Part shown: positions 1-64,000 of the stretch, piece by piece | How positions within the stretch are numbered: the first letter of the stretch is position 1 | Layout: every line of letters begins with the position of its first letter | Source: an uncultured Hyphomicrobiales bacterium | GTDB taxonomy: Bacteria; Bacteroidota; Ignavibacteria; Kapaibacteriales; UBA2268 | Assembly: GCA_964634885.1 (NCBI GenBank) | Contig: CAZWLN010000009.1 | Location: 17,735-81,734, forward strand | Length of the DNA stretch: 64,000 nucleotides | Direction of reading: 5' to 3' | Made by a program: the position numbers and the translations under genes | The notes under the pieces: model-generated | Databases searched by the model: none | Told to the model about the DNA's origin: nothing | What the model saw: the letters and a program-made list of their open reading frames with translations, nothing else

Positions 1-2
1 AT

Positions 3-1124
3 TTATTCGGCCATCAACCTGTAAACCTGGTGTCCACTGTGGGCAAAGCCGTCGAAGTAACCGGTGAACCATTGGTTCAGGGCAATGCCTCCTGCTTCGG
101 AGGCTGAGAGGTCTTGAGGAGTTTCAACGCCACCGGTCCTGATAACATGGAATTCCTCGCGGAGCGTCTTCGTTTTGACATATGACGAGGCAATCGAAGC
201 CAGCTTCAGTGATTGTTCCCTGAGGGGCCTGCCGCTGACACCGCCGCCGAACCTGCTGCAGAAGTAATTGAAACACTTCTTTTCCGAAGGTTCAATCATC
301 GTTTCGATATGCTGATAATTGACTGAGGTATTGCCCAGGTTAATGCCTCCGAAACCAAGATCGGTAAGGATGTCGATCAAAGGCGGCAGCAAAGCCTCGT
401 CAGTGTCGTTCGACAGCTTGACGATGAGGGGCAGGTTTCTCGGCTTCAGCCTGATGAAGTTCTTTGCAATGTATTCCAGCCTGGAGATGAGGAGTGAATC
501 GAGTCCGGAAGAATCCACATGATTGTCATGGGGAACGTTGGGGCAGCTTTCGTTTATCTCGATGAAATCGACAGCGGCTCGCTCGTAGAGCTTGATGCCG
601 ACAACGAGGCCTTTGGCAGCTTCGTTGCCTGAGAGGCCGGGGTTGGCTGCAATGCTTGCACCGATGGGGCAGTATTCTTGTTTAGAGAGAAATGACAAGG
701 CCTTTGCAACGGTTGCGTGCCCCGGATTGGGCAGGCCCATCCAGTTGGAAGCCGCGTGAGAACTGGGATAGGGCATGAAAGGATGATTGATCATCATCCG
801 TTTGTTCCCTTTGATAGGCCTGGCAGTGGTCGTGCCTGCGAGGTATGCGCCGGCACCCTGTAAGGTCACGGTGTAATAGGCCTCGCCCTTTTTGAACATA
901 CCTGCCGCGTTGAAGATATTGGAGGCGAAACCGATGTCCCACAATGTCTTACGGCAGGAAGCGGGAGGGGAGTAGCTTTTCTTGCCGGGACGGTCTTTAG
1001 CCAGCATCGACAGGAATAATTTCCTGCCGTATGAATAGACGAAAGCCGGGAAAAACGGCGGCAGTTTCAGGACCAGGCTTCTCAGTCGCAGATCTGACTT
1101 TGCAGTAAATTCACATAAGCTCAC
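3..1124 (-). CDS. pyrD: Dihydroorotate dehydrogenase (quinone), class 2; C-terminal end runs to the window edge
   Basis: 373-aa translation with class-2 DHODH motifs (GLPNPG, EINESCPN, GGI...TG); no stop before coordinate 3. Confidence 0.85.
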   Translation of the reverse strand: MSLCEFTAKSDLRLRSLVLKLPPFFPAFVYSYGRKLFLSMLAKDRPGKKSYSPPASCRKTLWDIGFASNIFNAAGMFKKGEAYYTVTLQGAGAYLAGTTTARPIKGNKRMMINHPFMPYPSSHAASNWMGLPNPGHATVAKALSFLSKQEYCPIGASIAANPGLSGNEAAKGLVVGIKLYERAAVDFIEINESCPNVPHDNHVDSSGLDSLLISRLEYIAKNFIRLKPRNLPLIVKLSNDTDEALLPPLIDILTDLGFGGINLGNTSVNYQHIETMIEPSEKKCFNYFCSRFGGGVSGRPLREQSLKLASIASSYVKTKTLREEFHVIRTGGVETPQDLSASEAGGIALNQWFTGYFDGFAHSGHQVYRLMAE

Positions 1125-1144
1125 TATTCTATCCGCCTTTGCTC

Positions 1145-2884
1145 TTACAATTCTTTTCTCAGACGTGCAACCGGTATTCTTAGTTGCTCCCGGTATTTCG
1201 CAACAGTCCTGCGTGCCACGTTGTAACCTTTGACTTTCAGGTCGTGAGCAATTTTATCATCGCTCAGTGGTTTCTTCTTCGATTCCTGGTCAATTATTTC
1301 CTTTATTATGTTTTTGATGACAGTGGTGGAAATCTCCTCGCCGTCTTCGTTGGGCAGCGCTTCGCTGAAGAAATACTTCAGTTCATAGGTGCCGAAGGAG
1401 GTCTGGACGTATTTCCCGTTTACAATCCTGCACACGGTGGAAATGTCCAGGCCGGTCTTTTCCGAAACATCTTTGTAAATCAGGGGTTTCAGGCCTTGTT
1501 CGCCCTTGTCGAAGAAATCGCGCTGCAGGGCGGCAATCGCTGTCATTACTTTCAGCATCGTAATCTTGCGCTGGCGTATGGCCTGGATGAGAAACTTGGC
1601 GTCTTCGTACTTATTCCTGATCCATTCGCGTGTTTCTTTGTTGAACATTTTATAGTTGGACTGGCGTTTTATTCTTTCGTAGGCCGGGCTAAGCTTAAGA
1701 GTAGGTATCCTGCTGTCGTTGACGGTAATCAGCAATTCGTCTGAGTCTTCTTCTTTTTCGATGACGAAGTCGGGAAGGACAGTGTTGATCTCAGCCTGGA
1801 AATCACCGCCGCCCGGTTTGGGATTGAGGGTGCGAATGTAGTCGAGCGCTTCCTTGAGGTAATCTTCGGTAACTTCGAGTTGCTTGATGATGACATGGTA
1901 GTGTTTCATCGAAAAAGCTTCGTATGCATCGCGCAGTATCTCAATTGCCAGTTTCTGTGCCGCATTCGGCTTGGGTATGGCATAGAGCTGCGCCAGCAGG
2001 CATTCTCTCATGTTCCTTGAGCCAATGCCGGGAGGTTCGAGGCTCTGGATGACCTTAAGCATTTTCTCAGCTTCGGCTGAAGTAATAGGTTTGAAGAAAT
2101 CAATTTTTTTCTCTTCAATCGAAGATTCGACCATTACTTCTTCGTCTTCAAATCCTTCTGTCTCGAGGTAATCATAGTTCTCCCCTGTCATGCTCAGGAC
2201 GTTCCTGTCGATTGCAAACTGGCGGGCAGGATTGTCGGTCGCCTCGCTGCCGTTTCCGTTCCCGTTGCCGTTATTTTTTACTGCATTGAGTGATTGCTGT
2301 GCTTCGTAGTTGATCTCTGCGAACAGTTCGTTTGTTTCGGAAATGATTTCCTGCAGGTCGCGCCTGAGGTATCCGTCATCGTCGATGTTACCGAGTAACT
2401 GCTCACCGAGGAAATGCAGTTCCTTGGGAAGGCTCAGAAGCCTTAGCTGTTCGGCCAGGTCTTCGATGAAAGAAACGTGTGCCTTGATCTGGAACGGTTC
2501 ATTGTCGTCGTCGTCGCCCATTCCCTGTTTTCCTTTGGAAGCAGAATAGCTGTCTTCCTGCCATATCATTTTGTAGAACTCGAAGGGGTCCTGTTCTTCG
2601 TCGATACGGCTTTTGAAGTCTGTTGCTTCATCATGGTAATCACTGTCCGGCACAGGTGAATCAGAGTATTCTTGTGGGAACTCAGGGGCATCCTCGCTGC
2701 CGAAATCAGCGTCGGGGCTTGGGATGTCTGTTTCGGCAGAATCGAGCATCGGATTCTGTTCAATCTCCTGTATTACCTGTTGTTCGAGCTGAATGACAGG
2801 CAACTGCAACAGTTTCAGGTACTGAATCTGCTGAGGAGTCAGTGTTTGTGTTAACGAAGTCTTTAGGTCGAGAGACAGTTTCAT
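1145..2884 (-). CDS. rpoN: RNA polymerase sigma-54 factor
   Basis: Gln/Leu-rich N-terminal region I (LTQTLTPQQIQYLKLLQLP), acidic linker, C-terminal RpoN box (ARRTVAKYREQLRIPVARLRK). Confidence 0.95.
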   Translation of the reverse strand: MKLSLDLKTSLTQTLTPQQIQYLKLLQLPVIQLEQQVIQEIEQNPMLDSAETDIPSPDADFGSEDAPEFPQEYSDSPVPDSDYHDEATDFKSRIDEEQDPFEFYKMIWQEDSYSASKGKQGMGDDDDNEPFQIKAHVSFIEDLAEQLRLLSLPKELHFLGEQLLGNIDDDGYLRRDLQEIISETNELFAEINYEAQQSLNAVKNNGNGNGNGSEATDNPARQFAIDRNVLSMTGENYDYLETEGFEDEEVMVESSIEEKKIDFFKPITSAEAEKMLKVIQSLEPPGIGSRNMRECLLAQLYAIPKPNAAQKLAIEILRDAYEAFSMKHYHVIIKQLEVTEDYLKEALDYIRTLNPKPGGGDFQAEINTVLPDFVIEKEEDSDELLITVNDSRIPTLKLSPAYERIKRQSNYKMFNKETREWIRNKYEDAKFLIQAIRQRKITMLKVMTAIAALQRDFFDKGEQGLKPLIYKDVSEKTGLDISTVCRIVNGKYVQTSFGTYELKYFFSEALPNEDGEEISTTVIKNIIKEIIDQESKKKPLSDDKIAHDLKVKGYNVARRTVAKYREQLRIPVARLRKEL

Positions 2885-2904
2885 ATTTTTCTCATTTCAT
2901 TAAT

Positions 2905-3477
2905 TTACTTATTCAGTAACGAGCCTGTTTTGACATAATTGTCAAGGAAATCGTACCATTCTTCACCGAAAGCCCTGACGAGGGCGCTTTTCAGGGACTG
3001 GTGCATCAGTACCCTGTTCCGGGCGCCGTTTTGCAGCGCTGTCCGGCACTCGTCAATCTTCTCATAGTGAAGATAGGTGCCGCCGTAGTTCTTCACCCTA
3101 ATCGGGAACAGGTGGCAGGACAAAGGTTTCCTGAAAGTGGACTTTCCGTCAAAGTATGCTTTCTCCAAAGCACACTTTGCGACGTCTCCCTCGTAATAGA
3201 CAAATACACAGTCTCGCTTGTTGATGCAAACGGTAGTGTATGCGCCGGGGTAGCCGTCCACTATCCCTTTCTTCTGTATTATGTCCAAAGAACGCTTTGA
3301 AAGATACTGTTTTGCGATTTCTGCGTTTGTCGTCAGAACGTCGATCTCTTCGTCAAGTACAGGAGCCCCGAACTCGCCTTCGAAGGTGCAGCAGGCTCCT
3401 TTGCATTGCTCCAGGTCGCACATAAAGAATGTACCCGGTATGTCTGCGTCGATTAAAATATTGTCAATTAAAAACAT
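2905..3477 (-). CDS. Cys-rich DUF3109-family protein of the kind commonly found next to rpoN in Bacteroidota
   Basis: 190-aa ORF immediately downstream of rpoN; conserved cysteine clusters (CDLEQCKGACC); family call from memory only. Confidence 0.5.
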   Translation of the reverse strand: MFLIDNILIDADIPGTFFMCDLEQCKGACCTFEGEFGAPVLDEEIDVLTTNAEIAKQYLSKRSLDIIQKKGIVDGYPGAYTTVCINKRDCVFVYYEGDVAKCALEKAYFDGKSTFRKPLSCHLFPIRVKNYGGTYLHYEKIDECRTALQNGARNRVLMHQSLKSALVRAFGEEWYDFLDNYVKTGSLLNK

Positions 3478-3629
3478 TCCATTATGTAATTATACTAAAT
3501 AAAAACTATTTATCGAAGTGAAAAATAAGAAAAATTGGTATTTATAAAAAATTCGTGCCAATTTTTTTTTCTTTTTATAAAAAAAAATTTAAATGATTTG
3601 AAAATGAAGATACTTTTAGCTAAATTAAC

Positions 3630-6590
3630 TTGTTTTGTATTGAATTTGGAAAGATGACAGCCATGAGAAAAATTAATATAATAGCCCTGGCAATTATTTT
3701 GCTCAGTGTCTTTTGTGCAGTTGCCGAAGATATGGACAAGACCATCAAGGAGATGAAGCAGGCAAGGAAACTGTTCCGCCGCCACATGCAGTATGCTCAT
3801 CCCAGGCCGGTTGTGCCTCAGGTTGTGCCCGGAACCGAAGACGCCAGGGTACCGGTTCTCCAGGAAGAGTCGGCTTCTCTTTTCATCAATGTCAACGCCA
3901 TCGACAGTGAAAAAGGGATTTCTTCTTCACAACTAATGCAGAACGAATCGTCGGTTGCGGTCAATCCGCTTAATACGAAGAATCTCATCGCTTCGGCTGT
4001 CGATTACCGCGACACGTCCGCCGCCTGGGTCTATGTGTCGCACGACGGCGGTAAGACCTGGACGAATATCAAACTGGGAAGGCCATTTGTTGGCTGGACT
4101 TCTTCAAACGATCCGTCCGTTGCCTTCGACCCCGACGGAAACGGGTACATGGTTTACGGCGCCTTCGGCGATTTTGACGATTCCACCAACCAGCTTGTCG
4201 GTGAAAACGGGATTTTCATGGCAAAGACTACAGACCAGGGTTACACATGGAGAGCGCATATACCGATCATCTATCACAGGGGGACACAGACTCTCGATTC
4301 CACCTTCGAGGATAAGTATTACATTACAATCGACAATTCACCGTCGTCGCCTCAGTACAAGCACATGTATATACCCTGGAAAAGGATGTTCGCCCGCGAC
4401 TCTGCAACACAGATCGTCATGGCCAAATCCACCGACAGGGGAGAAACCTGGAGCTTGCCGGTACCGGTGAGCAACAAGATCAGGAATACCTCCGAAGACA
4501 CTACCTACGGCCAAAGCTTCCCCTTGATTGCCTGCGGGCCGGAAGGCGAGGTCTATGCCGTCTGGAACCACGGTACAGCCCACGGTGTCGGCTTTGCCAG
4601 GTCAACCGACGGAGGAGCCACATTCTCCTCTCCGAAGATTATACAGAATTATGAAATATTCGGTACTACGAGAGATATTTCTACTGAAGCCGGTGTCGAG
4701 GAATGGAGGCATACGCTCAAGGGTAAAGTGCGCGCCGAATCCTATCCTGTAATTGCTACCGACATTCGCGAAGGAGGCCGTAAAGGATATATCTATCTCT
4801 GTTGGGCCGGCGGCAATGTCCCCGATATTTTCTTTTCGAGATCGACCGACGGCGGAAACAACTGGAGTACACCCGTTGTCGTCCATTCGGACAAGGGCAA
4901 CGACCAGTTCTGGCCCTGGATGAATGTGGACCCGGTTACCGGCGACCTGATGATCAGCTACTTTGACAGCAGGAACGACAGCAGTAACAAGCTTGTCGAG
5001 TGTTTTGTAAGCTATTCTTCCGACGGTGGCCTGAACTGGATCGACCGGCGGGCAGCGGATTTCGCCCACGACCTCAGTAAGAATCCGTTCTATGGGCACT
5101 TTGCAGGCGATTACAGCGGACTGGCGTTCTACAACGGCATCGGCTATCCCACCTGGGTGGATATGCGCAATGTTACTCCGCCTTATTACTGCGACAGCGA
5201 TGTCTATTCAGCCATCGTCAATACACGGGTGCCTGCTCCTTCCGAAGATCTGGAGGTTACGGTAATACCCGAAGAAACAGGGAAACTGAAACTGACATGG
5301 ACACCTGTTTACAAAAGGGCATTCGGCCAGCCCATTACACCCGATGAACTGACGTTCAGCCTGTTCAGGGACGGAAAATATCTTGCAACCATTGAGGGCG
5401 GGGTCGCCGAGTACCTGGACGAAGGGCTTACTCCTTACAAGGAATACCACTACGACTTGTACAGCGTTATTGCTTCCGACACAAGTACTCCTGCAATCGA
5501 CTCCGGTTTTGCCGGCGGCTCCGAAGCTCCGGGCAAGCCGCAGATTGTTTCATGGAACAACAGCGACAACAACGAGGTTACGCTAAGTGCAAAGCTGCCG
5601 GTTTTCAGGGAAGACGGCCAGACACGCCTTGTCAATCTTGCAGGCGTTGCAATATACAGGAATAATGTTTTTGTAAAAAATGTATCACTCAGTACGGCAG
5701 ACACCGGAAAGACAGTGGAAGTAAAGGATACGCCAGAAAACAGGGGATGGTATTCGTACAAACTGAAAGTCTTCGACAACAGTCAAACTCCGAATCTGAG
5801 CGAATTCAGCGCCGATCAGCTGCTTTACACCGGCGCCCTTCCCAATACCGTTGACGAGAGCTTCGAGGGCGCTGTTTCCACTTCATGGTATGAGAACAAG
5901 TGGGGGATTGCCTCTTCATTCGCAAGAACCGGTAAGAATTCATTGACAGATTCGCCTACAGGTAATTATGAAAATAACAAGTCAACATCTGCAATGTTGT
6001 TCCCTGTTCGAATAAAAAGTGAGAACTGCGCAATCAGCTTCTGGCACGCAGCAATCGTAGAAGCCAAAGACACTGCTTTCTTCGAGTATTCCGACGACCG
6101 TGGAGTGACCTGGAACCAGCTTGGCGGGTACAATATGGCGGGCTATGAAAACTGGCAGGACCAGACTCTGGAGCAGGCAGACTGGAAGTACGAGTCCTTT
6201 ACAAAACAGTTTACGGGCAAAGACATAATCTTCAGATTCAGGCTGTCTTCCAGCATCTTCGTTAACAAGGACGGCTGGTATATCGACGATTTTAAGGTAC
6301 AGGACGCTAACTCGGTTGAAGAGGGCAGCCCGTCGGCGGCGCTCGTTGCCTGGCCCAATCCTGCAACGGACAGGCTCTTTGTGAGGCTTCCGGCAAACCA
6401 GGCCGCTTCTGTCAGGAGTGTAGAAATATGCGACCTCTACGGCAGGCAGGTTCTGTCGGGAACAGGCTCTACCGAAGAGAACGGGGTGATCGGCATCGAT
6501 CTGCGTGGCTTTGTGAACGGCGTCTATTATATCAGCGTAGAACTGGACAACGGCAATACTTACAGGCACAATTTCCTCGTTGCGAGGTAA
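3630..6590 (+). CDS. BNR/Asp-box repeat sialidase-like glycoside hydrolase with T9SS C-terminal sorting domain; true start probably at about 3654 (MTAMRK, signal peptide)
   Basis: Five SxDxGxTW Asp-box motifs (SHDGGKTW, STDRGETW, STDGGATF, STDGGNNW, SSDGGLNW), signal peptide, C-terminus GVYYISVELDNGNTYRHNFLVAR typical of Por/T9SS CTD. Confidence 0.7.
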   Translation: MFCIEFGKMTAMRKINIIALAIILLSVFCAVAEDMDKTIKEMKQARKLFRRHMQYAHPRPVVPQVVPGTEDARVPVLQEESASLFINVNAIDSEKGISSSQLMQNESSVAVNPLNTKNLIASAVDYRDTSAAWVYVSHDGGKTWTNIKLGRPFVGWTSSNDPSVAFDPDGNGYMVYGAFGDFDDSTNQLVGENGIFMAKTTDQGYTWRAHIPIIYHRGTQTLDSTFEDKYYITIDNSPSSPQYKHMYIPWKRMFARDSATQIVMAKSTDRGETWSLPVPVSNKIRNTSEDTTYGQSFPLIACGPEGEVYAVWNHGTAHGVGFARSTDGGATFSSPKIIQNYEIFGTTRDISTEAGVEEWRHTLKGKVRAESYPVIATDIREGGRKGYIYLCWAGGNVPDIFFSRSTDGGNNWSTPVVVHSDKGNDQFWPWMNVDPVTGDLMISYFDSRNDSSNKLVECFVSYSSDGGLNWIDRRAADFAHDLSKNPFYGHFAGDYSGLAFYNGIGYPTWVDMRNVTPPYYCDSDVYSAIVNTRVPAPSEDLEVTVIPEETGKLKLTWTPVYKRAFGQPITPDELTFSLFRDGKYLATIEGGVAEYLDEGLTPYKEYHYDLYSVIASDTSTPAIDSGFAGGSEAPGKPQIVSWNNSDNNEVTLSAKLPVFREDGQTRLVNLAGVAIYRNNVFVKNVSLSTADTGKTVEVKDTPENRGWYSYKLKVFDNSQTPNLSEFSADQLLYTGALPNTVDESFEGAVSTSWYENKWGIASSFARTGKNSLTDSPTGNYENNKSTSAMLFPVRIKSENCAISFWHAAIVEAKDTAFFEYSDDRGVTWNQLGGYNMAGYENWQDQTLEQADWKYESFTKQFTGKDIIFRFRLSSSIFVNKDGWYIDDFKVQDANSVEEGSPSAALVAWPNPATDRLFVRLPANQAASVRSVEICDLYGRQVLSGTGSTEENGVIGIDLRGFVNGVYYISVELDNGNTYRHNFLVAR

Positions 6591-6947
6591 AAGCTTTTGT
6601 CTCTGTAATTAATAGTACGGATGAAAAACGATATATATACTTTCCGAATTGTGTTTTAAAGGATTCGGCCAGGGGGCAGGCTCCTATATCCCTCATGTGC
6701 TTCTCTGCCTTATGATTGACTGCAATGCCGGGCCTTACCACACAGTGGGAAGTCGCCAATGGGGAATGATTCCAGTGGAAACGTGAGTCTTTCAATTATT
6801 TCACAATATCCGGTAATAATTGAACTCAATATGTGAAGCGAATAAGAATGAATTGAAGATAAATCTTTTTATAAAAATTTTGTAACGTTTTCATTATTGA
6901 TGTGTCTATGATTATGTGAAATAGTAACTTACAAACAGGAGATCATC

Positions 6948-9038
6948 ATGAAAAGATTTTACGTTTTACTATTCTCAATCATAGTCATTACTGCTTATAG
7001 TGCATATCCTTACGATGTAAAATATCTTAGTAACGGAATCCCCGATAAAGCCTTCTTCAGCCCCGACGGCTCCAGGCTTGCTTCCTGTGGCGGAGGGGGT
7101 ATCTGCATTTGGGATGCTGCAACATTTGATACCATATTGACTATCAGGGAAAATACCGGTTTTGTGGAATGCATTGCGTACAGTCCTGACGGAAAGGCAA
7201 TTGTCAGTGGGAGTAAGGAATCCGTTAAACTCCGGGATGCGAATACAGGTAAAGAAATCATGACCATGCCGGGAGATAATAAATTTATTTCAATTGTCAG
7301 ATTCAGCCCGGATGGAACTCAAATTTACTCATCGGGTGAATCGGGTATAAAAATCTGGGATGCAAAAACCGGAGCCTTCATCAGGACATTGGAAAATAGT
7401 ATGTTGCCGGTTCTGGATCTCAGTATCAGCCCGGACGGCACAAAAGCAGCTGCCAGCAGTATCAATATAAATGTAATATGGGACACTAACACCGGTGAAA
7501 TAATCACGACTTTACCCGGAGATGATAATATGGTGGCGGCCATTACTTTCAGCCCCGATGGCAGTAAACTCGCCTCTACGGCAGACACAATGATCTGCAT
7601 TTGGGATCCCAATACAGGTAAGTTGATAAGATCGCTAATCGGACATAAGTATCAGGTTACAAGCCTGGATTTCAGTCCGGACGGCAGCCGGCTGGCCAGT
7701 GGCAGCAGTGATGGGATGAAGTTTTGGGACGCTGCTACCGGTGCTATGATCAGGTCAATTGCCGTAGATGAAAATGAAATACATAACCTGGACTATAGTC
7801 CGGATGGAACTACTATTGCCGGTACAAGCAAATATTACTGGATAAAGGTGTGGAATGTCGCAACAGGTGATTTATTAAACACTTTATCGGGATATGGCGA
7901 AGGTGTATTAGGGGTAGGATACAGTTCTGACAGTAAAAAAATTGCGAGCGCTACCAGTCGGGCAATAACCCTGTGGGATGCGGAAACGACACAACAAATT
8001 AAGATATTGAACGAAAAAGGGTTATTCATTAATGAACTCTGTTGCAGCCCCGACGGGAGTAAAGCTGCAATTGCAATAAGTGATTCAGTTAAAGTCATGG
8101 ATTTGGAAACCGGTATGATGATTGAAAAACTTACCGGCCACAGCAATATCGTGTCTTCTGTCAGCTTCAGTCCTGACGGCAGCAAAATTGCCAGTGGCAG
8201 TGGTGATCAATCGGTCAGGATTTGGGATGTTAATTCGGGAAAACTCATTGTAACATTGTATAGCAATGCAAAAAGTGTTTTCTGTGTGCGTTTCAGTCCT
8301 GACGGGAAAAAAATTGCCGCCTCATGCGGCGATACAACCATAAAGATATGGGATTTGGAGACATACAATATTACCAACATCATTAATGACGCTGAAAGCT
8401 TTGTTTTTTGTATGGATTTCAGTCCTGACGGGAAAAATCTTGTAAGCGAGAGCAAATACAACATAATTAAGATTTGGGACATCGCTACTGGTAAAGTTCA
8501 GATGGAACTATACGGCCATAAAGACAGGATTAAAAGCATTCGCTATAGTCCGGACGGGAGGACGATGGCCAGTACGGGCTATGATCAAACCGTCAAATAC
8601 TGGAATGCCTCTACAGGCAAATTGATTGCTACTCTTACCGGTTCCAACGATTGGTGTTCAAGTCTCTGTTACAGCCCTGACGGGAGAAAAATTGTAGTCG
8701 GAAGCAAGGACGGCATGGTGAGGATCTGGAATGTGTCGGATATAAATTCAGTTGCAGATGAAGGAGCGGCCGAAGAGTCCGATGTATCGTCCTGGCTGGC
8801 GCCGAATCCTGCTTCCGGCCTACTTATCGTCGGGTTGCCGGCGGGTAAGGCTGACGAGATTAAAAGCATTGCAATCTATGACTTCAGCGGAAGGCTGGTT
8901 TCGAACCATAGCGGATACTTCACACACGGGAACCGTGTCAGTATTGACCTGAACGGTTTTCCAAAAGGTATATATTACGTATCCATCGAATTTAATAACG
9001 ATGCAGCTTACCGCCGGAGTTTCTTAGTTACAAAGTAA
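6948..9038 (+). CDS. WD40-repeat beta-propeller protein with T9SS C-terminal sorting domain
   Basis: About 14 repeats of (F/Y)SPDGxx(I/L)ASxxxDxx(I/V)(K/R)(I/L)WD; signal peptide; CTD ...GIYYVSIEFNNDAAYRRSFLVTK. Confidence 0.8.
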   Translation: MKRFYVLLFSIIVITAYSAYPYDVKYLSNGIPDKAFFSPDGSRLASCGGGGICIWDAATFDTILTIRENTGFVECIAYSPDGKAIVSGSKESVKLRDANTGKEIMTMPGDNKFISIVRFSPDGTQIYSSGESGIKIWDAKTGAFIRTLENSMLPVLDLSISPDGTKAAASSININVIWDTNTGEIITTLPGDDNMVAAITFSPDGSKLASTADTMICIWDPNTGKLIRSLIGHKYQVTSLDFSPDGSRLASGSSDGMKFWDAATGAMIRSIAVDENEIHNLDYSPDGTTIAGTSKYYWIKVWNVATGDLLNTLSGYGEGVLGVGYSSDSKKIASATSRAITLWDAETTQQIKILNEKGLFINELCCSPDGSKAAIAISDSVKVMDLETGMMIEKLTGHSNIVSSVSFSPDGSKIASGSGDQSVRIWDVNSGKLIVTLYSNAKSVFCVRFSPDGKKIAASCGDTTIKIWDLETYNITNIINDAESFVFCMDFSPDGKNLVSESKYNIIKIWDIATGKVQMELYGHKDRIKSIRYSPDGRTMASTGYDQTVKYWNASTGKLIATLTGSNDWCSSLCYSPDGRKIVVGSKDGMVRIWNVSDINSVADEGAAEESDVSSWLAPNPASGLLIVGLPAGKADEIKSIAIYDFSGRLVSNHSGYFTHGNRVSIDLNGFPKGIYYVSIEFNNDAAYRRSFLVTK

Positions 9039-9215
9039 AGACTTTATTACATAGAATTAGCAGGGTACGGTAAGGGCTTTGCTTCGTGAAGCGGTGTGGG
9101 ACAGTATTACTCTATCCCCTGTCTAAATAAAAAATTGTCATTGTCGATAATTTCTTAACTTTGCATTAGTTAAGTTAATGCTTGTAATGTGAACTTATAG
9201 AAAATTGAGGTTATA

Positions 9216-9893
9216 GTGAAAAAAATGATATTGTTGACGGTTCTTCTTTCAGCTGTGCTGTTTGGTTTCAATCCCACATTCTGCCTGGGGAACAACGAAC
9301 CCGAACGAAGGCAGTCCGTCCCCGAAGCGACAAAGGGAACAGATGGCGACAAAACAGACGATGAATTCGAATCATACTGGGCTTCTTTCGTTACTGCCCT
9401 GCAATCTGCCGACACCGAGACTTTGGGGAAACTGGTTTACAGTGGCGCCCTGTCGTTTGACCTGTCCTATGATGACCCCAAAGTAAGCTATGAAAAACTG
9501 GAAACAGCGGCGTATTGCGAAGGACTGAAAGAATACCTGAATCTCTTCAGCCATTCTAAGCTTCACGGCTCATACTATGAAACAGCCTTCGATACGAACT
9601 GGCAGCCTCTTGACTGTGTGTTCAGGTGTATCATGGTTGAAAAGATGGACACCACAAGGCCTTTGTTCAAATCGGCGATACATCCATTAGTACCGGAGAA
9701 GGATATAATTAAGAAGTTCAAGTTCCCTAAACAGTCTCCGGTTTACATTGTCGAGGTCTCGACGGAGATACTGGCGACCGAGTACTGCCAGCAGAACATC
9801 CAGGGCTATCCTGAAACACAGTTGGAGATGTTCTTTGCTAAAGTCGGCAGCGAGTTCAAATTAGTCGCAGTTACTTACACGGCGCCGGAGTAG
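9216..9893 (+). CDS. Hypothetical secreted protein or lipoprotein
   Basis: ORF with N-terminal signal peptide MKKMILLTVLLSAVLFGFNPTFC; no recognisable domain. Confidence 0.4.
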   Translation: MKKMILLTVLLSAVLFGFNPTFCLGNNEPERRQSVPEATKGTDGDKTDDEFESYWASFVTALQSADTETLGKLVYSGALSFDLSYDDPKVSYEKLETAAYCEGLKEYLNLFSHSKLHGSYYETAFDTNWQPLDCVFRCIMVEKMDTTRPLFKSAIHPLVPEKDIIKKFKFPKQSPVYIVEVSTEILATEYCQQNIQGYPETQLEMFFAKVGSEFKLVAVTYTAPE

Positions 9894-9925
9894 AGCCGAC
9901 GATTGAAAGGTGAAAAAAAGAAAAA

Positions 9926-9960
9926 GCCCGGCAGAATCAATGTTCTGCCGGGCTTTTTTT
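9926..9960 (+). terminator. Rho-independent terminator hairpin plus T-run
   Basis: gcccggcagaa-tcaatg-ttctgccgggc followed by ttttttt, directly after the 9216-9893 ORF and abutting the island direct repeat. Confidence 0.6.
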
Positions 9961-10004
9961 CGAGCCAACAGCCGGACTTGAACCGGCGACCTGCTCATTA
10001 CGAA
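9961..10004 (-). repeat. Left-end direct repeat (attR-like): 44-nt copy of the 3' half of tRNA-Thr, identical to 51016-51059
   Basis: cgagccaacagccggacttgaaccggcgacctgctcattacgaa found at both 9961-10004 and 51016-51059; only the right copy is a complete tRNA. Confidence 0.8.
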
Positions 10005-10069
10005 AGTTTTCCCGGAGATTTGTTAAATACACAGCTATCCTTGTTTCCCAACAATATCAGTAATCTTGA

Positions 10070-10087
10070 GGGACGGAAATGGGACGG
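10070..10087 (+). promoter_or_regulatory. 18-bp motif GGGACGGAAATGGGACGG (two GGGACGG heptamers 11 bp apart), copy 1 of 2; candidate integrase arm-type site
   Basis: Exact 18-mer also at 50873-50890, same orientation, each just inside an island end. Confidence 0.45.
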
Positions 10088-10392
10088 TTGATGCTGAGTT
10101 ATTGAAAACAACATTTGATATCAATCATTGAAAATATTTTCAAGTAAGTGAAACCTATATCTGGCAATGAGGTTATATAGTGTAATGGAAATTGAAAATA
10201 ATGAATAATAAACAAATTTATAATATTTTGTTTGTATATTTATAAAATATTTTGTATTATATTATTGGCTTGAAAATTGAAGAATAATATTTTCAATCCA
10301 TTAATATTTTAAGTAGATAGCATAGAGATTGATTGTAAAACTGTGCTATACTTTAAGTTATGAAGTACCATTAATATGTATTTGGAAAGCCA

Positions 10393-20025: not shown

Positions 20026-23000
20026 ATGAAAACAATTAAGCTTATATTGTACCTGATTATTTCCCCGTTATTATTATCTGGGACACTCTGTCTGAGCAAA
20101 ACTCCTACCGTGCAGTACAACTACGACGAACTGAACAGGTTGGTAAGAGTTGCTTACGACAACGGCTCAACACAAGTATTTAAATATGACGAATTAGGAA
20201 ATCGAATAGAGCAGATTAATCATTATGTAGGTTTTCTGCAGAAGAACAAGGCAAATCCTTTGGAAATTACCTTATATCAGTTCGAAGATATTGTTTTCCG
20301 CGGTTTGATTGGAGAAGAAGCAGGTATGATTCAAAAGAAGCAGGGTGACAATAAGGAAGTAACGATGAACCTCGATGGTGAAGTACCGGAAGTAAAAAAT
20401 TGGAAATGGATGTTCGAAGGAGATTCTTTGGTTTACGAAGGTCAGGAAGTGTATCATGCATTTTGCAGTCCAGGCAGGTTCAATGTTAAAACAATAGTTG
20501 AGTATATGGACGGTGGAATTGTTTACTACGAGAATTTCATCGATATTTCTCCGGACCTCAGAGTCAGGTCCTATGATTTGTACACATGTAAAAGCGCCGT
20601 TAATATTGAGATAAGCCCATCTGACCTTATATATTGCAATGGCGATATGCTGCCGGTAATGGCTGCCTATGGTGGTTCGGGAGAATACGATTATGACTGG
20701 TATCCAAAGGAGTCTTTGCTCAATTCTAACTCAGAAAAGCCATTGCTGGTTGTAGCAGATACAAATATTTCATTGACATTGAATGTAACCGACAAGGAGA
20801 CTGGTATTACAAGGAGCGGCATTGTTAATGTATATGTCAATCAGGAACCGGTAGTGTTGGAACAGTCCGATGATGTAGAAGTTTGCCTGGGCGAAGATAC
20901 CACATTATTTGTAAAAACAAATTATCAAAACGCTGTTTTTCAGTGGTATAAAAATGATGAGCCAATTGCAAATTCCAATGAAAATCAGTTGATTGTCCAT
21001 GATTTTAATATGTTGAATGCAGGGAAATATAGTTGCAGAGTAATGGATACGAGCTTGTATTCGTGTATTGTATTTTCCGAGGATATTGAGTTATCTAAAG
21101 TTCAGGATATAATAATTGATAGTATTCAGGAATCAGTAATCCTTTGCAATCAAAATGAATACAACTTATTTGTCAAGGCGACAGGTTCATATATTAATTA
21201 CCAGTGGCAAAAAGACGGTCATAACGTAGATAGTCCTAATTCTTCTGAGTATCTTCTAACAGACATCGATTCCAATAAAACAGGAGATTACAGATGCCTG
21301 TTAATAAATTCAAAATGTGGAGATACTACTGTCTCAGGCAATATTCGTATTGACATGGCAGTTCCTCCTGCAATAACAGTTCAACCAGAGAATCAATCAG
21401 TATGCCTTGGTGGAACATTAGCAATCCATATTGAGGCTTCAGGCGATGATCTGCTTTTTGAATGGTATAAAGATAGTGTAATGATAGATACTGATGAGAT
21501 AGCAAAGGATTTAGTTAAACATAATATAACACTTTCTGATACTGGTAAATACTATTGTAATGTCGTTAGTGATAAATGTAAAACTGTTTCCATGAGTAAA
21601 GAAGTTACTGTAAAATTGCGAGAATATCCTTCTGTTGTTGTCAATACGGACTCAGTATTAATTTGTCGGGGCAATACCCTGATACTTAAACCGAAGTCAG
21701 TTTCTGATGGTGTGTATTACCAATGGCAAATCGACAATAAAGACATAGAAAATGCATTCGACAAAGAATACCGTAATTCTCAGCTTACTCATCGGAATTC
21801 GGGATTGTACAGATGCATTGTAACTGATAGTGTTTGTGGATTCAAAGATACTTCAGATTACATTCCGGTTTATGTATACAGAAGTCCGGAAATTATAAGC
21901 CAGATTAAAGATACTGCTGTTTGTGAGGGTGACGATTTAGAATTAAGAATTGAGGCTTTTGGTGATGGATTGCAGTATACATGGAGTAAAAATAATTTCC
22001 CCATAGAGCAGTATACTGAAGGCAAGATAGTAATTAAGAATATTACTAAAGATGATGAAGGATACTATAAATGTGTTGTAGGCAGTAGCTATTGTGGCCG
22101 AGAAAATATAACTTCTAATCTGATTAATGTAAAAGTTAAATTAAAACCAGTAATAGTTGAAACACCTGAAACAAGATACGTTTCTCCGGGTTCAAATATT
22201 GAACTTAGTACCAATGCAGAAAATTGTGATAGTTGTTACTATCAATGGTATATTAACGGGAATTTAATAAACGACGAGAATGGTAAGATTGCAGGTTCAC
22301 AAACGAGTACACTGAAAATTTGGGGATTTGATGTTGAATCGCACTCAGGAGAATATTTTGTTAAAGCTATCAATGAATGTGGGTCTGATCAAAGTGACAA
22401 TTTTACAATAAAAGTAATTGATATAATATCGGAACAACCCCAAAGCAATGGTCTTTGCCTTGGTGATTCGTTTGATATTCCTGTAGTTTTGAAGAACATC
22501 CCCCCCGGTAACGAGCCTCTATTCAAGTGGTATAAAAATGGGATAGAATTACAAAATGCTAATATTAGCAACCTTACATATAGTAGCAAGATTACCTTGA
22601 ATCCTGTATCATACAATGATTCAGGCGAATATCAGGCAGAGATTGTATTAATGCCTTCAGGAATCAAGATATATTCTGAAAAAGCGAATATTTGGGTTGA
22701 AGAAAAAGCTATATTTAATGATATGCCGCCACATACAGTATGTATTGATACAATTACAGGTGATGTAATGGTTTTAGAAGTTATAGCATTTGGTACAAAA
22801 CCAATATATTATCAGTGGTATAAAGACTTGAAACCATTAGCGAATGAAACTAGCTCAATTCTTAAGGTGTATAATCCTGGAAGAAACACCGGTATGTATC
22901 AATGCAAAGCCTGGAATAACTGCAATATAAAGAATTCAGATAGTGCCTTAACTTACTTTGTGAGTGTTTATACGCCTGTTGTAGAGAATAAATCATATTT

Positions 23001-23268
23001 GAATTATAGCCTATTGCCCAATAAACCAAATCCGTTCGATGAAAGTACATTCATCTGTTTTACATTGCCTTACTCACAATATGCAGAATTGACCATCTAT
23101 GATGCTTTAGGAAAAAAAATTATCGTCTTATATCAAGGAATAGCCGATGAAGGATATAATGAAATACAATTCAACTCAAAAGAAATGGACCTTTCAGGTG
23201 GGGTATATTTCTATACTCTTGAAACGTTAACTTTCAAAGATACTAAACCGATGATTCTTTTGAAATAA
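20026..23268 (+). CDS. Ig-like (I-set-type) domain repeat protein with N-terminal YD-repeat fragment and T9SS C-terminal sorting domain
   Basis: Signal peptide; YNYDELNRLVRVAYDNGSTQVFKYDELGNRIEQ (YD repeat); about 10 repeats of roughly 90 aa with W(Y/Q)K(N/D)...G.Y.C pattern; CTD ...GGVYFYTLETLTFKDTKPMILLK. Confidence 0.7.
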   Translation: MKTIKLILYLIISPLLLSGTLCLSKTPTVQYNYDELNRLVRVAYDNGSTQVFKYDELGNRIEQINHYVGFLQKNKANPLEITLYQFEDIVFRGLIGEEAGMIQKKQGDNKEVTMNLDGEVPEVKNWKWMFEGDSLVYEGQEVYHAFCSPGRFNVKTIVEYMDGGIVYYENFIDISPDLRVRSYDLYTCKSAVNIEISPSDLIYCNGDMLPVMAAYGGSGEYDYDWYPKESLLNSNSEKPLLVVADTNISLTLNVTDKETGITRSGIVNVYVNQEPVVLEQSDDVEVCLGEDTTLFVKTNYQNAVFQWYKNDEPIANSNENQLIVHDFNMLNAGKYSCRVMDTSLYSCIVFSEDIELSKVQDIIIDSIQESVILCNQNEYNLFVKATGSYINYQWQKDGHNVDSPNSSEYLLTDIDSNKTGDYRCLLINSKCGDTTVSGNIRIDMAVPPAITVQPENQSVCLGGTLAIHIEASGDDLLFEWYKDSVMIDTDEIAKDLVKHNITLSDTGKYYCNVVSDKCKTVSMSKEVTVKLREYPSVVVNTDSVLICRGNTLILKPKSVSDGVYYQWQIDNKDIENAFDKEYRNSQLTHRNSGLYRCIVTDSVCGFKDTSDYIPVYVYRSPEIISQIKDTAVCEGDDLELRIEAFGDGLQYTWSKNNFPIEQYTEGKIVIKNITKDDEGYYKCVVGSSYCGRENITSNLINVKVKLKPVIVETPETRYVSPGSNIELSTNAENCDSCYYQWYINGNLINDENGKIAGSQTSTLKIWGFDVESHSGEYFVKAINECGSDQSDNFTIKVIDIISEQPQSNGLCLGDSFDIPVVLKNIPPGNEPLFKWYKNGIELQNANISNLTYSSKITLNPVSYNDSGEYQAEIVLMPSGIKIYSEKANIWVEEKAIFNDMPPHTVCIDTITGDVMVLEVIAFGTKPIYYQWYKDLKPLANETSSILKVYNPGRNTGMYQCKAWNNCNIKNSDSALTYFVSVYTPVVENKSYLNYSLLPNKPNPFDESTFICFTLPYSQYAELTIYDALGKKIIVLYQGIADEGYNEIQFNSKEMDLSGGVYFYTLETLTFKDTKPMILLK

Positions 23269-23304
23269 CGGTTTGACAATTTGTTTGAATAGTTACATTT
23301 ATAT

Positions 23305-26300
23305 ATGAGAGTGAAAGTATACATAATAATAGTTCTTAGTATTTCAGAGTTTTGCAGAAGCAATGATTCTATTGCCAAAGATCAATATGATAGTATTTTA
23401 ATATCGTCCAAAAGTTCCATTGTTTGGAGCCGGTATTTCGGAAAAGATGGTGATGAAAGTGCTTATGATTTGGATTTAGATAATCAGGGTAATATTTATA
23501 TTACTGGTTATACTGATAGTGAAAACGGATTTGCTACACAAGGCGCCTATCAAGAAAAGTTTGGAGGAAAATATGATGCATTTCTCCTTAAAATCAATGG
23601 TAAAGGGCAGATTCTTTGGACAACTTATTTGGGTGGTCCAGAATTAGATGTTGCCAATGATCTGATTGTTAAAGACAATTGCATTTATATTGTAGGCAAT
23701 ACTTCAAGTAAAAGTGGCATTGCTTTTGGAAATGTTAGCACCAAGTATGCTGGTGGTGAGTACGATGCTTTCATAGCCAAGTTCGATTTAAACGGAAGTT
23801 TGATTTGGGCAACGTATTATGGTGGTAATGGGAATGATCAAGCTTATGGAATATCATTAAATTCAAATGAGGAAATCATCGTAAGTGGCATAACAAGCAG
23901 TGATAATGGTATTGTAACCAAAGATGCCTTTGAAATAAGCATTCATGAAGGTTTTGATGCTTTTTTTGCTAAATTCAATAGGAACGGACAGCTTATCTAT
24001 GGGACATATTTCGGGGGGAATAACGAAGACCTATGTTATAATACAACTATAGACGATAATGATAATATATATCTATCAGGCTCAACTAATAGCAGTGATC
24101 TGCCTATAACAATTAATAAAAATGGAAAGAGTTATTCTGGTGGGAAAAGGGATGGATTCATTGCCAGGTTTGATAATCAGTTAAACTTGAACTATTGTTC
24201 ATACTACGGCGGAGAAGGTGAAGATATTATTAATGACTTATTGCTAACAAAAGATAAGTTTATAATTCTGGGAACAACTGACAGCCGTAGTGGTATTTCT
24301 TATGGTAATAGCTTTAAGACGATGATTACAGGGGATTCCATCGATAGCTTTGTATCTATGTATGATTTTGATGGAAATGCAATCTGGGGATCATATTATG
24401 GAGGGAATGGTAAGGATGTATTAGAAAGTGCCGAAATAGTCAATGATAGTGTATTATTCATGTTAGGAACTACTGATAGTCAGGAAAATATTTCATCTGA
24501 TAATACTGAGCTAAACCCGAATCCGAATCAATACGATGCTTTCTTGTGTAATTTCGATATATCTGGTAATAGGTTAAGCAGTACTTATTTCGGGGGCAGT
24601 AATAATGATAACCCTTATTCAATCGCCTTTGATGAGAATAATAGTACATTGATAATTACAGGTAATACTCTAAGTAAGGATTACATTTCAATTAATTCGC
24701 CAGAACAGTCATTAAAAGATCAATATAGAGATCTGTTTATCGCAAAATTTAGAACAATTGATCCTAAAATTAACATCAACATAGAAAAAAGAACTTTCTG
24801 TTCGGGATCAACATTTGGAGTTGGTATATTTACTAATACTGAATTTGGCTATGGCAATGTATTTACTATACAATTATCTGACGAAACAGGAAGTTTCGAT
24901 AATCCAATCAATATTGGTAATGTGAATGTAGGAAGTTCAGTTAATCAAAGTGTGACACTGCCAGCAGATTTAAAATATGGGGATAGTTATTCACTAAGAA
25001 TTATATCTTCAAATCCCACATTGCTGAGTGATACAATAACCAACATTATAATAGTACCTTTTATAAAGACCGAATTGATTAACCCCGAATTGAATATTTG
25101 CGAGGGTTCCATAGTAAGCTATTCCTTTAACAAGCAATATGATGAAATTTATTCGCTTGTAACAGTTACTGGTGGTATTATCCTGAGTGACAGTACTCAA
25201 AGCCCTTGTAAAGTATTATGGACGGAACCTGGTAATCATGCAATTACTCTAATATACTCCATGTCTGATACTATGTGTTATGACACTGTTTTGGAAAATG
25301 TCAATGTTTATCCAAAACCCATCGCTGAATTTTCCGGGGATACAGTTGTATGCTTAAACTCAGAAATCCAATATGCTTTGAATAGAGATGATTCAAGTGA
25401 TTATAGATGGGAAGTTGAAAACGGGATAATAACTGACTCAACAGACAGTTATATTACAATATTATGGAATCAATTATCAAGTTGCAAATTATCCCTTACA
25501 GTAATTGGTAATAATAATTGTTGTGACACCTCGGCAAAGCAAATACGAATAAATGAATTACCTAATGTTACCCTTGATGATTTCGAAGACTATGTACTAA
25601 GCACTCCACCCTTCGAACTGAGTGGAGGGCTACCTATTGGTGGTCCATATAGTGGACCAGGTGTCAATAATAATCTGTTCTATCCTACAGAAGCAGGCAT
25701 TGGAAAACATGTAATCACTTATACTTATATCGACTCAAATGGATGTTCATCAAATGCTAAAGCAAATATAATCGTATATCCAGAAAATCCTTTTGTGCAA
25801 TATTCAATAGATAATCCTTTCCCTAATGTAATATGTGAGAGTTTTGATACTGTTTATATTAGTATAACTAATATTGGAGCTAAATCTTTAAATATTCAGA
25901 ATATTGATTTGGTTGGGGAAAACGCAGGTGATTTCAAAATATTAGATATACTGGACTCGATAAGGGGACGGGATTCGGTTATATTGAAGGTATTGTTTAA
26001 CCCTTTGGACACAGGGAATAGAGAAGCCGGAATAATTATTGAGAATGATTCAGATAACAATCCACTTTTGGGGATTGGAATTGGTGGCAGAAAGGATAGT
26101 ACAGGTTTAGTTTTTTCCGATTCGTCAATTCTCTTTTCAAATGTTCCACCCTATATAAAAGTAGAAAAGGAAATTGCCTTAGAGTATTTAGGTACTTTAT
26201 CATATACTACAAGTTTTCCCATTATAATTGATGAGAATTTCACTTTGGAAAGTATAGAGCCTTTAGTATTCGACTCAGATCATAGAAAAGGAATAGCAAA

Positions 26301-27075
26301 GTTTACTTTTAATAATGGGATAGAAGGTCACAACTATTCTGCTACATTTGCACTTATTGATTCACTATGTGGTCATGATGGAGTTATTAATCTTCATGCA
26401 AATGTTAACCCTAAAGGTAAAGTCAGAATTCTTTTAGATACATTATCAGCTTTCCCCGGTGATACTGTGATAATGATTGTTAGATTAACTGACACACTTC
26501 TCTTCCAAGAATCCAGAGTATCTGGAATTAGTTTTCTGTTACATTTGAAATCTACTCTTCTTGAATACATTGGCGAGTACGACTACGAATTAAACGATGA
26601 TGAACGACATATTCATGTGATTCATAACTTCAATAATGGCTTCCAAACACAGCTAAAATTTATTGCAAGATTAAGTTCTGATTCAACTACATTCATTACA
26701 CTAGACAGTATTGAGACTATTGGCGGCCTATTAGATGTAGATGTGGTGAAAGGGATTTTCAAACTATCTGGGATATGTTACGAAGGAGGTCCCAGATTAA
26801 TCGACACGAAAGGCCAAGTTACTATATATTCGATTAAACCTGAACCTGCGATTGATGAATGCATAGTTACCTATGAAACAATCGAAAAGGGTTTAACACA
26901 GCTAATCATCTATAATTCATTAGGCATGGAGTTAAAATCAATTGTTAAGGATGTTATTACTCCTGGTCGCGAATCGTTGACTCTTAACCTTGATGAATTA
27001 TTTTCCGGTACATACTTCTTTGCACTGATTACACCTTCGGATTACAGAATCAAACCATTTAGGATTATCCGGTAA
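23305..27075 (+). CDS. SBBP-repeat beta-propeller protein with Ig-like/CARDB-like region and T9SS C-terminal sorting domain
   Basis: Recurring (Y/F)(Y/L)GG.G.D.(A/G)..I..D....(I/Y)..G.T.S (SBBP-like) repeats; CTD ...SGTYFFALITPSDYRIKPFRIIR. Confidence 0.7.
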   Translation: MRVKVYIIIVLSISEFCRSNDSIAKDQYDSILISSKSSIVWSRYFGKDGDESAYDLDLDNQGNIYITGYTDSENGFATQGAYQEKFGGKYDAFLLKINGKGQILWTTYLGGPELDVANDLIVKDNCIYIVGNTSSKSGIAFGNVSTKYAGGEYDAFIAKFDLNGSLIWATYYGGNGNDQAYGISLNSNEEIIVSGITSSDNGIVTKDAFEISIHEGFDAFFAKFNRNGQLIYGTYFGGNNEDLCYNTTIDDNDNIYLSGSTNSSDLPITINKNGKSYSGGKRDGFIARFDNQLNLNYCSYYGGEGEDIINDLLLTKDKFIILGTTDSRSGISYGNSFKTMITGDSIDSFVSMYDFDGNAIWGSYYGGNGKDVLESAEIVNDSVLFMLGTTDSQENISSDNTELNPNPNQYDAFLCNFDISGNRLSSTYFGGSNNDNPYSIAFDENNSTLIITGNTLSKDYISINSPEQSLKDQYRDLFIAKFRTIDPKININIEKRTFCSGSTFGVGIFTNTEFGYGNVFTIQLSDETGSFDNPINIGNVNVGSSVNQSVTLPADLKYGDSYSLRIISSNPTLLSDTITNIIIVPFIKTELINPELNICEGSIVSYSFNKQYDEIYSLVTVTGGIILSDSTQSPCKVLWTEPGNHAITLIYSMSDTMCYDTVLENVNVYPKPIAEFSGDTVVCLNSEIQYALNRDDSSDYRWEVENGIITDSTDSYITILWNQLSSCKLSLTVIGNNNCCDTSAKQIRINELPNVTLDDFEDYVLSTPPFELSGGLPIGGPYSGPGVNNNLFYPTEAGIGKHVITYTYIDSNGCSSNAKANIIVYPENPFVQYSIDNPFPNVICESFDTVYISITNIGAKSLNIQNIDLVGENAGDFKILDILDSIRGRDSVILKVLFNPLDTGNREAGIIIENDSDNNPLLGIGIGGRKDSTGLVFSDSSILFSNVPPYIKVEKEIALEYLGTLSYTTSFPIIIDENFTLESIEPLVFDSDHRKGIAKFTFNNGIEGHNYSATFALIDSLCGHDGVINLHANVNPKGKVRILLDTLSAFPGDTVIMIVRLTDTLLFQESRVSGISFLLHLKSTLLEYIGEYDYELNDDERHIHVIHNFNNGFQTQLKFIARLSSDSTTFITLDSIETIGGLLDVDVVKGIFKLSGICYEGGPRLIDTKGQVTIYSIKPEPAIDECIVTYETIEKGLTQLIIYNSLGMELKSIVKDVITPGRESLTLNLDELFSGTYFFALITPSDYRIKPFRIIR

Positions 27076-29214
27076 GTGATTATGATCAGAAAAATTCTAT
27101 TAATATCTTTCTTAGTAATGTTTTATTATCCTGCTAACTGTACAGCCATTGATACCAGTAAGGTCAATACCTCTGTTGGAGTAGATTATTACTATTCTCT
27201 TATTTCCAATAACTCTAGTTTTAGTAAGCTGCCTGGGATAAAGAATTGTTGTCCTGTTTTTGATAAAGGTACTGGAAGCAGCTATAAACTGGGAATATTC
27301 TTTGATGTACCTTTTGGGTTGGGTTTTTTCTTAAAAACAAACATCTTCTTTTCAAATACATCATCCAGACTGACAAAAAATGAAAACGTTTTTGTTGCTC
27401 TTCAAGATGAGACGGTTTTGGGTAATTTTGAACATATAATTGAAAACAGGATAAAAATGATAAGCATTCAACCAACAGTTACTTATCAGCTTTTTAGAAA
27501 TTTTAAAACTCATATAGGTTTATGGCTGGGTTATGTATATCATAATTCTTTTATTCAATATGAGAGAATCACAGAACCTGAGAATTCAGGTACATTCATT
27601 AACAAAGACGGCACGAATTCTTATAGTCGCATTCGCAACCTTCAAAAAGGTATTATGCCGAACTATAATAAAGTTCTTTTTGGCTTGTCTGGCGGAGTCG
27701 CTTACCATATGAATCTTGACAAAAATAATAGATTCATGTTAATACCTGAAATTGATTTCTCCCTATTACTTACAAATTTGGTTCATAATCTCGACTGGAA
27801 ATACTCTGAATTGTCATTTGGATTAGGATTTTCCTATAATTTCATTCATTATGATGTCATACCGGAATACAATAAATCCCAAGAAAGTATAATTAGAATT
27901 GATACCATAATAATCGTCGATGACAAAGCCGACTCGCTAATGTTCTGTGAAGGTAAAACACGTTTATTATTGGATACTCAAAAAGTTGCTTCTGTTTACC
28001 TAATCAAAGAATTATTGTTAAGAGTTGATACTCTTTACAAACCTTCAGTGAAAAGCAGAATTGATGTTACTATTGCTTCGGATACCACATTGAAAAACAA
28101 AATCGAACAAATTGTTATAAAAGAGTATCTATCCTTAAAAGGCTATCCTTTTCTGAATTGTATCTTTTTTGAGCGAAATTGCTCTGAACTTCCATCGAGA
28201 TACATTATTCCAAGCAAAGAAGAAATACGGAACTCACATGAATATTCTATAGTGAAATATGAAACTCTGCCTATATATTATAATATTCTGAAGATCATTG
28301 GCTATCGAATGAGTACAAACACTAATTCAACACTTACTATCAATGGGATTGTATCAAACTATGAATATGGGACCGTAGCCAGGGAAAGATGTTTGACGAT
28401 TAAGAGATATCTTGAGAATGTTTTTAATATTGACTCAAACAGAATACATATCATTGCTTCAAAAAGTAAATACTTGCAGGATAATGTTTCCCGGGAGAAA
28501 CAAGAAGAAGACCAAAGAGTTGAAATGACCTCAAATGATAGTGAAGTTTTTGCCCCAATTTTACAAATAGATACTCTGTTCAAAATTGAACCTATGAAGG
28601 TGTACGCCTTTCCCAAAATTACAAATTATCAAGATGTTTCATATTATACATTTGATATTGTGCTTGGCAATGATACTGTTATTACTGATACAATTATCAG
28701 GTTACAAAGTTATTATGAAATCGAACTTTCTAAGTTGAATTTCAAAAAGTATAAAAAGAATCTTACCATTTGTCTATCTTGCTATAATTCAGACAAAGAA
28801 GTTATTACCTCTATTAAAGAAACTGTTCCTTTAGAGTATAAAACAATAAACACTCCACTGTCTTCTGACGAAGGGATCGATTCATACGATAGCTATTGCC
28901 TGATTCTGTTCGATCGTGGTAAAACTGATATTACAGGCCAAAACATTCAAAATGCCGAGATTATCAAATCGAGAATCAGTTCCAATTCTGAAGTTACTAT
29001 TATTGGTTATACCGATAGTATTGGAGAACCCGAATTGAACAAACAATTAGCACTTGAACGTGCTACAAACTTTGCTCGTTTATTGAATTTGGAATCGGCT
29101 TACATCATTGATTCCAAATCGAATATGCCCTTGTATGACAATAGCCTTCCTGAGGGTAGATTATACAGCAGAACAGTTGAAGTAAGAATTAAAAATACAT
29201 TGCCACCCAAATAA
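27076..29214 (+). CDS. OmpA-family outer-membrane protein (N-terminal beta-barrel-like region, C-terminal OmpA/peptidoglycan-binding domain), 712 aa; paralog of 46632-48770
   Basis: Signal peptide; NCCPVFDKGTGSSYKLGIFFD N-terminal block shared with the paralog; C-terminal GYTDSIGEPELNKQLALERA...LPEGRLYSRTVEVRI (OmpA-like TD..G...N..LS..RA). Confidence 0.65.
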   Translation: MIMIRKILLISFLVMFYYPANCTAIDTSKVNTSVGVDYYYSLISNNSSFSKLPGIKNCCPVFDKGTGSSYKLGIFFDVPFGLGFFLKTNIFFSNTSSRLTKNENVFVALQDETVLGNFEHIIENRIKMISIQPTVTYQLFRNFKTHIGLWLGYVYHNSFIQYERITEPENSGTFINKDGTNSYSRIRNLQKGIMPNYNKVLFGLSGGVAYHMNLDKNNRFMLIPEIDFSLLLTNLVHNLDWKYSELSFGLGFSYNFIHYDVIPEYNKSQESIIRIDTIIIVDDKADSLMFCEGKTRLLLDTQKVASVYLIKELLLRVDTLYKPSVKSRIDVTIASDTTLKNKIEQIVIKEYLSLKGYPFLNCIFFERNCSELPSRYIIPSKEEIRNSHEYSIVKYETLPIYYNILKIIGYRMSTNTNSTLTINGIVSNYEYGTVARERCLTIKRYLENVFNIDSNRIHIIASKSKYLQDNVSREKQEEDQRVEMTSNDSEVFAPILQIDTLFKIEPMKVYAFPKITNYQDVSYYTFDIVLGNDTVITDTIIRLQSYYEIELSKLNFKKYKKNLTICLSCYNSDKEVITSIKETVPLEYKTINTPLSSDEGIDSYDSYCLILFDRGKTDITGQNIQNAEIIKSRISSNSEVTIIGYTDSIGEPELNKQLALERATNFARLLNLESAYIIDSKSNMPLYDNSLPEGRLYSRTVEVRIKNTLPPK

Positions 29215-29232
29215 CATATAGCAGCCATTGGC

Positions 29233-30780
29233 TCATCCTTTCTTCTTTTTCTCTCTGAAAGCTCTTTGTTTTTCTGTCCCGGGTGACTGTTTCAACAACC
29301 TGTCAACTTCTGCCATGTTTCCATTCGAAAGTCCTCTGGCTTTCAACCTGATCATTTCGATATATTCATCCAGGGCAACCGACAACGGAAGTTCCGGCAA
29401 TGTTGTCTCCGTATCTTCTTCTTTGAGTATGTCTGTAATAAACCGTTCTGGTAAGTCATGCAGGTGAATAATACCTGTACTGAAACGCCGGAATACTCTT
29501 TTTATCCACTTCTCTAACTCCCTTATATTCCCAGGCCAATCATAATCCATAAGCTTTTCGGTCACACTTTTGTCCAGGATTATCGGCGAAGAAAGAAAAA
29601 ATTGCTTATAATATAATTGGATGAAGTAATCGATTAGTAAAGGGATGTCCTGTCTATGCTCCCGCAATGGTGGTAACAATACGACTTCATCGAACCGGTC
29701 TTTCAGATCGGGGGCAAACAGGGTAGAATCATTGACATTCTTATTGGTGGCGGCTATGATTCTGGTTCCAACTTTCGTTATCTCTGCCGAGCCAAGACTG
29801 CGCACCTCCCCGTCGTTTAAAAACCTTAGCAATGTGTTCTGGCCCTCTTTGGGCATATTACCAATCTCGTCGAGGAACAGGAACCTGTTTTCGGCTTGCT
29901 TTATTATCCCGGGACTTTCCTTATCTGCTCCCGTAAATGCTCCTTTTTTGTACCCGAACAATTCTGCTGCTATCAACTCTCTGGGCAGGGTACCGCAATC
30001 TAGAGTCAACAGGTTGACATCCGATTCGTTCCTGTACAATCTCCAGATTGAATTGGCTACTACTTGTTTGCCGGTACCTCTTTCACCTAATATCAAAACA
30101 GATGTGTTATTGTTAATGTCGTAGAGTATTTGTTCCTTGATCTCTCTAACATTGTCGGATTGGCCGATTAATTCAGGAACCAATAAGTCTAATTCGTGAG
30201 ATGCCAGTTTCTGTACCAGAGCCTTGTTCTCTCTGGTTACCAATGTAAGTTGCCGTTTAATAGCTGAAGGGGCTTCGATGTGAGGAAAGTCATCGATGTT
30301 GAGGTTGACCTCTTTGATATTCGACCTTTTGTCTATGGCAAACCTTGACTCGAATGACTGGATTAACCTGGCATTGGTGATTATACCTGCCTGGCTCAGC
30401 AATATCCAGCAGGCTGTCATTGTGGGAGTGCCCGATGTAATATTGATAATCTTCTCTGCCTGTAAAAAACCGGGGCTGGTATTCAATTCCTGGACTTTGT
30501 CCAATAAAAACGGATAGACAAGATCGTAGTCAATCGGGTTGGGCAGGCTGACAGAGACAATACAAACATTGACTGCCGGGTTTATTGCTTCCATTACAGA
30601 CATATTCTCCAAAGCAATGGAATGATAGCTGATTAGCTCGGACTTCTTGTCGGGAGTAACAAACAGGTAGACCTGTTCAATCTTCTGGGAATACTTCTGA
30701 AATATCGAGAGAACTGCTCCGTATTCGTTTGAGCCGCGCTCAATTTTATCATGATTGCCAATGAAAGAGAGATATTTCAT
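29233..30780 (-). CDS. RtcR-like sigma-54-dependent transcriptional activator: N-terminal CARF-like sensor domain plus AAA+ sigma-54 interaction domain
   Basis: AAA+ bEBP motifs (GERGTGK, ELFGYKKGAFTGA, GAFEGSAEIT-like, GNIRELE); N-terminal region aligns by eye to E. coli RtcR CARF domain (NITSGTPTMTACWILLSQAG...ARLIQS vs HITTGTHVAQICWFLLAEA...ARLIQS). Confidence 0.75.
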   Translation of the reverse strand: MKYLSFIGNHDKIERGSNEYGAVLSIFQKYSQKIEQVYLFVTPDKKSELISYHSIALENMSVMEAINPAVNVCIVSVSLPNPIDYDLVYPFLLDKVQELNTSPGFLQAEKIINITSGTPTMTACWILLSQAGIITNARLIQSFESRFAIDKRSNIKEVNLNIDDFPHIEAPSAIKRQLTLVTRENKALVQKLASHELDLLVPELIGQSDNVREIKEQILYDINNNTSVLILGERGTGKQVVANSIWRLYRNESDVNLLTLDCGTLPRELIAAELFGYKKGAFTGADKESPGIIKQAENRFLFLDEIGNMPKEGQNTLLRFLNDGEVRSLGSAEITKVGTRIIAATNKNVNDSTLFAPDLKDRFDEVVLLPPLREHRQDIPLLIDYFIQLYYKQFFLSSPIILDKSVTEKLMDYDWPGNIRELEKWIKRVFRRFSTGIIHLHDLPERFITDILKEEDTETTLPELPLSVALDEYIEMIRLKARGLSNGNMAEVDRLLKQSPGTEKQRAFREKKKKG

Positions 30781-31784
30781 TTTTTATTATTTATTGGTTG
30801 ATATTTACCTGAATTAATCTTATTAGCAAGTGCTTCATTCATTATTGTCTGAATTTTTTCAAATTTCTCATAAATTATTTTTATACTATCTTGACTATTA
30901 TTCGGAATAAATGTATCTAATCCTCTATTCAACTCAGCCCCTAGTATGTTGTTTAATGTTATATACCTTTCATGTGTAAAAAATGAACTCTTGTTACAAA
31001 AGATTAATTCTACTTTTAAATTTGAAATGTTTTCAATAATAGTACTTATCTTACTATATCTATCATCAGTAGTTTCATTATTATTTCTTGATACCTGCAG
31101 GCTTGCTAATCTTGTGATAAGTGTAAATTTAACTTTATTATTTACCAATGAAATTGCATCAGCAAACTGTTTTAGACCATTTTGATAGTTATCATTCCAT
31201 TTCTCAAAAACATTTCTATCAATCAACACTACTTCAGGGTAAGATATTTGTAATTTGAGAACATTTGACCAAAAAGATATGATTTTATTCATGCCATCGT
31301 CGACAGAACTCGGTTGGGAACAAGAATAACTTGTTTCTAAGCATTTATGATATAGTTCAGAATCATCATATTTATTCATATTTATTGTATTTATACCAGG
31401 TATATTTAAAGAACTATCGAATGTTACAATATAATGTGGTAAATCATTATTTTTTTGATTAATAGCTTTGACGTTATTAATAACCGAACATTTCTTACAA
31501 TCACTACAATCACAAACTGAATCTATTATCTCTTGTTTATCCCAGAAAAATTTTTTCCAAAGTATCTCCAATTTTTTCTTTGGCTCATCTTCGAGAACAT
31601 CCTTTAAATCTAAATATTTTTTAGATAAAGTATTATACGCTCCTTCTTCTATGCAATCAATCCAAACAGTTTGCTTAGTAATGGTGCTAAAAAATGAATT
31701 AACTCTTTGCAATAATAAGTCGGCTTCATCCTCAGTAGAAGGTATATCTAGAATACTAGAATCGATTGTAATGGTTGAAATCAT
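30777..31784 (-). CDS. Hypothetical protein (Cys-cluster CDCSDCKKC), partner gene immediately downstream of the ATPase
   Basis: 335-aa ORF overlapping stops/starts with both neighbours; no confident domain call. Confidence 0.5.
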   Translation of the reverse strand: MISTITIDSSILDIPSTEDEADLLLQRVNSFFSTITKQTVWIDCIEEGAYNTLSKKYLDLKDVLEDEPKKKLEILWKKFFWDKQEIIDSVCDCSDCKKCSVINNVKAINQKNNDLPHYIVTFDSSLNIPGINTINMNKYDDSELYHKCLETSYSCSQPSSVDDGMNKIISFWSNVLKLQISYPEVVLIDRNVFEKWNDNYQNGLKQFADAISLVNNKVKFTLITRLASLQVSRNNNETTDDRYSKISTIIENISNLKVELIFCNKSSFFTHERYITLNNILGAELNRGLDTFIPNNSQDSIKIIYEKFEKIQTIMNEALANKINSGKYQPINNKK

Positions 31785-33427
31785 TAAATCATTTCCTCAT
31801 AACGTTCATCAAAAAAACCGTTAGGCCATTTTGAAGAGAATCTACCTCTTTCATCAATATTGATTTTTGTACAAACTAGCCCATTAGTACTTGATTCAAA
31901 AAAGTAAATTGAAAGGAACTTCTGTTCAATTTGTAGCTTAATTTCTTCATTTTTGCCTTTTATTGTTTCCTTAATACGTCTTAGCAGCCTCAACATCAAG
32001 TGCTCGCTATGGGTTTCAATGAGAAATCTTAATTCTGGTTTTGTATTGATTTGTTCTATAAATAGATCGCCCAAATCTACTTGCATTTTCGGATGAGTGT
32101 GTAGTTCCGGTTGTTCGATAGCTAAAATTGAATTGTTCTGATAAATGGCAGCTACAATAACTGGTATTATCTGTGAAATTCCAACACCAATGTCTATAGG
32201 TTTCAGTTCAATAGTGTTTTCTATGTCTTTTATAAATAAGTCAGTCAAGACATCGGAATTCATCAGAAAACTTTTCAAATCATCTTCATCGACAACTATA
32301 CCCTGAATGATTTTCCTGTGTATATCAGAATCTGTATTCAGAAGTCTATAATCCTTTTTGGCAATCTGATAACCAGTGTCGAATTTTTGCAGCCAACTGT
32401 TTACTTTGTCGAATAGGTCCACATCTCCGTTTCTTAATACTTCCCATGCTAATAGTCCATTTGACCAGTTGACATTACCAGAATTGTGTTTTGAAAAATG
32501 ATGCCTATCCAGAATTTCTCTTAGTGGACCAACATAATTCATTTTACTCAATTCATTGGTCAGATATTCACCAAGACCAACGAAAATTATGTTTAGTATT
32601 TGATGAAATATCTTTTTTTGTTTATTAATATTTTCAAACTCAGCTTTATGATAGTCAGTGAGCTCGTTTACCGGTTTTCTGAATATCAAATCATCAAATG
32701 ACAGAGCTTTTCCCCATATAGGTACTGCTGTCTCTTGCATTAAAACTTCGATTTCATTGAAAACTACATCGCCATTCTCTCCATATACATTGGAATTTAT
32801 AATACAGTCATAAATTTGCAGGAGACGTTGCGATGGATATGAATTGCCTTGCTCATTAGCGTTCATATTATCATTGTCAAGAAATACATTATGATGCAAA
32901 TTCAATTTTTCAACTAATAGGTTTTCCCTCCCACCAGGATTATTCTCTATGATTGAGCCAAAGTGTTCATTATTAAACCCTACATGGTAATTTACTCTGG
33001 GCTTTTCCGTACCATAATCCCAAAAGACTTCCAATTCAATATAAGCCGAATCGATGCTTTCTCTTAAATGTGAGATCAGATTTTCCGGGTCTTCATTGTC
33101 AAGTTCTTGTTCAAAATAAAAATCAAAATAGGGTAACTGCGATGATTTGACATCAAAATCTATTCTTATAATAATTCTATTCTGCAAAATCTGATTATTA
33201 ACAACATTTCGAAAACCTCCGTAATCAATGATATTTCCTCCTAATTCTATCCTGTCAGCCGCGCAGTTCTTATTGAGGAGTATCTCCCTTGCATAATGCA
33301 TTGCCTGGAACACTGTACTCTTACCGGCGCTGTTGGCGCCAAAAAGCAGGGTAATCGGCTTCAGGTCGATTGTTACACCCGGGCTGCCGATACCCTTGAA
33401 GTTCTCGATATAGATTTTTGTTATCAT
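31784..33427 (-). CDS. ABC-type / OLD-family-like ATPase (AAA_15/AAA_21-like) of the kind found in Septu, PARIS, AbiEii and RloA systems
   Basis: Walker A LLFGANSAGKST at N-terminus, distant signature-like GISQIIP, Walker B ILAIEQPELHTHP, H-loop ETHSEHL near C-terminus; no nuclease domain within the protein. Confidence 0.75.
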   Translation of the reverse strand: MITKIYIENFKGIGSPGVTIDLKPITLLFGANSAGKSTVFQAMHYAREILLNKNCAADRIELGGNIIDYGGFRNVVNNQILQNRIIIRIDFDVKSSQLPYFDFYFEQELDNEDPENLISHLRESIDSAYIELEVFWDYGTEKPRVNYHVGFNNEHFGSIIENNPGGRENLLVEKLNLHHNVFLDNDNMNANEQGNSYPSQRLLQIYDCIINSNVYGENGDVVFNEIEVLMQETAVPIWGKALSFDDLIFRKPVNELTDYHKAEFENINKQKKIFHQILNIIFVGLGEYLTNELSKMNYVGPLREILDRHHFSKHNSGNVNWSNGLLAWEVLRNGDVDLFDKVNSWLQKFDTGYQIAKKDYRLLNTDSDIHRKIIQGIVVDEDDLKSFLMNSDVLTDLFIKDIENTIELKPIDIGVGISQIIPVIVAAIYQNNSILAIEQPELHTHPKMQVDLGDLFIEQINTKPELRFLIETHSEHLMLRLLRRIKETIKGKNEEIKLQIEQKFLSIYFFESSTNGLVCTKINIDERGRFSSKWPNGFFDERYEEMI

Positions 33428-33438
33428 GGCTTGATTAT

Positions 33439-33924
33439 TTAGTTAGTGAATAATTTGTTGAAATCCTTTATAAGCATTAGTACAAAAAATACCAATATAC
33501 TTCCAAATAATGTAATTATCTGCCATTTCAATAACTTGTATGTCCTTCTGCTGCATCTTTTTGAAATATTCCTGAATTTCTTGAAATTGTGCTCTTTGTA
33601 TCTCCGGTATTTCCATAAAGTAATTTTTGCGGTTATCCGAAAGTCTTTCAGCCGGTTGGTAACGCAGCAGATGCCAATAATTATTGAAGCCAATATAATA
33701 GATATGCCCAATAGGTAAACTATCGATTCGATAGTATTAAGGTTCAATGAGCTATCGTTCAGGACGCTCAATTCATAGCCGAGAATACCTATTGCAAAAG
33801 TCAGGAACAAATTGATTGTAAACGACAATTGTTTGATGCGGTAGTCCTGCCACCTGGTAAAGGACTCTTTTTTACTCTTTGTTTCTTCCACTGTTAACTT
33901 CTCTTCATTAGTTGATTGATTCAC
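33439..33924 (-). CDS. Small membrane protein (3 predicted TM helices) embedded in the defense array
   Basis: 161-aa ORF with three hydrophobic stretches; overlaps hsdS stop by 4 nt. Confidence 0.5.
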   Translation of the reverse strand: MNQSTNEEKLTVEETKSKKESFTRWQDYRIKQLSFTINLFLTFAIGILGYELSVLNDSSLNLNTIESIVYLLGISIILASIIIGICCVTNRLKDFRITAKITLWKYRRYKEHNFKKFRNISKRCSRRTYKLLKWQIITLFGSILVFFVLMLIKDFNKLFTN

Positions 33925-35075
33925 AGCTCCCCTCTGAAAGCTCTTTGCATCAGTGAATTGAAAAGGTTGTCGCTCTCGGTTAACTGTGCTTGTAGTTTTG
34001 CTTTTAGTTCTTCGATCTTTGTTACAATATCAGCAAATTTGGTTTGTAAAGTAATTGGAGGATAATTTATTGGCCATATTTTAACAATACTAGTATTAAC
34101 TACTCCGTGGGCTGACCCTACCGAATAGCCATAAAGACTACTTTTCCCAAAAGTTAAATTCATATAGAAAGCTATAAATAAAGATTGGAATTTAGTATCA
34201 GAACCAACTACAATAATATTAGCACAATTTGCACCGTCTAGTTCATATGGTACTACTGCGACCATACCCCTATTTACTCCAACTCTTGATATTAAAATAT
34301 CATTAGCATGGATTATAGAATTTTTTAATTTATTATGAAAATCTGTTGATATATAATGTAAATCTTGATAAGTGATTTTCATAGGTCTTATATTCTGAGT
34401 TCTAAGAAATGGAATACCATCCTGTCTATAACCATCAGTTGTTGGTCCAACATGCCCCACAACAATTCTATTAGTCAATTCACCGAGGTTTCTCACTTCC
34501 CAGCCCTTCGGGTTAGTCACCGGGTCTCCAAACATATCGAGAAAGACAGAACGGAGGTATTCATCGCACAATTTCAAGCTCTCACGTAGCTTCTGCCTTA
34601 TTTCGTCCGCTTTGTCAAGAATGGCGGCTATGCGGATCTGGTCCTCGAGAGAGGGGAGTAGAAGTTCCAAATTCTTAAGGTCATCTTGAGTTATCGCATC
34701 AAATGTTGAACCTCTACCACTAGAAGACAATTTAGACTCAATACTTCTAAAAAATCGAAATATAAAATTAAAGTCAACACCTTCTTTTACTCGTATTGCA
34801 CTTAATCCTCTCCCAATACATGCTTTTTGGTTACATATATTGGTTGGGCCAACTGGAGCTCTTACAGAAATAAGTATATCATTTGGTAATGCTATTTTTA
34901 AAGGGATAGAGCACCATTGTCTAATGTTTGGATAAATATAACCAAAATCAGACTTGCCTTGAAAAAAAGGTAATCCTATACAATCATTGTTATATGTTGA
35001 AGACGGTGGCGATTGACCAGCAATTATATCACAAATTTCTTTTAATTTTACTATTTTCATACTTAATTTCTTCAA
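33921..35075 (-). CDS. hsdS: Type I restriction-modification specificity subunit
   Basis: 384-aa protein with two target-recognition-domain-like halves separated by conserved coiled-coil spacers; position downstream of hsdM; typical HsdS blocks (GIPFLRTQNI..., LPSLEDQIRIA). Confidence 0.75.
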   Translation of the reverse strand: MKKLSMKIVKLKEICDIIAGQSPPSSTYNNDCIGLPFFQGKSDFGYIYPNIRQWCSIPLKIALPNDILISVRAPVGPTNICNQKACIGRGLSAIRVKEGVDFNFIFRFFRSIESKLSSSGRGSTFDAITQDDLKNLELLLPSLEDQIRIAAILDKADEIRQKLRESLKLCDEYLRSVFLDMFGDPVTNPKGWEVRNLGELTNRIVVGHVGPTTDGYRQDGIPFLRTQNIRPMKITYQDLHYISTDFHNKLKNSIIHANDILISRVGVNRGMVAVVPYELDGANCANIIVVGSDTKFQSLFIAFYMNLTFGKSSLYGYSVGSAHGVVNTSIVKIWPINYPPITLQTKFADIVTKIEELKAKLQAQLTESDNLFNSLMQRAFRGEL

Positions 35076-35833
35076 TTCAATAAATTAGTTTGACCATCTT
35101 CCAACATTGGAATATCCGGGATAGAAGCTCCTGCTTTACCTTTCATAATTTCAACAAGATATGCAATCCTTTTATTACTCATATTCCTATTATCAAAGAA
35201 TGGAGCAAGTATCAACAATGATTTCTTAGTATCCAGCTCAATTTGTTGATATTCAAAGCAATCTTCTCTTTGAAAATTTTCTTTTTGAGTAACAAACAAC
35301 TCTCTATAATCATTCCAGTGTCCAATGCCAAAACATATGATAAAAGTTGGTTTGTGTTGATTAATATACTGTAAAACTTTTTGCTTTCTTGTTTTCATAA
35401 AGTCCTTGTAGTAGTATTCCTCAGTCATTTCTAATTCTTTTAAAATTTCTGGTGACAACATATCAGTATTCTTATTTCTGCCAATTGGATATAAATTAAT
35501 TTGGAAATTAGAACCCTTTTCAAAAAATAAATATTTATTTATGTATTCTCTTGGTTTTATTTTAATGTTATTAAATGATGTAATAGTTTTTGCCATAATC
35601 GTATAAACACTTGTAAATTTACCACTAAAGCCTTTTTTATTCTTATTCTCCCTAAGTTCTGCCAAATCACTCTCATACCAATTTTCTCTCATTTCCCAGT
35701 CATAAGATTCGGAAATTTTACCAATCTTATCTATTTCGGGTACTTTTGCCTCCTCAATACCAATAAACCAATAATCACTCTCAGGATTACCCATTCCAAT
35801 ATAATTGAGTAAGTTATTACACTTGTCGTTCAC
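35072..35833 (-). CDS. Hypothetical protein inserted between hsdM and hsdS
   Basis: 253-aa ORF overlapping both neighbours by 1-4 nt; no recognisable motifs. Confidence 0.5.
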   Translation of the reverse strand: MNDKCNNLLNYIGMGNPESDYWFIGIEEAKVPEIDKIGKISESYDWEMRENWYESDLAELRENKNKKGFSGKFTSVYTIMAKTITSFNNIKIKPREYINKYLFFEKGSNFQINLYPIGRNKNTDMLSPEILKELEMTEEYYYKDFMKTRKQKVLQYINQHKPTFIICFGIGHWNDYRELFVTQKENFQREDCFEYQQIELDTKKSLLILAPFFDNRNMSNKRIAYLVEIMKGKAGASIPDIPMLEDGQTNLLN

Positions 35834-37329
35834 TACAACATCTCCACTAATTCTTCAATATTAGAAATAATTTCATTTTCCAGTGTTTTCATTTTGCTGA
35901 TAATCACAGAAGGCGCCTCATACTCTTCTTCCTTGTGGACAATTTCCTTGTACTTGTTAATAGACAGGTCGAAATTGTTAGCAACTATTTCACTTTTGTC
36001 CACAGTAAAATGCTTTTGGGTTTTGTCGTTGTTTTCAACCTCGAACCTGTTGTTCCACTTGCCAATGCAGTCAGGTATGTCGCTGCCTTCGACCGGTTGG
36101 CGTTTGTCGTCCAGGGAAAAACCGTCATTGCCCAGGTCATAGAACCAAACTCTATTGGTCTCGCCACCCTTCGTAAGTATCAGAATGGCTGTCGAAACCC
36201 CTGCGTAGGGTTTGAAAACCCCTGCCGGAAGTTTGATAATACCTTCGAGCTGATTCTTCTCGACAATTAGTTTCCTCAGTTCAATATGAGCGTTGGAAGA
36301 CCCGAACAAAACACCGTCAGGCACTATTGTGGCGCATCTGCCCCCGAGTTTTAGCATTCTGAGCATCAGCACAATGAAGAGTAGTTCGGTTTTCTTTGTT
36401 TTTACCTTGCTCAACAGGTCTTCGGCAACATCTTCGAAGTCGAGACTGCCTTTGAAAGGTGGATTGGCTAAAATAGCGTCGAAATAGTTCCCGGACAATG
36501 AAGGTTGTTTGTCGGCAAATGACTGGCTTAACGTGTCCTGGTATATAATGCCCGGGGAGTCGATGCCGTGGAGCATCAGATTCATGGCGGCAATTCTTAA
36601 CATTGTAATGTCGAAATCGAAGCCGTGGAGCAATTCTTTTTGCACATGTTCTCTGTACTTTTCGAGCAAGTCTTCCGAATAGGAAATATGTCCGTCTTCA
36701 TGTGTATATTTTCCCTTTTCAGAAGTGTATTTTACTTTGATGAATTCTCGTGTTTGCATTAGAAAACCGGCAGTACCACAAGCAGGGTCGCCGATTCTTT
36801 CGTATGGTTTTGGGTCGATAACATTGACCATAAGGTCGATGATATGGCGGGGAGTACGGAACTGGCCGTTAATACCCGCTGTTGTAAGCTTACTTAGCAG
36901 GTATTCATACAAATCGCCCTTGGTGTCGCCTTCAGTCAAAGGCAATTTGTCGATCATCTCAACGGCAGAAGACAGCAGGCTTGGTTTCTGAATCAGCAAT
37001 TGAGCGTCTGAAAGATAGACAGAAAGCCCGTTGCCAATTTCTTTAAAATGGGGAAAAACTTTATCCCGAACCAATTTGAGCATATTTTCGGGTTCAAGAT
37101 GAATAAAATTCGACCAACGTAAATCTTGATTATCAGAATTAAATTTGCCTTCGTGTTTTAGTTTTAAACGCTGAGCTTTCTTTTCTTCACGAGTTTCATT
37201 GATATCGATCAGCCGTATAAACATTAGAAATGTTATTTGCTCGATTACCGTCAAAGGATTGGTAATTCCACCAGTCCAGAATTCTTCCCAAAGCTTGTCT
37301 ATTTTACTTTTCAATTCACTATTCATCAT
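35833..37329 (-). CDS. hsdM: Type I restriction-modification DNA methyltransferase subunit (N6-adenine)
   Basis: N-terminal HsdM_N-like region, [12 protein letters not shown], catalytic NPPF ([10 protein letters not shown]). Confidence 0.9.
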
Positions 37330-40300
37330 TTATTTTCCTATGCTATTAATTGTTAACCTATTGTCTTTGAGTATGGTAAAAATCTCTTCCACCATAGTTT
37401 CATTGTTGAAAATGCCTTCAACACCTTCAGTGTCCAAAGAAGTAAATGGCGATTCGTACAGTTTTTCAAGTTTAATACACCCATACATGCCGATATAGTT
37501 CTTAAGCATATTCAGAAAAGCTATTTGATTTCCTGATAGCTCTGGATGATTTGCTACAAAGCTCTCAAAATAAGAATTTACAGCTTCTGCTTCAAGACCA
37601 ATAATTCTTCGTATTGCCAAATCCAGGTACCCCGCGGTGTCGGGATAGAATTCATAAAGAATATTAATATCAACATTTGGATATTTTGTGAGAACAAGGG
37701 AAACAAGTGAGTTAAGCTCATCCTGAGTAACAAAGGCGCCTTTTTTAATCTTTTGTAAAACAACGCTTTCATTGAACATCTGACAGAGAGCTTTTTCCAC
37801 CCTTTCTTTATATTTAATCATTTCCATACCCGGCATTTTGGGTATGTATTCCTCATGTTTAACCTTATCGGGATTCTCTGTAATATCGATTGTTTTCGAT
37901 TCGCTTATTAGTGGTACTTCAGACTCTTTGAACTGCATCAATCCACGCAATTCTTTTCTGATTTCTTCCAGATTGTTAAATTGTATCGTATCCCAATATT
38001 CAGCACTCAATACTTTTTTAATTACATCAGATTTTGTTCTTACCTGGTATAAATTCCTTTGTAGTAATGAAACTTCATTTATGATATCATCTCTGAAACT
38101 CTCAAACAAATTTGTATTTAGAATGAATTCTGTTTGTGATTGAGTAAGAAGAATATCAAACTTTACTGCTTCAATATGGCCAGCGATATTAATCCACCTC
38201 ATCAATGGAGCTATTTCATTCTTTAAAATATTAATAGTAGACTGATCGAATCGTTCAATTACACCATCTTGCTTCATCAGGTTGACTTCTCTCCACCTAT
38301 CTTTGACGGCAATAGATTTCAACGAATCCAGTGTATTAATATCTTTTTTAATGAGATCGACAATATATTTGAATTCATCTTGTTGAAACTTTTCAAGTGC
38401 GGTTTCGGCAAGTTTAATTCTCTGCAAAAACAATCTCTGGGATAAAGACATTGAGTCACTCACTTCTGCCGGTTTACAATTCAGATCGAACCATTCAAAA
38501 TTGCCCCAGTGGTCGAAAATTCTGAATTTTGTTTTATCAACCCCAAGCCCTAATAAATTAGGGCATAGCCTTGTCCCTCTTCCAATCATCTGCCAGAATT
38601 TGACGTATGATTTGATGGGTTTTGCAAATACAAGATTGACGACTTCAGGAATATCAATCCCGGTATCGAGCATATCTACCGATATGGCTATGGACAGCAA
38701 ATTGTTATTGCCTTTACCTTTGAAATCATCAATTAATTGTTCTGCTCGTGGGTCATAGTTATCTATAACCTGACAAAATTTACCGCCATACTGAGGAAAC
38801 ATTTCATTGAACAGGCTTTGCAATTGAAGAGCGTGTTTATGGCTCCGTGCGAAAATTATTGTTTTACCCGGGAGACTATCGGTCGCATCTTTAATTCCTT
38901 TCTCCATCAGATTTCTTATAATCTCACGGTTTGTATCTTTGTTGTATATAAATTTGTCTATATCATTAGAAGTATAATCGAATTCTTCAGCATTGGCAAC
39001 CTGGTCTTCGAGTTCTTTTTTTTGCTCGATGGTCAAATTGGCGTACTTTATACCTTCTCTTAAAAATTCAGTGGTATGATTAAACACTTCAAATGGCACC
39101 AAATATCCTTCTTTGACAGCCGTTTCATAATCGTAATTTGCAGTGGGGTCTTGATTGTCGCAATTAAACATAGAAAAAGTATTTCTGGCAATCAGGTCGA
39201 CAGGAGTAGCAGTTAACCCAATTTGATAGGAATCGAAGTAATCGAAAATATCCTTATAAACATTATAAATACTTCTGTGAGATTCATCGGCAATAATTAA
39301 ATCGAAGAAACCAACATCAAAAGTATCATAATACTTCAACATGGCTGGGTAGGTCGATAAATAAATTCTTTTATCTCTATTTTTATAGGTTCTGCTATTT
39401 ACAGTTGTCAGCGGAGTTGAAGGGATAAAATCGGTGAAAGCATTCTTGGCTTGTTTCCTCAATTCCCTTCTGTCGCATAGAAATAGAATTCTCTTAACCC
39501 AGTTCCCTTTCAATAGAGTGTCGCAAAGTGAAACGGCGACTCTTGTCTTACCAGTACCTGTGGCTTGAACAATAAGCGATTTTCTATTTTTCTGAGCGAA
39601 CTTTTCAATAACTCTTTTTTGTGCTTCCATTTGATAGAGCCTGTTAGCTATTGAAGGATTTGCTTCCAGATTGAGACTGTCTGTTCTGTTTTCCCTTTTA
39701 AAATGTAGGTATGTCAAACTATCTTTTGAATAAAACCCATGGATTTTTCTTGGTGGTTCGTTCTCTTTATCATTCCAAATATAAATATCAAACCCATTGG
39801 TATAAAATATTACAGGTCTTTTCCCAAACTTTCTTTCAATAGCATCAGCATAGAGTGTAGCTTGTTTTTTACCAATGTCAGGGTCTTTTGAGGTTTTTTT
39901 TGCTTCGATTACTGCCAATGGCTTGCCATCGTCACCAATGAGTACATAATCAACGAACCCTTTCCCAGTTTCCGTTGGCTGTCCGTCAACTTCATATTCT
40001 ATTTCAATATCGGAATTTTCCGATGAACCATCATTAAATGCCCACCCTGCAATAGAAAGTTGTTTGTCGATAAGGAATTGTCTTGTTTGCTCTTCATTCA
40101 GATCGAGTAAAACAGCAACTGATTTGCCTTTATTTTTAATTGTTTCGCTCTCAATATCGGTTAAAGGTGTTATACTGGCTTTTTCTTCCTTTTTATTTAA
40201 ATTTTGAATTAGTTGTTCAATGATTAATTCTTTTTTATTTAACTCTGCCTGCAATTTTGGCTTATTAATATCAGCCATTGATTTTGTTTTATCAGGCAAA

Positions 40301-40704
40301 ATGAAACTATTTATATTCTGGGGCTCGGTCTGATAAAATACTATCATTAGCCACTTAGAAATAATATATGCAATATTAAGAAGCTTTTTGGCTTCTGTTT
40401 CATTTACCGATTCACCATGAGCCGCTTTATTTCCGGACAATCTCAGAAGGTGAAGATTTGATATAATAGAACTCTGAATTTGTTCATTTTTGTTTAGAGC
40501 CTCTAATAAGGAGAAAAGATTTTTTTCTTCTAAATACTCCAATTTCAAATTATTGTATAGAACCCTTACATACTTTTCTGCAAAAGTTCTTAATTTAATA
40601 GCAGTTACAGATGAATCCAGAAGCAGATACTGTTCAGCCAATTCTCCCAGAGCTGATAATTCTGGGAGTTTTTCTTTTAAAAAAATAAAATTGTTGTCTG
40701 CCAT
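37330..40704 (-). CDS. hsdR: Type I restriction enzyme R subunit with N-terminal DUF4145-like domain
   Basis: Helicase motifs [11 protein letters not shown] (Walker A) and IIADESHRS (DEAH); 1124 aa; immediately upstream of hsdM. Confidence 0.85.
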
Positions 40705-40738
40705 TTAATCCCTTTTTTTTACAATCCATTTAAGGTAT

Positions 40739-40754
40739 TACAATTGGTATGCCA
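40739..40754 (-). promoter_or_regulatory. Weak sigma-54-like -24/-12 element TGGCAT-N5-TTGTA about 35 bp upstream of hsdR start (imperfect -12: GT instead of GC)
   Basis: Reverse complement of 40739-40754 reads TGGCATACCAATTGTA; spacing to hsdR ATG compatible with a promoter. Confidence 0.25.
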
Positions 40755-41401
40755 GAAAAACATACTCTGGATTTTATATAATTGTTATATTATCATAACC
40801 ATTACGATATCAATCATATACCTGCAAATTACAATTTATTTTTACATTTTTTTAAAATATTCTTTCAAGTAACGTTCGATACTATTCACAGTAACAAACG
40901 TTACCAGTCGATGCAAAAATACTAATATAAAATTATTCATATTCAAAAAAAAGAAGATGCTTAACTAGCATTACCAGTCCAATAACTAATATCCCCTTAT
41001 GGTGAAAATTGGACTTCCATCATAATGAAATATTGTTGATTACCATATCAAAATTGACCGTAACAATACAGTTATATTGATGAAGTATTCTCCCCCCCAG
41101 AATATTGGACACAAAGTATAGTTATTTTATGTCCAAGTTTCAAATTCGAGTGTAGCAGCATAAATATTATTACTACACTTGTTATCAGTATGTTGTTAAT
41201 AATACTATATCCAATAGTAATGTAGAGCTTATCGATGCTCTTTCCGCCGTCTTATAAAAAATAGGAAACGAAAAGAGTATCATCAAATCAATACATATTA
41301 ACCATCGGTCATATTCATACTCATGTTGTCGGTTCCGTATTAAGCCTGGTACCGCTTTAAGTAATCATTTATTTATATATCTTACCATACCATTGCTCAG
41401 G

Positions 41402-44400
41402 TTACTTTACTATTACAAAGCTCTTACTGATCAATTGTGTCGGAGTTCTCAGTATCACATAATACATACCAGACTCAAGAGTATCGGTATTAAATTGCAT
41501 CGATGACTCTCCCGGCTTCGGTATACCCGAAAATAGTGTCTTGATTTCCTGAGCAGTCGAATTGAACAATTTAATAGTGGTGTAGCCTTCTTCAAGAATG
41601 TTATAGTCAACTGTTACCTTTTCATTTGCCGGATTAGGAGTAATGCTTGTGATGCTTACCTTATTTTCAGAAGCAGTTACGAGCCTGGAGCCGCCTTCTC
41701 GGCATATTTCGAGCCTGATTAAACCATTATTCGTTTTGTAAATAAAACCTTTTGCCAAGCCCAAAATGCTTGTCGAATCGAGATTGAAAGCTATTGTTGT
41801 TGAATCCCTGTCACCGAGGCCTATTTCAAAAGGTATGTAGATTTTATCTCCCAGGAATATGTTCTTTGGTAAGAATAGACTTAGCTTCTTACCGAAATAA
41901 TTTGTCTCATTGAAGTGTTGACCGGCTCGAACAACACCGCTAATATCATGATCTGACATTATTGTTGCATTGAATGAAACCTCCGTATTTATTCCGTCAG
42001 ATACATCATACAAATCTTTGACAGGCATAGAAAGGTAAAACGGTACTTGCACTATATCCCCTGGCTTTGCGGTAATCGTATCAGACTTCAGTACAATCTC
42101 ATAGAGCTTGTCTAACAAGGAGAATACTGCAATGCTGTCCTGTGTATTGCATTGCTTAGTGAAAATATAGGAGCCTTTGAAACTAATATCTTCGCCAACA
42201 AATTGAACAGTAACATCTGAACTGCCACCAGCCGGTGTAGGATTGGGTTCAATTTTGCTAATAACAAACCTTGTATCGTTAAATTTAACTGGTGGATTGG
42301 GCCAATAAAGAGCTGTGTTGCCATAATTGCTTATCTTGCACTGAACCTGCCTCTGTTCACCGGTTTTGACGTCGTAAGCCAAAACAGAATCGGGGGTTAC
42401 CTCCCAATCATAGACAAGGTAATTGCCGCAAATACTCATTTCCTTAGGCGAATCGGGGGAATTGTAATAAATCATCAGTTTACTGCACACTTTGCCGGTA
42501 TCGACAGGAGTGAAGCGGATTGTCAGTTTCTTATCTTCGTGGCTTTTCAGGACGAATGGATAGGACAGGTTGTCACTGATTCTAAAGATATTATCATTCG
42601 GAGAAAACACCAGCGAATCAATACGAGCATCTGTTTTTTGGTAATTGACAATCGTTGTGAATGACTGCTCTTTGTAATCGGTTGTGTCGCACGGTTTCAC
42701 CAATTCTATAGTCTGGCCGTAACCTGCCTGGAGTTCGCACTTGACGCCTTCGCCCTGGAATGTCACTATCTCGGGAGAGCTTATACCTTTGTGATAAAAA
42801 GCATACTGGCAGGTGCTTATTCCCTGCTGGACTGGTTTGTACTCTATCCTGATATTGTGCGTATCTCCGGCTGCTATTACAAAGCTCCCGCCGCCTGAGA
42901 CTATCTCAAACTGGGCATCATCGGGGCCGAGTTCAACTGTCGAGTCAATTTGAGAGTCCGAAGCTCCCCTGTTGTAGAGTACTGCCGCTAAGGTGTCAAC
43001 TTTTTCGCCGAGGCAGACATTGATGAAATTATATGCCGGGGTTATGTTTTGGATGTTGCAGTCAAGGGCTTCTCCGGTTATATCTTTAGGAATAACGCCA
43101 TAATTGCTGTAAATATTAATTTGTGCAGTTTTGATGCCCGGAGTCTTAGGCTGGAAGCTGAATTTCACTTTCAGCTTTTCTTTTGGCTTCAGTGTAACCG
43201 GCAATGTTTGATGGACAAGTTCAAAGTCAGCCGCATCAATCCCGGAAATTCCTATTGAATCAATCCTTACATCGAAAACATCATTGTTAACAATGTAATT
43301 ATCAATTATCTTCTCTTTTGGTTCTGTCCAGTTGGCGCAGTGCTGGAGCATATCTACATCACTTGTCGTAATCTTTGGGAGAATGATTGAGAACAGGGTG
43401 TCGGACTTGTCAAGGTTTTCTATGTCTTTAACCCTGAAAATCCTAATTGTACCGTCCTCACCTCCACCTGCAATCCAGTTACTGTTTGGATGCCATGATA
43501 TATAAACTCTCCAATAATGAAATGGACTTATAAACTTAATATATTTATAACTAATTGCATCAATTATTTGAATATTACCATCACTTCCACCTATAAATTT
43601 CCCATCAGGACTATAGGCTATTGAATATCCTGAATATCCTGGAAAATCTAAATGTGTAAGTATTAATCCTGATTCCGTATCCCAAATAGTAATTCCAGTA
43701 TGCCAACCTCCACCTGCAACTTTATTCCCGTCGGGACTCCAGGCTACTGAATTAACATCATCATCATGTCCGATTAATGTCATTAGTTCGGTACCTGTTT
43801 TTGCATCCCAGATTATTATTGTCGAATCATAACTTCCGCTGGCAATTCTACTGCCGTCGGGACTCCAGGCTACTGAATTTACATAACGATCATGTCCCGT
43901 TAATGTCATTAGTTCAGCGCCTGTATTTGCATCCCAGATTTTTATTGTCCCTTCATAACCTGCGCCTGCTATTATTCTACTACCATCGGGGCTCCAGGCG
44001 ATAGAATTTACCCAATCATTATGTCCTGATAGTGTCATTATTTCGGTACCTATTTTTGCATCCCAGATTTTTATTGTCTCCCTACTTCCACTTGCTATTC
44101 TACAGCCGTCGGGACTCCATGTTACTGAAATATCATAACCATGATGTCCCGTGAATGTCATTAGTTCGGTACCTGTTTTTGCATCCCAGATTTTTATTTC
44201 CGAAAAACTTCTACTTGCTATTCTACTGCCGTCGGGACTCCATGCTACTGAATTAACCCAATCATTATGTCCCATTAATGTTATTAGTTCGGTACCTGTT
44301 TTTGCATCCCAGATTTTTATTGTTTCATCACCACTACCACTTGCTATTCTACCGTTGTCAGGACTCCAGGCTAATGAATTTACATAACGATCATGTCCCG

Positions 44401-46654
44401 TTAATGTCATTAGTTCGTTGCCTGTTTTTGCATCCCAAATTTTTATTCTTGCATCATCACTACCGCTTGCTATTCTACTGCCGTCGGGACTCCAGGCTAC
44501 TGAATTAACATCATCATTATGTCCTATTAATGTCATGATTTCCGTGCCAGTTTTTGCATCCCAGATTTTTATTGTTTCATCATCACATCCACTTGCTATT
44601 CTACTGCCGTCGGGACTCCAGGCTACTGAATTAACCCAATCATCATGTCCCATTAAGGTCATGATTTCCGTACCTGTTTTTGCATCCCAGATTTTAACTG
44701 TAGAATCATAACTACCGCTTGCTATTCTACTGCCGTCGGAACTCCAGGCTACTGAACAAACATTACTATTATGTCCCTTTAATGTCATTAGTTCGGCGCC
44801 AGTTTTTGCATCCCAGATTTTTATTGTCTCCCTACTTCCACTTGCTATTCTACTGCAGTCAGGACTCCAGGCTACTGAAAATTCATTACCATATATATCA
44901 TTTAATGTGATTATTTCACTACCTGTTTTTGCATCCCAGATTTTTATTGTCTCATAACTTCCGCTGGCTATTCTACTGCCGTCGGGACTCCAGGCTACTG
45001 ATCTAATTTCATAATCATGACCGCAAAGAGTGTCTATTACCTTAGCCGTACTTAAGTCCCAGATATAAAGGCAGTCTGAACCACCTGCGCTTACTAATTT
45101 TGTACCGTCAGGGCTAATATCTATACATTTAACAATGCCATAACCAAATATCTTTCCATCAACAAGCTTTTGTGGGTTGTCGTCCTTGTACACTTTAATA
45201 AGGCAACTGTCGGACTGCAGGTAAGGCAGCTTCCAGGTGTAGTGCAAACCGCTTGCCGCGTTGGTAATCAGCTCCCAGGTTTTACCCCCGTCGAGGCTGT
45301 ATTCTATTGACACAGTGTCGTCCATCCTGCCTTCCCAGTAAATGGTAGTGTCGGTTCCGGCAAGCAGCTTTTCGAACCCGTTTGGCGATTCAACGATTAT
45401 ACTGTCCGATGCGAGTGGGTCGTAACTCAGGAAAGAAACGACATGATTGCCGCAAAGTTCTTTTTCAATAATAATATTTCCGAACTCAGCCGAATCGACC
45501 TGTGGATTGTATTTTACCCGGAACGACCTTTCTTCTCCTGTTCCCAGGGTAAATGGCGTATTCGTGCTGCCGACAATGGAAAACGCAGGATTGGTTCGGG
45601 TAATATTTGTAATTGTAACAGGGTAGTACTCATTTTTCAAAGTAAAGGTAACAGTCGTATCGCCTGAACCTAAAGGTATCCTTTCGAACACAAATGAACC
45701 GGGAGATACATTAGTAACGATTCTCGATTTGGAATAGGCCCAGTACCTTAACGAAGCCTGGGCCGGCAAACTTTTAAGATTGACTGAAACATTACGGTAT
45801 TCATTGCATGTAGGTTCGCTTTTCCAGATAATCTCGCATCCGGCGCCACCGCTGCAACCGGATATACCGGCTAATTTTTTAAAAACCGACGTTGCTTCCT
45901 GAGCATTAGAGACATGGAAGTAAAACCCGTCGGTCATTGAAGTAATCGCATCGATGAACTCATTGGCCTGTCCGTTTATTATTACAACAAAAATCTTCGC
46001 TTTCAGTTCATTTGCCTTTTTAATAATTTCCTGTTCATTGCCTTCCGACATGCCGTCGGTAACCAGAATGATTCTTCTTGCATACTTTGCTCTCTCTGCC
46101 ACGAGCAATGCCCCGTTCAGCGGATCGATCAGGGCCGCATCGAATTTTGTGCCCCCGTTAGCTGTTAATGATTCAAATGACTTCTTCAACTGGCTTTTGT
46201 CAGTTGAAAAATCATTGACAAGGAAGTTCTTATGGTTAAAGGCAACAATTGCACATTCGGGACCTCCCGCAGGCAACATATCTATATAGATTTCGGCAGC
46301 CAGCTTTTCCTGGGGTAGCTTCTGCCCGCGTGTCGAACCGGAGATGTCCATTACCAGAATGCCGGAGTAGTTTCCACCGGGACACATCCCTCCTTCAGAA
46401 CAGTACACGCTTACAATCTCTGCTTTCCTGCCGTCTTCAACGATTTCAAAGTCATTGGGCGAAACGTCGAAAACCAGGTTGTCGTCTTTGTCGAAAGCAT
46501 AGAAATTAGCGCTGGTATAGGGGAAACCATAGGGCAGCACTTTAAAAACAGAAATCTGCTGTGCATTTGCCGATGCAATGCCAAGTATTGCGAATAATAG
46601 ATGCAAAAGCTTTTTCATACTATTCCCTATATTAATATTCAATTGGATTTTCAA
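41402..46654 (-). CDS. Giant vWA-domain / WD40-repeat (about 14 blades) / Ig-like protein with T9SS C-terminal sorting domain; true start probably M at 46620 (MKKLLHLLFAILGIASANA)
   Basis: vWA MIDAS (VMDISGST...TDGMSEG); tandem WSPDGSRIASGS...IKIWDAKTG repeats; CTD ...SGMYYVILRTPTQLISKSFVIVK. Confidence 0.8.
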   Translation of the reverse strand: MKIQLNINIGNSMKKLLHLLFAILGIASANAQQISVFKVLPYGFPYTSANFYAFDKDDNLVFDVSPNDFEIVEDGRKAEIVSVYCSEGGMCPGGNYSGILVMDISGSTRGQKLPQEKLAAEIYIDMLPAGGPECAIVAFNHKNFLVNDFSTDKSQLKKSFESLTANGGTKFDAALIDPLNGALLVAERAKYARRIILVTDGMSEGNEQEIIKKANELKAKIFVVIINGQANEFIDAITSMTDGFYFHVSNAQEATSVFKKLAGISGCSGGAGCEIIWKSEPTCNEYRNVSVNLKSLPAQASLRYWAYSKSRIVTNVSPGSFVFERIPLGSGDTTVTFTLKNEYYPVTITNITRTNPAFSIVGSTNTPFTLGTGEERSFRVKYNPQVDSAEFGNIIIEKELCGNHVVSFLSYDPLASDSIIVESPNGFEKLLAGTDTTIYWEGRMDDTVSIEYSLDGGKTWELITNAASGLHYTWKLPYLQSDSCLIKVYKDDNPQKLVDGKIFGYGIVKCIDISPDGTKLVSAGGSDCLYIWDLSTAKVIDTLCGHDYEIRSVAWSPDGSRIASGSYETIKIWDAKTGSEIITLNDIYGNEFSVAWSPDCSRIASGSRETIKIWDAKTGAELMTLKGHNSNVCSVAWSSDGSRIASGSYDSTVKIWDAKTGTEIMTLMGHDDWVNSVAWSPDGSRIASGCDDETIKIWDAKTGTEIMTLIGHNDDVNSVAWSPDGSRIASGSDDARIKIWDAKTGNELMTLTGHDRYVNSLAWSPDNGRIASGSGDETIKIWDAKTGTELITLMGHNDWVNSVAWSPDGSRIASRSFSEIKIWDAKTGTELMTFTGHHGYDISVTWSPDGCRIASGSRETIKIWDAKIGTEIMTLSGHNDWVNSIAWSPDGSRIIAGAGYEGTIKIWDANTGAELMTLTGHDRYVNSVAWSPDGSRIASGSYDSTIIIWDAKTGTELMTLIGHDDDVNSVAWSPDGNKVAGGGWHTGITIWDTESGLILTHLDFPGYSGYSIAYSPDGKFIGGSDGNIQIIDAISYKYIKFISPFHYWRVYISWHPNSNWIAGGGEDGTIRIFRVKDIENLDKSDTLFSIILPKITTSDVDMLQHCANWTEPKEKIIDNYIVNNDVFDVRIDSIGISGIDAADFELVHQTLPVTLKPKEKLKVKFSFQPKTPGIKTAQINIYSNYGVIPKDITGEALDCNIQNITPAYNFINVCLGEKVDTLAAVLYNRGASDSQIDSTVELGPDDAQFEIVSGGGSFVIAAGDTHNIRIEYKPVQQGISTCQYAFYHKGISSPEIVTFQGEGVKCELQAGYGQTIELVKPCDTTDYKEQSFTTIVNYQKTDARIDSLVFSPNDNIFRISDNLSYPFVLKSHEDKKLTIRFTPVDTGKVCSKLMIYYNSPDSPKEMSICGNYLVYDWEVTPDSVLAYDVKTGEQRQVQCKISNYGNTALYWPNPPVKFNDTRFVISKIEPNPTPAGGSSDVTVQFVGEDISFKGSYIFTKQCNTQDSIAVFSLLDKLYEIVLKSDTITAKPGDIVQVPFYLSMPVKDLYDVSDGINTEVSFNATIMSDHDISGVVRAGQHFNETNYFGKKLSLFLPKNIFLGDKIYIPFEIGLGDRDSTTIAFNLDSTSILGLAKGFIYKTNNGLIRLEICREGGSRLVTASENKVSITSITPNPANEKVTVDYNILEEGYTTIKLFNSTAQEIKTLFSGIPKPGESSMQFNTDTLESGMYYVILRTPTQLISKSFVIVK

Positions 46655-48770
46655 TTATTATTTCTACGGTCCTGGAATAGAACCTGCCTTCAGGTATTGA
46701 GTTGTCGAAAAGCTTAACATTGCTGCCAACACCCTTGAACTTTGCCTCCCAGAATTTGATGTTCCTGTATGTAGTTTCTGCCCTTACCGATGACAGGAAC
46801 TGATTCTGTTCATCAGAGCCTGTAATGTCGGTAAAACCTGTTATTTCAACTTTCGAATTTATATTAATCCTGGATTTGATATAATTGACAATGCTTAAGT
46901 TCCTGTCGGTAATTTCTCCGGAATTGAAATCAAAGAGAATCAGGTTATATTTTTCAATTTCTTTATCAGCAAGTTTTTCAGATTGCTTTTGTTTGATTGA
47001 AGTAACCTCAAGAGGAACCGACTTTTCATCGGTAATTACTTTCTTCTTTCTTTTGTCCTGGACAGATAGCTGATACTTCATTGCACCGGTGGCAAAGTCA
47101 ATTTGGTTTTTCATGTCAATTAGATTAATATCAAAATATTGTTTTACATCTCTATCAATTTCAATAGGCCTTAAAGCGTTATTATTGAAATTAATATTAA
47201 TATAGCAATATTCAACGCCGATTTCTGACTGAACATCAGCTTGGAACCTTATTACCTCCGGATTGAAAATATTCTTGATATCAGTAATAGTAATGGGTTC
47301 CAAAATCTGTGGGGAATCCGGAATAATTTCAACTCTGCGGTTTTCTGCAATTTTCTCAGTTTGATCAACCGGAGTAGAAGGTTTTTCCGGCAGTCCTCTA
47401 GCAATAATTCTGATTCTGCTGCCATCAATCCCCCAAACAGAAGTAAAATACCGTTTGATGGTTTCAGCTCTTGAGCGGGACAATTCTGTATTGCCTTTTT
47501 CAATTCCCACTCCACTGTTGCACCCTACAAGTGAAATTGAAGTGTTGGGATTCATCTTAAGCCGATAGCCGACAATGTTAAGTAAATCATAATAAACGCT
47601 AATTGTTTCAAACTTGCTGATATTCTTAATATCGAAATAGTTCGAATTCTTAATCATATTATATCTATATGGTATATCTGAGGAATTTTCATCAAAGAAA
47701 ACATAGTTAAGCAGTGGATGCATTTGAGTGAACTGGAACTCTTCTATTTTAATTCTGTCAACCGGCTTGACAGCAATGGATGAATCAACTGTAAATACAC
47801 GAATTGAAGCAGAAAGTGCAAAATCTCTAGGTGTGAAAACCGTATCAGTACTACTTATAATTTCTTCCACATAAATCGTATTCTCTACTTGCGTTTCGTT
47901 ACTATCAATAAACTCTTTTCCTTTCTTGAAAGTATTTTCCAAAACAAAGTTATCCGTCAACACGACCGTATCATTTCTGTATATTTTCTTATACTCGTAA
48001 ACAGGAGGCTTCCATGGTTCGGGAGAATATACAATTGATAAACCTGCATAAAGTGTATTGATCTTCCAGGAGTATCCATCCAAAAAGTTGTTCAATCCAT
48101 ACCTGTATCCAATCAGAGGGCTAATAAGCAGGGTATTTTTTTTATTTAGTGGAAAATCATACATTACAGCAACATTAGCATGCAATAGAACAGATTGAAC
48201 GCCTTCAATTTCTCCTGAATTCAGGTTGCGTGTCATACTATTTGTATTATTGCCATTTTCGTCAACAAAAGTAGCCATACCAGAAGGTTTGGTAATCCTT
48301 TCTTCCTGGGAATAATCCTTCTGAATTGGTATTGACAAACTTATTCCTGAGATAATAAACAACCTGTCAAACAACTTTAAAGAAATCTTGGGTTCAAATG
48401 ACAGCATAGATAATTCTGCATCAATTATATGTTGAAATTCTCCGACATTCATACCTCCATTATAGTAGATGGTTGTTGGCTCCAAAGCCTTTAACTGGCC
48501 GTTGAGATTGCTGTACACCAGATTTGTTCCAAGGTAAAAGGTATTGAATATAGCATGATCATAACTAAGACCGATGAAAAATGACTGTCCGGATCCATTT
48601 CCGAATTTCGGACAACAATTAGGAACACCAGGCAACGCCCTGAAGTCTGTGTAATGTTGATTGAAGTTCACGCCTCCGATTACACCGATTCGCATATAGT
48701 CATTGCAAAAAAGTAAAGTACAATTAAAAATTGTAAATACAACTATTTGAAACAATACTTTCATTAACAT
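46632..48770 (-). CDS. OmpA-family outer-membrane protein, 712 aa, paralog of 27076-29214
   Basis: Signal peptide; NCCPKFGNGSGQSFFIGLSYD block; C-terminal GFTDITGSDEQNQFLSSVRA...IPEGRFYSRTVEIII. Confidence 0.65.
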   Translation of the reverse strand: MLMKVLFQIVVFTIFNCTLLFCNDYMRIGVIGGVNFNQHYTDFRALPGVPNCCPKFGNGSGQSFFIGLSYDHAIFNTFYLGTNLVYSNLNGQLKALEPTTIYYNGGMNVGEFQHIIDAELSMLSFEPKISLKLFDRLFIISGISLSIPIQKDYSQEERITKPSGMATFVDENGNNTNSMTRNLNSGEIEGVQSVLLHANVAVMYDFPLNKKNTLLISPLIGYRYGLNNFLDGYSWKINTLYAGLSIVYSPEPWKPPVYEYKKIYRNDTVVLTDNFVLENTFKKGKEFIDSNETQVENTIYVEEIISSTDTVFTPRDFALSASIRVFTVDSSIAVKPVDRIKIEEFQFTQMHPLLNYVFFDENSSDIPYRYNMIKNSNYFDIKNISKFETISVYYDLLNIVGYRLKMNPNTSISLVGCNSGVGIEKGNTELSRSRAETIKRYFTSVWGIDGSRIRIIARGLPEKPSTPVDQTEKIAENRRVEIIPDSPQILEPITITDIKNIFNPEVIRFQADVQSEIGVEYCYININFNNNALRPIEIDRDVKQYFDINLIDMKNQIDFATGAMKYQLSVQDKRKKKVITDEKSVPLEVTSIKQKQSEKLADKEIEKYNLILFDFNSGEITDRNLSIVNYIKSRININSKVEITGFTDITGSDEQNQFLSSVRAETTYRNIKFWEAKFKGVGSNVKLFDNSIPEGRFYSRTVEIIIENPIEY

Positions 48771-49126
48771 AAAACCTTCCTGGCTATTTATAAAGTAATT
48801 ATATTTTCAAATTTTCAATATGTCTTTTTACTTTGTCAATTTATCTTAGAGTATTCACAAATAATTGGCATGCCAAAAGATAGTTCTTAATATCGGAATT
48901 TGTAAGTTAGTAAAAACCAACAAATTCTACACCCCTTATTTGTTTAACAAACGTAAGATTTTTCCCCTAAATATTCAAATATTTAAATTATTATTTTGTA
49001 TTATAATAATCTCCCCCAGAACATTGGACAAAAAGAAAAGATATTTATTGAAATGCTTCATGATATTGCATTGAAATATAGCAAAAATGACTGAAAATGC
49101 CCATCAGGTTACAATTAAAAGCATGT

Positions 49127-49200
49127 TTCGTGCTTGTATTGTGCTTGTATCGTGCTTGTATTGTGCTTGTTTCGTGCTTGTATTGTGCCTATTTTGTGCA
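49127..49200 (+). repeat. Tandem array of 11-bp units (YGTGCTTGTAT x6-7) with further phased TGTGC motifs to about 49275
   Basis: cgtgcttgtat tgtgcttgtat cgtgcttgtat tgtgcttgttt cgtgcttgtat tgtgcctattt tgtgcattatt; helical-turn periodicity. Confidence 0.6.
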
Positions 49201-49701
49201 TTATTGGGTCTGAAAAGTGGATCATTAGTTCCAAATTTGTGCCAGAATTGTGCATATTTTGTGCACGTACAGTGCAATTTTATAACTTTTTGTATTGAAT
49301 CTATGCAAATATATGTAGATTATCACTGAAAATGCAGTCTCAATCAATAAAATTGAGTTGTTTTTGTATTGAATTACTTCATTGGTGCATGATAAAACCT
49401 AATCTCTTTATGATGGCTGATTAATGATATGGTCGTTTCTGGCTAAATACACAATTGGAGCCTGAAAAGCCAGGCTTTGTAACTGAAATCAAAGCTCTCG
49501 CGGAGAGAGTGGTTTGCAGGAGCCTGAAAAGCTATGCTTTGTAACTAAAATCAAAAAGTCTGACTTTATAATCATTGCTACCTCTAAATATTATATGGGG
49601 ATTTATAAAAATATTTTCCGATTCATTTCTTCTTACAAAATTATTTCCATTAGTTAAATGAACGAAATTCATTTTTAAAATATTAATTGATAGGATAAGA
49701 C

Positions 49702-50769
49702 ATGGCAAGAAAGAAAAGGAGCCATACACCTGGCTCAATCTACAAGAAAAATAACAAACTTGTCATTGAATTGAAAGGCAAAAAGCTTTATACCGGCTTG
49801 AACGATACACCTGAAGGTAGAGAGAAAGCTAAATTGATGAAGGAACAAATGTATGAGCAATGGCTGATTAACAGAGGGACATTGCCGGATCATACGAAAG
49901 ATTTTATATCAGCAAAGGAAGCTTTCTTGGAATTTGTAAGTCATCTTGAGCGAAAACAACGGAGTCAGGCTACAATCAGAAATTACAAATTAGCTTTCAA
50001 GCTGATTTACAAAGAAGATTATCTAATAAACCAGAGAATAAACAATGAATACAGGATTGTGTTTGATATTCGGAGATTTGTTGACACTACAAATGTTGGA
50101 AATGTCAGCATAAACAGTTATCTCCGGTGCATTAGGTCTTACCTAAACTATTGTTATACTCAGGGATATATCAACAAAATAGATGTAATGAATTTGTTTG
50201 GGAAACCAGAAAAAGAAAAGAAACCAATTGCTTACAACGATAGAGATTTGGAAAAGATTCTCGAATACTTTTACGAAACTGATGAAGAATTTGCTTTATG
50301 GATTAGCTTTATGAGATTGACCGGATCTCGAAGTAAAGAATCAATCACCCTTACTTGGGACCAAGTGGATATTGAAAAGAGGCAAATACTGATCTACAAC
50401 AAAATCAATACAGAAAAATCTGAGATGATAATAGTATCAGATAGAGTTTTGAATATCCTCGAAAGGTTATTAGTTCTCTCAACCCAAAGGCCGAAAAATA
50501 AACATAAACTATTTCGTTGGACTTATAATGGTTTGTCCCGGCTTACCCGCAGATTCCATGATGCAGAAAAACTATTGGGAATAGAACCGACCAATGGATG
50601 TTTCCATAAGCTCAGGAAAGCTTTTGCAACCGAAATAATTGAAAATGACCTGTCGATATGGGAAGTCAAAGAACTTATGCGCCACGCTAATATCAATACT
50701 ACTCTGAAGTATTACAAAGAGAAGAACACTTTGAAACTTGTGGATGCCTTGAATAGAATCCACCATTGA
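49702..50769 (+). CDS. Tyrosine-type site-specific recombinase (phage-type integrase)
   Basis: C-terminal catalytic region with HKLRKAFAT (HxxR) and LMRHANINTTLKYY (catalytic Tyr); located about 250 bp from tRNA-Thr and transcribed toward it. Confidence 0.9.
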   Translation: MARKKRSHTPGSIYKKNNKLVIELKGKKLYTGLNDTPEGREKAKLMKEQMYEQWLINRGTLPDHTKDFISAKEAFLEFVSHLERKQRSQATIRNYKLAFKLIYKEDYLINQRINNEYRIVFDIRRFVDTTNVGNVSINSYLRCIRSYLNYCYTQGYINKIDVMNLFGKPEKEKKPIAYNDRDLEKILEYFYETDEEFALWISFMRLTGSRSKESITLTWDQVDIEKRQILIYNKINTEKSEMIIVSDRVLNILERLLVLSTQRPKNKHKLFRWTYNGLSRLTRRFHDAEKLLGIEPTNGCFHKLRKAFATEIIENDLSIWEVKELMRHANINTTLKYYKEKNTLKLVDALNRIHH

Positions 50770-50872
50770 GTTTTTACGATACACTTTTCTTATCAAGAAT
50801 TATTCAATTAAGCAATATGGCTATTTCTGCTTCTATTGAAAGGTAGTTGCTATTTGCATTGACTATTTATCG

Positions 50873-50890
50873 GGACGGAAATGGGACGGG
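50873..50890 (+). promoter_or_regulatory. 18-bp motif GGGACGGAAATGGGACGG, copy 2 of 2
   Basis: Identical to 10070-10087; between integrase stop and tRNA. Confidence 0.45.
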
Positions 50891-51015
50891 AAAAATATTT
50901 TAAATGACAAAAAATAGCTTTAAATGGCAAAATTCTCTGTTCCCCTTCCAACGACATTGAAAACGGGAACACAGCAATTATGCTTGAATTGCAAGGAGTT
51001 ACCTCTTTTGCCTTT

Positions 51016-51059
51016 CGAGCCAACAGCCGGACTTGAACCGGCGACCTGCTCATTACGAA
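51016..51059 (-). repeat. Right-end direct repeat (attL-like) overlapping the 3' half of the intact tRNA-Thr
   Basis: Identical 44 nt to 9961-10004. Confidence 0.8.
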
Positions 51060-51090
51060 TGAGCTGCTCTACCAACTGAGCTATGTTGGC
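51018..51090 (-). tRNA. tRNA-Thr (anticodon CGU), 73 nt, CCA not encoded
   Basis: Manual cloverleaf: acceptor GCCAACA/UGUUGGC, D-arm GCUC-AGUUGGUA-GAGC, anticodon arm GCUCA-UUCGUAA-UGAGC, T-arm GCCGG-UUCAAGU-CCGGC, discriminator U. Confidence 0.9.
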
Positions 51091-51136
51091 CTTCTACGAA
51101 TTACAAAATTACTTAAAAATTGATAATTTACAAAGT

Positions 51137-51817
51137 CTATAGTTGTTCGACAAAGATGTTACGCGCCAGTTCCTGCCCGATGACCTTTTCCTCCCCGTTG
51201 TGAACGATTGTCAGCGGCCCGTTAAAGGGGGCAATGTCGAGTACTATCACCTGTTTGTTCGGCATCAGGTCCATTTTCTCGAGGTAGTTAAGGAAATTGG
51301 GGTCGTTGTCGGACAGCCTCGAAATAGTCATTTCCTTTCCGATCTCAGCTTCTGACAGTGGTATCTCACTGTGAGCGAAAATCTTACCGTCTTTCGTCGG
51401 TATGGGGTGGCCATGAGGGTCGAACTTAGGGTTGCCGAGCAAGGCAGCAATTTTATCGCTGAATTCTTCGGAGATGAAATGCTCCAGTTTGCAGGCCTCT
51501 TCGTGTACCTTGTCGAGTGTGTAGCCGAGCATCTCTTTCAGATACAACTCCAGCAGGCGGTGCTGCCTGATGATGTGCAGGGCGTGGGCGTCTCCTTTTT
51601 CCGTAAGCTTGACGCCTTTGTATGAGTTGTAGTCAACAAGGTTCATGCCTGCAAGCCTTTTAAGCATCCCTGTTACGGAAGCGCCCGACACATCGAGTTC
51701 ATTCGCTATTTCTGTTGTTGGTACAGGGCCGTTAACCTGCAGCTTATATATGGTTTTCAGGTAATCCTGGACTGCTTTGCTTATCTCTCGTTTACTATCT
51801 GACATCTTACCGCTCAA
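51137..51817 (-). CDS. DtxR/MntR-family metal-dependent transcriptional repressor with C-terminal FeoA/SH3-like domain
   Basis: N-terminal wHTH (AVQDYLKTIYKL...TTEIANELDVSGASVTGMLKRL), dimerisation/metal-site region, C-terminal SH3-like extension. Confidence 0.85.
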   Translation of the reverse strand: MSGKMSDSKREISKAVQDYLKTIYKLQVNGPVPTTEIANELDVSGASVTGMLKRLAGMNLVDYNSYKGVKLTEKGDAHALHIIRQHRLLELYLKEMLGYTLDKVHEEACKLEHFISEEFSDKIAALLGNPKFDPHGHPIPTKDGKIFAHSEIPLSEAEIGKEMTISRLSDNDPNFLNYLEKMDLMPNKQVIVLDIAPFNGPLTIVHNGEEKVIGQELARNIFVEQL

Positions 51818-51980
51818 AAATATGAATATTATTTATTAATTATATGTTTAGTCGCAGCTAAACAATTTTTATTATAAATTTTTCTCTTTTGCTAATTATA
51901 AATTTAGATAAATCTATTAATTTTTTAAAATTAAATTTTAAATAATATTAGCAATTGTTAAAAAATAAGGAGGAATCCGG

Positions 51981-53171
51981 TCAATACATTGGATTTTTAC
52001 GGAGGTTTTCTTCGAGTTTCGATTTCATATTGTCGTATTGGTTTCTGTAGGCGCTTTTGTCAAGGAGGTAGCTGTATGCCGAATGGTGGAAGAATTTTGT
52101 GAAAAGGGCAGCATTGCCGTTGAAGGGACGGCTCTCTTTGAGGGAAACGGTGCCTGCGCCTGATTGGACGTTGCCGGGGTTGACGCCGTAGAGTGGTGGA
52201 AATCCTAATTTTTCGGAATTTTCATACAGGAATTGCATCAGTTGCAGGCTGAGTTCCTTGTTCTCATTCTTGTTGTTGAGCGCCAGGCTGATTACTTCTA
52301 TGTCGGCAGTATTGCCCGGTTTATTACCGTATGGAGCCGGGTATTCATCAACTTTCAGTCCGGCGTTGAACTGCCGGGCGCGATAGATGCCCATCGGGCT
52401 GTCAATCACCGACAGGACTTGACCGGTGGCAAAGCGCCTGAGTATTTCGTCGTTGGTGCCGACGGCAGAAAAGGGTATCAATTCACCGAGTAAAGTGTAA
52501 ACAGCGATCACCTGGTTCTCGTTAAACTTCATCAGTGCAAGGGAATCGGCGAAATTCGGGTACAGCATATTGCCTGCATATACAAAAAAGCCGAAGAATT
52601 CCTTCTTGTCGAGTATGTTGATAGCGAAAGCTTTTTTTTCGGGATTAGCGCTTAATTGCCACAGAAGTTCTTTGAAACCGGCCCAGTCGGAACGGCCATT
52701 CGGTTTTGCCGGAACAGGTGAAGCCGCATCGCGGTTGATGTACAACCGACGGCTGACGTTAAGCCAGGGCCAGGAAACAGGGTTGTTGTTAAAACGGCAC
52801 TGGCTTGTTAACTGCCGGGGAATTGCCTTCAGGAGGGAATCGGGCAACGGCTGAACGATATTGCCTGAAACAAATGCACAGAGAGTCCACCTGTCCAGTT
52901 CAATCAGGTCGGCGCTGTCCGGGTTCGCTTTGATATAGTCAAGTATTACCCTGATGTCGGTTTCCCTGAGGTTGTGAATCACAACCTCGCAGCCGTACTG
53001 CGCTTCGAAGTCGGCAACAATTGTCTTAAGGGAGTCTGTGAAAGCAGCGCTCTTGTCGATGAGCAGCAGGTCGAGCCTGTCGTCGTCGAACAGGGTGGCT
53101 ACATTGCATGAAGTGAAGCACAGTAACAGGCTTACAACAAAATATATCAAAATCCGGCTTTTCATTCGCAT
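51981..53171 (-). CDS. Putative extracellular solute-binding lipoprotein (ABC transporter substrate-binding-like)
   Basis: Lipoprotein signal (LLLCFTSC); general periplasmic binding protein feel; weak call. Confidence 0.4.
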   Translation of the reverse strand: MRMKSRILIYFVVSLLLCFTSCNVATLFDDDRLDLLLIDKSAAFTDSLKTIVADFEAQYGCEVVIHNLRETDIRVILDYIKANPDSADLIELDRWTLCAFVSGNIVQPLPDSLLKAIPRQLTSQCRFNNNPVSWPWLNVSRRLYINRDAASPVPAKPNGRSDWAGFKELLWQLSANPEKKAFAINILDKKEFFGFFVYAGNMLYPNFADSLALMKFNENQVIAVYTLLGELIPFSAVGTNDEILRRFATGQVLSVIDSPMGIYRARQFNAGLKVDEYPAPYGNKPGNTADIEVISLALNNKNENKELSLQLMQFLYENSEKLGFPPLYGVNPGNVQSGAGTVSLKESRPFNGNAALFTKFFHHSAYSYLLDKSAYRNQYDNMKSKLEENLRKNPMY

Positions 53172-53370
53172 CTCTTTATTTCAAGCTTCTGCCTCTGACC
53201 TGATGGTGAAAGCAGGCACACCAGATTACCAGGCAGCATATTGTTAAAAAAAAGTAAAATAATAAAATAATAGTTAGAAAAAAAAGCAAATATGGAAGCC
53301 ATATATTATTTTATTTTTTTATTTTTGAATGATAAATAATGTTTTAAATAATCTCAAATTTTAAAGTTAT

Positions 53371-55026
53371 ATGACAAGTGATAATGCGATATTGAAACAG
53401 ACCAAATACATATTTATTACAGGCGGAGTGCTGTCTTCGCTTGGTAAGGGTATATCCAGCGCTTCACTGGGGCTGTTGCTTAAACAGATGGGTTTTACCG
53501 TTACAATAATGAAGCTCGACCCCTATATTAATGTCGATCCCGGTACGATGAACCCGTTCCAGCACGGCGAAGTCTATGTTACCGACGATGGTTCCGAGAC
53601 TGACCTCGACCTTGGGCACTATGAAAGATTCATTGCTACTTCATTGAATAAGAACAACAATACTACTTCCGGCCAGGTTTACTATGAGGTAATTCAGAAA
53701 GAACGCAAAGGCCATTACTTAGGTAAAACCGTGCAGGTAATCCCCCACATTACCGATGAGATCAAGAGAAGGATTGCTGTCTTTGACGGAGAATTCGATT
53801 TCGTACTGATCGAAATCGGCGGAACCATCGGCGACATCGAATCGCTGCCATTCCTGGAGGCTGCCCGCCAGTATATACTCGAACGCGGTTCGAGGAATGC
53901 CATTGTCATTCACCTGACATATATTCCCTACATCAAAGCAGCAGGCGAGCTTAAGACAAAACCCACACAGCATTCTGTCAAGACACTGATGGAACACGGG
54001 ATAAAGCCCGACATCCTGATTTGCCGTACTGAGCATAAATTGACAAAAGAACTGAAGTCCAAGATTGCCCTGTTCTGCAACGTGGAATTCGATTCGGTCA
54101 TCGAAGGCCAGGACGTGGAAACTTCCATCTATGAAGTACCCCTGCAATATGCCAAATCCAATTTCCCTGACATCGTACTCAAGAAACTTGATATGCCGCC
54201 CAGGGAGATCGACCTGGACACATGGACCAAGTTTGTCCAGAGGATCAAGAATCCCAAACATGAAATAACGATTGCACTTGTCGGCAAATATACCAAATAT
54301 ACCGATTCCTATAAATCCATCATCGAAGCTTTCGCCCATGCGGGTTCTGTTAACAACACCAAGGTCAATGTCGAGTTGAAGAACTCCGAGAAAATTACCG
54401 AGGAGAATGTTGCCGAAACGCTTCAGGGCATCGACGGTGTCCTGGTAGGTCCCGGTTTCGGTTCACGCGGCATCGAGGGTAAAATAACTGCAATTAAGTA
54501 TCTGCGAGAGAATAAGATTCCTTTCTTCGGCATCTGCCTGGGCTTGCAGTGTGCTGTCATCGAGTTTTCCAGGAATGTGTGCGGCCTTCAGGAAGCCAAC
54601 TCCCGCGAATTTGACGAGGAATGTACCAATGCTGTCATCGACCTGATGGACGAGCAGAAGAAGATTAAGATCAAAGGCGGGACAATGAGGCTCGGCGCCT
54701 ATCCCTGTGTAGTTCAGCCAGGGACATTAGCGCATAAAGCTTACAATTCCGGCGACATCTCCGAACGCCACAGACACCGCTATGAACTTAACAATGAGTA
54801 CAGGGAGATGCTGCAGGAGCACGGCCTGGTAATGAGCGGCCTGTCTCCTGACGGGAACCTCGTTGAAATAATTGAGCTGCCCGGCCATCCGTGGTTTCTC
54901 GGTACGCAGTTCCATCCGGAACTGAAATCCAGAGCCGTGACCGGAACTCCTTTGTTCATCAGTTTCATCGAAGCTGCTGTGAAGAACAAATTATCAAAAG
55001 AGAATATTGAGAATAACGATCAATAA
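53371..55026 (+). CDS. pyrG: CTP synthase
   Basis: N-terminal synthetase domain ([16 protein letters not shown]), C-terminal class I glutamine amidotransferase (GICLGLQ, HRHRYE). Confidence 0.97.
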
Positions 55027-55042
55027 AAAAAAGGTTGACGGT

Positions 55043-55471
55043 ATGAAAAAATGCCTCCTGTTCTTTTTATGCGCTGCGATTGGGCTGATTGCCTGTAGTA
55101 GTTCAAAACCTCCGGAAAAAAACAACCAACCGGAAGTCATCACCACGCCAAGCGGCCTTAAGTACACAGAGCTGAAAACCGGCAGCGGCCCTATGCCCCT
55201 GCCTGGCCAGACAGTCTCGGTCCACCAGGTTGTCCGCGACTCCAAGGGCAATTTACTGGAAGATACGTACAAGAACGGACTGCCCTTCGAGTTTATCCTT
55301 GGTAAGGACGAAACCATCCAGGGACTGGAAGAGGGTGTAATGACAATGAAAGTAGGGGGAAAGCGAAAGCTTTACGTACCGCCGGAACTGGGCTTCGGAA
55401 GGCGTGCTGTACGTACAATACCAAAGAATGCAGACCTGGTCATTGAAGTTGAATTGATCGATATTAAATAG
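55043..55471 (+). CDS. FKBP-type peptidyl-prolyl cis-trans isomerase lipoprotein (ORF track start 55007 overlaps pyrG; MKKCLL start at 55043 preferred)
   Basis: Lipobox LIACSS; FKBP core (GLKYTELKTGSG...VSVHQVV...FEFILGKDETIQGLEEGVMTMKVGGKRKLYVPPELGFG). Confidence 0.85.
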   Translation: MKKCLLFFLCAAIGLIACSSSKPPEKNNQPEVITTPSGLKYTELKTGSGPMPLPGQTVSVHQVVRDSKGNLLEDTYKNGLPFEFILGKDETIQGLEEGVMTMKVGGKRKLYVPPELGFGRRAVRTIPKNADLVIEVELIDIK

Positions 55472-55547
55472 ATTTTGTGGTTACAATTCTCTAAAGAAGC
55501 TTCTTTCCTATTGGAGGGGAGCTTTTTTAATTATTCAGTCCGATTAA

Positions 55548-56459
55548 TTACTGTTTAAGCTTCATAATATCGAGTTCAGTTAATCCTGTAACCATGCAAA
55601 TTTCCTCCAAAGTCATATTCATAGATAGCAGCTTGAGGGCTATTGTTTCTTTTTCCCTTTTTTTTCCTCTTTTTTCTCCAATCAACAAAGCTTCCTCAGT
55701 AGCGTAAGACAATCTGTCGGCTTCGTCTCTTGCGGCTTTTTCGCGGTATTCTATGATGGCACGGACATCAGGGTCGGCAGCAGCTTTCTGCATTCTTTTT
55801 ATGGCTTTCATGATCATTGCCTCCTTTTTAATACGTTCCGGTATTCTTCCCGGATCGTTGATGAAAGTCTCTCCGTTCATCAGGGCGAACAGCCACTGGT
55901 TGATCGGATCATCATATAACCGTTCGTCCTTGTACTTCGGCAGCTCGATGAAGTGGTACTCCACCAGGTCCGCCAACTCCTTATGACTCTTAACGTTTAA
56001 CAATCTGTAAATATTGTGTATGGCTTTTTCGTTCTTTATCAGTAAGAAATCCGAGAAAATAATGGATACTGTTTTGTTCAATTTGTCGTATCCCTGGGCT
56101 TCCGAAAGCTGGCCGGTCAATAGTTTAGCATTGTAATAGACAATGCGTTCCATGAAATGATGACGGTTCTGTACCTGCATCTCGATGTTGTACAGCCTGC
56201 CTTTTTCATCGCGGGCTTTAATGTCAATCACTGTTGCTTTATCCGACATATATTCTTTCAGGTTCATCGGGTTCATGTAAGAAATGTCGGCAATCTTTTC
56301 CTGACCGCTGTCGAGAAAAACAGCGTTCAGGAGATGGATGAGTATGTCTTTGGAGTTCCCTGAAGCAAAAACATATTTGAAGACGATATCGTTACGAAGG
56401 TTGATTTTTGTAATGTCGATGTCTTTCATATTATTCTCTACCGTATTCGAGTAAAACAA
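55548..56459 (-). CDS. Rpn-family (YhgA-like, PD-(D/E)XK) recombination-promoting nuclease/putative transposase
   Basis: N-terminal DIVFKYVFASGNSKDILIHLLNAVF, ...IDIKARDEKGRLYNIEMQVQ, C-terminal Rpt-like helical region. Confidence 0.7.
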   Translation of the reverse strand: MFYSNTVENNMKDIDITKINLRNDIVFKYVFASGNSKDILIHLLNAVFLDSGQEKIADISYMNPMNLKEYMSDKATVIDIKARDEKGRLYNIEMQVQNRHHFMERIVYYNAKLLTGQLSEAQGYDKLNKTVSIIFSDFLLIKNEKAIHNIYRLLNVKSHKELADLVEYHFIELPKYKDERLYDDPINQWLFALMNGETFINDPGRIPERIKKEAMIMKAIKRMQKAAADPDVRAIIEYREKAARDEADRLSYATEEALLIGEKRGKKREKETIALKLLSMNMTLEEICMVTGLTELDIMKLKQ

Positions 56460-56473
56460 TATTATTGGTATTA

Positions 56474-59400
56474 TTACCTGCTTATTGAAAAAGCACTGCC
56501 TACCATATTATCAGAATTATGTTTTAAAACAATATAGTAGATTCCCGAACTCAGAGATTCAATGTTCAATGTGTATTGGTTATTTCCGGTAAGAGACAGA
56601 TCGCTTAAAGAATTCTTAGAGACGGACTGTCCTAATGAATTATAAATCTCAATCATTGACCCTACACTGTAATCATTATCTAATGTTATTGTAAGAGTTG
56701 AATTTGCAGGATTAGGATAAATAAACAGATGTTTTTGGGATTTATAACTATCTGTAACAGAAGTGATTCTATCGATTTCATAGAGTCTGATCAATCCATT
56801 ATTACTTGTAGCTATCAGATGTTTATTGTCTCCCGTCAATTCGATCTGCCATTTCACTCCAGGGGTATTGAAGGGTATGGAGTCGATTACCATGCATTTA
56901 TTAAAGTCGCAGCAATAAAGATAATTATTAGTTGTTACAAAGAGATTATAATTTAACATAGAAAATTCAAGATCAATTACTATATTATCTTTTGAATCAT
57001 CATTTTTGTCGTTATAAATACCATCAATCGTTATGGCTTTCTCTAATCTTGAACTATCAATGTTATATATATCAATTTTATTCGGATAGGTAAAGTACGC
57101 AATATATTTATTATCGTAGGAAAAACATACCGGAGCAGATAAGTATTCATTCATTTTGTATTTTTGATTCTTTAGGTCAATTATTCTTCCAGAATACCTA
57201 TATTCATTTTTACCACCATGAGACGGACTAGAATAATAATGATAATAACAAAGACAGTATAAAAGAGTCATATCAGGAGACTGATAAATTGCCTGAGGTT
57301 CGTCAGTACCATAAGAAACAAGTATTTTCCCACTATCGAGATCAAAAACACCTATACGTCCAGTGTTCTGATTTGTCGATCCAGCATCATAGTATACCTT
57401 CAATCCATTAATAATGCAATTTTGTTCTTCATTAAACATAACGTAACTATTATTGAGAATAGTAACCGGATATTGTCCGGATGAAGAATATCCTATATCA
57501 GCCTTGATGGTTAAAAGGCATGAATCCTCAATAAAATCATAAAGATAGGTATTATTATTAGGGAATGTCCATGGTTCAGCCGTCGAAATAATAAACCATC
57601 TTTCATTCTGATGTATATCAATATCAATTTTACTATATCCTGATGGCATACCAATTTCGTTTATTAACATTCCTGTTTCAATATCCCATATCCTATAGAA
57701 ATCACCTGAATAGGTGTAGAACCTTTGCCCGTCTTTTGATATTTTTAGTTTTGATATGGGATTGACTTTGGATTTCTGTTGTTTATAGTTTAAAGAATCC
57801 ACCCAGTAATATTGAATCCCCATCTCCGAATCAAGCACAGGATCAGTCTTATAAATACCAGTCTCAGTGTATGCTATAAAAGAACTGTCATCATAGTATT
57901 CTAAAGAATTAATTTTCATTGAATTTAAACCCTGGCTGTTCTTTTCCCAGATTTCTCCTCCTTGATTTGAAAAGAAAACACCATTATTTATTGATCCTGC
58001 AAGCACTGTATTATTACCAGCACAAAGGATATCCGAGATGGTTTTTGTGGAAAGCTGTCTGTCAATCATTTTCCAGTCTTTTCCCTGATTCTCGGTTTTC
58101 CAAATACATTTACCTTTTGTTCCGATGAAAATATGGCCGTTATCATCAATATCTGCACAAGTTATCTTTTCTATTGTTTCACCAATACTAATATTTATAA
58201 CTTCTTTGGTTTCAGTGTTGAAGAGAAAAAGTTTGCTATAATCAGTTGTTATTAGTATCTTTTTCTTATCATTCAAAAACCGTGTCCCTGCCAAAGATGT
58301 GTTGATTAATACCCAAGATGTGTCTGCTGGCAGGTATTTATAAAATCCTTCGTTTGTTATAGCATATGCTTTATACTTATCATCACTGGCAATCATTTGA
58401 ATATCTGATCCGATGCCTCCGTCCCTTTTAATTATTTTGCTATTATCCTTTATCTGGCAATATCCTATGTCGTCTATTAAAGCATATAGTGATTGCGAAG
58501 TGTCGGTACATATCTTCCGAATTTTTCCTTTATAAATTGTATCAACCAGGATTGGATACCAATTATTACATGAGTCAACTGAATGGTATATATAACTGTT
58601 ATTAGAAATAACATAACAAACACCTCTGGAGGTTTTTTCAAAACCAGTAATGTTTAGTTCTGATAAATTGATATTTACAATTTTATAATCTGTAATGTCT
58701 TTATTACAGATATACAAATCGCCATATTTTGTGCCTATAAAGGCTTTATTATCTATGAACTCAAAGCAATTAAAATAAGCAGTATTAAAAGGAGAGCCTT
58801 CTTTTAAGACAGTAAAATGAACCCAATCTGCCAGTGTTGAGTCATATTTGAAAATTTCATTCGAGTTGGCGATAAATACATTATTGTCGCTATTTACTAT
58901 TAATAAATATGGTCTGGATAATCCTTTTATATGTTGTAAAGTGACAGAATCCTGAGAATAATCAAGGTAACATAATGAAGAATGAGTACATAAGTAAACT
59001 CTGTCCTGATTGTAATTCACACAATAATACTCACCAATATTTTCTATTATATATATTTTTTTCCAGGAGTCGCCGTAATCGGTTGATTTATAGAGATTGT
59101 AATTGTCGCTTCGAAAAATTACATCATGAATTATGAAAAATTTCTTGAACTTATCAATTTTTCCGATACTTTTACTTTTTAACTCCCAGGTCAAGCCCGA
59201 GTCTCTTGAACAATACATGCCGTCAGGGTATGCACATGCAAATAATGTCCCGTCCGATGATTGTGCTATTCCCCTGATATCCGTTTTATTATCACCAATT
59301 TTCAGGCTTTCCCATGTAATCCCATCATTTTTTGAAATGTAAACGGGGTTATTATCTGCAACGAGAAAGATATAGCCGTTTTGTGCAATGAATATTTGTT

Positions 59401-59656
59401 TGACGATCATATTTTTGGGTGAAACAATTATTGTCTCCCAGGACAGACCTTCATCTTTACTTCTTATGATATTGCATCTGTCCTGATTACCCAGATCATT
59501 GGTAATACCAGCATAGTAGTAACCGTTTTTGTCGACTGCCATACATAAAACAGGACCCCATGAATTTCCGCCGGCGGTTTTCCAGGTCAAATTCCTTGGC
59601 AAAAGATTTATGGCCGAAATTAAAACAAAAACCAATACAACTGAAGCGCTTCTCAT
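56474..59656 (-). CDS. BNR/Asp-box repeat (sortilin/Ycf48-like) beta-propeller protein with T9SS C-terminal sorting domain
   Basis: SKDEGLSWE, SKNDGITWE, SRDSGLTWE, STDYGDSWK motifs; CTD ...SGIYYIVLKHNSDNMVGSAFSISR. Confidence 0.7.
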   Translation of the reverse strand: MRSASVVLVFVLISAINLLPRNLTWKTAGGNSWGPVLCMAVDKNGYYYAGITNDLGNQDRCNIIRSKDEGLSWETIIVSPKNMIVKQIFIAQNGYIFLVADNNPVYISKNDGITWESLKIGDNKTDIRGIAQSSDGTLFACAYPDGMYCSRDSGLTWELKSKSIGKIDKFKKFFIIHDVIFRSDNYNLYKSTDYGDSWKKIYIIENIGEYYCVNYNQDRVYLCTHSSLCYLDYSQDSVTLQHIKGLSRPYLLIVNSDNNVFIANSNEIFKYDSTLADWVHFTVLKEGSPFNTAYFNCFEFIDNKAFIGTKYGDLYICNKDITDYKIVNINLSELNITGFEKTSRGVCYVISNNSYIYHSVDSCNNWYPILVDTIYKGKIRKICTDTSQSLYALIDDIGYCQIKDNSKIIKRDGGIGSDIQMIASDDKYKAYAITNEGFYKYLPADTSWVLINTSLAGTRFLNDKKKILITTDYSKLFLFNTETKEVINISIGETIEKITCADIDDNGHIFIGTKGKCIWKTENQGKDWKMIDRQLSTKTISDILCAGNNTVLAGSINNGVFFSNQGGEIWEKNSQGLNSMKINSLEYYDDSSFIAYTETGIYKTDPVLDSEMGIQYYWVDSLNYKQQKSKVNPISKLKISKDGQRFYTYSGDFYRIWDIETGMLINEIGMPSGYSKIDIDIHQNERWFIISTAEPWTFPNNNTYLYDFIEDSCLLTIKADIGYSSSGQYPVTILNNSYVMFNEEQNCIINGLKVYYDAGSTNQNTGRIGVFDLDSGKILVSYGTDEPQAIYQSPDMTLLYCLCYYHYYSSPSHGGKNEYRYSGRIIDLKNQKYKMNEYLSAPVCFSYDNKYIAYFTYPNKIDIYNIDSSRLEKAITIDGIYNDKNDDSKDNIVIDLEFSMLNYNLFVTTNNYLYCCDFNKCMVIDSIPFNTPGVKWQIELTGDNKHLIATSNNGLIRLYEIDRITSVTDSYKSQKHLFIYPNPANSTLTITLDNDYSVGSMIEIYNSLGQSVSKNSLSDLSLTGNNQYTLNIESLSSGIYYIVLKHNSDNMVGSAFSISR

Positions 59657-59750
59657 AAATTGTCTCTACTTTCTGAAAAATAATCAGTTCAATTTATTAA
59701 AAAATTTCAGATTATTCACAAAAAAATAAACAAAATATTGTGATTTCATC

Positions 59751-60512
59751 TCAATTCGAATACCGGTCGAGGGTGAAAGTCTCGCCCAGGTATCTCTTTC
59801 TTACGTCTTCGTTGTTGGCAATGTCGTCCGAGCTTCCGGAAGTGAATATGTTGCCCTCGATGAGGATGTAGGCCCTGTCTGTAATCGACAGTGTTTCATG
59901 GACGTTGTGGTCAGTAATCAGAACGCCGATATTCTTTTCTTTAAGCCTTGCAACTATGTCCATTATTTCTTCGACGGCGATGGGGTCGATGCCTGCAAAA
60001 GGTTCGTCGAGGAGTATGAATTTCGGGTCGGTAGCCAGCGCCCGGGCAATCTCGCAGCGGCGGCGCTCGCCACCGGAGAGCATATAGCCTTTACTTTTAC
60101 GGATGTGGGTGATGCCGAAACTCTCGAGCAGGAACTCGAGTTTTTCCTTGCGTGCTTTTCGGCTCAATTTCTGTAGTTCGAGTATCGCCCTGACATTCTG
60201 TTCTACAGTCATTTTCCTGAAGACGGAAGCTTCCTGTGGAAGGTAGCTGATGCCAAGCCTGGAACGCTTGTACATCGGATTGAGGGTGATTTCGGTGTCG
60301 TTGAGCCAGACCGTGCCTTCGTTGGGTTTGATCATGCCTACGATCATGTAAAATGTGGTTGTCTTACCTGCTCCGTTCGGGCCAAGCAATCCTACAACCT
60401 CACCCTGTTTCACTTCGAGGGAAACACCTTTAACCACTGTGCGTTTGTGATACTTTTTCAGGAGGCCCTCCCCCCTGAGTATGCTTAATTGGCTGTTCTG
60501 TTCGTTCGTCAT
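59751..60512 (-). CDS. lptB: LPS export ABC transporter ATP-binding protein
   Basis: Walker [10 protein letters not shown], signature LSGGERRR, Walker B ILLDEP; 253 aa; LptB-like C-terminal tail. Confidence 0.85.
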
Positions 60513-61714
60513 AATAATTTGAATGTATATGTTTTTTCGCTGTCGTCTCTTAACACTTTGAATTTGATTGCGTCGCCTTTGACAGAGTCATAGACATTTA
60601 TATAATAGTCTTCTTCGCGTACAATGCTATTGTCATTGATTTCAAGGATGATGTCGCCGGGCATGACGCCTGCTTTGGCAGCTTCCGATCCTCTTTCGAG
60701 GGCTGTGATGACGATGCCTTCAGTAGTGTTGATGCCTAAGTATTTGGCAAGCTGTTCGTCTATTGCCCTGATCTCAATCCCAACATTGAAATTCCTGTCG
60801 ATTTCTTTGCCTTTTTTGAGCCTTTCCACGATGGTCCTGACCCTGTCGATGGGTATGGCCCAGCCTATGCCTATGCTGCCTGCGCCCTGCCTGTTCGTTG
60901 CCGTTGAGAAAATCATTGTATTGACCCCGATTACTTCACCGAGTGCGTTGAGGAGGGGTCCTCCGGAATTGCCTGAGCTGATGGCGGCGTCTGTCTGTAT
61001 CATGTTACGATAGACCCTGCCTTCCTGGAAGAAGTTGAGGCCGCTGTTGGAGACGACGCCGACGGTAACCGTAGGCTTGGCGTTCATGTCGAAGAGGCCG
61101 AAGGGATTGCCGAAAGCTATGGACCACTCGCCGGGGTATGTCTCTCCGGAAGAAGCCAGTTTAAGGTATGGGAAATCTTCTCCTTTGATCTTCAGCAAAG
61201 CTACATCGGTAACCCTGTCTGAGCCGATGATCTCTGCATCGTGTTTCTTGCCGTCGGTTGTGGTGACGATGATTTTGGTAGCGTCGCCGGCAACATGATG
61301 GTTGGTGATGATGTATCCGTTTGAGGAAATAAGGAAACCCGAACCAAGGCCCCTGATCTCATATTCTCTGTATCTGGAGCCACCGTCCCTGTTCCCGAAG
61401 TATCTCCGGAACATCGGGTCGTCGAAGAATGACTCGAATGGATCTGTGTATTTTACTTTCTGCACCTGTATTACATTGATGCCAACGATGGCGTCGCGGC
61501 ATTTCCTTACCACTTCGGTGATTGTGTTTTGTCTTGAACCGTCAATATTATAATTGGCTTTTGTTTTGCCCGACAGGTCAAGTTGTGCCAGGTCTTCGCC
61601 CGTTGCAAGTGAGCCTTTGCCGTTGTCGTTGTAGTCTTGTGAATTGCAGCTCTGAACAATTATTCCGATTGTCAATATTAGATAAATCACTATATCCCTG
61701 ACTCTCATCATCAT
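60509..61714 (-). CDS. HtrA/DegP-family periplasmic serine protease (trypsin-like domain plus PDZ)
   Basis: Catalytic His (ITNHHV), Asp, Ser (GNSGGPL); C-terminal PDZ ([16 protein letters not shown]). Confidence 0.85.
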
Positions 61715-61892
61715 TACCCCATTTATAAAAAATAATTCCCAAAATATACTTCTACGTCTATGGCTTAAAGTAATTGTTATAAAACTGAATTATTGCTGTC
61801 GGAGTCAATGAAAATTTTTTATTATCAGATTTCCTTTTGTAGCTTGATAAATATTTTATATTTTAAATTCAAAAATTTGCAACAATGCATGG

Positions 61893-62240
61893 ATGAGTAT
61901 GGAAATCAAGATTAAAATGAATAAGAAGCAGATGGATACTTTCAAGCGGAGAGCTGAGATGATCAAGTCAACTCCCGACGATGTGGTAATGGAGATGTGT
62001 AAACCGTTCTACGAAGGAAGTGACGAAGACTTTCAGTTGTTCCTCAATCTGAAATCAAAGATATCCGACCCGGGTTTTTCAAAAGAAATAATGGATGAAT
62101 TCCAGGAACTCGAAGTTGAAGACTTGTACGATGGTGAGATCGAAGATGAAGACGAAAACGGTTTCAGCGACGACTTCTTCGACGATGAGGATGATTTCGG
62201 CGGTGGTGGAAGACGCGGCAGCGGCAGAAGGTATTATTAA
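61893..62240 (+). CDS. Hypothetical highly acidic small protein
   Basis: 115-aa ORF, D/E-rich with Gly/Arg tail; followed by a strong terminator. Confidence 0.35.
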   Translation: MSMEIKIKMNKKQMDTFKRRAEMIKSTPDDVVMEMCKPFYEGSDEDFQLFLNLKSKISDPGFSKEIMDEFQELEVEDLYDGEIEDEDENGFSDDFFDDEDDFGGGGRRGSGRRYY

Positions 62241-62261
62241 GAAATAATAAACATTAAAAAA

Positions 62262-62287
62262 GCCGCCCAACGGGGCGGCTTTTTTTG
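62262..62287. terminator. Bidirectional Rho-independent terminator between convergent genes
   Basis: gccgccc-aacg-gggcggc flanked by A-run upstream and T-run downstream. Confidence 0.7.
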
Positions 62288-62324
62288 CAAGCAGAGAGAT
62301 ACCTGATCTCAATTGTTATACATA

Positions 62325-62582
62325 TCAATTAAGTGGATAGACCGATATTTTCTTGCGGTCTTTGTCTTTAACTTCAAATTTTACGGTACCATCGATCAAC
62401 GAGAAGATTGTGTAATCTTTTCCGAGCCCGACATTGTTTCCGGGGTGAAACCTTGTGCCGCACTGGCGAACGATGATGTTGCCGGCTTTGACGAGTTCGC
62501 CGCCGAATCTTTTAACACCGCGTCTTTGCGCATTGGAATCGCGTCCGTTTTTCGAAGAACCGCCACCTTTTTTATGTGCCAT
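62325..62582 (-). CDS. rpmA: 50S ribosomal protein L27
   Basis: [28 protein letters not shown]... Confidence 0.95.
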
Positions 62583-62597
62583 AATTAGTCTCCGGAT

Positions 62598-63065
62598 TTA
62601 TTCTTTAGTTGTTTTTTTTCTGCCTCTTTTGGGTTTCTCTACGACCTCTTCCGTTGCGATTTCTTCGACGGGAGTGTCATTGAGTTCCTCTTCAATTTTC
62701 AATTCGGCGGGTTTTGCCAGTTCGATTTTTCCGGTACTCCTGAAAGTTTCGAAACCGTCGATTGCCATGCCGGTAATCTGGATGGCAGTAAAGTTCTGCC
62801 TGTGTCCTTTTAACCTTCTGTAGCCCTTGCGGCGTTTTTTCTTGAAAACGATGACTTTTGTGTCTTTTCCATGGCCAAGGATGGTTGCTTCAACCGTGCC
62901 GTTGACATATGGAGTTCCGACTTTGTCGCCGTTTTCATTGCCGGCTAAGAGGATGTCCGTAAATGAAACCTTATCGCCTGGATTGCCTTCGAGCAATGGT
63001 ACTCTGAGCCTCTCATCGGGGCTTATCCTGGTTTGGACACCTGTTATTTCTACTATTGCGTACAT
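62598..63065 (-). CDS. rplU: 50S ribosomal protein L21 with Lys/Glu-rich C-terminal extension
   Basis: [23 protein letters not shown]...[22 protein letters not shown]. Confidence 0.9.
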
Positions 63066-63152
63066 AAATATACCTTATTTCAACATTTTTCTCTTACAAA
63101 TTACAGAGAAATGCAAATTAATAAGAAAATTCTAAATTACAAAACTATTTTT

Positions 63153-64000
63153 TTATGCGGACTTACTTTTTACTCGGTTCGCTTTTTTTACGTATTCAGG
63201 ATCGGTTCCTTCGTTAACGGTGCCTTTAGTAATTACGCACTTTTCAACGTGTCCCATGTCCGGGAGGCTGTACATGATGGGTATCATCACCTCTTCGGTA
63301 ATGGCACGCAGCGCTCTGGCGCCGGTTTTCCTGATCTTTGCCTTCTCGACGATGGCCTTAAGGGCTTCTTCTTCGAATTCAAGCCCTATGCCTTCCATTG
63401 AAAACAGCTTCTGATACTGCTTTGCAATGGCATTTTTCGGAACTGTGAGGATGTTCATCAGGGCTTCGTCGCTGAGTTCGTCGAGGTATGTAAGCACCGG
63501 AAGCCTGCCTGCAAGTTCCGGTATTAAACCGTACCTGATGAGGTCTTCAGGCTCGACGGAGTGCAACAGGCTGCTGTTGGCGTCGATGGCAGCGTCGGAG
63601 TCGGCAGTAAAGCCTATCATCGTCTTTCGCATACGCCTGGCGATTATCTTGTCCAAGCCTTCGAAAGCTCCGCCGCAGATGAAAAGTATGTTCCTCGTAT
63701 CGACGTAGATGAGGGGTTGTTCGGGATGCTTGCGGCCTCCCTTGGGTGGTACCCCTGCGACTGTGCCTTCGAGTATTTTCAGGAGCGCCTGCTGTACACC
63801 TTCGCCTGATACGTCCCTGGTGATGCTGGCAGATTCGCTCTTCCTGCCGATCTTGTCTAATTCGTCGATGTAGATGATGCCCTGCTGGGCGAGGTTTACA
63901 TTGTAGTTCGCGCTCATCAGCAGTTTGACGAGTATGTTCTCGACGTCGTCGCCCACGTATCCCGCTTCGGTAATCGTCGTTGCGTCGGCAATGGCAAAAG
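63153..64000 (-). CDS. clpX: ATP-dependent Clp protease ATP-binding subunit ClpX, C-terminal part (N-terminus beyond window)
   Basis: [52 protein letters not shown]; ORF open to the window end. Confidence 0.9.

Follow-up and report, generated by a model that had tools for sequence, protein, structure and literature searches.

Outer-membrane barrels paired with particular T9SS cargos have precedents in PorP-PorE-PG1035, SprF-SprB, and PorQ-PorZ (PMC9143113, PMC7463736). In F. johnsoniae, porE-like genes are found beside six porP-like genes, and it has been proposed that mobile cargos be distinguished from wall-anchored ones (PMC9143113). For PorZ, a beta-propeller protein, the listed anchor is PorQ (PMC7463736).

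Here, we analyze two modules in which a T9SS cargo gene adjoins a gene for a barrel-OmpA protein, both located in the window, the 64,000-nucleotide stretch of DNA under study. Our results point to a cargo-dedicated T9SS partner of a kind that has not been described. On genomic evidence and structural prediction, we propose with moderate confidence that these partners form an unnamed family of cargo-dedicated outer-membrane proteins that probably retain their cargos on the cell surface. In function, the partner would resemble PorP-PorE with type-B cargos and also PorQ-PorZ, although its family is a different one. As with PorP/SprF and PorE, a gene for a cargo-dedicated outer-membrane barrel lies beside the cargo gene, several paralogs occur per genome, and the link to a peptidoglycan-binding OmpA_C module is optional; the barrel-only and barrel-OmpA forms of the partner parallel the distinction between mobile and wall-anchored cargos. 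The resemblance to PorQ-PorZ and to PorV-PorU of the P. gingivalis attachment complex lies in a specific barrel that holds a surface protein with a type-A-like CTD on the cell. Those proteins, in contrast, are single-copy core machinery, whereas the partner family is multi-copy and accessory, is found here on a mobile island, and is linked to cargos with diverse passengers.

Two cargo-partner modules on an integrative island

The four open reading frames reported in the initial annotation all exist: cargo 1 (23305-27075, + strand, 1256 aa), partner 1 (27076-29214, + strand, 712 aa in its maximal form from GTG 27076), cargo 2 (41402-46654, - strand, 1750 aa in its maximal form), and partner 2 (46632-48770, - strand, 712 aa). 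Their junctions require correction. Cargo 2 had been said to overlap partner 2, but this apparent 23-nt overlap arises because the reading frame was extended to a TTG; gene callers place the start at ATG 46618 (1738 aa, P0126), leaving a 13-nt gap. The cargo 1/partner 1 junction, described as gapless, probably is not, as the most likely start of partner 1 is ATG 27082, 6 nt past the cargo 1 stop, giving a 710-aa protein (27082-29214). Transcription runs from cargo to partner in copy 1 and from partner to cargo in copy 2. Both modules lie inside a 41-kb integrative island (9958-51059) whose ends are the two copies of a perfect 47-nt direct repeat (9958-10004 and 51013-51059) identical to the 3' part of a tRNA-Thr (51017-51090, - strand). 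The integrase gene of the island is at 49702-50769. Within the window, both cohesin-type CTD cargos adjoin a partner, and none of the three other CTD proteins is immediately adjacent to one.

The proposal of a duplicated module stands in part. The two partners are indeed paralogous, aligning end to end at 30% identity (E 8e-95). The copies do not share gene order, and sequence comparison identifies the partners as old paralogs and rules out a recent duplication: partner 2, a typical family member, shares 39% identity with its best relatives elsewhere, and partner 1 is a divergent member that ranks 200th of 208 among its relatives.

Cargo 1 is a secreted protein composed of SBBP, PKD/Ig-like, choice-of-anchor-D, and cohesin-like domains followed by a Cys linker and a CTD, with matches to Pfam SBBP (beta-propeller repeats, E 6e-15) and PKD_6 and to NCBIfam choice_anch_D. 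Cargo 2 (41402-46618, - strand) contains vWA, a WD40 propeller array, choice-of-anchor-D/ASH Ig, and cohesin-like domains, again followed by a Cys linker and a CTD. These profile matches agree with the original assignment of an SBBP and a vWA-WD40 cargo. The view that the cargos are unrelated, however, holds for the N-terminal passenger domains and not for the last ~400 aa, which are homologous (E 6e-18). In cargo 1, this shared module consists of a cohesin-like domain recognized by an iterated pre-CTD HMM (aa 1040-1157, 26422-26775, + strand), the linker motif CYEGGPRL (26776-26799, + strand), and a divergent type-A-like T9SS CTD (aa 1172-1256, 26818-27072, + strand). The PF18962 score of this CTD (16.3 bits) is under the 27-bit cut-off; the tail aligns to the cargo 2 CTD and is picked up by an iterated CTD HMM. 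In cargo 2, a cohesin-like domain (aa 1507-1638, 41705-42100, - strand; AF2 model pLDDT 90) precedes the linker motif CREGGSRL (41681-41704, - strand) and a type-A T9SS CTD (41405-41659, - strand) matched by both TIGR04183 (26.9 bits, cut-off 23) and PF18962 (32.7-34.9 bits, cut-off 27). Residues past the linker Cys appear as a low-confidence linker in the AF2 model.

The same order, cohesin-like domain, C-x-E-G-G-x-R-L linker, and CTD, is found across cohesin-type cargos, and the linker Cys is invariant. In structure prediction, this C-terminal module has a cohesin fold and a CTD joined by a linker that is conserved yet disordered. Foldseek searches with the AF2 model of the cargo 2 domain returned type I cohesins as the top single-domain matches (TMt 0.58-0.65), the family profile matched scaffoldin cohesins in the PDB (E ~1e-3), and 7 of 28 cargo pre-CTD domains matched Pfam Cohesin (PF00963). 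It is this common module that ties cargo to partner. Neither the module nor the optional nature of the OmpA part of the partner had been mentioned in the initial annotation.

Given its cohesin fold, the cargo domain could be thought to recruit dockerin-bearing enzymes into a cellulosome-like assembly, with the barrel unrelated to binding; cohesin-plus-CTD proteins resembling scaffoldins are known in Cloacimonadota (PMC8542988). Unlike the cohesins of cellulosomal scaffoldins, though, the cargo domain is present once per protein and sits at the membrane-proximal end, where it always directly precedes the CTD although the passengers are not of related kinds; an invariant Cys motif follows it. 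A dockerin was found in none of the window proteins scanned, and such an assembly would leave the linkage to the barrel unexplained. We consider it quite improbable, and note that it is compatible with retention of the cargo by the partner.

Predicted architecture and family relationships of the partners

Each partner is predicted to begin with a signal peptide and a small beta-barrel, after which come a beta-sandwich and then two OmpA_C domains with an Ig-like domain between them. In the AF2 model of partner 2 (pLDDT 87), aa 25-250 (48021-48698, - strand) form a confidently predicted beta-barrel. It is followed by a predicted periplasmic beta-sandwich linker domain (aa 255-352, 47715-48008, - strand) that had no match in a Pfam search, the first OmpA_C-like domain (aa 355-486, 47313-47708, - strand), an Ig-like beta-sandwich (aa 492-592, 46995-47297, - strand), and the second OmpA_C-like domain (aa 598-712, 46635-46979, - strand). 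The barrel comprises ~225 aa, and its modeled strand pattern is consistent with 8 or possibly 10 strands. In Foldseek searches, the OmpA transmembrane domain and Ail were its best matches (TMt 0.4-0.6), with FadL-type barrels at TMt <0.2. A small N-terminal barrel joined to periplasmic OmpA_C recalls OmpA and OprF, which have an 8-stranded barrel plus OmpA_C. Unlike these proteins, the partner is twice as long, has beta-sandwich domains separating its two OmpA_C domains, carries an invariant Cys within a conserved loop predicted to lie at the surface, is systematically paired with one T9SS cargo class, and has barrel-only family members.

The description of the 712-aa proteins as OmpA-like was borne out. 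PF00691 (OmpA_C-like) scored 39.5 and 58.2 bits, above its cut-off of 27.2, and OmpA_C was matched in all 36 family members. The fold assignment is supported by Foldseek matches to the C-domains of OprF and AbOmpA (E ~1e-7) and by PDB profile matches. Conserved Asp and Arg residues of OmpA_C bind the diaminopimelate of peptidoglycan. In the C-terminal OmpA_C domain of the partner, which has the canonical D...R motif, D648 and R663 show no variation; the first domain retains R434, and N418 replaces the Asp at the canonical peptidoglycan-binding position. Partner 1 likewise has a canonical peptidoglycan-binding motif (GYTD..G....N..L..RA, 29005-29064, + strand) in its C-terminal OmpA domain (aa 611-672, Pfam OmpA E 7.6e-10). 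These residues suggest that the partner OmpA_C domains may bind peptidoglycan.

The NCCP(V/K)F block noted previously in both partners belongs to a longer motif, LPG(I/V)(K/P)NCCP(V/K)F, that is kept across the family. It reads LPGIKNCCPVF in partner 1 (27229-27261, + strand), in predicted extracellular loop 1, and LPGVPNCCPKF in partner 2 (48603-48635, - strand), between barrel strands 1 and 2. Cys52 of this motif is invariant in 36/36 aligned members, and topology rules applied to the predicted model place the Cys loop on the extracellular side. Together with Cys52, the residues E97, H114, Q155, E157, and R181 are invariant or near-invariant and map to the upper half of the predicted barrel. 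In the model, then, residues on the surface side are conserved within the family, the reverse of the usual loop variability.

Such conservation would also be expected if the barrel were a surface enzyme, sortase- or omptin-like, that used its conserved Cys/His/Glu/Arg residues to process the cargo at the conserved linker, or to attach it there covalently, and replaced or supplemented PorU. A linker motif that is conserved yet disordered is what one would expect of a recognition site, and the barrel has fold matches to the outer-membrane proteases OmpT and Pla. These matches are weak, however (TM ~0.3), the conserved charged residues may be interior structural ones of the barrel, and a search for homology to catalytic families found none. 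An enzymatic role therefore seems very unlikely to us.

We also compared the partners with known T9SS components, and no similarity emerged either to the PorP/SprF family, to which they had been likened, or to PorV. PF11751 and TIGR03519 gave no match to the full proteins at E≤0.01 or to 36 family members, and PF11751 did not match the isolated window barrels even at E≤1. In addition, the modeled barrel is small compared with the ~14 strands and ~300 aa of PorP/SprF, and it is fused with two OmpA_C domains in one polypeptide, unlike PorP/SprF and PorE. No NCBIfam or Pfam model for PorV or PorQ matched at E≤0.01, and none of the NCBIfam T9SS barrel models matches the partner barrel. PorE (NF052230) scored 23 bits against a 600-bit cut-off, with the OmpA_C part alone covered, and the partners are without the lipobox, TPR, or propeller of PorE. 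PF13568 (OMP_b-brl_2) matched 10/36 family members (best E 1.8e-11) and neither window copy at E≤1. As far as sequence searches can detect, the barrel has no homology to any known T9SS component, which counts against a T9SS partner.

The cargos differ from those of PorP/SprF as well. Although the partners had been compared with those of type-B cargos, Por_Secre_tail (type A) was matched by 28/28 partner-adjacent cargos, and CHU_C (type B) weakly by 5/28, while TIGR04131 gave no match; the cargo class has a type-A CTD with a cohesin-like domain and Cys linker. Finally, PorP/SprF are found in Bacteroidia and Flavobacteriia, whereas the partner family, which is large, occurs mainly in Kapabacteria and Ignavibacteria MAGs.

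Gene linkage between partners and cohesin-type cargos

Co-occurrence of partner and cargo was strong when sampled from either side. Among 79 partner loci from species-representative genomes, a CTD protein was encoded at position -1 of the partner in 39/78, whereas the figure for positions ±3 to ±5 was ~10% (Fisher p 1e-13). A cohesin-type cargo was present at ±1 on the same strand for 43 of the 73 partners with both neighbors visible, and the gaps in those 43 pairs were mostly -4 to +50 nt. The linkage concerns one cargo subclass specifically: 45/52 partner-adjacent CTD proteins had the cohesin-like domain, versus 8/61 non-adjacent ones (p 7e-16). All 56 genes encoding this domain were on the partner's strand, 48 of them at ±1. 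In the cargo-side sample, drawn from metagenome loci, a partner barrel gene lay no more than two genes away on the same strand in 26 of 35 assessable cases. Against the proposed pairing, about 40% of partners and ~25-30% of cohesin-type cargos had no counterpart in the immediate neighborhood, and a mutual-information scan of 58 partner-cargo pairs found no enrichment of surface loops.

Shorter forms of the partner show the same association. Barrel-only relatives (256-261 aa) and 500-aa forms with a barrel and one OmpA domain also come after cohesin-type cargos, and both retain the NCC, EH, and QxE residues; in other Kapabacteria, barrel-only forms (~258 aa) come after SBBP cargos. Family members can thus do without the OmpA part; since barrel-only forms also accompany cargos, the barrel is the constant, cargo-linked part.

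These data bear on whether the partners are ordinary structural OmpA-like proteins whose adjacency reflects co-expression or shared mobility, with no direct contact with the cargo. Source annotations label the family 'OmpA family protein', its matches are limited to OmpA and generic barrel families, and a mobile island carries both modules. We nonetheless find this account improbable, as the linkage is confined largely to one cargo subclass, appears in both sampling directions, and persists for barrel-only forms without OmpA domains; moreover, the family is multi-copy, with different copies adjoining different cargos, and the surface side of the barrel is conserved.

In the barrel-only lineage, a T9SS Plug-like gene comes next (PF17116, 30.7 bits at one locus, cut-off 23.9); in two other loci it scores 20-22 bits, and synteny is kept in 6 further loci. 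The earlier suggestion of a cargo-specific T9SS partner thus draws support from linkage, the predicted barrel, and the Plug-like neighbor, and none from similarity to known T9SS barrels. The Plug-like gene also fits a barrel that acts as a cargo-specific export helper, collecting cargo from the SprA/Sov translocon as PorV does for type-A cargos, after which the cargo is released or anchored otherwise. This reading accommodates the same linkage data, and PorP-like proteins have been proposed to take substrates straight from the translocon (PMC7463736). PorV and PorP are described as larger barrels, however (14 strands in PorP; PMC9143113), whereas the partner barrel resembles the small OmpA/Ail type, and fusion to two peptidoglycan-binding domains favors a static tether over a shuttle. 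We regard an export helper as unlikely, though it deserves more weight than the other alternatives to retention.

A possible mechanism of cargo retention

The gene linkage suggests that the partner is an anchor or adaptor for its cargo. In the mechanism we propose, the barrel would work with one subclass of type-A cargos, those with the cohesin-like domain, C-x-E-G-G-x-R-L linker, and CTD. After export by the T9SS, the membrane-proximal cohesin-linker module would dock from the extracellular side onto the barrel that is its own partner, so that the cargo is held at the cell surface. In the long form found in the window, the two periplasmic OmpA_C-like domains would then tie barrel and cargo to peptidoglycan.

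Type-A cargos of studied species are anchored by A-LPS and need no protein anchor, which counts against a barrel anchor. A third anchoring mode can be envisaged, in which the invariant linker Cys of the cargo, at the end of the cohesin-like domain, forms a disulfide or other covalent link to the invariant loop 1 Cys of its own barrel partner; we hold this to be rather doubtful. If it is true, the Cys-Cys link would connect a surface protein to peptidoglycan across the outer membrane, with no need for A-LPS attachment.

Two cargo–partner pairs in an integrative island

The four open reading frames of the initial annotation are present at 23305-27075, 27076-29214, 41402-46654, and 46632-48770. 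They form two pairs, each consisting of a giant cargo with a T9SS C-terminal domain (CTD; a divergent one in the first cargo) and a 712-aa partner. The proposed paralogy of partner 1 (27076-29214, plus strand) and partner 2 (46632-48770, minus strand) was borne out by a full-length alignment (30% identity, E 8e-95), and their OmpA-like nature by OmpA_C domains in each. The NCCP(V/K)F block reported for both partners is indeed common to them and has a longer form, LPG(I/V)(K/P)NCCP(V/K)F. As described, cargo 1 (23305-27075, plus strand) carries SBBP repeats, to which PKD/Ig-like domains can be added, and cargo 2 combines a vWA domain with a long WD40 array. The two cargos had been called unrelated, which holds for these passengers but not for the last ~400 residues, which are homologous (E 6e-18). 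Other details required correction. The 23-nt overlap described for copy 2 arose only because the cargo ORF had been extended to a TTG; gene calling puts its start at ATG 46618 (41402-46618, minus strand), which gives a product of 1738 aa and a gap of 13 nt to partner 2. For partner 1, ATG 27082 is the probable start. Nor is the module duplicated with the same layout, as the order is cargo then partner in copy 1 and partner then cargo in copy 2. The best relatives of partner 2 share 39% identity with it; partner 1 is ~30% identical to all other members and ranks 200 of 208 among the relatives of partner 2. The two are old paralogs.

The two modules are carried by a 41-kb integrative island of low GC content (about 33–36% versus about 46–50%). 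A perfect 47-nt direct repeat (9958-10004 and 51013-51059), corresponding to the 3' part of a tRNA-Thr gene (51017-51090, minus strand), marks its two ends, and a tyrosine integrase gene (49702-50769, plus strand) is found at the right one. The intergenic stretch that separates partner 2 from the integrase gene contains at least 6 tandem copies of an 11-nt unit (GCTTGTATTGT-like; 49121-49275); this array could represent arm-type recombinase sites or iterons. Other genes of the island encode an RHS toxin, a type I restriction-modification system, and further defence-like proteins. The RHS locus (within 10393-20006) encodes a 2155-aa RHS protein with an N-terminal alpha/beta-hydrolase (lipase-like) region, PKD, and DUF5648. 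Downstream are three tandem paralogous ORFs of about 340–368 aa (16857-17876, 17880-18986, and 18990-20006), seen as DNA repeats with a period of 1020–1110 nt. These ORFs, which gave no Pfam or NCBIfam match, may form an immunity or orphan-module array. The defence-like block occupies the minus strand at 29233-40704 and comprises an RtcR-like CARF plus sigma-54 AAA+ activator without nearby rtcBA (29233-30780), a PLD-like/MIT_C protein (30777-31784), an AAA_15/DUF3696 ATPase (31784-33427), and type I hsdS (33921-35075), hsdM (35833-37329), and hsdR (37330-40704), with an extra 253-aa gene between hsdS and hsdM (35072-35833). Within cargo 2, the WD40 array (43542-45002) consists of DNA repeats of 123–129 nt that are mutually 63–83% identical. 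A nearly identical peptide (IASGS.D.TIKIWDAKTG.E..TL.GH) appears in several blades and suggests that they were amplified recently. A second WD40 protein, of 696 aa, is encoded just outside the island (6948-9038).

Architecture of the partner family

About 800 relatives of the partners, typically of 670–720 aa, were found in the protein database, with 'OmpA family protein' as their best annotation and Ignavibacteria, Kapabacteria, or Bacteroidota MAGs as their sources. A scan of species-representative genomes matched the family at at least 591 places, with two or three copies in several MAGs. The sampled loci are mostly MAG or metagenome contigs of uncertain taxonomy, and titles naming unrelated taxa were treated as unreliable bin labels.

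An AlphaFold2 model of partner 2 (alignment of 36 sequences, mean pLDDT 87) predicts a signal peptide (residues about 1–24), a beta-barrel (26–248), a beta-sandwich (257–351), a first OmpA_C-like domain (355–484), an Ig-like sandwich (493–590), and a second OmpA_C-like domain (600–710). In Foldseek searches of the PDB, this model matched the OmpA_C domains of OprF, A. baumannii OmpA, and Pal (E about 1e-7), and OmpA_C domains were the only PDB sequences matched by the family profile. Of the two OmpA_C domains, the C-terminal one retains the Asp and the Arg that are canonical for a peptidoglycan-binding site; in the first, Asn takes the place of this Asp.

The barrel itself matched small barrels, namely the OmpA transmembrane domain and Ail, and FadL- or PorV-like barrels were not among its Foldseek matches in the PDB. 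The partners had been likened to SprF/PorP-like proteins. Similarity to such proteins was not seen: the PorP/SprF, PorV, PorQ, and PorE models gave no match, neither for the isolated barrels at E<=1 nor across 36 family members, and the generic barrel family PF13568 was matched by 10 of the 36. That the barrel acts as an export helper in the manner of PorV or SprF is, in our assessment, unlikely.

Across the family, conservation is unusually high in the predicted upper half of the barrel. Three residues are invariant (C52, E97, and E157); C53 occurs in 83% of members, and H114, Q155, R181, and N182 are conserved at 92–97%. Given a periplasmic N-terminus, an even predicted strand number, and periplasmic OmpA domains, standard topology rules predict that the Cys-bearing loop, which joins strands 1 and 2, faces outward. 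The loop-3 sequence F-x-D-x-x-G-N-D-T was considered as a dockerin-like calcium loop and rejected, as its spacing is wrong and it has no helix.

Linkage of partners to tagged T9SS cargos

Neighbouring genes were examined at 79 partner loci, with ORFs called by a crude procedure of our own and a CTD HMM iterated from the window CTDs (20026-23268, 23305-27075, 41402-46654, and 56474-59656). The co-occurrence with CTD cargos raised in the initial annotation was found as gene linkage from both the partner side and the cargo side. The gene directly before the partner encodes a CTD protein in 39/78 cases (Fisher p 1e-13) and the one directly after it in 18/75 (Fisher p 0.003), and the frequency at positions ±3 to ±5 is ~10%.

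Adjacent cargos have in common a 131-residue domain directly ahead of the CTD, present in 45 of 52 adjacent versus 8 of 61 non-adjacent CTD proteins (p 7e-16). All 56 genes with this domain lie on the partner's strand, 48 of them at ±1. Its profile matches scaffoldin cohesins in the PDB, Pfam Cohesin matches 7 of 28 members, and the top single-domain Foldseek matches of the cargo 2 module (AF2 model, pLDDT 90) are type I cohesins (TM about 0.6); the domain is cohesin-like. Por_Secre_tail matches 28/28 adjacent cargos, and the cargo 2 CTD scores above curated cut-offs as a type-A T9SS sorting domain, at odds with the earlier analogy to partners of type-B cargos. A word-index-limited search of a 5.8-billion-protein database with the cargo module profile gave 5 weak matches. 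That the cohesin serves dockerin recruitment would be compatible with the anchoring role discussed below and seems to us highly unlikely.

Between the cohesin-like domain and the CTD, 51/53 cargos carry the motif C-x-E-G-G-x-R-L, with an invariant Cys. The residues past this Cys are the only low-confidence segment of the cargo 2 module model, and a linker predicted to be unstructured yet conserved is what would be expected of a recognition or attachment site. OmpT/Pla were weakly matched by the partner 2 barrel in Foldseek, and a barrel that is a surface enzyme acting on this linker is a most improbable alternative.

Cohesin-type cargos, which end in the cohesin-like domain, the Cys linker, and a type-A CTD, were found at ±1 for 43 of the 73 partners with both neighbours visible. 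Gene order in the ±1 pairs is cargo then partner in 32 and partner then cargo in 12, mostly with gaps of -4 to +50 nt. In the window, both cohesin-type cargos adjoin a partner, and no partner directly adjoins the other three CTD proteins (3630-6590, 20026-23268, and 56474-59656). Mere co-location of a generic OmpA-like protein with these cargos is a very unlikely account. No third conserved gene was found downstream of long partners, where neighbours are heterogeneous (a glycosyltransferase, unrelated proteins). An APC-corrected mutual-information scan, underpowered at 58 non-redundant partner–cargo pairs, gave no clear enrichment in surface loops, and scans of the AT-rich DNA for sigma-70 promoters and terminators were uninformative. 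At four sampled loci (L025, L029, L030, and L048), genes of 1956–2150 aa upstream of partners end within or just past the cohesin-like domain, have no detected CTD, and overlap the partner ORF by 35–58 nt; possible explanations are variants that lack a CTD, or frameshifts.

From the cargo side, for cargos with the exact motif [GED][IV]CREGGxRL, a metagenome scan matched 47 loci. A six-frame search located a partner-family barrel gene on the same strand within two genes in 26 of 35 assessable loci, or ~19/27 by hand count once near-duplicates were removed. A vWA-WD40 cargo flanked by partner genes recurs at L098, L114, and L115, indicating that the copy 2 arrangement is conserved elsewhere. For some cargos, the other flank holds a different OmpA_C protein without the NCC barrel motif, such as an 825-aa gene after the cargo at L017 and a 686-aa gene before it at L098. 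The N-terminus of the L017 protein resembles TolB/PD40 repeats, recalling PorE; this cargo then has a barrel-OmpA gene on one side and a PorE-like gene on the other.

High-GC Kapabacteria contigs encode an SBBP/DUF7948 cargo of about 1540–1770 aa with the motif EICREGGDRLF, followed by a 256–261-aa barrel-only protein that keeps the NCC, EH, QxE, and RN residues. The 14 matches of the barrel profile in the 5.8-billion-protein database likewise show that barrel-only proteins exist, and one locus has a barrel with a single OmpA_C domain (500 aa). Barrel-only forms beside cargos indicate that the constant cargo-linked element is the barrel, to which an OmpA extension may or may not be added. Directly downstream of the barrel-only gene, this lineage has a gene for a 430-aa protein, which matches the first domain of the T9SS Plug (PF17116) at 30.7 bits in one locus (cut-off 23.9) and 20–22 bits in two others (L131:7768-9072, L132:8730-10028, and L134:1301-2593). 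The synteny of SBBP cargo, barrel, and Plug-like gene is found in six further loci (L087, L096, L097, L100, L105, and L107). By sequence resemblance, then, the cargo–barrel pair adjoins a putative T9SS component in one lineage. The Plug-like genes of these contigs adjoin flagellar hook genes.

A candidate cargo-anchoring system

Gene neighbourhood and predicted structure lead us to favour, somewhat, a model in which the cargo would first be exported by the T9SS, and its membrane-proximal cohesin-linker module would then dock with its own partner, at the conserved outer face of the barrel. Partners of the long form would, through their two OmpA_C domains, tie the cargo–barrel complex to peptidoglycan. 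The paired invariant cysteines in cargo and barrel suggest a disulfide link between them, which we consider rather doubtful.

To our knowledge, the T9SS cargos of studied species are anchored in only two ways: PorU attaches type-A CTD cargos to A-LPS, and type-B CTD cargos bind PorP-like barrels. By analogy, PorP/SprF with PorE, and PorQ/PorV, would be the closest functional counterparts of the partner family. PorP/SprF-like barrels hold type-B CTD proteins, and PorE-like OmpA_C proteins provide the link to the wall (PMC9143113); PorQ anchors the CTD protein PorZ, and PorV the CTD protein PorU (PMC7463736). Unlike in these systems, the partner barrel is fused to two OmpA_C domains and the cargos bear a cohesin-plus-Cys tag. 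In contrast to PorP/SprF in particular, the barrel belongs to a different family, failing every PorP/SprF membership test, and the CTDs are type A rather than type B. Previous mention of proteins that combine a cohesin with a CTD is limited to putative scaffoldins in Cloacimonadota (PMC8542988). In the literature on cohesins and T9SS, on the T9SS of Ignavibacteria and Kapabacteria, and on PF13568, we did not find the pairing of this barrel family with cohesin-type cargos described.

These results point to a third, modular cargo-anchoring solution in a sister lineage of Bacteroidota, made up of an unrelated small barrel family, often with peptidoglycan-binding domains, and tagged type-A cargos. 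If correct, this would give names to a large family currently labelled 'OmpA family protein' or 'hypothetical protein' and make a compact system of two parts available for engineering surface display. It would also provide a sequence rule that predicts surface-retained cargos in Kapabacteria and Ignavibacteria, and would account for the way in which mobile islands can deliver self-sufficient surface-display cassettes.

Follow-up and report, generated by a model that had tools for sequence, protein, structure and literature searches.

A predicted anti-phage operon with type I restriction-modification genes, a Menshen-like ATPase-effector pair and a terminal RtcR/PspF-like activator gene

Eight open reading frames occupy positions 40704 to 29233 of the minus strand of the window, i.e., the whole 64-kb stretch of DNA that was analyzed, and their coordinates and lengths were reproduced as claimed in an earlier note on this DNA (Table 1). 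In gene order, the junctions measure 0, -1, -4, -4, +11, -1 and -4 nt, and no terminator-like hairpin was found on the minus strand within the array; the proposal of a single transcription unit is upheld. The same note described a restriction-modification (R-M) cassette split by two unknown genes, which is true for the gene of the 253-aa protein, but not for that of the 161-aa protein, located between hsdS and the ATPase gene. The gene-by-gene annotation and the reading as defence genes agreed with the matches in Pfam, NCBIfam and PADLOC (in the latter case REase_I, MTase_I, Specificity_I, NsnB and RtcR_PspF1/2). The array is carried on a 41-kb tRNA-Thr genomic island, the tRNA being the sole match of an Rfam scan, and is neighboured by WD40, OmpA-like, SBBP and Ig-domain proteins. 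No plausible small ORF was found in the 700 nt upstream of hsdR.

Table 1. Genes of the array and candidate regulatory sites upstream of hsdR (positions in the window).
Feature	Position	Strand	Description
hsdR	37330-40704	minus	1124 aa; type I restriction subunit with N-terminal DUF4145 domain
hsdM	35833-37329	minus	498 aa; N6-adenine methyltransferase
253-aa orphan	35072-35833	minus	tentative uracil-DNA-glycosylase-superfamily-like fold
hsdS	33921-35075	minus	384 aa; specificity subunit, two target-recognition domains
161-aa protein gene	33439-33924	minus	three hydrophobic segments; very basic loop
ABC ATPase gene, NsnB-like	31784-33427	minus	547 aa; C-terminal DUF3696 helix
335-aa effector gene	30777-31784	minus	PIN-like domain with Cys4 cluster and PLD/MIT_C-like domain
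RtcR/PspF-like activator gene	29233-30780	minus	515 aa; CARF, sigma-54 AAA+ and divergent Fis-type HTH
Sigma-54-type promoter candidate TGGCATACCAATTGTA	40739-40754	minus	GG-N10-GT; ends 35 nt upstream of the hsdR ATG
GTAAC-N4-GTTAC palindrome	40891-40904		exact; candidate activator-binding (UAS) site
GTAAC-N4-GTTAC palindrome	40869-40882		one mismatch; candidate activator-binding (UAS) site

The membership of the three hsd products in type I R-M follows from Pfam, PADLOC and NCBIfam, which identified a nuclease domain and an SF2 motor in HsdR, an N6-adenine methyltransferase in HsdM and two target-recognition domains (TRDs) in HsdS. HsdR contains DUF4145, HSDR_N, ResIII and EcoEI_R_C domains (PADLOC REase_I, 4e-289). 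HsdM combines N6_Mtase (6e-62) with HsdM_N and carries an NPPF motif (MTase_I, 1.5e-174), and Methylase_S was matched in two stretches of HsdS (Specificity_I, 1.3e-86). Judged by profile scores, EcoAI is the closest family for HsdR, though below the curated threshold (restrict_EcoAI, type IB, 246 bits versus an equivalog cut-off of 550); the score against PRK11448 was 324 bits (cut-off 729). The HsdR of one related locus, L086, is 62% identical.

The ABC ATPase called in the earlier note was confirmed by the Pfam domains AAA_15, AAA_21 and DUF3696 (the latter at 1e-7) and by PADLOC NsnB (1.2e-47, profile positions 1-337 of 345). The protein has 4539 homologues, and its family shows no variation in Walker A (GANSAGKS), the GxG signature motif or the E-Q Walker B. 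Its 335-aa partner had been described as an uncharacterised protein with a cysteine cluster. The cluster is real, as 16 homologues all retain C44, C91, C93 and C99, but the partner can now be assigned: it is an NsnC-type effector, as in Menshen, that combines PIN-like and PLD-like domains. In the structural model (pLDDT 89), a PIN-like domain at the N-terminus is followed by a C-terminal PLD/MIT_C-like domain with the conserved residues Asp189 and His271-x-Arg273. On the basis of this model, the protein has the NsnC architecture, namely a PIN-like domain and a predicted nuclease-type effector domain at the C-terminus; both the nuclease activity and its target are putative. No PADLOC model matched the partner, a word-indexed search found only the protein itself, and an alignment of seven family sequences found no match in genome contigs and only two short metagenome contigs. 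Within its family, the partner falls into a Cys4 subfamily that is rare.

The two genes embedded among these modules encode orphan proteins. The 253-aa protein has a single homologue and a sub-threshold match to DUF6942; PDB sequence matches were absent at E values up to 10, as were PHROGs and PADLOC matches. The best structural neighbours of its low-confidence model (pLDDT 54) were MUG, TDG and UDG, and a UDG-superfamily-like fold may tentatively be suggested. Glycosylase motifs were not recognisable in the protein, nor was sequence-level similarity to glycosylases observed. Since its hhalign comparison with E. coli MUG (an approximate sequence) was not significant, the model is the one source of the glycosylase idea; such an enzyme, directed against modified DNA of phages, would complement R-M. 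In the 161-aa protein, the three transmembrane segments claimed earlier were seen by hydropathy as three hydrophobic segments, together with a very basic loop (16 K/R in 43 residues). This protein lacks matches in Pfam, NCBIfam and PHROGs, and no homologue occurs in 89 related loci. Its sole match, PycTM (E = 0.0023), contained no stretch that passed alone and was treated as compositional. Neither embedded gene matches any of the catalogued HEC/PDC candidates.

The final gene had been taken to encode an RtcR-like CARF sigma-54 activator, and the domain matches bear this out: RtcR and Csm6-CARF in the N-terminal region, Sigma54_activat (1e-44) and an intact GAFTGA. The protein matches PADLOC RtcR_PspF2 at 1e-78 and RtcR_PspF1 at 4e-68, versus about 1e-198 (RtcR_PspF2) for the canonical activators. 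The GAFTGA, the Walker A/B motifs and the SGTPxM motif of the CARF domain align with those of family members; the C-terminal HTH, too divergent for Pfam, is visible by alignment only (GN...).

The combination of genes, which the earlier note did not recognise, recurs in its core as a conserved operon across phyla, and a neighbourhood of activator, hsdR, hsdM, hsdS and DUF3696 ATPase was listed in a supplementary table of 2014 (PMC4012209). In a comparison set of 82 non-redundant related loci from many phyla, the core was conserved in at least 37. The order activator, hsdR, hsdM, hsdS, ATPase, partner was observed in 27 loci, and activator, ATPase, partner, without R-M, in 10; the order ATPase, partner, activator, as in the window, was found in the nearest relatives, namely L003, L004, L068 and, next to BREX, the P0004 locus. 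The embedded genes differ between loci. In total, the family includes at least 344 relatives among species-representative genomes. Upstream of hsdR or of the ATPase gene, the related operons carry 31 sigma-54 sites of TGGCACG-N4-TTGCW quality, with -24 to 131 nt between site and called start, versus about 1.6 expected from the overall site density. No convincing site was detected in L082, in which the activator is also downstream, and none was found in the short contigs of L003, L004 and L068, which gives no support to an internal promoter in front of the ATPase gene.

Upstream of hsdR, the candidate TGGCATACCAATTGTA ranks fourth of about 128,000 positions when scored with a position weight matrix from the 31 promoters of related operons. 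The window and L086 each contain the pattern TGGCATAC-N3-TTG a single time, at equivalent positions; L086 provides the one orthologous upstream region covered by this comparison, and intergenic DNA rich in AT is easily aligned. The dinucleotide at -12 is GT in the window and GA in L086, the canonical one being GC, and strict scanning for GG-N10-GC therefore misses both sites. The proven sigma-54 promoter of Salmonella pspA, TGGCACGCAAATTGTATT, likewise has TTGT at -12, and both TTGT and TTGA are known at this position in experimentally supported sigma-54 promoters (PMC3844500). The window operon may be sigma-54 dependent. The two palindromes, 22 bp apart from centre to centre, precede the -24 element by about 120-145 bp; they are the only two matches of the pattern in the 64-kb window. 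At the equivalent place, L086 carries GTAACTCTTGTTAC, the sole match in 11 kb, plus a second degenerate copy. The palindromes would presumably be activator-binding sites. Another site, at 33837-33852, was rejected as a sigma-54 promoter, being weak, poor and inside a coding region, and a scan with the sigma-70 consensus was uninformative for a Bacteroidota-like organism.

The array is a variant of a widespread predicted anti-phage operon family. Its unusual features are the activator gene at the 3' end, the absence of NsnA and the two embedded orphan genes; further traits specific to the window, at the sequence level, are the rare Cys4 subfamily of the partner and a pspA-like candidate sigma-54 site with two palindromes 5' of hsdR. 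We consider it reasonably probable that the array acts as one inducible operon of this family, borne on the 41-kb island. The CARF domain of the RtcR/PspF-type activator would sense a nucleotide or RNA ligand derived from infection or damage, and the activator would bind the two GTAAC-N4-GTTAC sites and open the sigma-54 promoter at TGGCATACCAATTGTA, thereby raising transcription of the whole operon. The induced products would include the EcoAI/EcoEI-like type I R-M system, two accessory proteins (one with a possible glycosylase fold, the other a small membrane protein) and a Menshen-like two-gene module, in which the NsnB-like ABC ATPase would control the PIN-like/PLD-like nuclease effector. 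Since the activator is encoded by the last gene of the operon, induction would be self-reinforcing. The nature of the ligand, the feedback loop and the anti-phage function itself are presumptive. A fully sigma-54-dependent hsdM would leave the DNA of the uninduced host unmethylated, so that the operon probably has to contain internal promoters that are constitutively active; a basal level of expression is likewise necessary for the activator, given its position as the last gene.

A more elaborate circuit, which we regard as rather doubtful, would be autonomous and amplify itself by linking the ATPase and the PIN-PLD effector to the CARF activator: the ATPase would detect a phage cue and free the effector, the cleavage products (or phage-induced RNA damage) would serve as the CARF ligand, and the activator would drive its own operon via sigma-54, such that DNA restriction escalates to abortive infection. 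If this were true, R-M would count as an arm of immunity that is induced and not constitutive, and the PIN-like domain with its Cys4 cluster, the embedded membrane protein and the embedded protein with the glycosylase fold would represent new types of effector or sensor. Conversely, the R-M genes, the ATPase-effector pair and the activator might be independent components of a defence island, adjacent and co-oriented by chance, with an activator that controls something else or only itself. In one defence island, the pair indeed lies next to CBASS and is accompanied by neither R-M nor activator; the trio of ATPase, partner and activator lies beside BREX without R-M, the activator and pair lack R-M in 10 loci, and the embedded genes vary from locus to locus. 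Such juxtaposition is nevertheless unlikely, given that the gene order recurs in 27 loci from many phyla with a sigma-54 promoter exactly at the operon head, that HsdR and HsdM are of one lineage (median identity to the window proteins across related operons, 46% and 58%, respectively), and that the junctions in the window measure 0-11 nt and no terminator interrupts the array.

The housekeeping promoter consensus of Bacteroidota is of the TAnnTTTG type, and a constitutive promoter of this type could also precede hsdR. In this case TGGCATAC would not be a sigma-54 element, and the activator would act elsewhere, e.g., at a candidate site at 10080-10095 upstream of an RHS gene, or post-transcriptionally via CARF-protein contacts. 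Consistent with this are the non-canonical -12 dinucleotides in the window and L086, the TA-nn-TTT-like strings that overlap the element (TATGTTTT and, in L086, TAATTTCT, read by eye against the above consensus), the continuous expression that R-M methylation requires, and the binding of RtcA and RtcB proteins by the RtcR CARF domain (PMC9650030). However, TTGT and TTGA are found at -12 in experimentally supported sigma-54 promoters (PMC3844500), paired upstream palindromes, unique in the window, are typical of activator-binding sites, and the relatives have clear sigma-54 promoters at the same position; a constitutive promoter is thus improbable to much the same degree as juxtaposition. Least probable, in our estimate, is that the pair guards the R-M system in the manner of PrrC or PARIS, remaining inactive until phage anti-restriction proteins disable R-M or mimic its target, with the activator setting the expression level only. 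The location of the pair directly after hsdS in most loci, the matches of the ATPase to AriA (PADLOC, 1e-18) and other defence ABC ATPases, and the embedding logic with its PrrC and PARIS precedents (bioRxiv 10.1101/2024.01.29.577857) would fit such a role, but Toprim and anticodon-nuclease domains are lacking, and R-M cannot be an obligatory partner, because the pair is found in contexts without it. A guarding role is compatible with the inducible operon that we favour, rather than exclusive of it.

R-M is usually regarded as constitutive innate immunity. In the operon family, both a type I R-M system and a Menshen-like predicted nuclease module would be controlled by a CARF sensor through a sigma-54 promoter that is tightly closed. 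The family offers a tractable system for examining which signals RtcR-like CARF domains perceive in contexts other than RNA repair and whether bacteria escalate defence transcriptionally. To this family, the window adds a compact version of the Bacteroidota type, with candidate promoter and operator sites and an auto-regulatory gene order, as well as a rare Cys4 PIN-PLD effector and two embedded orphans, which are candidates for new defence functions.

Among known systems, the RtcR-RtcBA regulon shares the activator architecture, including the RtcR Pfam match in the CARF region. Identity with RtcR, the RNA repair regulator, was nevertheless rejected: the window activator scores 204 bits against NF038308 (equivalog cut-off 650) and lacks linked rtcA or rtcB genes, none of which occurred among the 28 large ORFs scanned or the annotated neighbours. 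The UDG-family defence glycosylases Brig1 and Brig2 (PMC11078745; bioRxiv 10.1101/2025.10.29.685425) resemble the 253-aa protein in that its best structural neighbours are MUG, TDG and UDG, but in the latter no glycosylase motifs were recognisable and no sequence-level similarity was seen, and its model is of low confidence (pLDDT 54). PARIS was rejected, as the similarity to AriA reaches only 1e-18 and the PIN+PLD partner lacks the Toprim domain of AriB. Genes embedded in type I R-M loci include PrrC, RloC and the HEC/PDC candidates detected by "guilt by embedding", and in the HEC-03 pair (ATPase plus PIN) both genes are needed for defence (Payne et al. 2024 preprint, 10.1101/2024.01.29.577857). 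The array likewise has extra co-oriented genes inside or directly after hsdRMS, and an ABC ATPase with a nuclease-like partner; in contrast, the similarity of its ATPase to PADLOC HEC-03B and PDC-M55A lies mainly in the C-terminal third, and PrrC/RloC identity was set aside.

The Menshen system consists of NsnA, NsnB and NsnC, including an NsnC whose effector domain is PB-PLD1 (Li et al. 2025, PMC12065111). The ATPase of the window is NsnB-like (ABC plus a DUF3696 tail), and the conserved Asp and H-x-R of its partner fit the description of the PB-PLD1 NsnC (PMC12065111). The array differs in the N-terminal partner domain with its invariant Cys4 cluster and in the coupling of the module to a sigma-54 activator. 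It is not Menshen proper, since the sensor of that system is absent, namely NsnA, which combines ParB-DUF262 with ParBDB and whose gene directly precedes that of NsnB: none of the eight proteins matched DUF262, and jackhmmer with a GmrSD-type DUF262 seed found none in the window or the related loci. A CoCoNuT superoperon was also rejected, as the McrB/McrC-like CnuB and CnuC and the CnuH helicase are absent and the neighbours are the WD40, OmpA-like, SBBP and Ig-domain proteins.

The closest precedents are regulatory. RtcR/PspF-like CARF activators beside R-M systems were reported by Makarova et al. 2014 (PMC4012209), whose supplementary table lists activator, hsdR, hsdM, hsdS and DUF3696 ATPase, in this order, in Desulfobacterium autotrophicum, and RtcR-led defence superoperons with type I R-M were described by Bell et al. 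2024 (PMC11090510). Neither paper discusses the pair of ATPase and PLD partner (DUF3696 is never named in the CoCoNuT text, PMC11090510), and in the window the activator gene comes last instead of first. In common with these systems, the array encodes an activator with CARF, NtrC-type AAA+ and HTH domains, co-oriented with type I R-M, and sigma-54 activation of the downstream defence genes is predicted; the same regulatory logic was predicted earlier in both studies (PMC4012209, PMC11090510).

The array is best read as an inducible defence operon, a variant of a family that is known from comparative genomics. All eight minus-strand ORFs were found in an ORF check exactly where the earlier note had placed them, and its claim of tight junctions holds, at 0, -1, -4, -4, +11, -1 and -4 nt in gene order; no minus-strand terminator-like hairpin was found inside the array. 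Profile searches (Pfam, PADLOC) bore out the gene annotation, and the domain identities and family membership of the array proteins are assigned with high confidence. The 161-aa protein indeed has three hydrophobic segments, together with a very basic loop, and a search for its relatives detected none. The Cys cluster reported in the 335-aa protein, the partner of the ATPase, is conserved. Of the two unknown genes said to interrupt the restriction-modification (R-M) genes, the 253-aa gene does split hsdM from hsdS, but it is the sole interrupter.

Coordinates and properties of the features discussed
Feature	Position	Strand	Size	Remarks
HsdR	37330-40704	minus	1124 aa	DUF4145, HSDR_N, ResIII, EcoEI_R_C; PADLOC REase_I 4e-289
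HsdM		minus	498 aa	N6_Mtase 6e-62; NPPF present
HsdS		minus	384 aa	two Methylase_S stretches
ABC ATPase		minus	547 aa	AAA_15, AAA_21, DUF3696 tail
Activator		minus	515 aa	N-terminal RtcR/Csm6-type CARF; Sigma54_activat 1e-44; GAFTGA and Walker motifs intact
Candidate sigma-54 site	40754-40739	minus		TGGCATACCAATTGTA; ends 35 nt before hsdR ATG
WD40-repeat protein	41402-46654	minus	1750 aa	inside island
WD40-repeat protein	6948-9038	plus	696 aa	outside island
Direct repeat	9958-10004; 51013-51059		47 bp	perfect
tRNA-Thr(CGT)	51017-51090	minus
Integrase gene	49702-50769	plus
Sigma-54-like element	10080-10095	plus		TGGGACGGTTGATGCT; GG-N10-GC
RHS/PKD/lipase-domain protein	10393-16860		2155 aa
Gene ahead of paralogues	16857-17876	plus
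Tandem paralogues	17880-18986; 18990-20006	plus
WYL-domain genes	L012:3002-3883; L037:2982-3887			upstream of hsdR
161-aa slots, related loci	L086:7539-10134; L068:652-1443
Pairs without R-M or activator	L088:5197-7754; L089:7132-9689

Residues 1-209 of HsdR, the DUF4145 region, match the N-terminal part of PDC-M16A, a PADLOC candidate (5e-35), which points to a common accessory domain. Local GC is 0.46 in hsdM (36001-37000) and 0.42 in the activator gene (29001-30000), and ~0.30-0.37 in the remaining array; these two genes also rank among its more conserved ones.

The array sits within a ~41-kb low-GC stretch of the window, bracketed by the direct repeat, which is the 3' part of the tRNA-Thr gene. 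This stretch is a tRNA-integrated genomic island and, given the low GC, the repeat and the integrase, the array is therefore its cargo. The host bacterium is Bacteroidota-like: for several array proteins, the nearest relatives belong to a "Bacteroidetes/Chlorobi group" MAG, and three window proteins carry T9SS sorting tails. The island also bears an RHS toxin and several secreted proteins. Downstream of the RHS/PKD/lipase-domain protein are two tandem paralogues, 43% identical overall, whose first 60 residues, with a signal-peptide-like start, are near-identical; the gene ahead of them is of similar size. The sigma-54-like element ~300 nt upstream of the RHS gene lies just within the island boundary and ranked 6th in the PWM scan. 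The first gene upstream of the array, 700 nt away, encodes the larger WD40-repeat protein.

The operon family has at least 344 relatives in species-representative genomes. Eighty loci from such genomes, in many phyla, were retrieved with an ATPase-homologue alignment and, together with a few fetched earlier, gave 82 non-redundant loci, in which ORFs were called and labelled using the window proteins as queries. The order activator > hsdR > hsdM > hsdS > ATPase > ~300-aa partner was observed in 27 of the 82, and activator > ATPase > partner in 10. R-M genes followed by ATPase and partner, with an upstream activator not matched, accounted for 23, several of them cut at the flank; the remaining loci were cut by contig ends or held the pair alone. 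Canonical activators are RtcR_PspF2 CARF-AAA-HTH proteins (E about 1e-198), and canonical partners form one family, which is related to the 335-aa family of the window over its full length (hhalign probability 87%, E 4e-6), with Asp and H-x-R motifs aligned. Median identity between window and related-loci proteins was 58% for HsdM and 46% for HsdR; the R-M genes that accompany the module are therefore of one lineage. The window's own order, ATPase > partner > CARF activator, is retained in the closest ATPase/partner relatives (L003, L004, L068 and P0004), the last of which adjoins BREX rather than R-M. Pairs lacking both R-M and activator (L088, L089) adjoin a UvrD/PD-(D/E)XK protein and, in L088, also a CBASS operon (SAVED, CD-NTase, ThiF, JAB).

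Genes that differ from locus to locus (PIN, REase-ARP, helicases and others) are frequent between hsdR-hsdM and hsdS-ATPase in the relatives, which fits the "embedding" phenomenon of Payne et al. (bioRxiv 10.1101/2024.01.29.577857). DUF2130, Schlafen/AlbA_2-HATPase_c_4 and REase-ARP nuclease genes occupy the window's 161-aa slots in L068 and in L086, the orthologous locus from a Bacteroidetes/Chlorobi MAG; the embedded slots therefore change their gene content rapidly.

Sigma-54 promoters close to the consensus (TGGCACG-N4-TTGCW) precede hsdR in the relatives, or the ATPase gene where R-M is absent. Thirty-one such sites, at -24 to 131 nt from the called start, were observed versus ~1.6 expected from overall density; the clearest, in L005, is a 12/12 match that fills the 40-nt gap from activator gene to hsdR. 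None was seen in L082. In the window, the candidate site has GG at -24 but GT at -12; a PWM derived from the 31 sites places it 4th among ~128,000 positions. Its L086 counterpart, TGGCATACAACTTGAG, stands 26 nt before the ATG of an hsdR whose product is 62% identical to the window's, and TGGCATAC-N3-TTG occurs once in the window and once in L086. The window's only two GTAAC-N4-GTTAC matches, 22 bp apart, lie ~120-145 bp upstream of the -24 element; L086, the one orthologous locus on which this upstream comparison rests, has the palindrome at the equivalent place and a degenerate second copy. Paired palindromes are the classic layout of binding sites for a sigma-54 activator, and are putative sites here. 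The non-canonical -12 element, however, weighs against a sigma-54 promoter. Salmonella promoters of this class with experimental support include pspA (TGGCACGCAAATTGTATT) and another with TTGA at -12 (PMC3844500). On balance, the operon is probably activator- and sigma-54-dependent in the window. Whereas the activator gene of canonical loci lies upstream of the promoter, here the activator would be positively auto-regulated, because it is the last gene of the operon; some basal expression of hsdM and the activator must occur.

Both alphaproteobacterial loci tested (L012, L037) have a ~295-aa WYL-domain regulator in the activator's place, and similar-sized genes lie upstream of hsdR in L023, L030, L031, L044, L052, L069 and L081; the stretch ahead of hsdR yielded no sigma-54 promoter in any of these loci. 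Activator homologues without a GAFTGA-type motif, likewise upstream of hsdR, occur in L057, L067, L071 and L076, with no strong sigma-54 site before hsdR, and may have switched to sigma-70-type activation.

The earlier note interpreted the content of the array rightly and overstated its novelty in calling the gene combination unrecognised. RtcR-type activators with R-M were reported in 2014 and 2024, and this kind of operon was therefore already known from comparative genomics. Makarova et al. predicted sigma-54-dependent activation triggered by infection-derived ligands, and a Desulfobacterium autotrophicum neighbourhood in their supplementary table reads activator > hsdR > hsdM > hsdS > pfam13304/pfam12476 ATPase (PMC4012209). 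Bell et al. (2024) described RtcR-led superoperons with type I R-M ahead of CoCoNuTs, in a text that makes no mention of DUF3696 (PMC11090510). Our literature search found no paper naming or testing an activator / sigma-54 promoter / hsdRMS / NsnB-like / PIN-PLD operon.

The sensing and effector mechanism of the array is proposed with low to moderate confidence. Among PADLOC models, NsnB is matched by the ATPase along the entire profile (1.2e-47), with weaker matches to AriA, GajA, Old and PtuA. The ATPase family shares the GxG signature motif with NsnB of the Menshen (NsnA-NsnB-NsnC) defence system, and the Walker B D-E pair is replaced in both, by E-Q in the window's family and E-N in NsnB. 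No partner protein matched a PADLOC v2 model; PLD-family nucleases listed for the partner were SauUSI (9.2), Nuc (8.8), NgoAVII (8.4), NucT (8.0) and BfiI (7.2). The Menshen sensor NsnA (ParB-DUF262) was not found in the window or any related locus, and the pair was rejected as a Menshen system by definition, since the defining NsnA is absent. Menshen NsnC with a PB-PLD1 effector has a PIN-like N-terminal domain and, after it, an MIT_C/PLD-like domain that bears an acidic residue and an H-[DE]-R motif, and the partner, as modelled, has both this architecture and the best PDB neighbour in common with it (PMC12065111). Menshen systems adjoin BREX, R-M systems or methylase genes in 28% of cases (Li et al. 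2025, PMC12065111). By analogy, and again with low to moderate confidence, the ATPase and its partner may work like NsnB and NsnC.

Follow-up and report, generated by a model that had tools for sequence, protein, structure and literature searches.

A probable Menshen-type ATPase–effector pair without an NsnA sensor at the end of a type I restriction-modification operon

The stretch of DNA analysed here, 64,000 nucleotides in all and referred to as the window, carries a defence-type module on a 41-kb island that is integrated at a tRNA-Thr gene. The genes and features of the module, all of them on the minus strand, are as follows:

29233..30780, minus strand: RtcR-like regulator (515 aa), N-terminal CARF domain and sigma-54 AAA+ activator with a GAFTGA loop
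30777..31784, minus strand: NsnC-like effector, the partner (335 aa), PIN-like N-terminal domain and MIT_C/phospholipase-D-like (PLD-like) C-terminal domain
31784..33427, minus strand: NsnB-like ABC ATPase (547 aa), SMC/Rad50-class head with a C-terminal DUF3696 tail
33439..33924, minus strand: predicted three-TM protein (161 aa, GTG start) with three hydrophobic segments, between hsdS and the ATPase gene
33921..40704, minus strand: type I restriction-modification (R-M) operon ending in the ATPase–partner pair, with hsdR, hsdM, a 253-aa ORF and hsdS
33921-35075, minus strand: hsdS (Pfam Methylase_S; PADLOC Specificity_I, 1.3e-86)
35072-35833, minus strand: 253-aa ORF from the ORF list, with no assigned family
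35833-37329, minus strand: hsdM (Pfam families)
37330-40704, minus strand: hsdR (Pfam families)
40740..40754, minus strand: weak candidate sigma-54 promoter TGGCATACCAATTGT, with 2 mismatches, 36 nt upstream of the hsdR ATG

HsdR, HsdM and HsdS are encoded together, as befits a type I R-M system, and the 253-aa ORF among them gave no match to PADLOC, NCBIfam or PHROGs. A sequence-only reading of this DNA had singled out the three minus-strand ORFs of 161, 547 and 335 aa, whose positions we confirm, as a two- or three-gene ATPase-based module; it had not mentioned the RtcR-like regulator or the fact that the pair closes off the type I R-M genes. We regard the three ORFs as real genes rather than chance ORFs because the ATPase and the partner have homologue support and because of independent gene calls: two further assemblies of this contig both have the ATPase and the partner annotated, and just one of them (JGI) has the 161-aa ORF as well. 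The stop codon of the ATPase gene and the start codon of the partner gene have one base in common (TAATG), and the regulator start overlaps the partner stop by 4 nt (ATGA). In every contig examined a member of the partner family lies directly downstream of the ATPase gene, contrary to the finding of partners mostly without an adjacent ATPase that would have refuted the earlier proposal. That proposal of a separately encoded effector in a defence context is borne out for the ATPase and its partner, which are translationally coupled, and the TM protein drops out as a third member.

The ATPase contains the Walker A (GANSAGKST, residues 30-38), Walker B (IEQPELHTHP, residues 437-446, of the pattern hhhhEQ) and H-loop (ETHSEHL, residues 471-477) motifs that had been read from its sequence, all of them in invariant columns of a 24-sequence alignment, along with a signature motif of the form GxGxSQ. 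Its Pfam matches are limited to AAA_15, AAA_21 and DUF3696, and Pfam detected no nuclease domain, as had been noted. More than 4,500 homologues were found, with E-values as low as 1e-195. Among PADLOC models the best match is NsnB of the Menshen system (1.2e-47), ahead of a model that PADLOC labels HEC-03B (1.7e-31), of AriA (1.2e-18) and of PtuA (6e-9), so the likeness to PARIS or Septu that had been suggested for the pair gives way to one to Menshen. On the basis that the 547-aa protein is about 200 residues longer than the 345 positions of the PADLOC NsnB profile, it may represent a sister clade of NsnB rather than an orthologue.

SMC and Rad50 heads are the top structural matches of the ATPase and would suit a role outside defence, for example that of an SMC/RecF-like ATPase in repairing DNA or maintaining the chromosome. 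We hold such a role to be extremely improbable: the coiled-coil insertion is absent, NsnB matches better than any other PADLOC defence ATPase model, RecF was rejected on scores as a marginal match, and the pair is regularly found inside defence loci, R-M and BREX among them, that are carried by mobile DNA.

Confident AlphaFold modelling divides the 335-aa partner into a PIN-like domain (approximately residues 1-175) and an MIT_C/PLD-like domain (approximately residues 180-320), and the latter both adopts the MIT_C fold and passes the Pfam gathering threshold for MIT_C (PF16565). A word-index search with the partner returned itself alone; a full HMMER search yielded homologues in 18 cluster representatives with E-values down to 8e-62. 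There was no match to PADLOC (NsnC included), NCBIfam or PHROGs, and neither TOPRIM/DUF4435 nor HNH was detected by Pfam or PADLOC, in agreement with the earlier remark that no clear signature of either kind is visible. A PARIS-like or Septu-like module, in which an AriA- or PtuA-type ATPase sequesters a TOPRIM or HNH nuclease, is therefore very improbable, as the partner combines PIN-like and MIT_C/PLD-like domains, NsnB scores far better on the ATPase and the NCBIfam PtuA model reaches 20.6 bits against a cut-off of 500. The CDCSDCKKC cluster pointed out earlier is present at residues 91-99, where C91, C93 and C99 alone are conserved and C96 is not; together with the distant C44 these three form a Cys4 set in the PIN-like domain that is specific to, and invariant in, the window's partner clade.

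In the C-terminal domain D189, H271, R273 and G288 are invariant, and D290 is so in the eight closest members. The motif around the histidine reads H271-E-R273 in the window and HDR in most homologues, so that the domain is PLD-like by fold despite having HxR in place of HxK(x)4D, the canonical motif of the PLD superfamily (HKD nucleases), the lysine being replaced by arginine. Its closest solved relative is the MIT_C domain of MITD1 (PDB 2YMB). MITD1 is a eukaryotic cytokinesis protein whose MIT_C domain binds membranes, and to our knowledge no catalysis has been demonstrated for that domain. The missing lysine and the kinship with MITD1 would fit a domain that is not a nuclease at all: a membrane-binding or membrane-attacking module, or a non-catalytic ligand sensor, with killing or arrest through the membrane and possibly with the help of the three-TM protein. 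We consider this decidedly unlikely, on several grounds. First, PLD nucleases score nearly as high (SauUSI 9.2, Nuc 8.8, Zucchini 8.3, NucT 8.0 and BfiI 7.2). Second, two partner families that have diverged very far from each other both keep the Asp, His and Arg invariant, which points to a role of these residues in catalysis or phosphate binding. Third, of the effector domain families that occupy the equivalent NsnC position in Menshen, the majority are predicted nucleases (PMC12065111). An NsnC variant with inPIN and PB-PLD1 domains has already been published (PMC12065111), so that the partner, which had been taken for a possible new effector type, conforms to a described architecture.

A fourth argument against action at the membrane comes from the 161-aa protein, which had been put forward as a membrane effector. 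The protein is conserved in no relative: it is absent from all related loci, and the small ORFs that relatives have in its position are unrelated and soluble. It gave no match to Pfam, NCBIfam or PHROG and only PycTM (0.0023) in PADLOC, with no stretch passing, and among 5.8 billion proteins it has one distant homologue, in an unrelated context. We therefore rule it out as a conserved membrane effector; it is a lineage-specific orphan insertion and not a conserved part of the module.

The genomic surroundings of the pair were surveyed in 79 related loci with ATPase homologues. The partner gene overlaps or abuts the ATPase stop in 74 of the 79, and 70 of these 74 partners belong to one BLAST family, which hhalign shows to be homologous (96.4%) to the family of the window's partner. 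In 65/79 loci a type I hsdR-M-S operon ends in the pair; hsdS is upstream in the same number and immediately adjacent in 47, mostly at gaps of 24 nt or less. Other genes embedded in the related loci are also of defence type (RmuC, GmrSD, KAP NTPase, HNH and Schlafen/AlbA). A gene for NsnA (ParB-DUF262) is absent from the window and from 78/79 related loci, and DUF262/GmrSD_N found no match in the genes upstream of the window's ATPase (161-aa, HsdS, 253-aa, HsdM and HsdR). In the one exception (L021) the same ATPase–partner pair is directly preceded by an NsnA-like gene with DUF262 only, and this full three-gene form ties the pair family to canonical Menshen.

On these findings the module is probably, though far from certainly, a Menshen-type NsnB/NsnC pair without the NsnA sensor, whose genes come last in a type I R-M operon carried by a mobile island, in the company of an RtcR-like activator. 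The close and frequent linkage to hsdS, the lack of the presumed sensor and the precedent of PrrC/EcoprrI (discussed in bioRxiv 10.1101/2024.01.29.577857) would also suit a pair that is an accessory of the R-M system, either as a PrrC-like guard or back-up that fires when R-M is inhibited or as a modulator of restriction. This account overlaps the preferred one and differs from it solely in making the pair dependent on R-M. We think it possible but unlikely, given that hsdS is not in view upstream in 14/79 loci, that an RtcR-like gene directly heads the pair in seven loci, and that one contig (P0004) has the pair without R-M, adjoining BREX.

The regulator gene encodes a protein with matches to Sigma54_activat (1e-44), RtcR (1e-7) and Csm6_CARF (2e-6) in Pfam and to RtcR_PspF2--CARF_AAA_HTH (1.1e-78) in PADLOC, as well as to PspF (6.7e-42); its C-terminal tail gave no HTH match in Pfam. 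An RtcR orthologue in the strict sense was rejected, the NCBIfam RtcR score being 203.8 bits against a cut-off of 650, and rtcA and rtcB were not seen among the genes called around it. Of the eight other contigs of the window's clade that reach far enough, seven have the regulator after the partner, with homologues in the same position 3' of the partner in L083, L085/86, L087, L094-L096 and the P0004 contig. A metagenome scan with a narrow alignment (A4) returned only three short loci, which confirm the order ATPase, partner, RtcR-like gene.

In the other clades an RtcR-like gene lies upstream of the operon, and in 18 of the 22 loci with such an upstream gene it is followed by a near-perfect sigma-54 promoter, defined as a match to TGGCAC-N5-TTGC with at most one mismatch that starts 0-34 nt past the RtcR-like stop; 13 of the 18 are perfect, and the background of matches to TGGCAC-N5-TTGC is 131 hits in 2.33 million positions. 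A convincing sigma-54 promoter was not found in the window's clade. The site at 40740..40754 is one of 47 two-mismatch matches in the window, where 37 are expected by chance, and is not significant alone; it is included solely on account of the strong sigma-54 promoters that relatives have in the corresponding place. An inverted repeat lies at 40869-40904. Control of the window's own operon by the RtcR-like protein is an unproven candidate, because the scan of the clade gave this two-mismatch match in the window, none in L085 and L087, and a single one-mismatch site, after the regulator, in L096.

A mechanism can be proposed for a Menshen-type pair of this kind. Homology, fold and synteny show the ABC ATPase and its inPIN-PLD partner to be co-translated. 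An ATPase oligomer would grip the PIN-like domain of the partner through its DUF3696 tails and keep the effector inactive, as published AF3 models of NsnB-NsnC and the structures of Septu and PARIS lead us to infer. An infection cue would alter the ATP state of the ATPase and so release or activate the effector. Because NsnA is absent, the most plausible source of this cue would be the type I R-M complex or anti-restriction factors of the phage, in parallel with PrrC/EcoprrI and PARIS; the frequent position of the pairs behind hsdS likewise suggests such a trigger. The MIT_C/PLD-like domain, probably as a dimer and with D189, H271, R273 and D290, would then cut phosphodiester bonds of nucleic acid and cause abortive infection. 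In the related clades the sigma-54 promoters lie right after the stop of the RtcR-like gene, a placement which indicates that this protein drives the entire hsdRMS-ATPase-effector operon from them. A joint reading of these elements, which we offer tentatively and hold to be doubtful as a whole, has HsdM/HsdS on DNA replacing NsnA as the sensor, and hence an inducible two-layer unit of restriction and suicide under a CARF/sigma-54 regulator that reads RNA damage. Under the joint reading, the CARF domain of the regulator might in the window's clade be controlled directly by binding of the ATPase or the effector, by analogy with the action of RtcA/RtcB on RtcR, a mode of control that is conceivable given the translational coupling between regulator and effector there.

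The signalling from NsnA to NsnB is an acknowledged gap in the understanding of Menshen, and the large natural set of pairs without NsnA offers a simpler, two-gene system for its study. That a CARF sensor switches on whole type I R-M operons had earlier been proposed from gene neighbourhoods alone; the regular occurrence of sigma-54 promoters after RtcR-like genes lends this idea support at the level of sequence. The partner family escapes the current PADLOC models, and for that reason PADLOC v2 probably misses these pairs as a system.

In comparison with known systems, the nearest in regulation are RtcR and those RtcR-like regulators that have already been noted beside R-M systems and heading defence superoperons, CoCoNuT ones included (Makarova et al. 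2014, PMC4012209; Bell et al. 2024, PMC11090510). The window's regulator shares with RtcR the CARF and sigma-54 AAA+ architecture and the GAFTGA loop, and with the RtcR-like defence regulators the company of R-M or defence operons and, in the related loci, the strong sigma-54 promoters after the gene; in contrast to these, it sits at the 3' rather than the 5' end of the operon in its clade, and the window has neither rtcBA nor CoCoNuT. PrrC/EcoprrI resembles the window's pair in having a nuclease under the control of an ABC ATPase, encoded within a type I R-M locus and held in reserve for the case that restriction is blocked, although PrrC consists of one polypeptide that includes an anticodon-nuclease domain and the likeness is functional only. 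The effectors of PARIS (AriA/AriB) and Septu (PtuA/PtuB) are TOPRIM (DUF4435) or HNH proteins and not PIN-like plus PLD-like ones, and the similarity of their ATPases to that of the window is mainly limited to the P-loop region. MADS was rejected (MAD3 24 bits, cut-off 420). MITD1, for all the kinship of its MIT_C domain, has neither a PIN-like domain nor an ATPase partner. HEC-03 is an ABC ATPase–PIN pair that is embedded in Hma and requires both genes for defence (bioRxiv 10.1101/2024.01.29.577857); it resembles the window's pair as a two-gene cassette of ABC ATPase and PIN-fold effector inside another defence system, whereas its effector is a VapC-like PIN without a PLD domain, its host system is Hma instead of type I R-M, and the window's partner does not match the HEC-03 models of PADLOC.

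Menshen (NsnA-NsnB-NsnC) is an experimentally validated anti-phage system (Li et al., NAR 2025, PMC12065111). The window departs from it in lacking NsnA (ParB-DUF262 plus ParBDB), in the greater length of its ATPase relative to the PADLOC NsnB profile, in the four invariant cysteines of its partner clade and in the link of the pair to an RtcR-like regulator. The published census was seeded on DUF262 and so could not have found a form without NsnA. Common to both are an ABC ATPase with a DUF3696 tail, with a GxG signature in place of SGG and with a non-canonical Walker B (E-Q in the window's ATPase, E-N in NsnB); a downstream effector whose N-terminal domain is PIN-like and inactive and whose C-terminal domain is an MIT_C-like PLD bearing Asp and H-D/E-R; and a frequent link to type I R-M.

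The minus strand carries a single dense gene string, hsdR, hsdM, a 253-aa ORF, hsdS, a TM protein, an ABC ATPase, its partner and a 515-aa gene, in which successive genes overlap or are almost in contact:

37330-40704, minus strand, hsdR
35833-37329, minus strand, hsdM
35072-35833, minus strand, 253-aa ORF between hsdM and hsdS, overlapping both
33921-35075, minus strand, hsdS
33439-33924, minus strand, TM protein (161 aa)
31784-33427, minus strand, ABC ATPase (547 aa)
30777-31784, minus strand, partner (335 aa)
29233-30780, minus strand, RtcR-like regulator gene (515 aa)

The ATPase and partner genes have one base in common (TAATG), the partner and 515-aa genes overlap by 4 bases (ATGA), and 11 nt separate the TM protein gene from that of the ATPase. 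An earlier sequence-only reading had proposed a defense module of the ATPase, the partner and possibly the TM protein; its observation is confirmed and its interpretation was right in part. All three ORFs are present on the minus strand, and the ATPase motifs it named are correct and occupy columns that are invariant across 24 aligned members. From the cysteine cluster that it noted in the partner, C91, C93 and C99 are invariant, along with C44, and C96 is variable. The TM protein has three hydrophobic segments, no family match and, among 5.8 billion proteins searched, one distant homologue whose neighbors are small unrelated genes; its position in related loci is taken by soluble small ORFs unrelated to it. 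It is a local insertion outside the conserved module. The 253-aa ORF yielded only a sub-threshold DUF6942 match; PADLOC, NCBIfam and PHROGs returned nothing for it, and it has no homologue across 80 related loci. The ATPase (31784-33427, minus strand) matches phrog_21420 (function not assigned) at 1.9e-42, and homologues are therefore present in phage or prophage genomes.

The defining gene order of Menshen is NsnA (ParB-DUF262 plus ParBDB), then NsnB and NsnC; the published census took DUF262 as its seed (PMC12065111). Within the window, the neighborhood of the NsnB-like ATPase and its NsnC-like partner (the pair) encodes no DUF262 protein. We retrieved 80 genomic loci with ATPase relatives and compared their gene order, taking the 79 with a full-length ATPase ORF as denominator. 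A partner of ~300 aa overlaps or abuts the ATPase stop in 74/79 loci, and one BLAST family, with conserved vDPyF, LHxRYILTD and GxGLD motifs, takes in 70 of the 74 partners. This family is homologous to the partner family of the window (hhalign 96.4%, E 1e-9, 277 columns), gives almost no Pfam signal and has no PADLOC model (only three weak BrxL matches). HsdS is encoded upstream of the pair in 65/79 loci, directly adjoining it in 47/79. A DUF262-only, NsnA-like protein lies directly upstream of the pair in a single locus (L021, 1/79) and ties the ATPase-partner family to canonical Menshen. The NsnA-less arrangement is thus dominant among the closest relatives. As a side observation, an RmuC-family protein just precedes hsdM-hsdS-ATPase-partner in L035 (3083-4966) and in 15 further loci, for the most part from Nitrotoga; this order recalls Shield/ShdA-type R-M associations. 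In 14 loci the end of the island directly abuts aroA-cmk and rpsA.

The 515-aa protein, missed by the sequence-only reading, is an RtcR-like regulator: its N-terminal part is a CARF domain, matched by Pfam RtcR and Csm6_CARF, and its sigma-54 AAA+ domain carries the GAFTGA loop. The protein matches PADLOC RtcR_PspF2 CARF_AAA_HTH at 1.1e-78 and PDB PspF at 6.7e-42, and scores under the RtcR equivalog cut-off. In the window clade, an RtcR-like gene (34-53% identity) directly follows the partner bearing the four conserved cysteines in L083, L085/86, L087, L094, L095 and L096, the sole exception being L088, with a transposase in the regulator's position. The contig of a 50% identical ATPase (P0004) likewise has an RtcR-like gene after the partner, and there the pair lies outside any R-M operon, beside BREX. 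In the larger clade, 22 loci have the RtcR-like gene upstream and in the same orientation (before hsdR in 15, before the ATPase in 7). A WYL-domain protein replaces it upstream of hsdR in eight loci (L033, 465-1373, and seven others), which suggests that interchangeable ligand-sensing regulators serve the same operon.

Allowing at most one mismatch, TGGCAC-N5-TTGC starts 0-34 nt past the RtcR-like stop, immediately ahead of hsdR or the ATPase, in 18/22 loci (13 perfect; L004, L006, L009, L011, L012, L015, L017, L019, L024, L025, L028, L031, L036, L037, L048, L060, L065 and L070); the background is 131 matches of this quality over 2.33 million positions. The promoter starts 0-4 nt past the stop in 15/18 and 21-34 nt past it in L031, L048 and L065, which implies that regulator and promoter form a portable cassette, with enhancer sites that must fall within the coding region of the regulator itself. 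Comparable promoters also stand ahead of hsdR in loci truncated at their upstream end. There is thus strong sequence evidence that the whole hsdRMS-ATPase-effector operon is sigma-54-dependent in those promoter-bearing genomes, in agreement with earlier gene-neighborhood observations (Makarova 2014, PMC4012209; Bell 2024, PMC11090510). The window has only a 2-mismatch site, TGGCATACCAATTGT at 40740-40754, 36 nt ahead of the hsdR ATG and alone not significant; L085 and L087 have no comparable site. Some 115-165 nt upstream of it lies an inverted repeat (GTAACGTT...AACGTTAC, 40869-40904, minus strand) that includes the palindrome GTAACGTTTGTTAC, at the spacing expected for an enhancer-binding-protein site. 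The window's operon may be under sigma-54 regulation. L096 has a 1-mismatch sigma-54-like site, TGGCACGGTTTTGGC, at ~3063, ~105 nt after the RtcR-like stop, so in the window clade the regulator may control genes downstream of itself rather than the pair.

The whole defense locus is carried on a 41-kb integrative genomic island of low GC (~30-36% versus 45-53% in the flanks):

9958-10004 and 51013-51059, perfect 47-nt direct repeats, island boundaries
51017-51090, minus strand, tRNA-Thr(cgt), its 3' part forming the second repeat
49702-50769, plus strand, tyrosine integrase, at one end of the island

These features are consistent with horizontally mobile defense cargo. Positions 49121-49199, immediately upstream of the integrase gene, hold some six 11-nt tandem units (GCTTGTATTGT-like), which may be iterons or recombination-directionality sites. 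The island also holds a very long WD40-repeat ORF (41402-46654, minus strand; 1750 aa by longest ORF, 784-833 aa by gene callers) with 126-nt tandem repeats at 43542-45002, adjoined on the same strand by an OmpA-like gene (46632-48770).

All functions given here for the locus are predicted. Homology, folds, conserved residues, translational coupling, synteny and the sigma-54 promoters of relatives are computed; the model of action is an analogy drawn from AF3 models published for NsnB4-NsnC2 and from Septu, PARIS and Gabija. By that analogy, an ATPase oligomer would grip the partner's PIN-like domain via its DUF3696 tails, and a trigger would shift the nucleotide state so that the PLD-like domain is released or activated. 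This domain probably has to dimerize, like single-HKD nucleases, and would then cut nucleic acid. Catalysis by the PLD-like domain is uncertain, because its motif is HxR and its nearest solved relative, MITD1, has to our knowledge no demonstrated activity. As NsnA is missing and hsdS lies next to the pair, the trigger would most economically be supplied by the R-M complex, or by phage proteins inhibiting that complex, in a PrrC-like manner; on the P0004 contig the pair occurs without R-M and may therefore not depend on it. We read the locus as a predicted NsnA-less Menshen-type ATPase/PLD pair within a type I R-M operon, with an RtcR-like CARF/sigma-54 regulator linked to it. Each component individually has a published precedent; their combination, how prevalent it is and the stereotyped regulator-promoter cassette appear undescribed in the literature searched.
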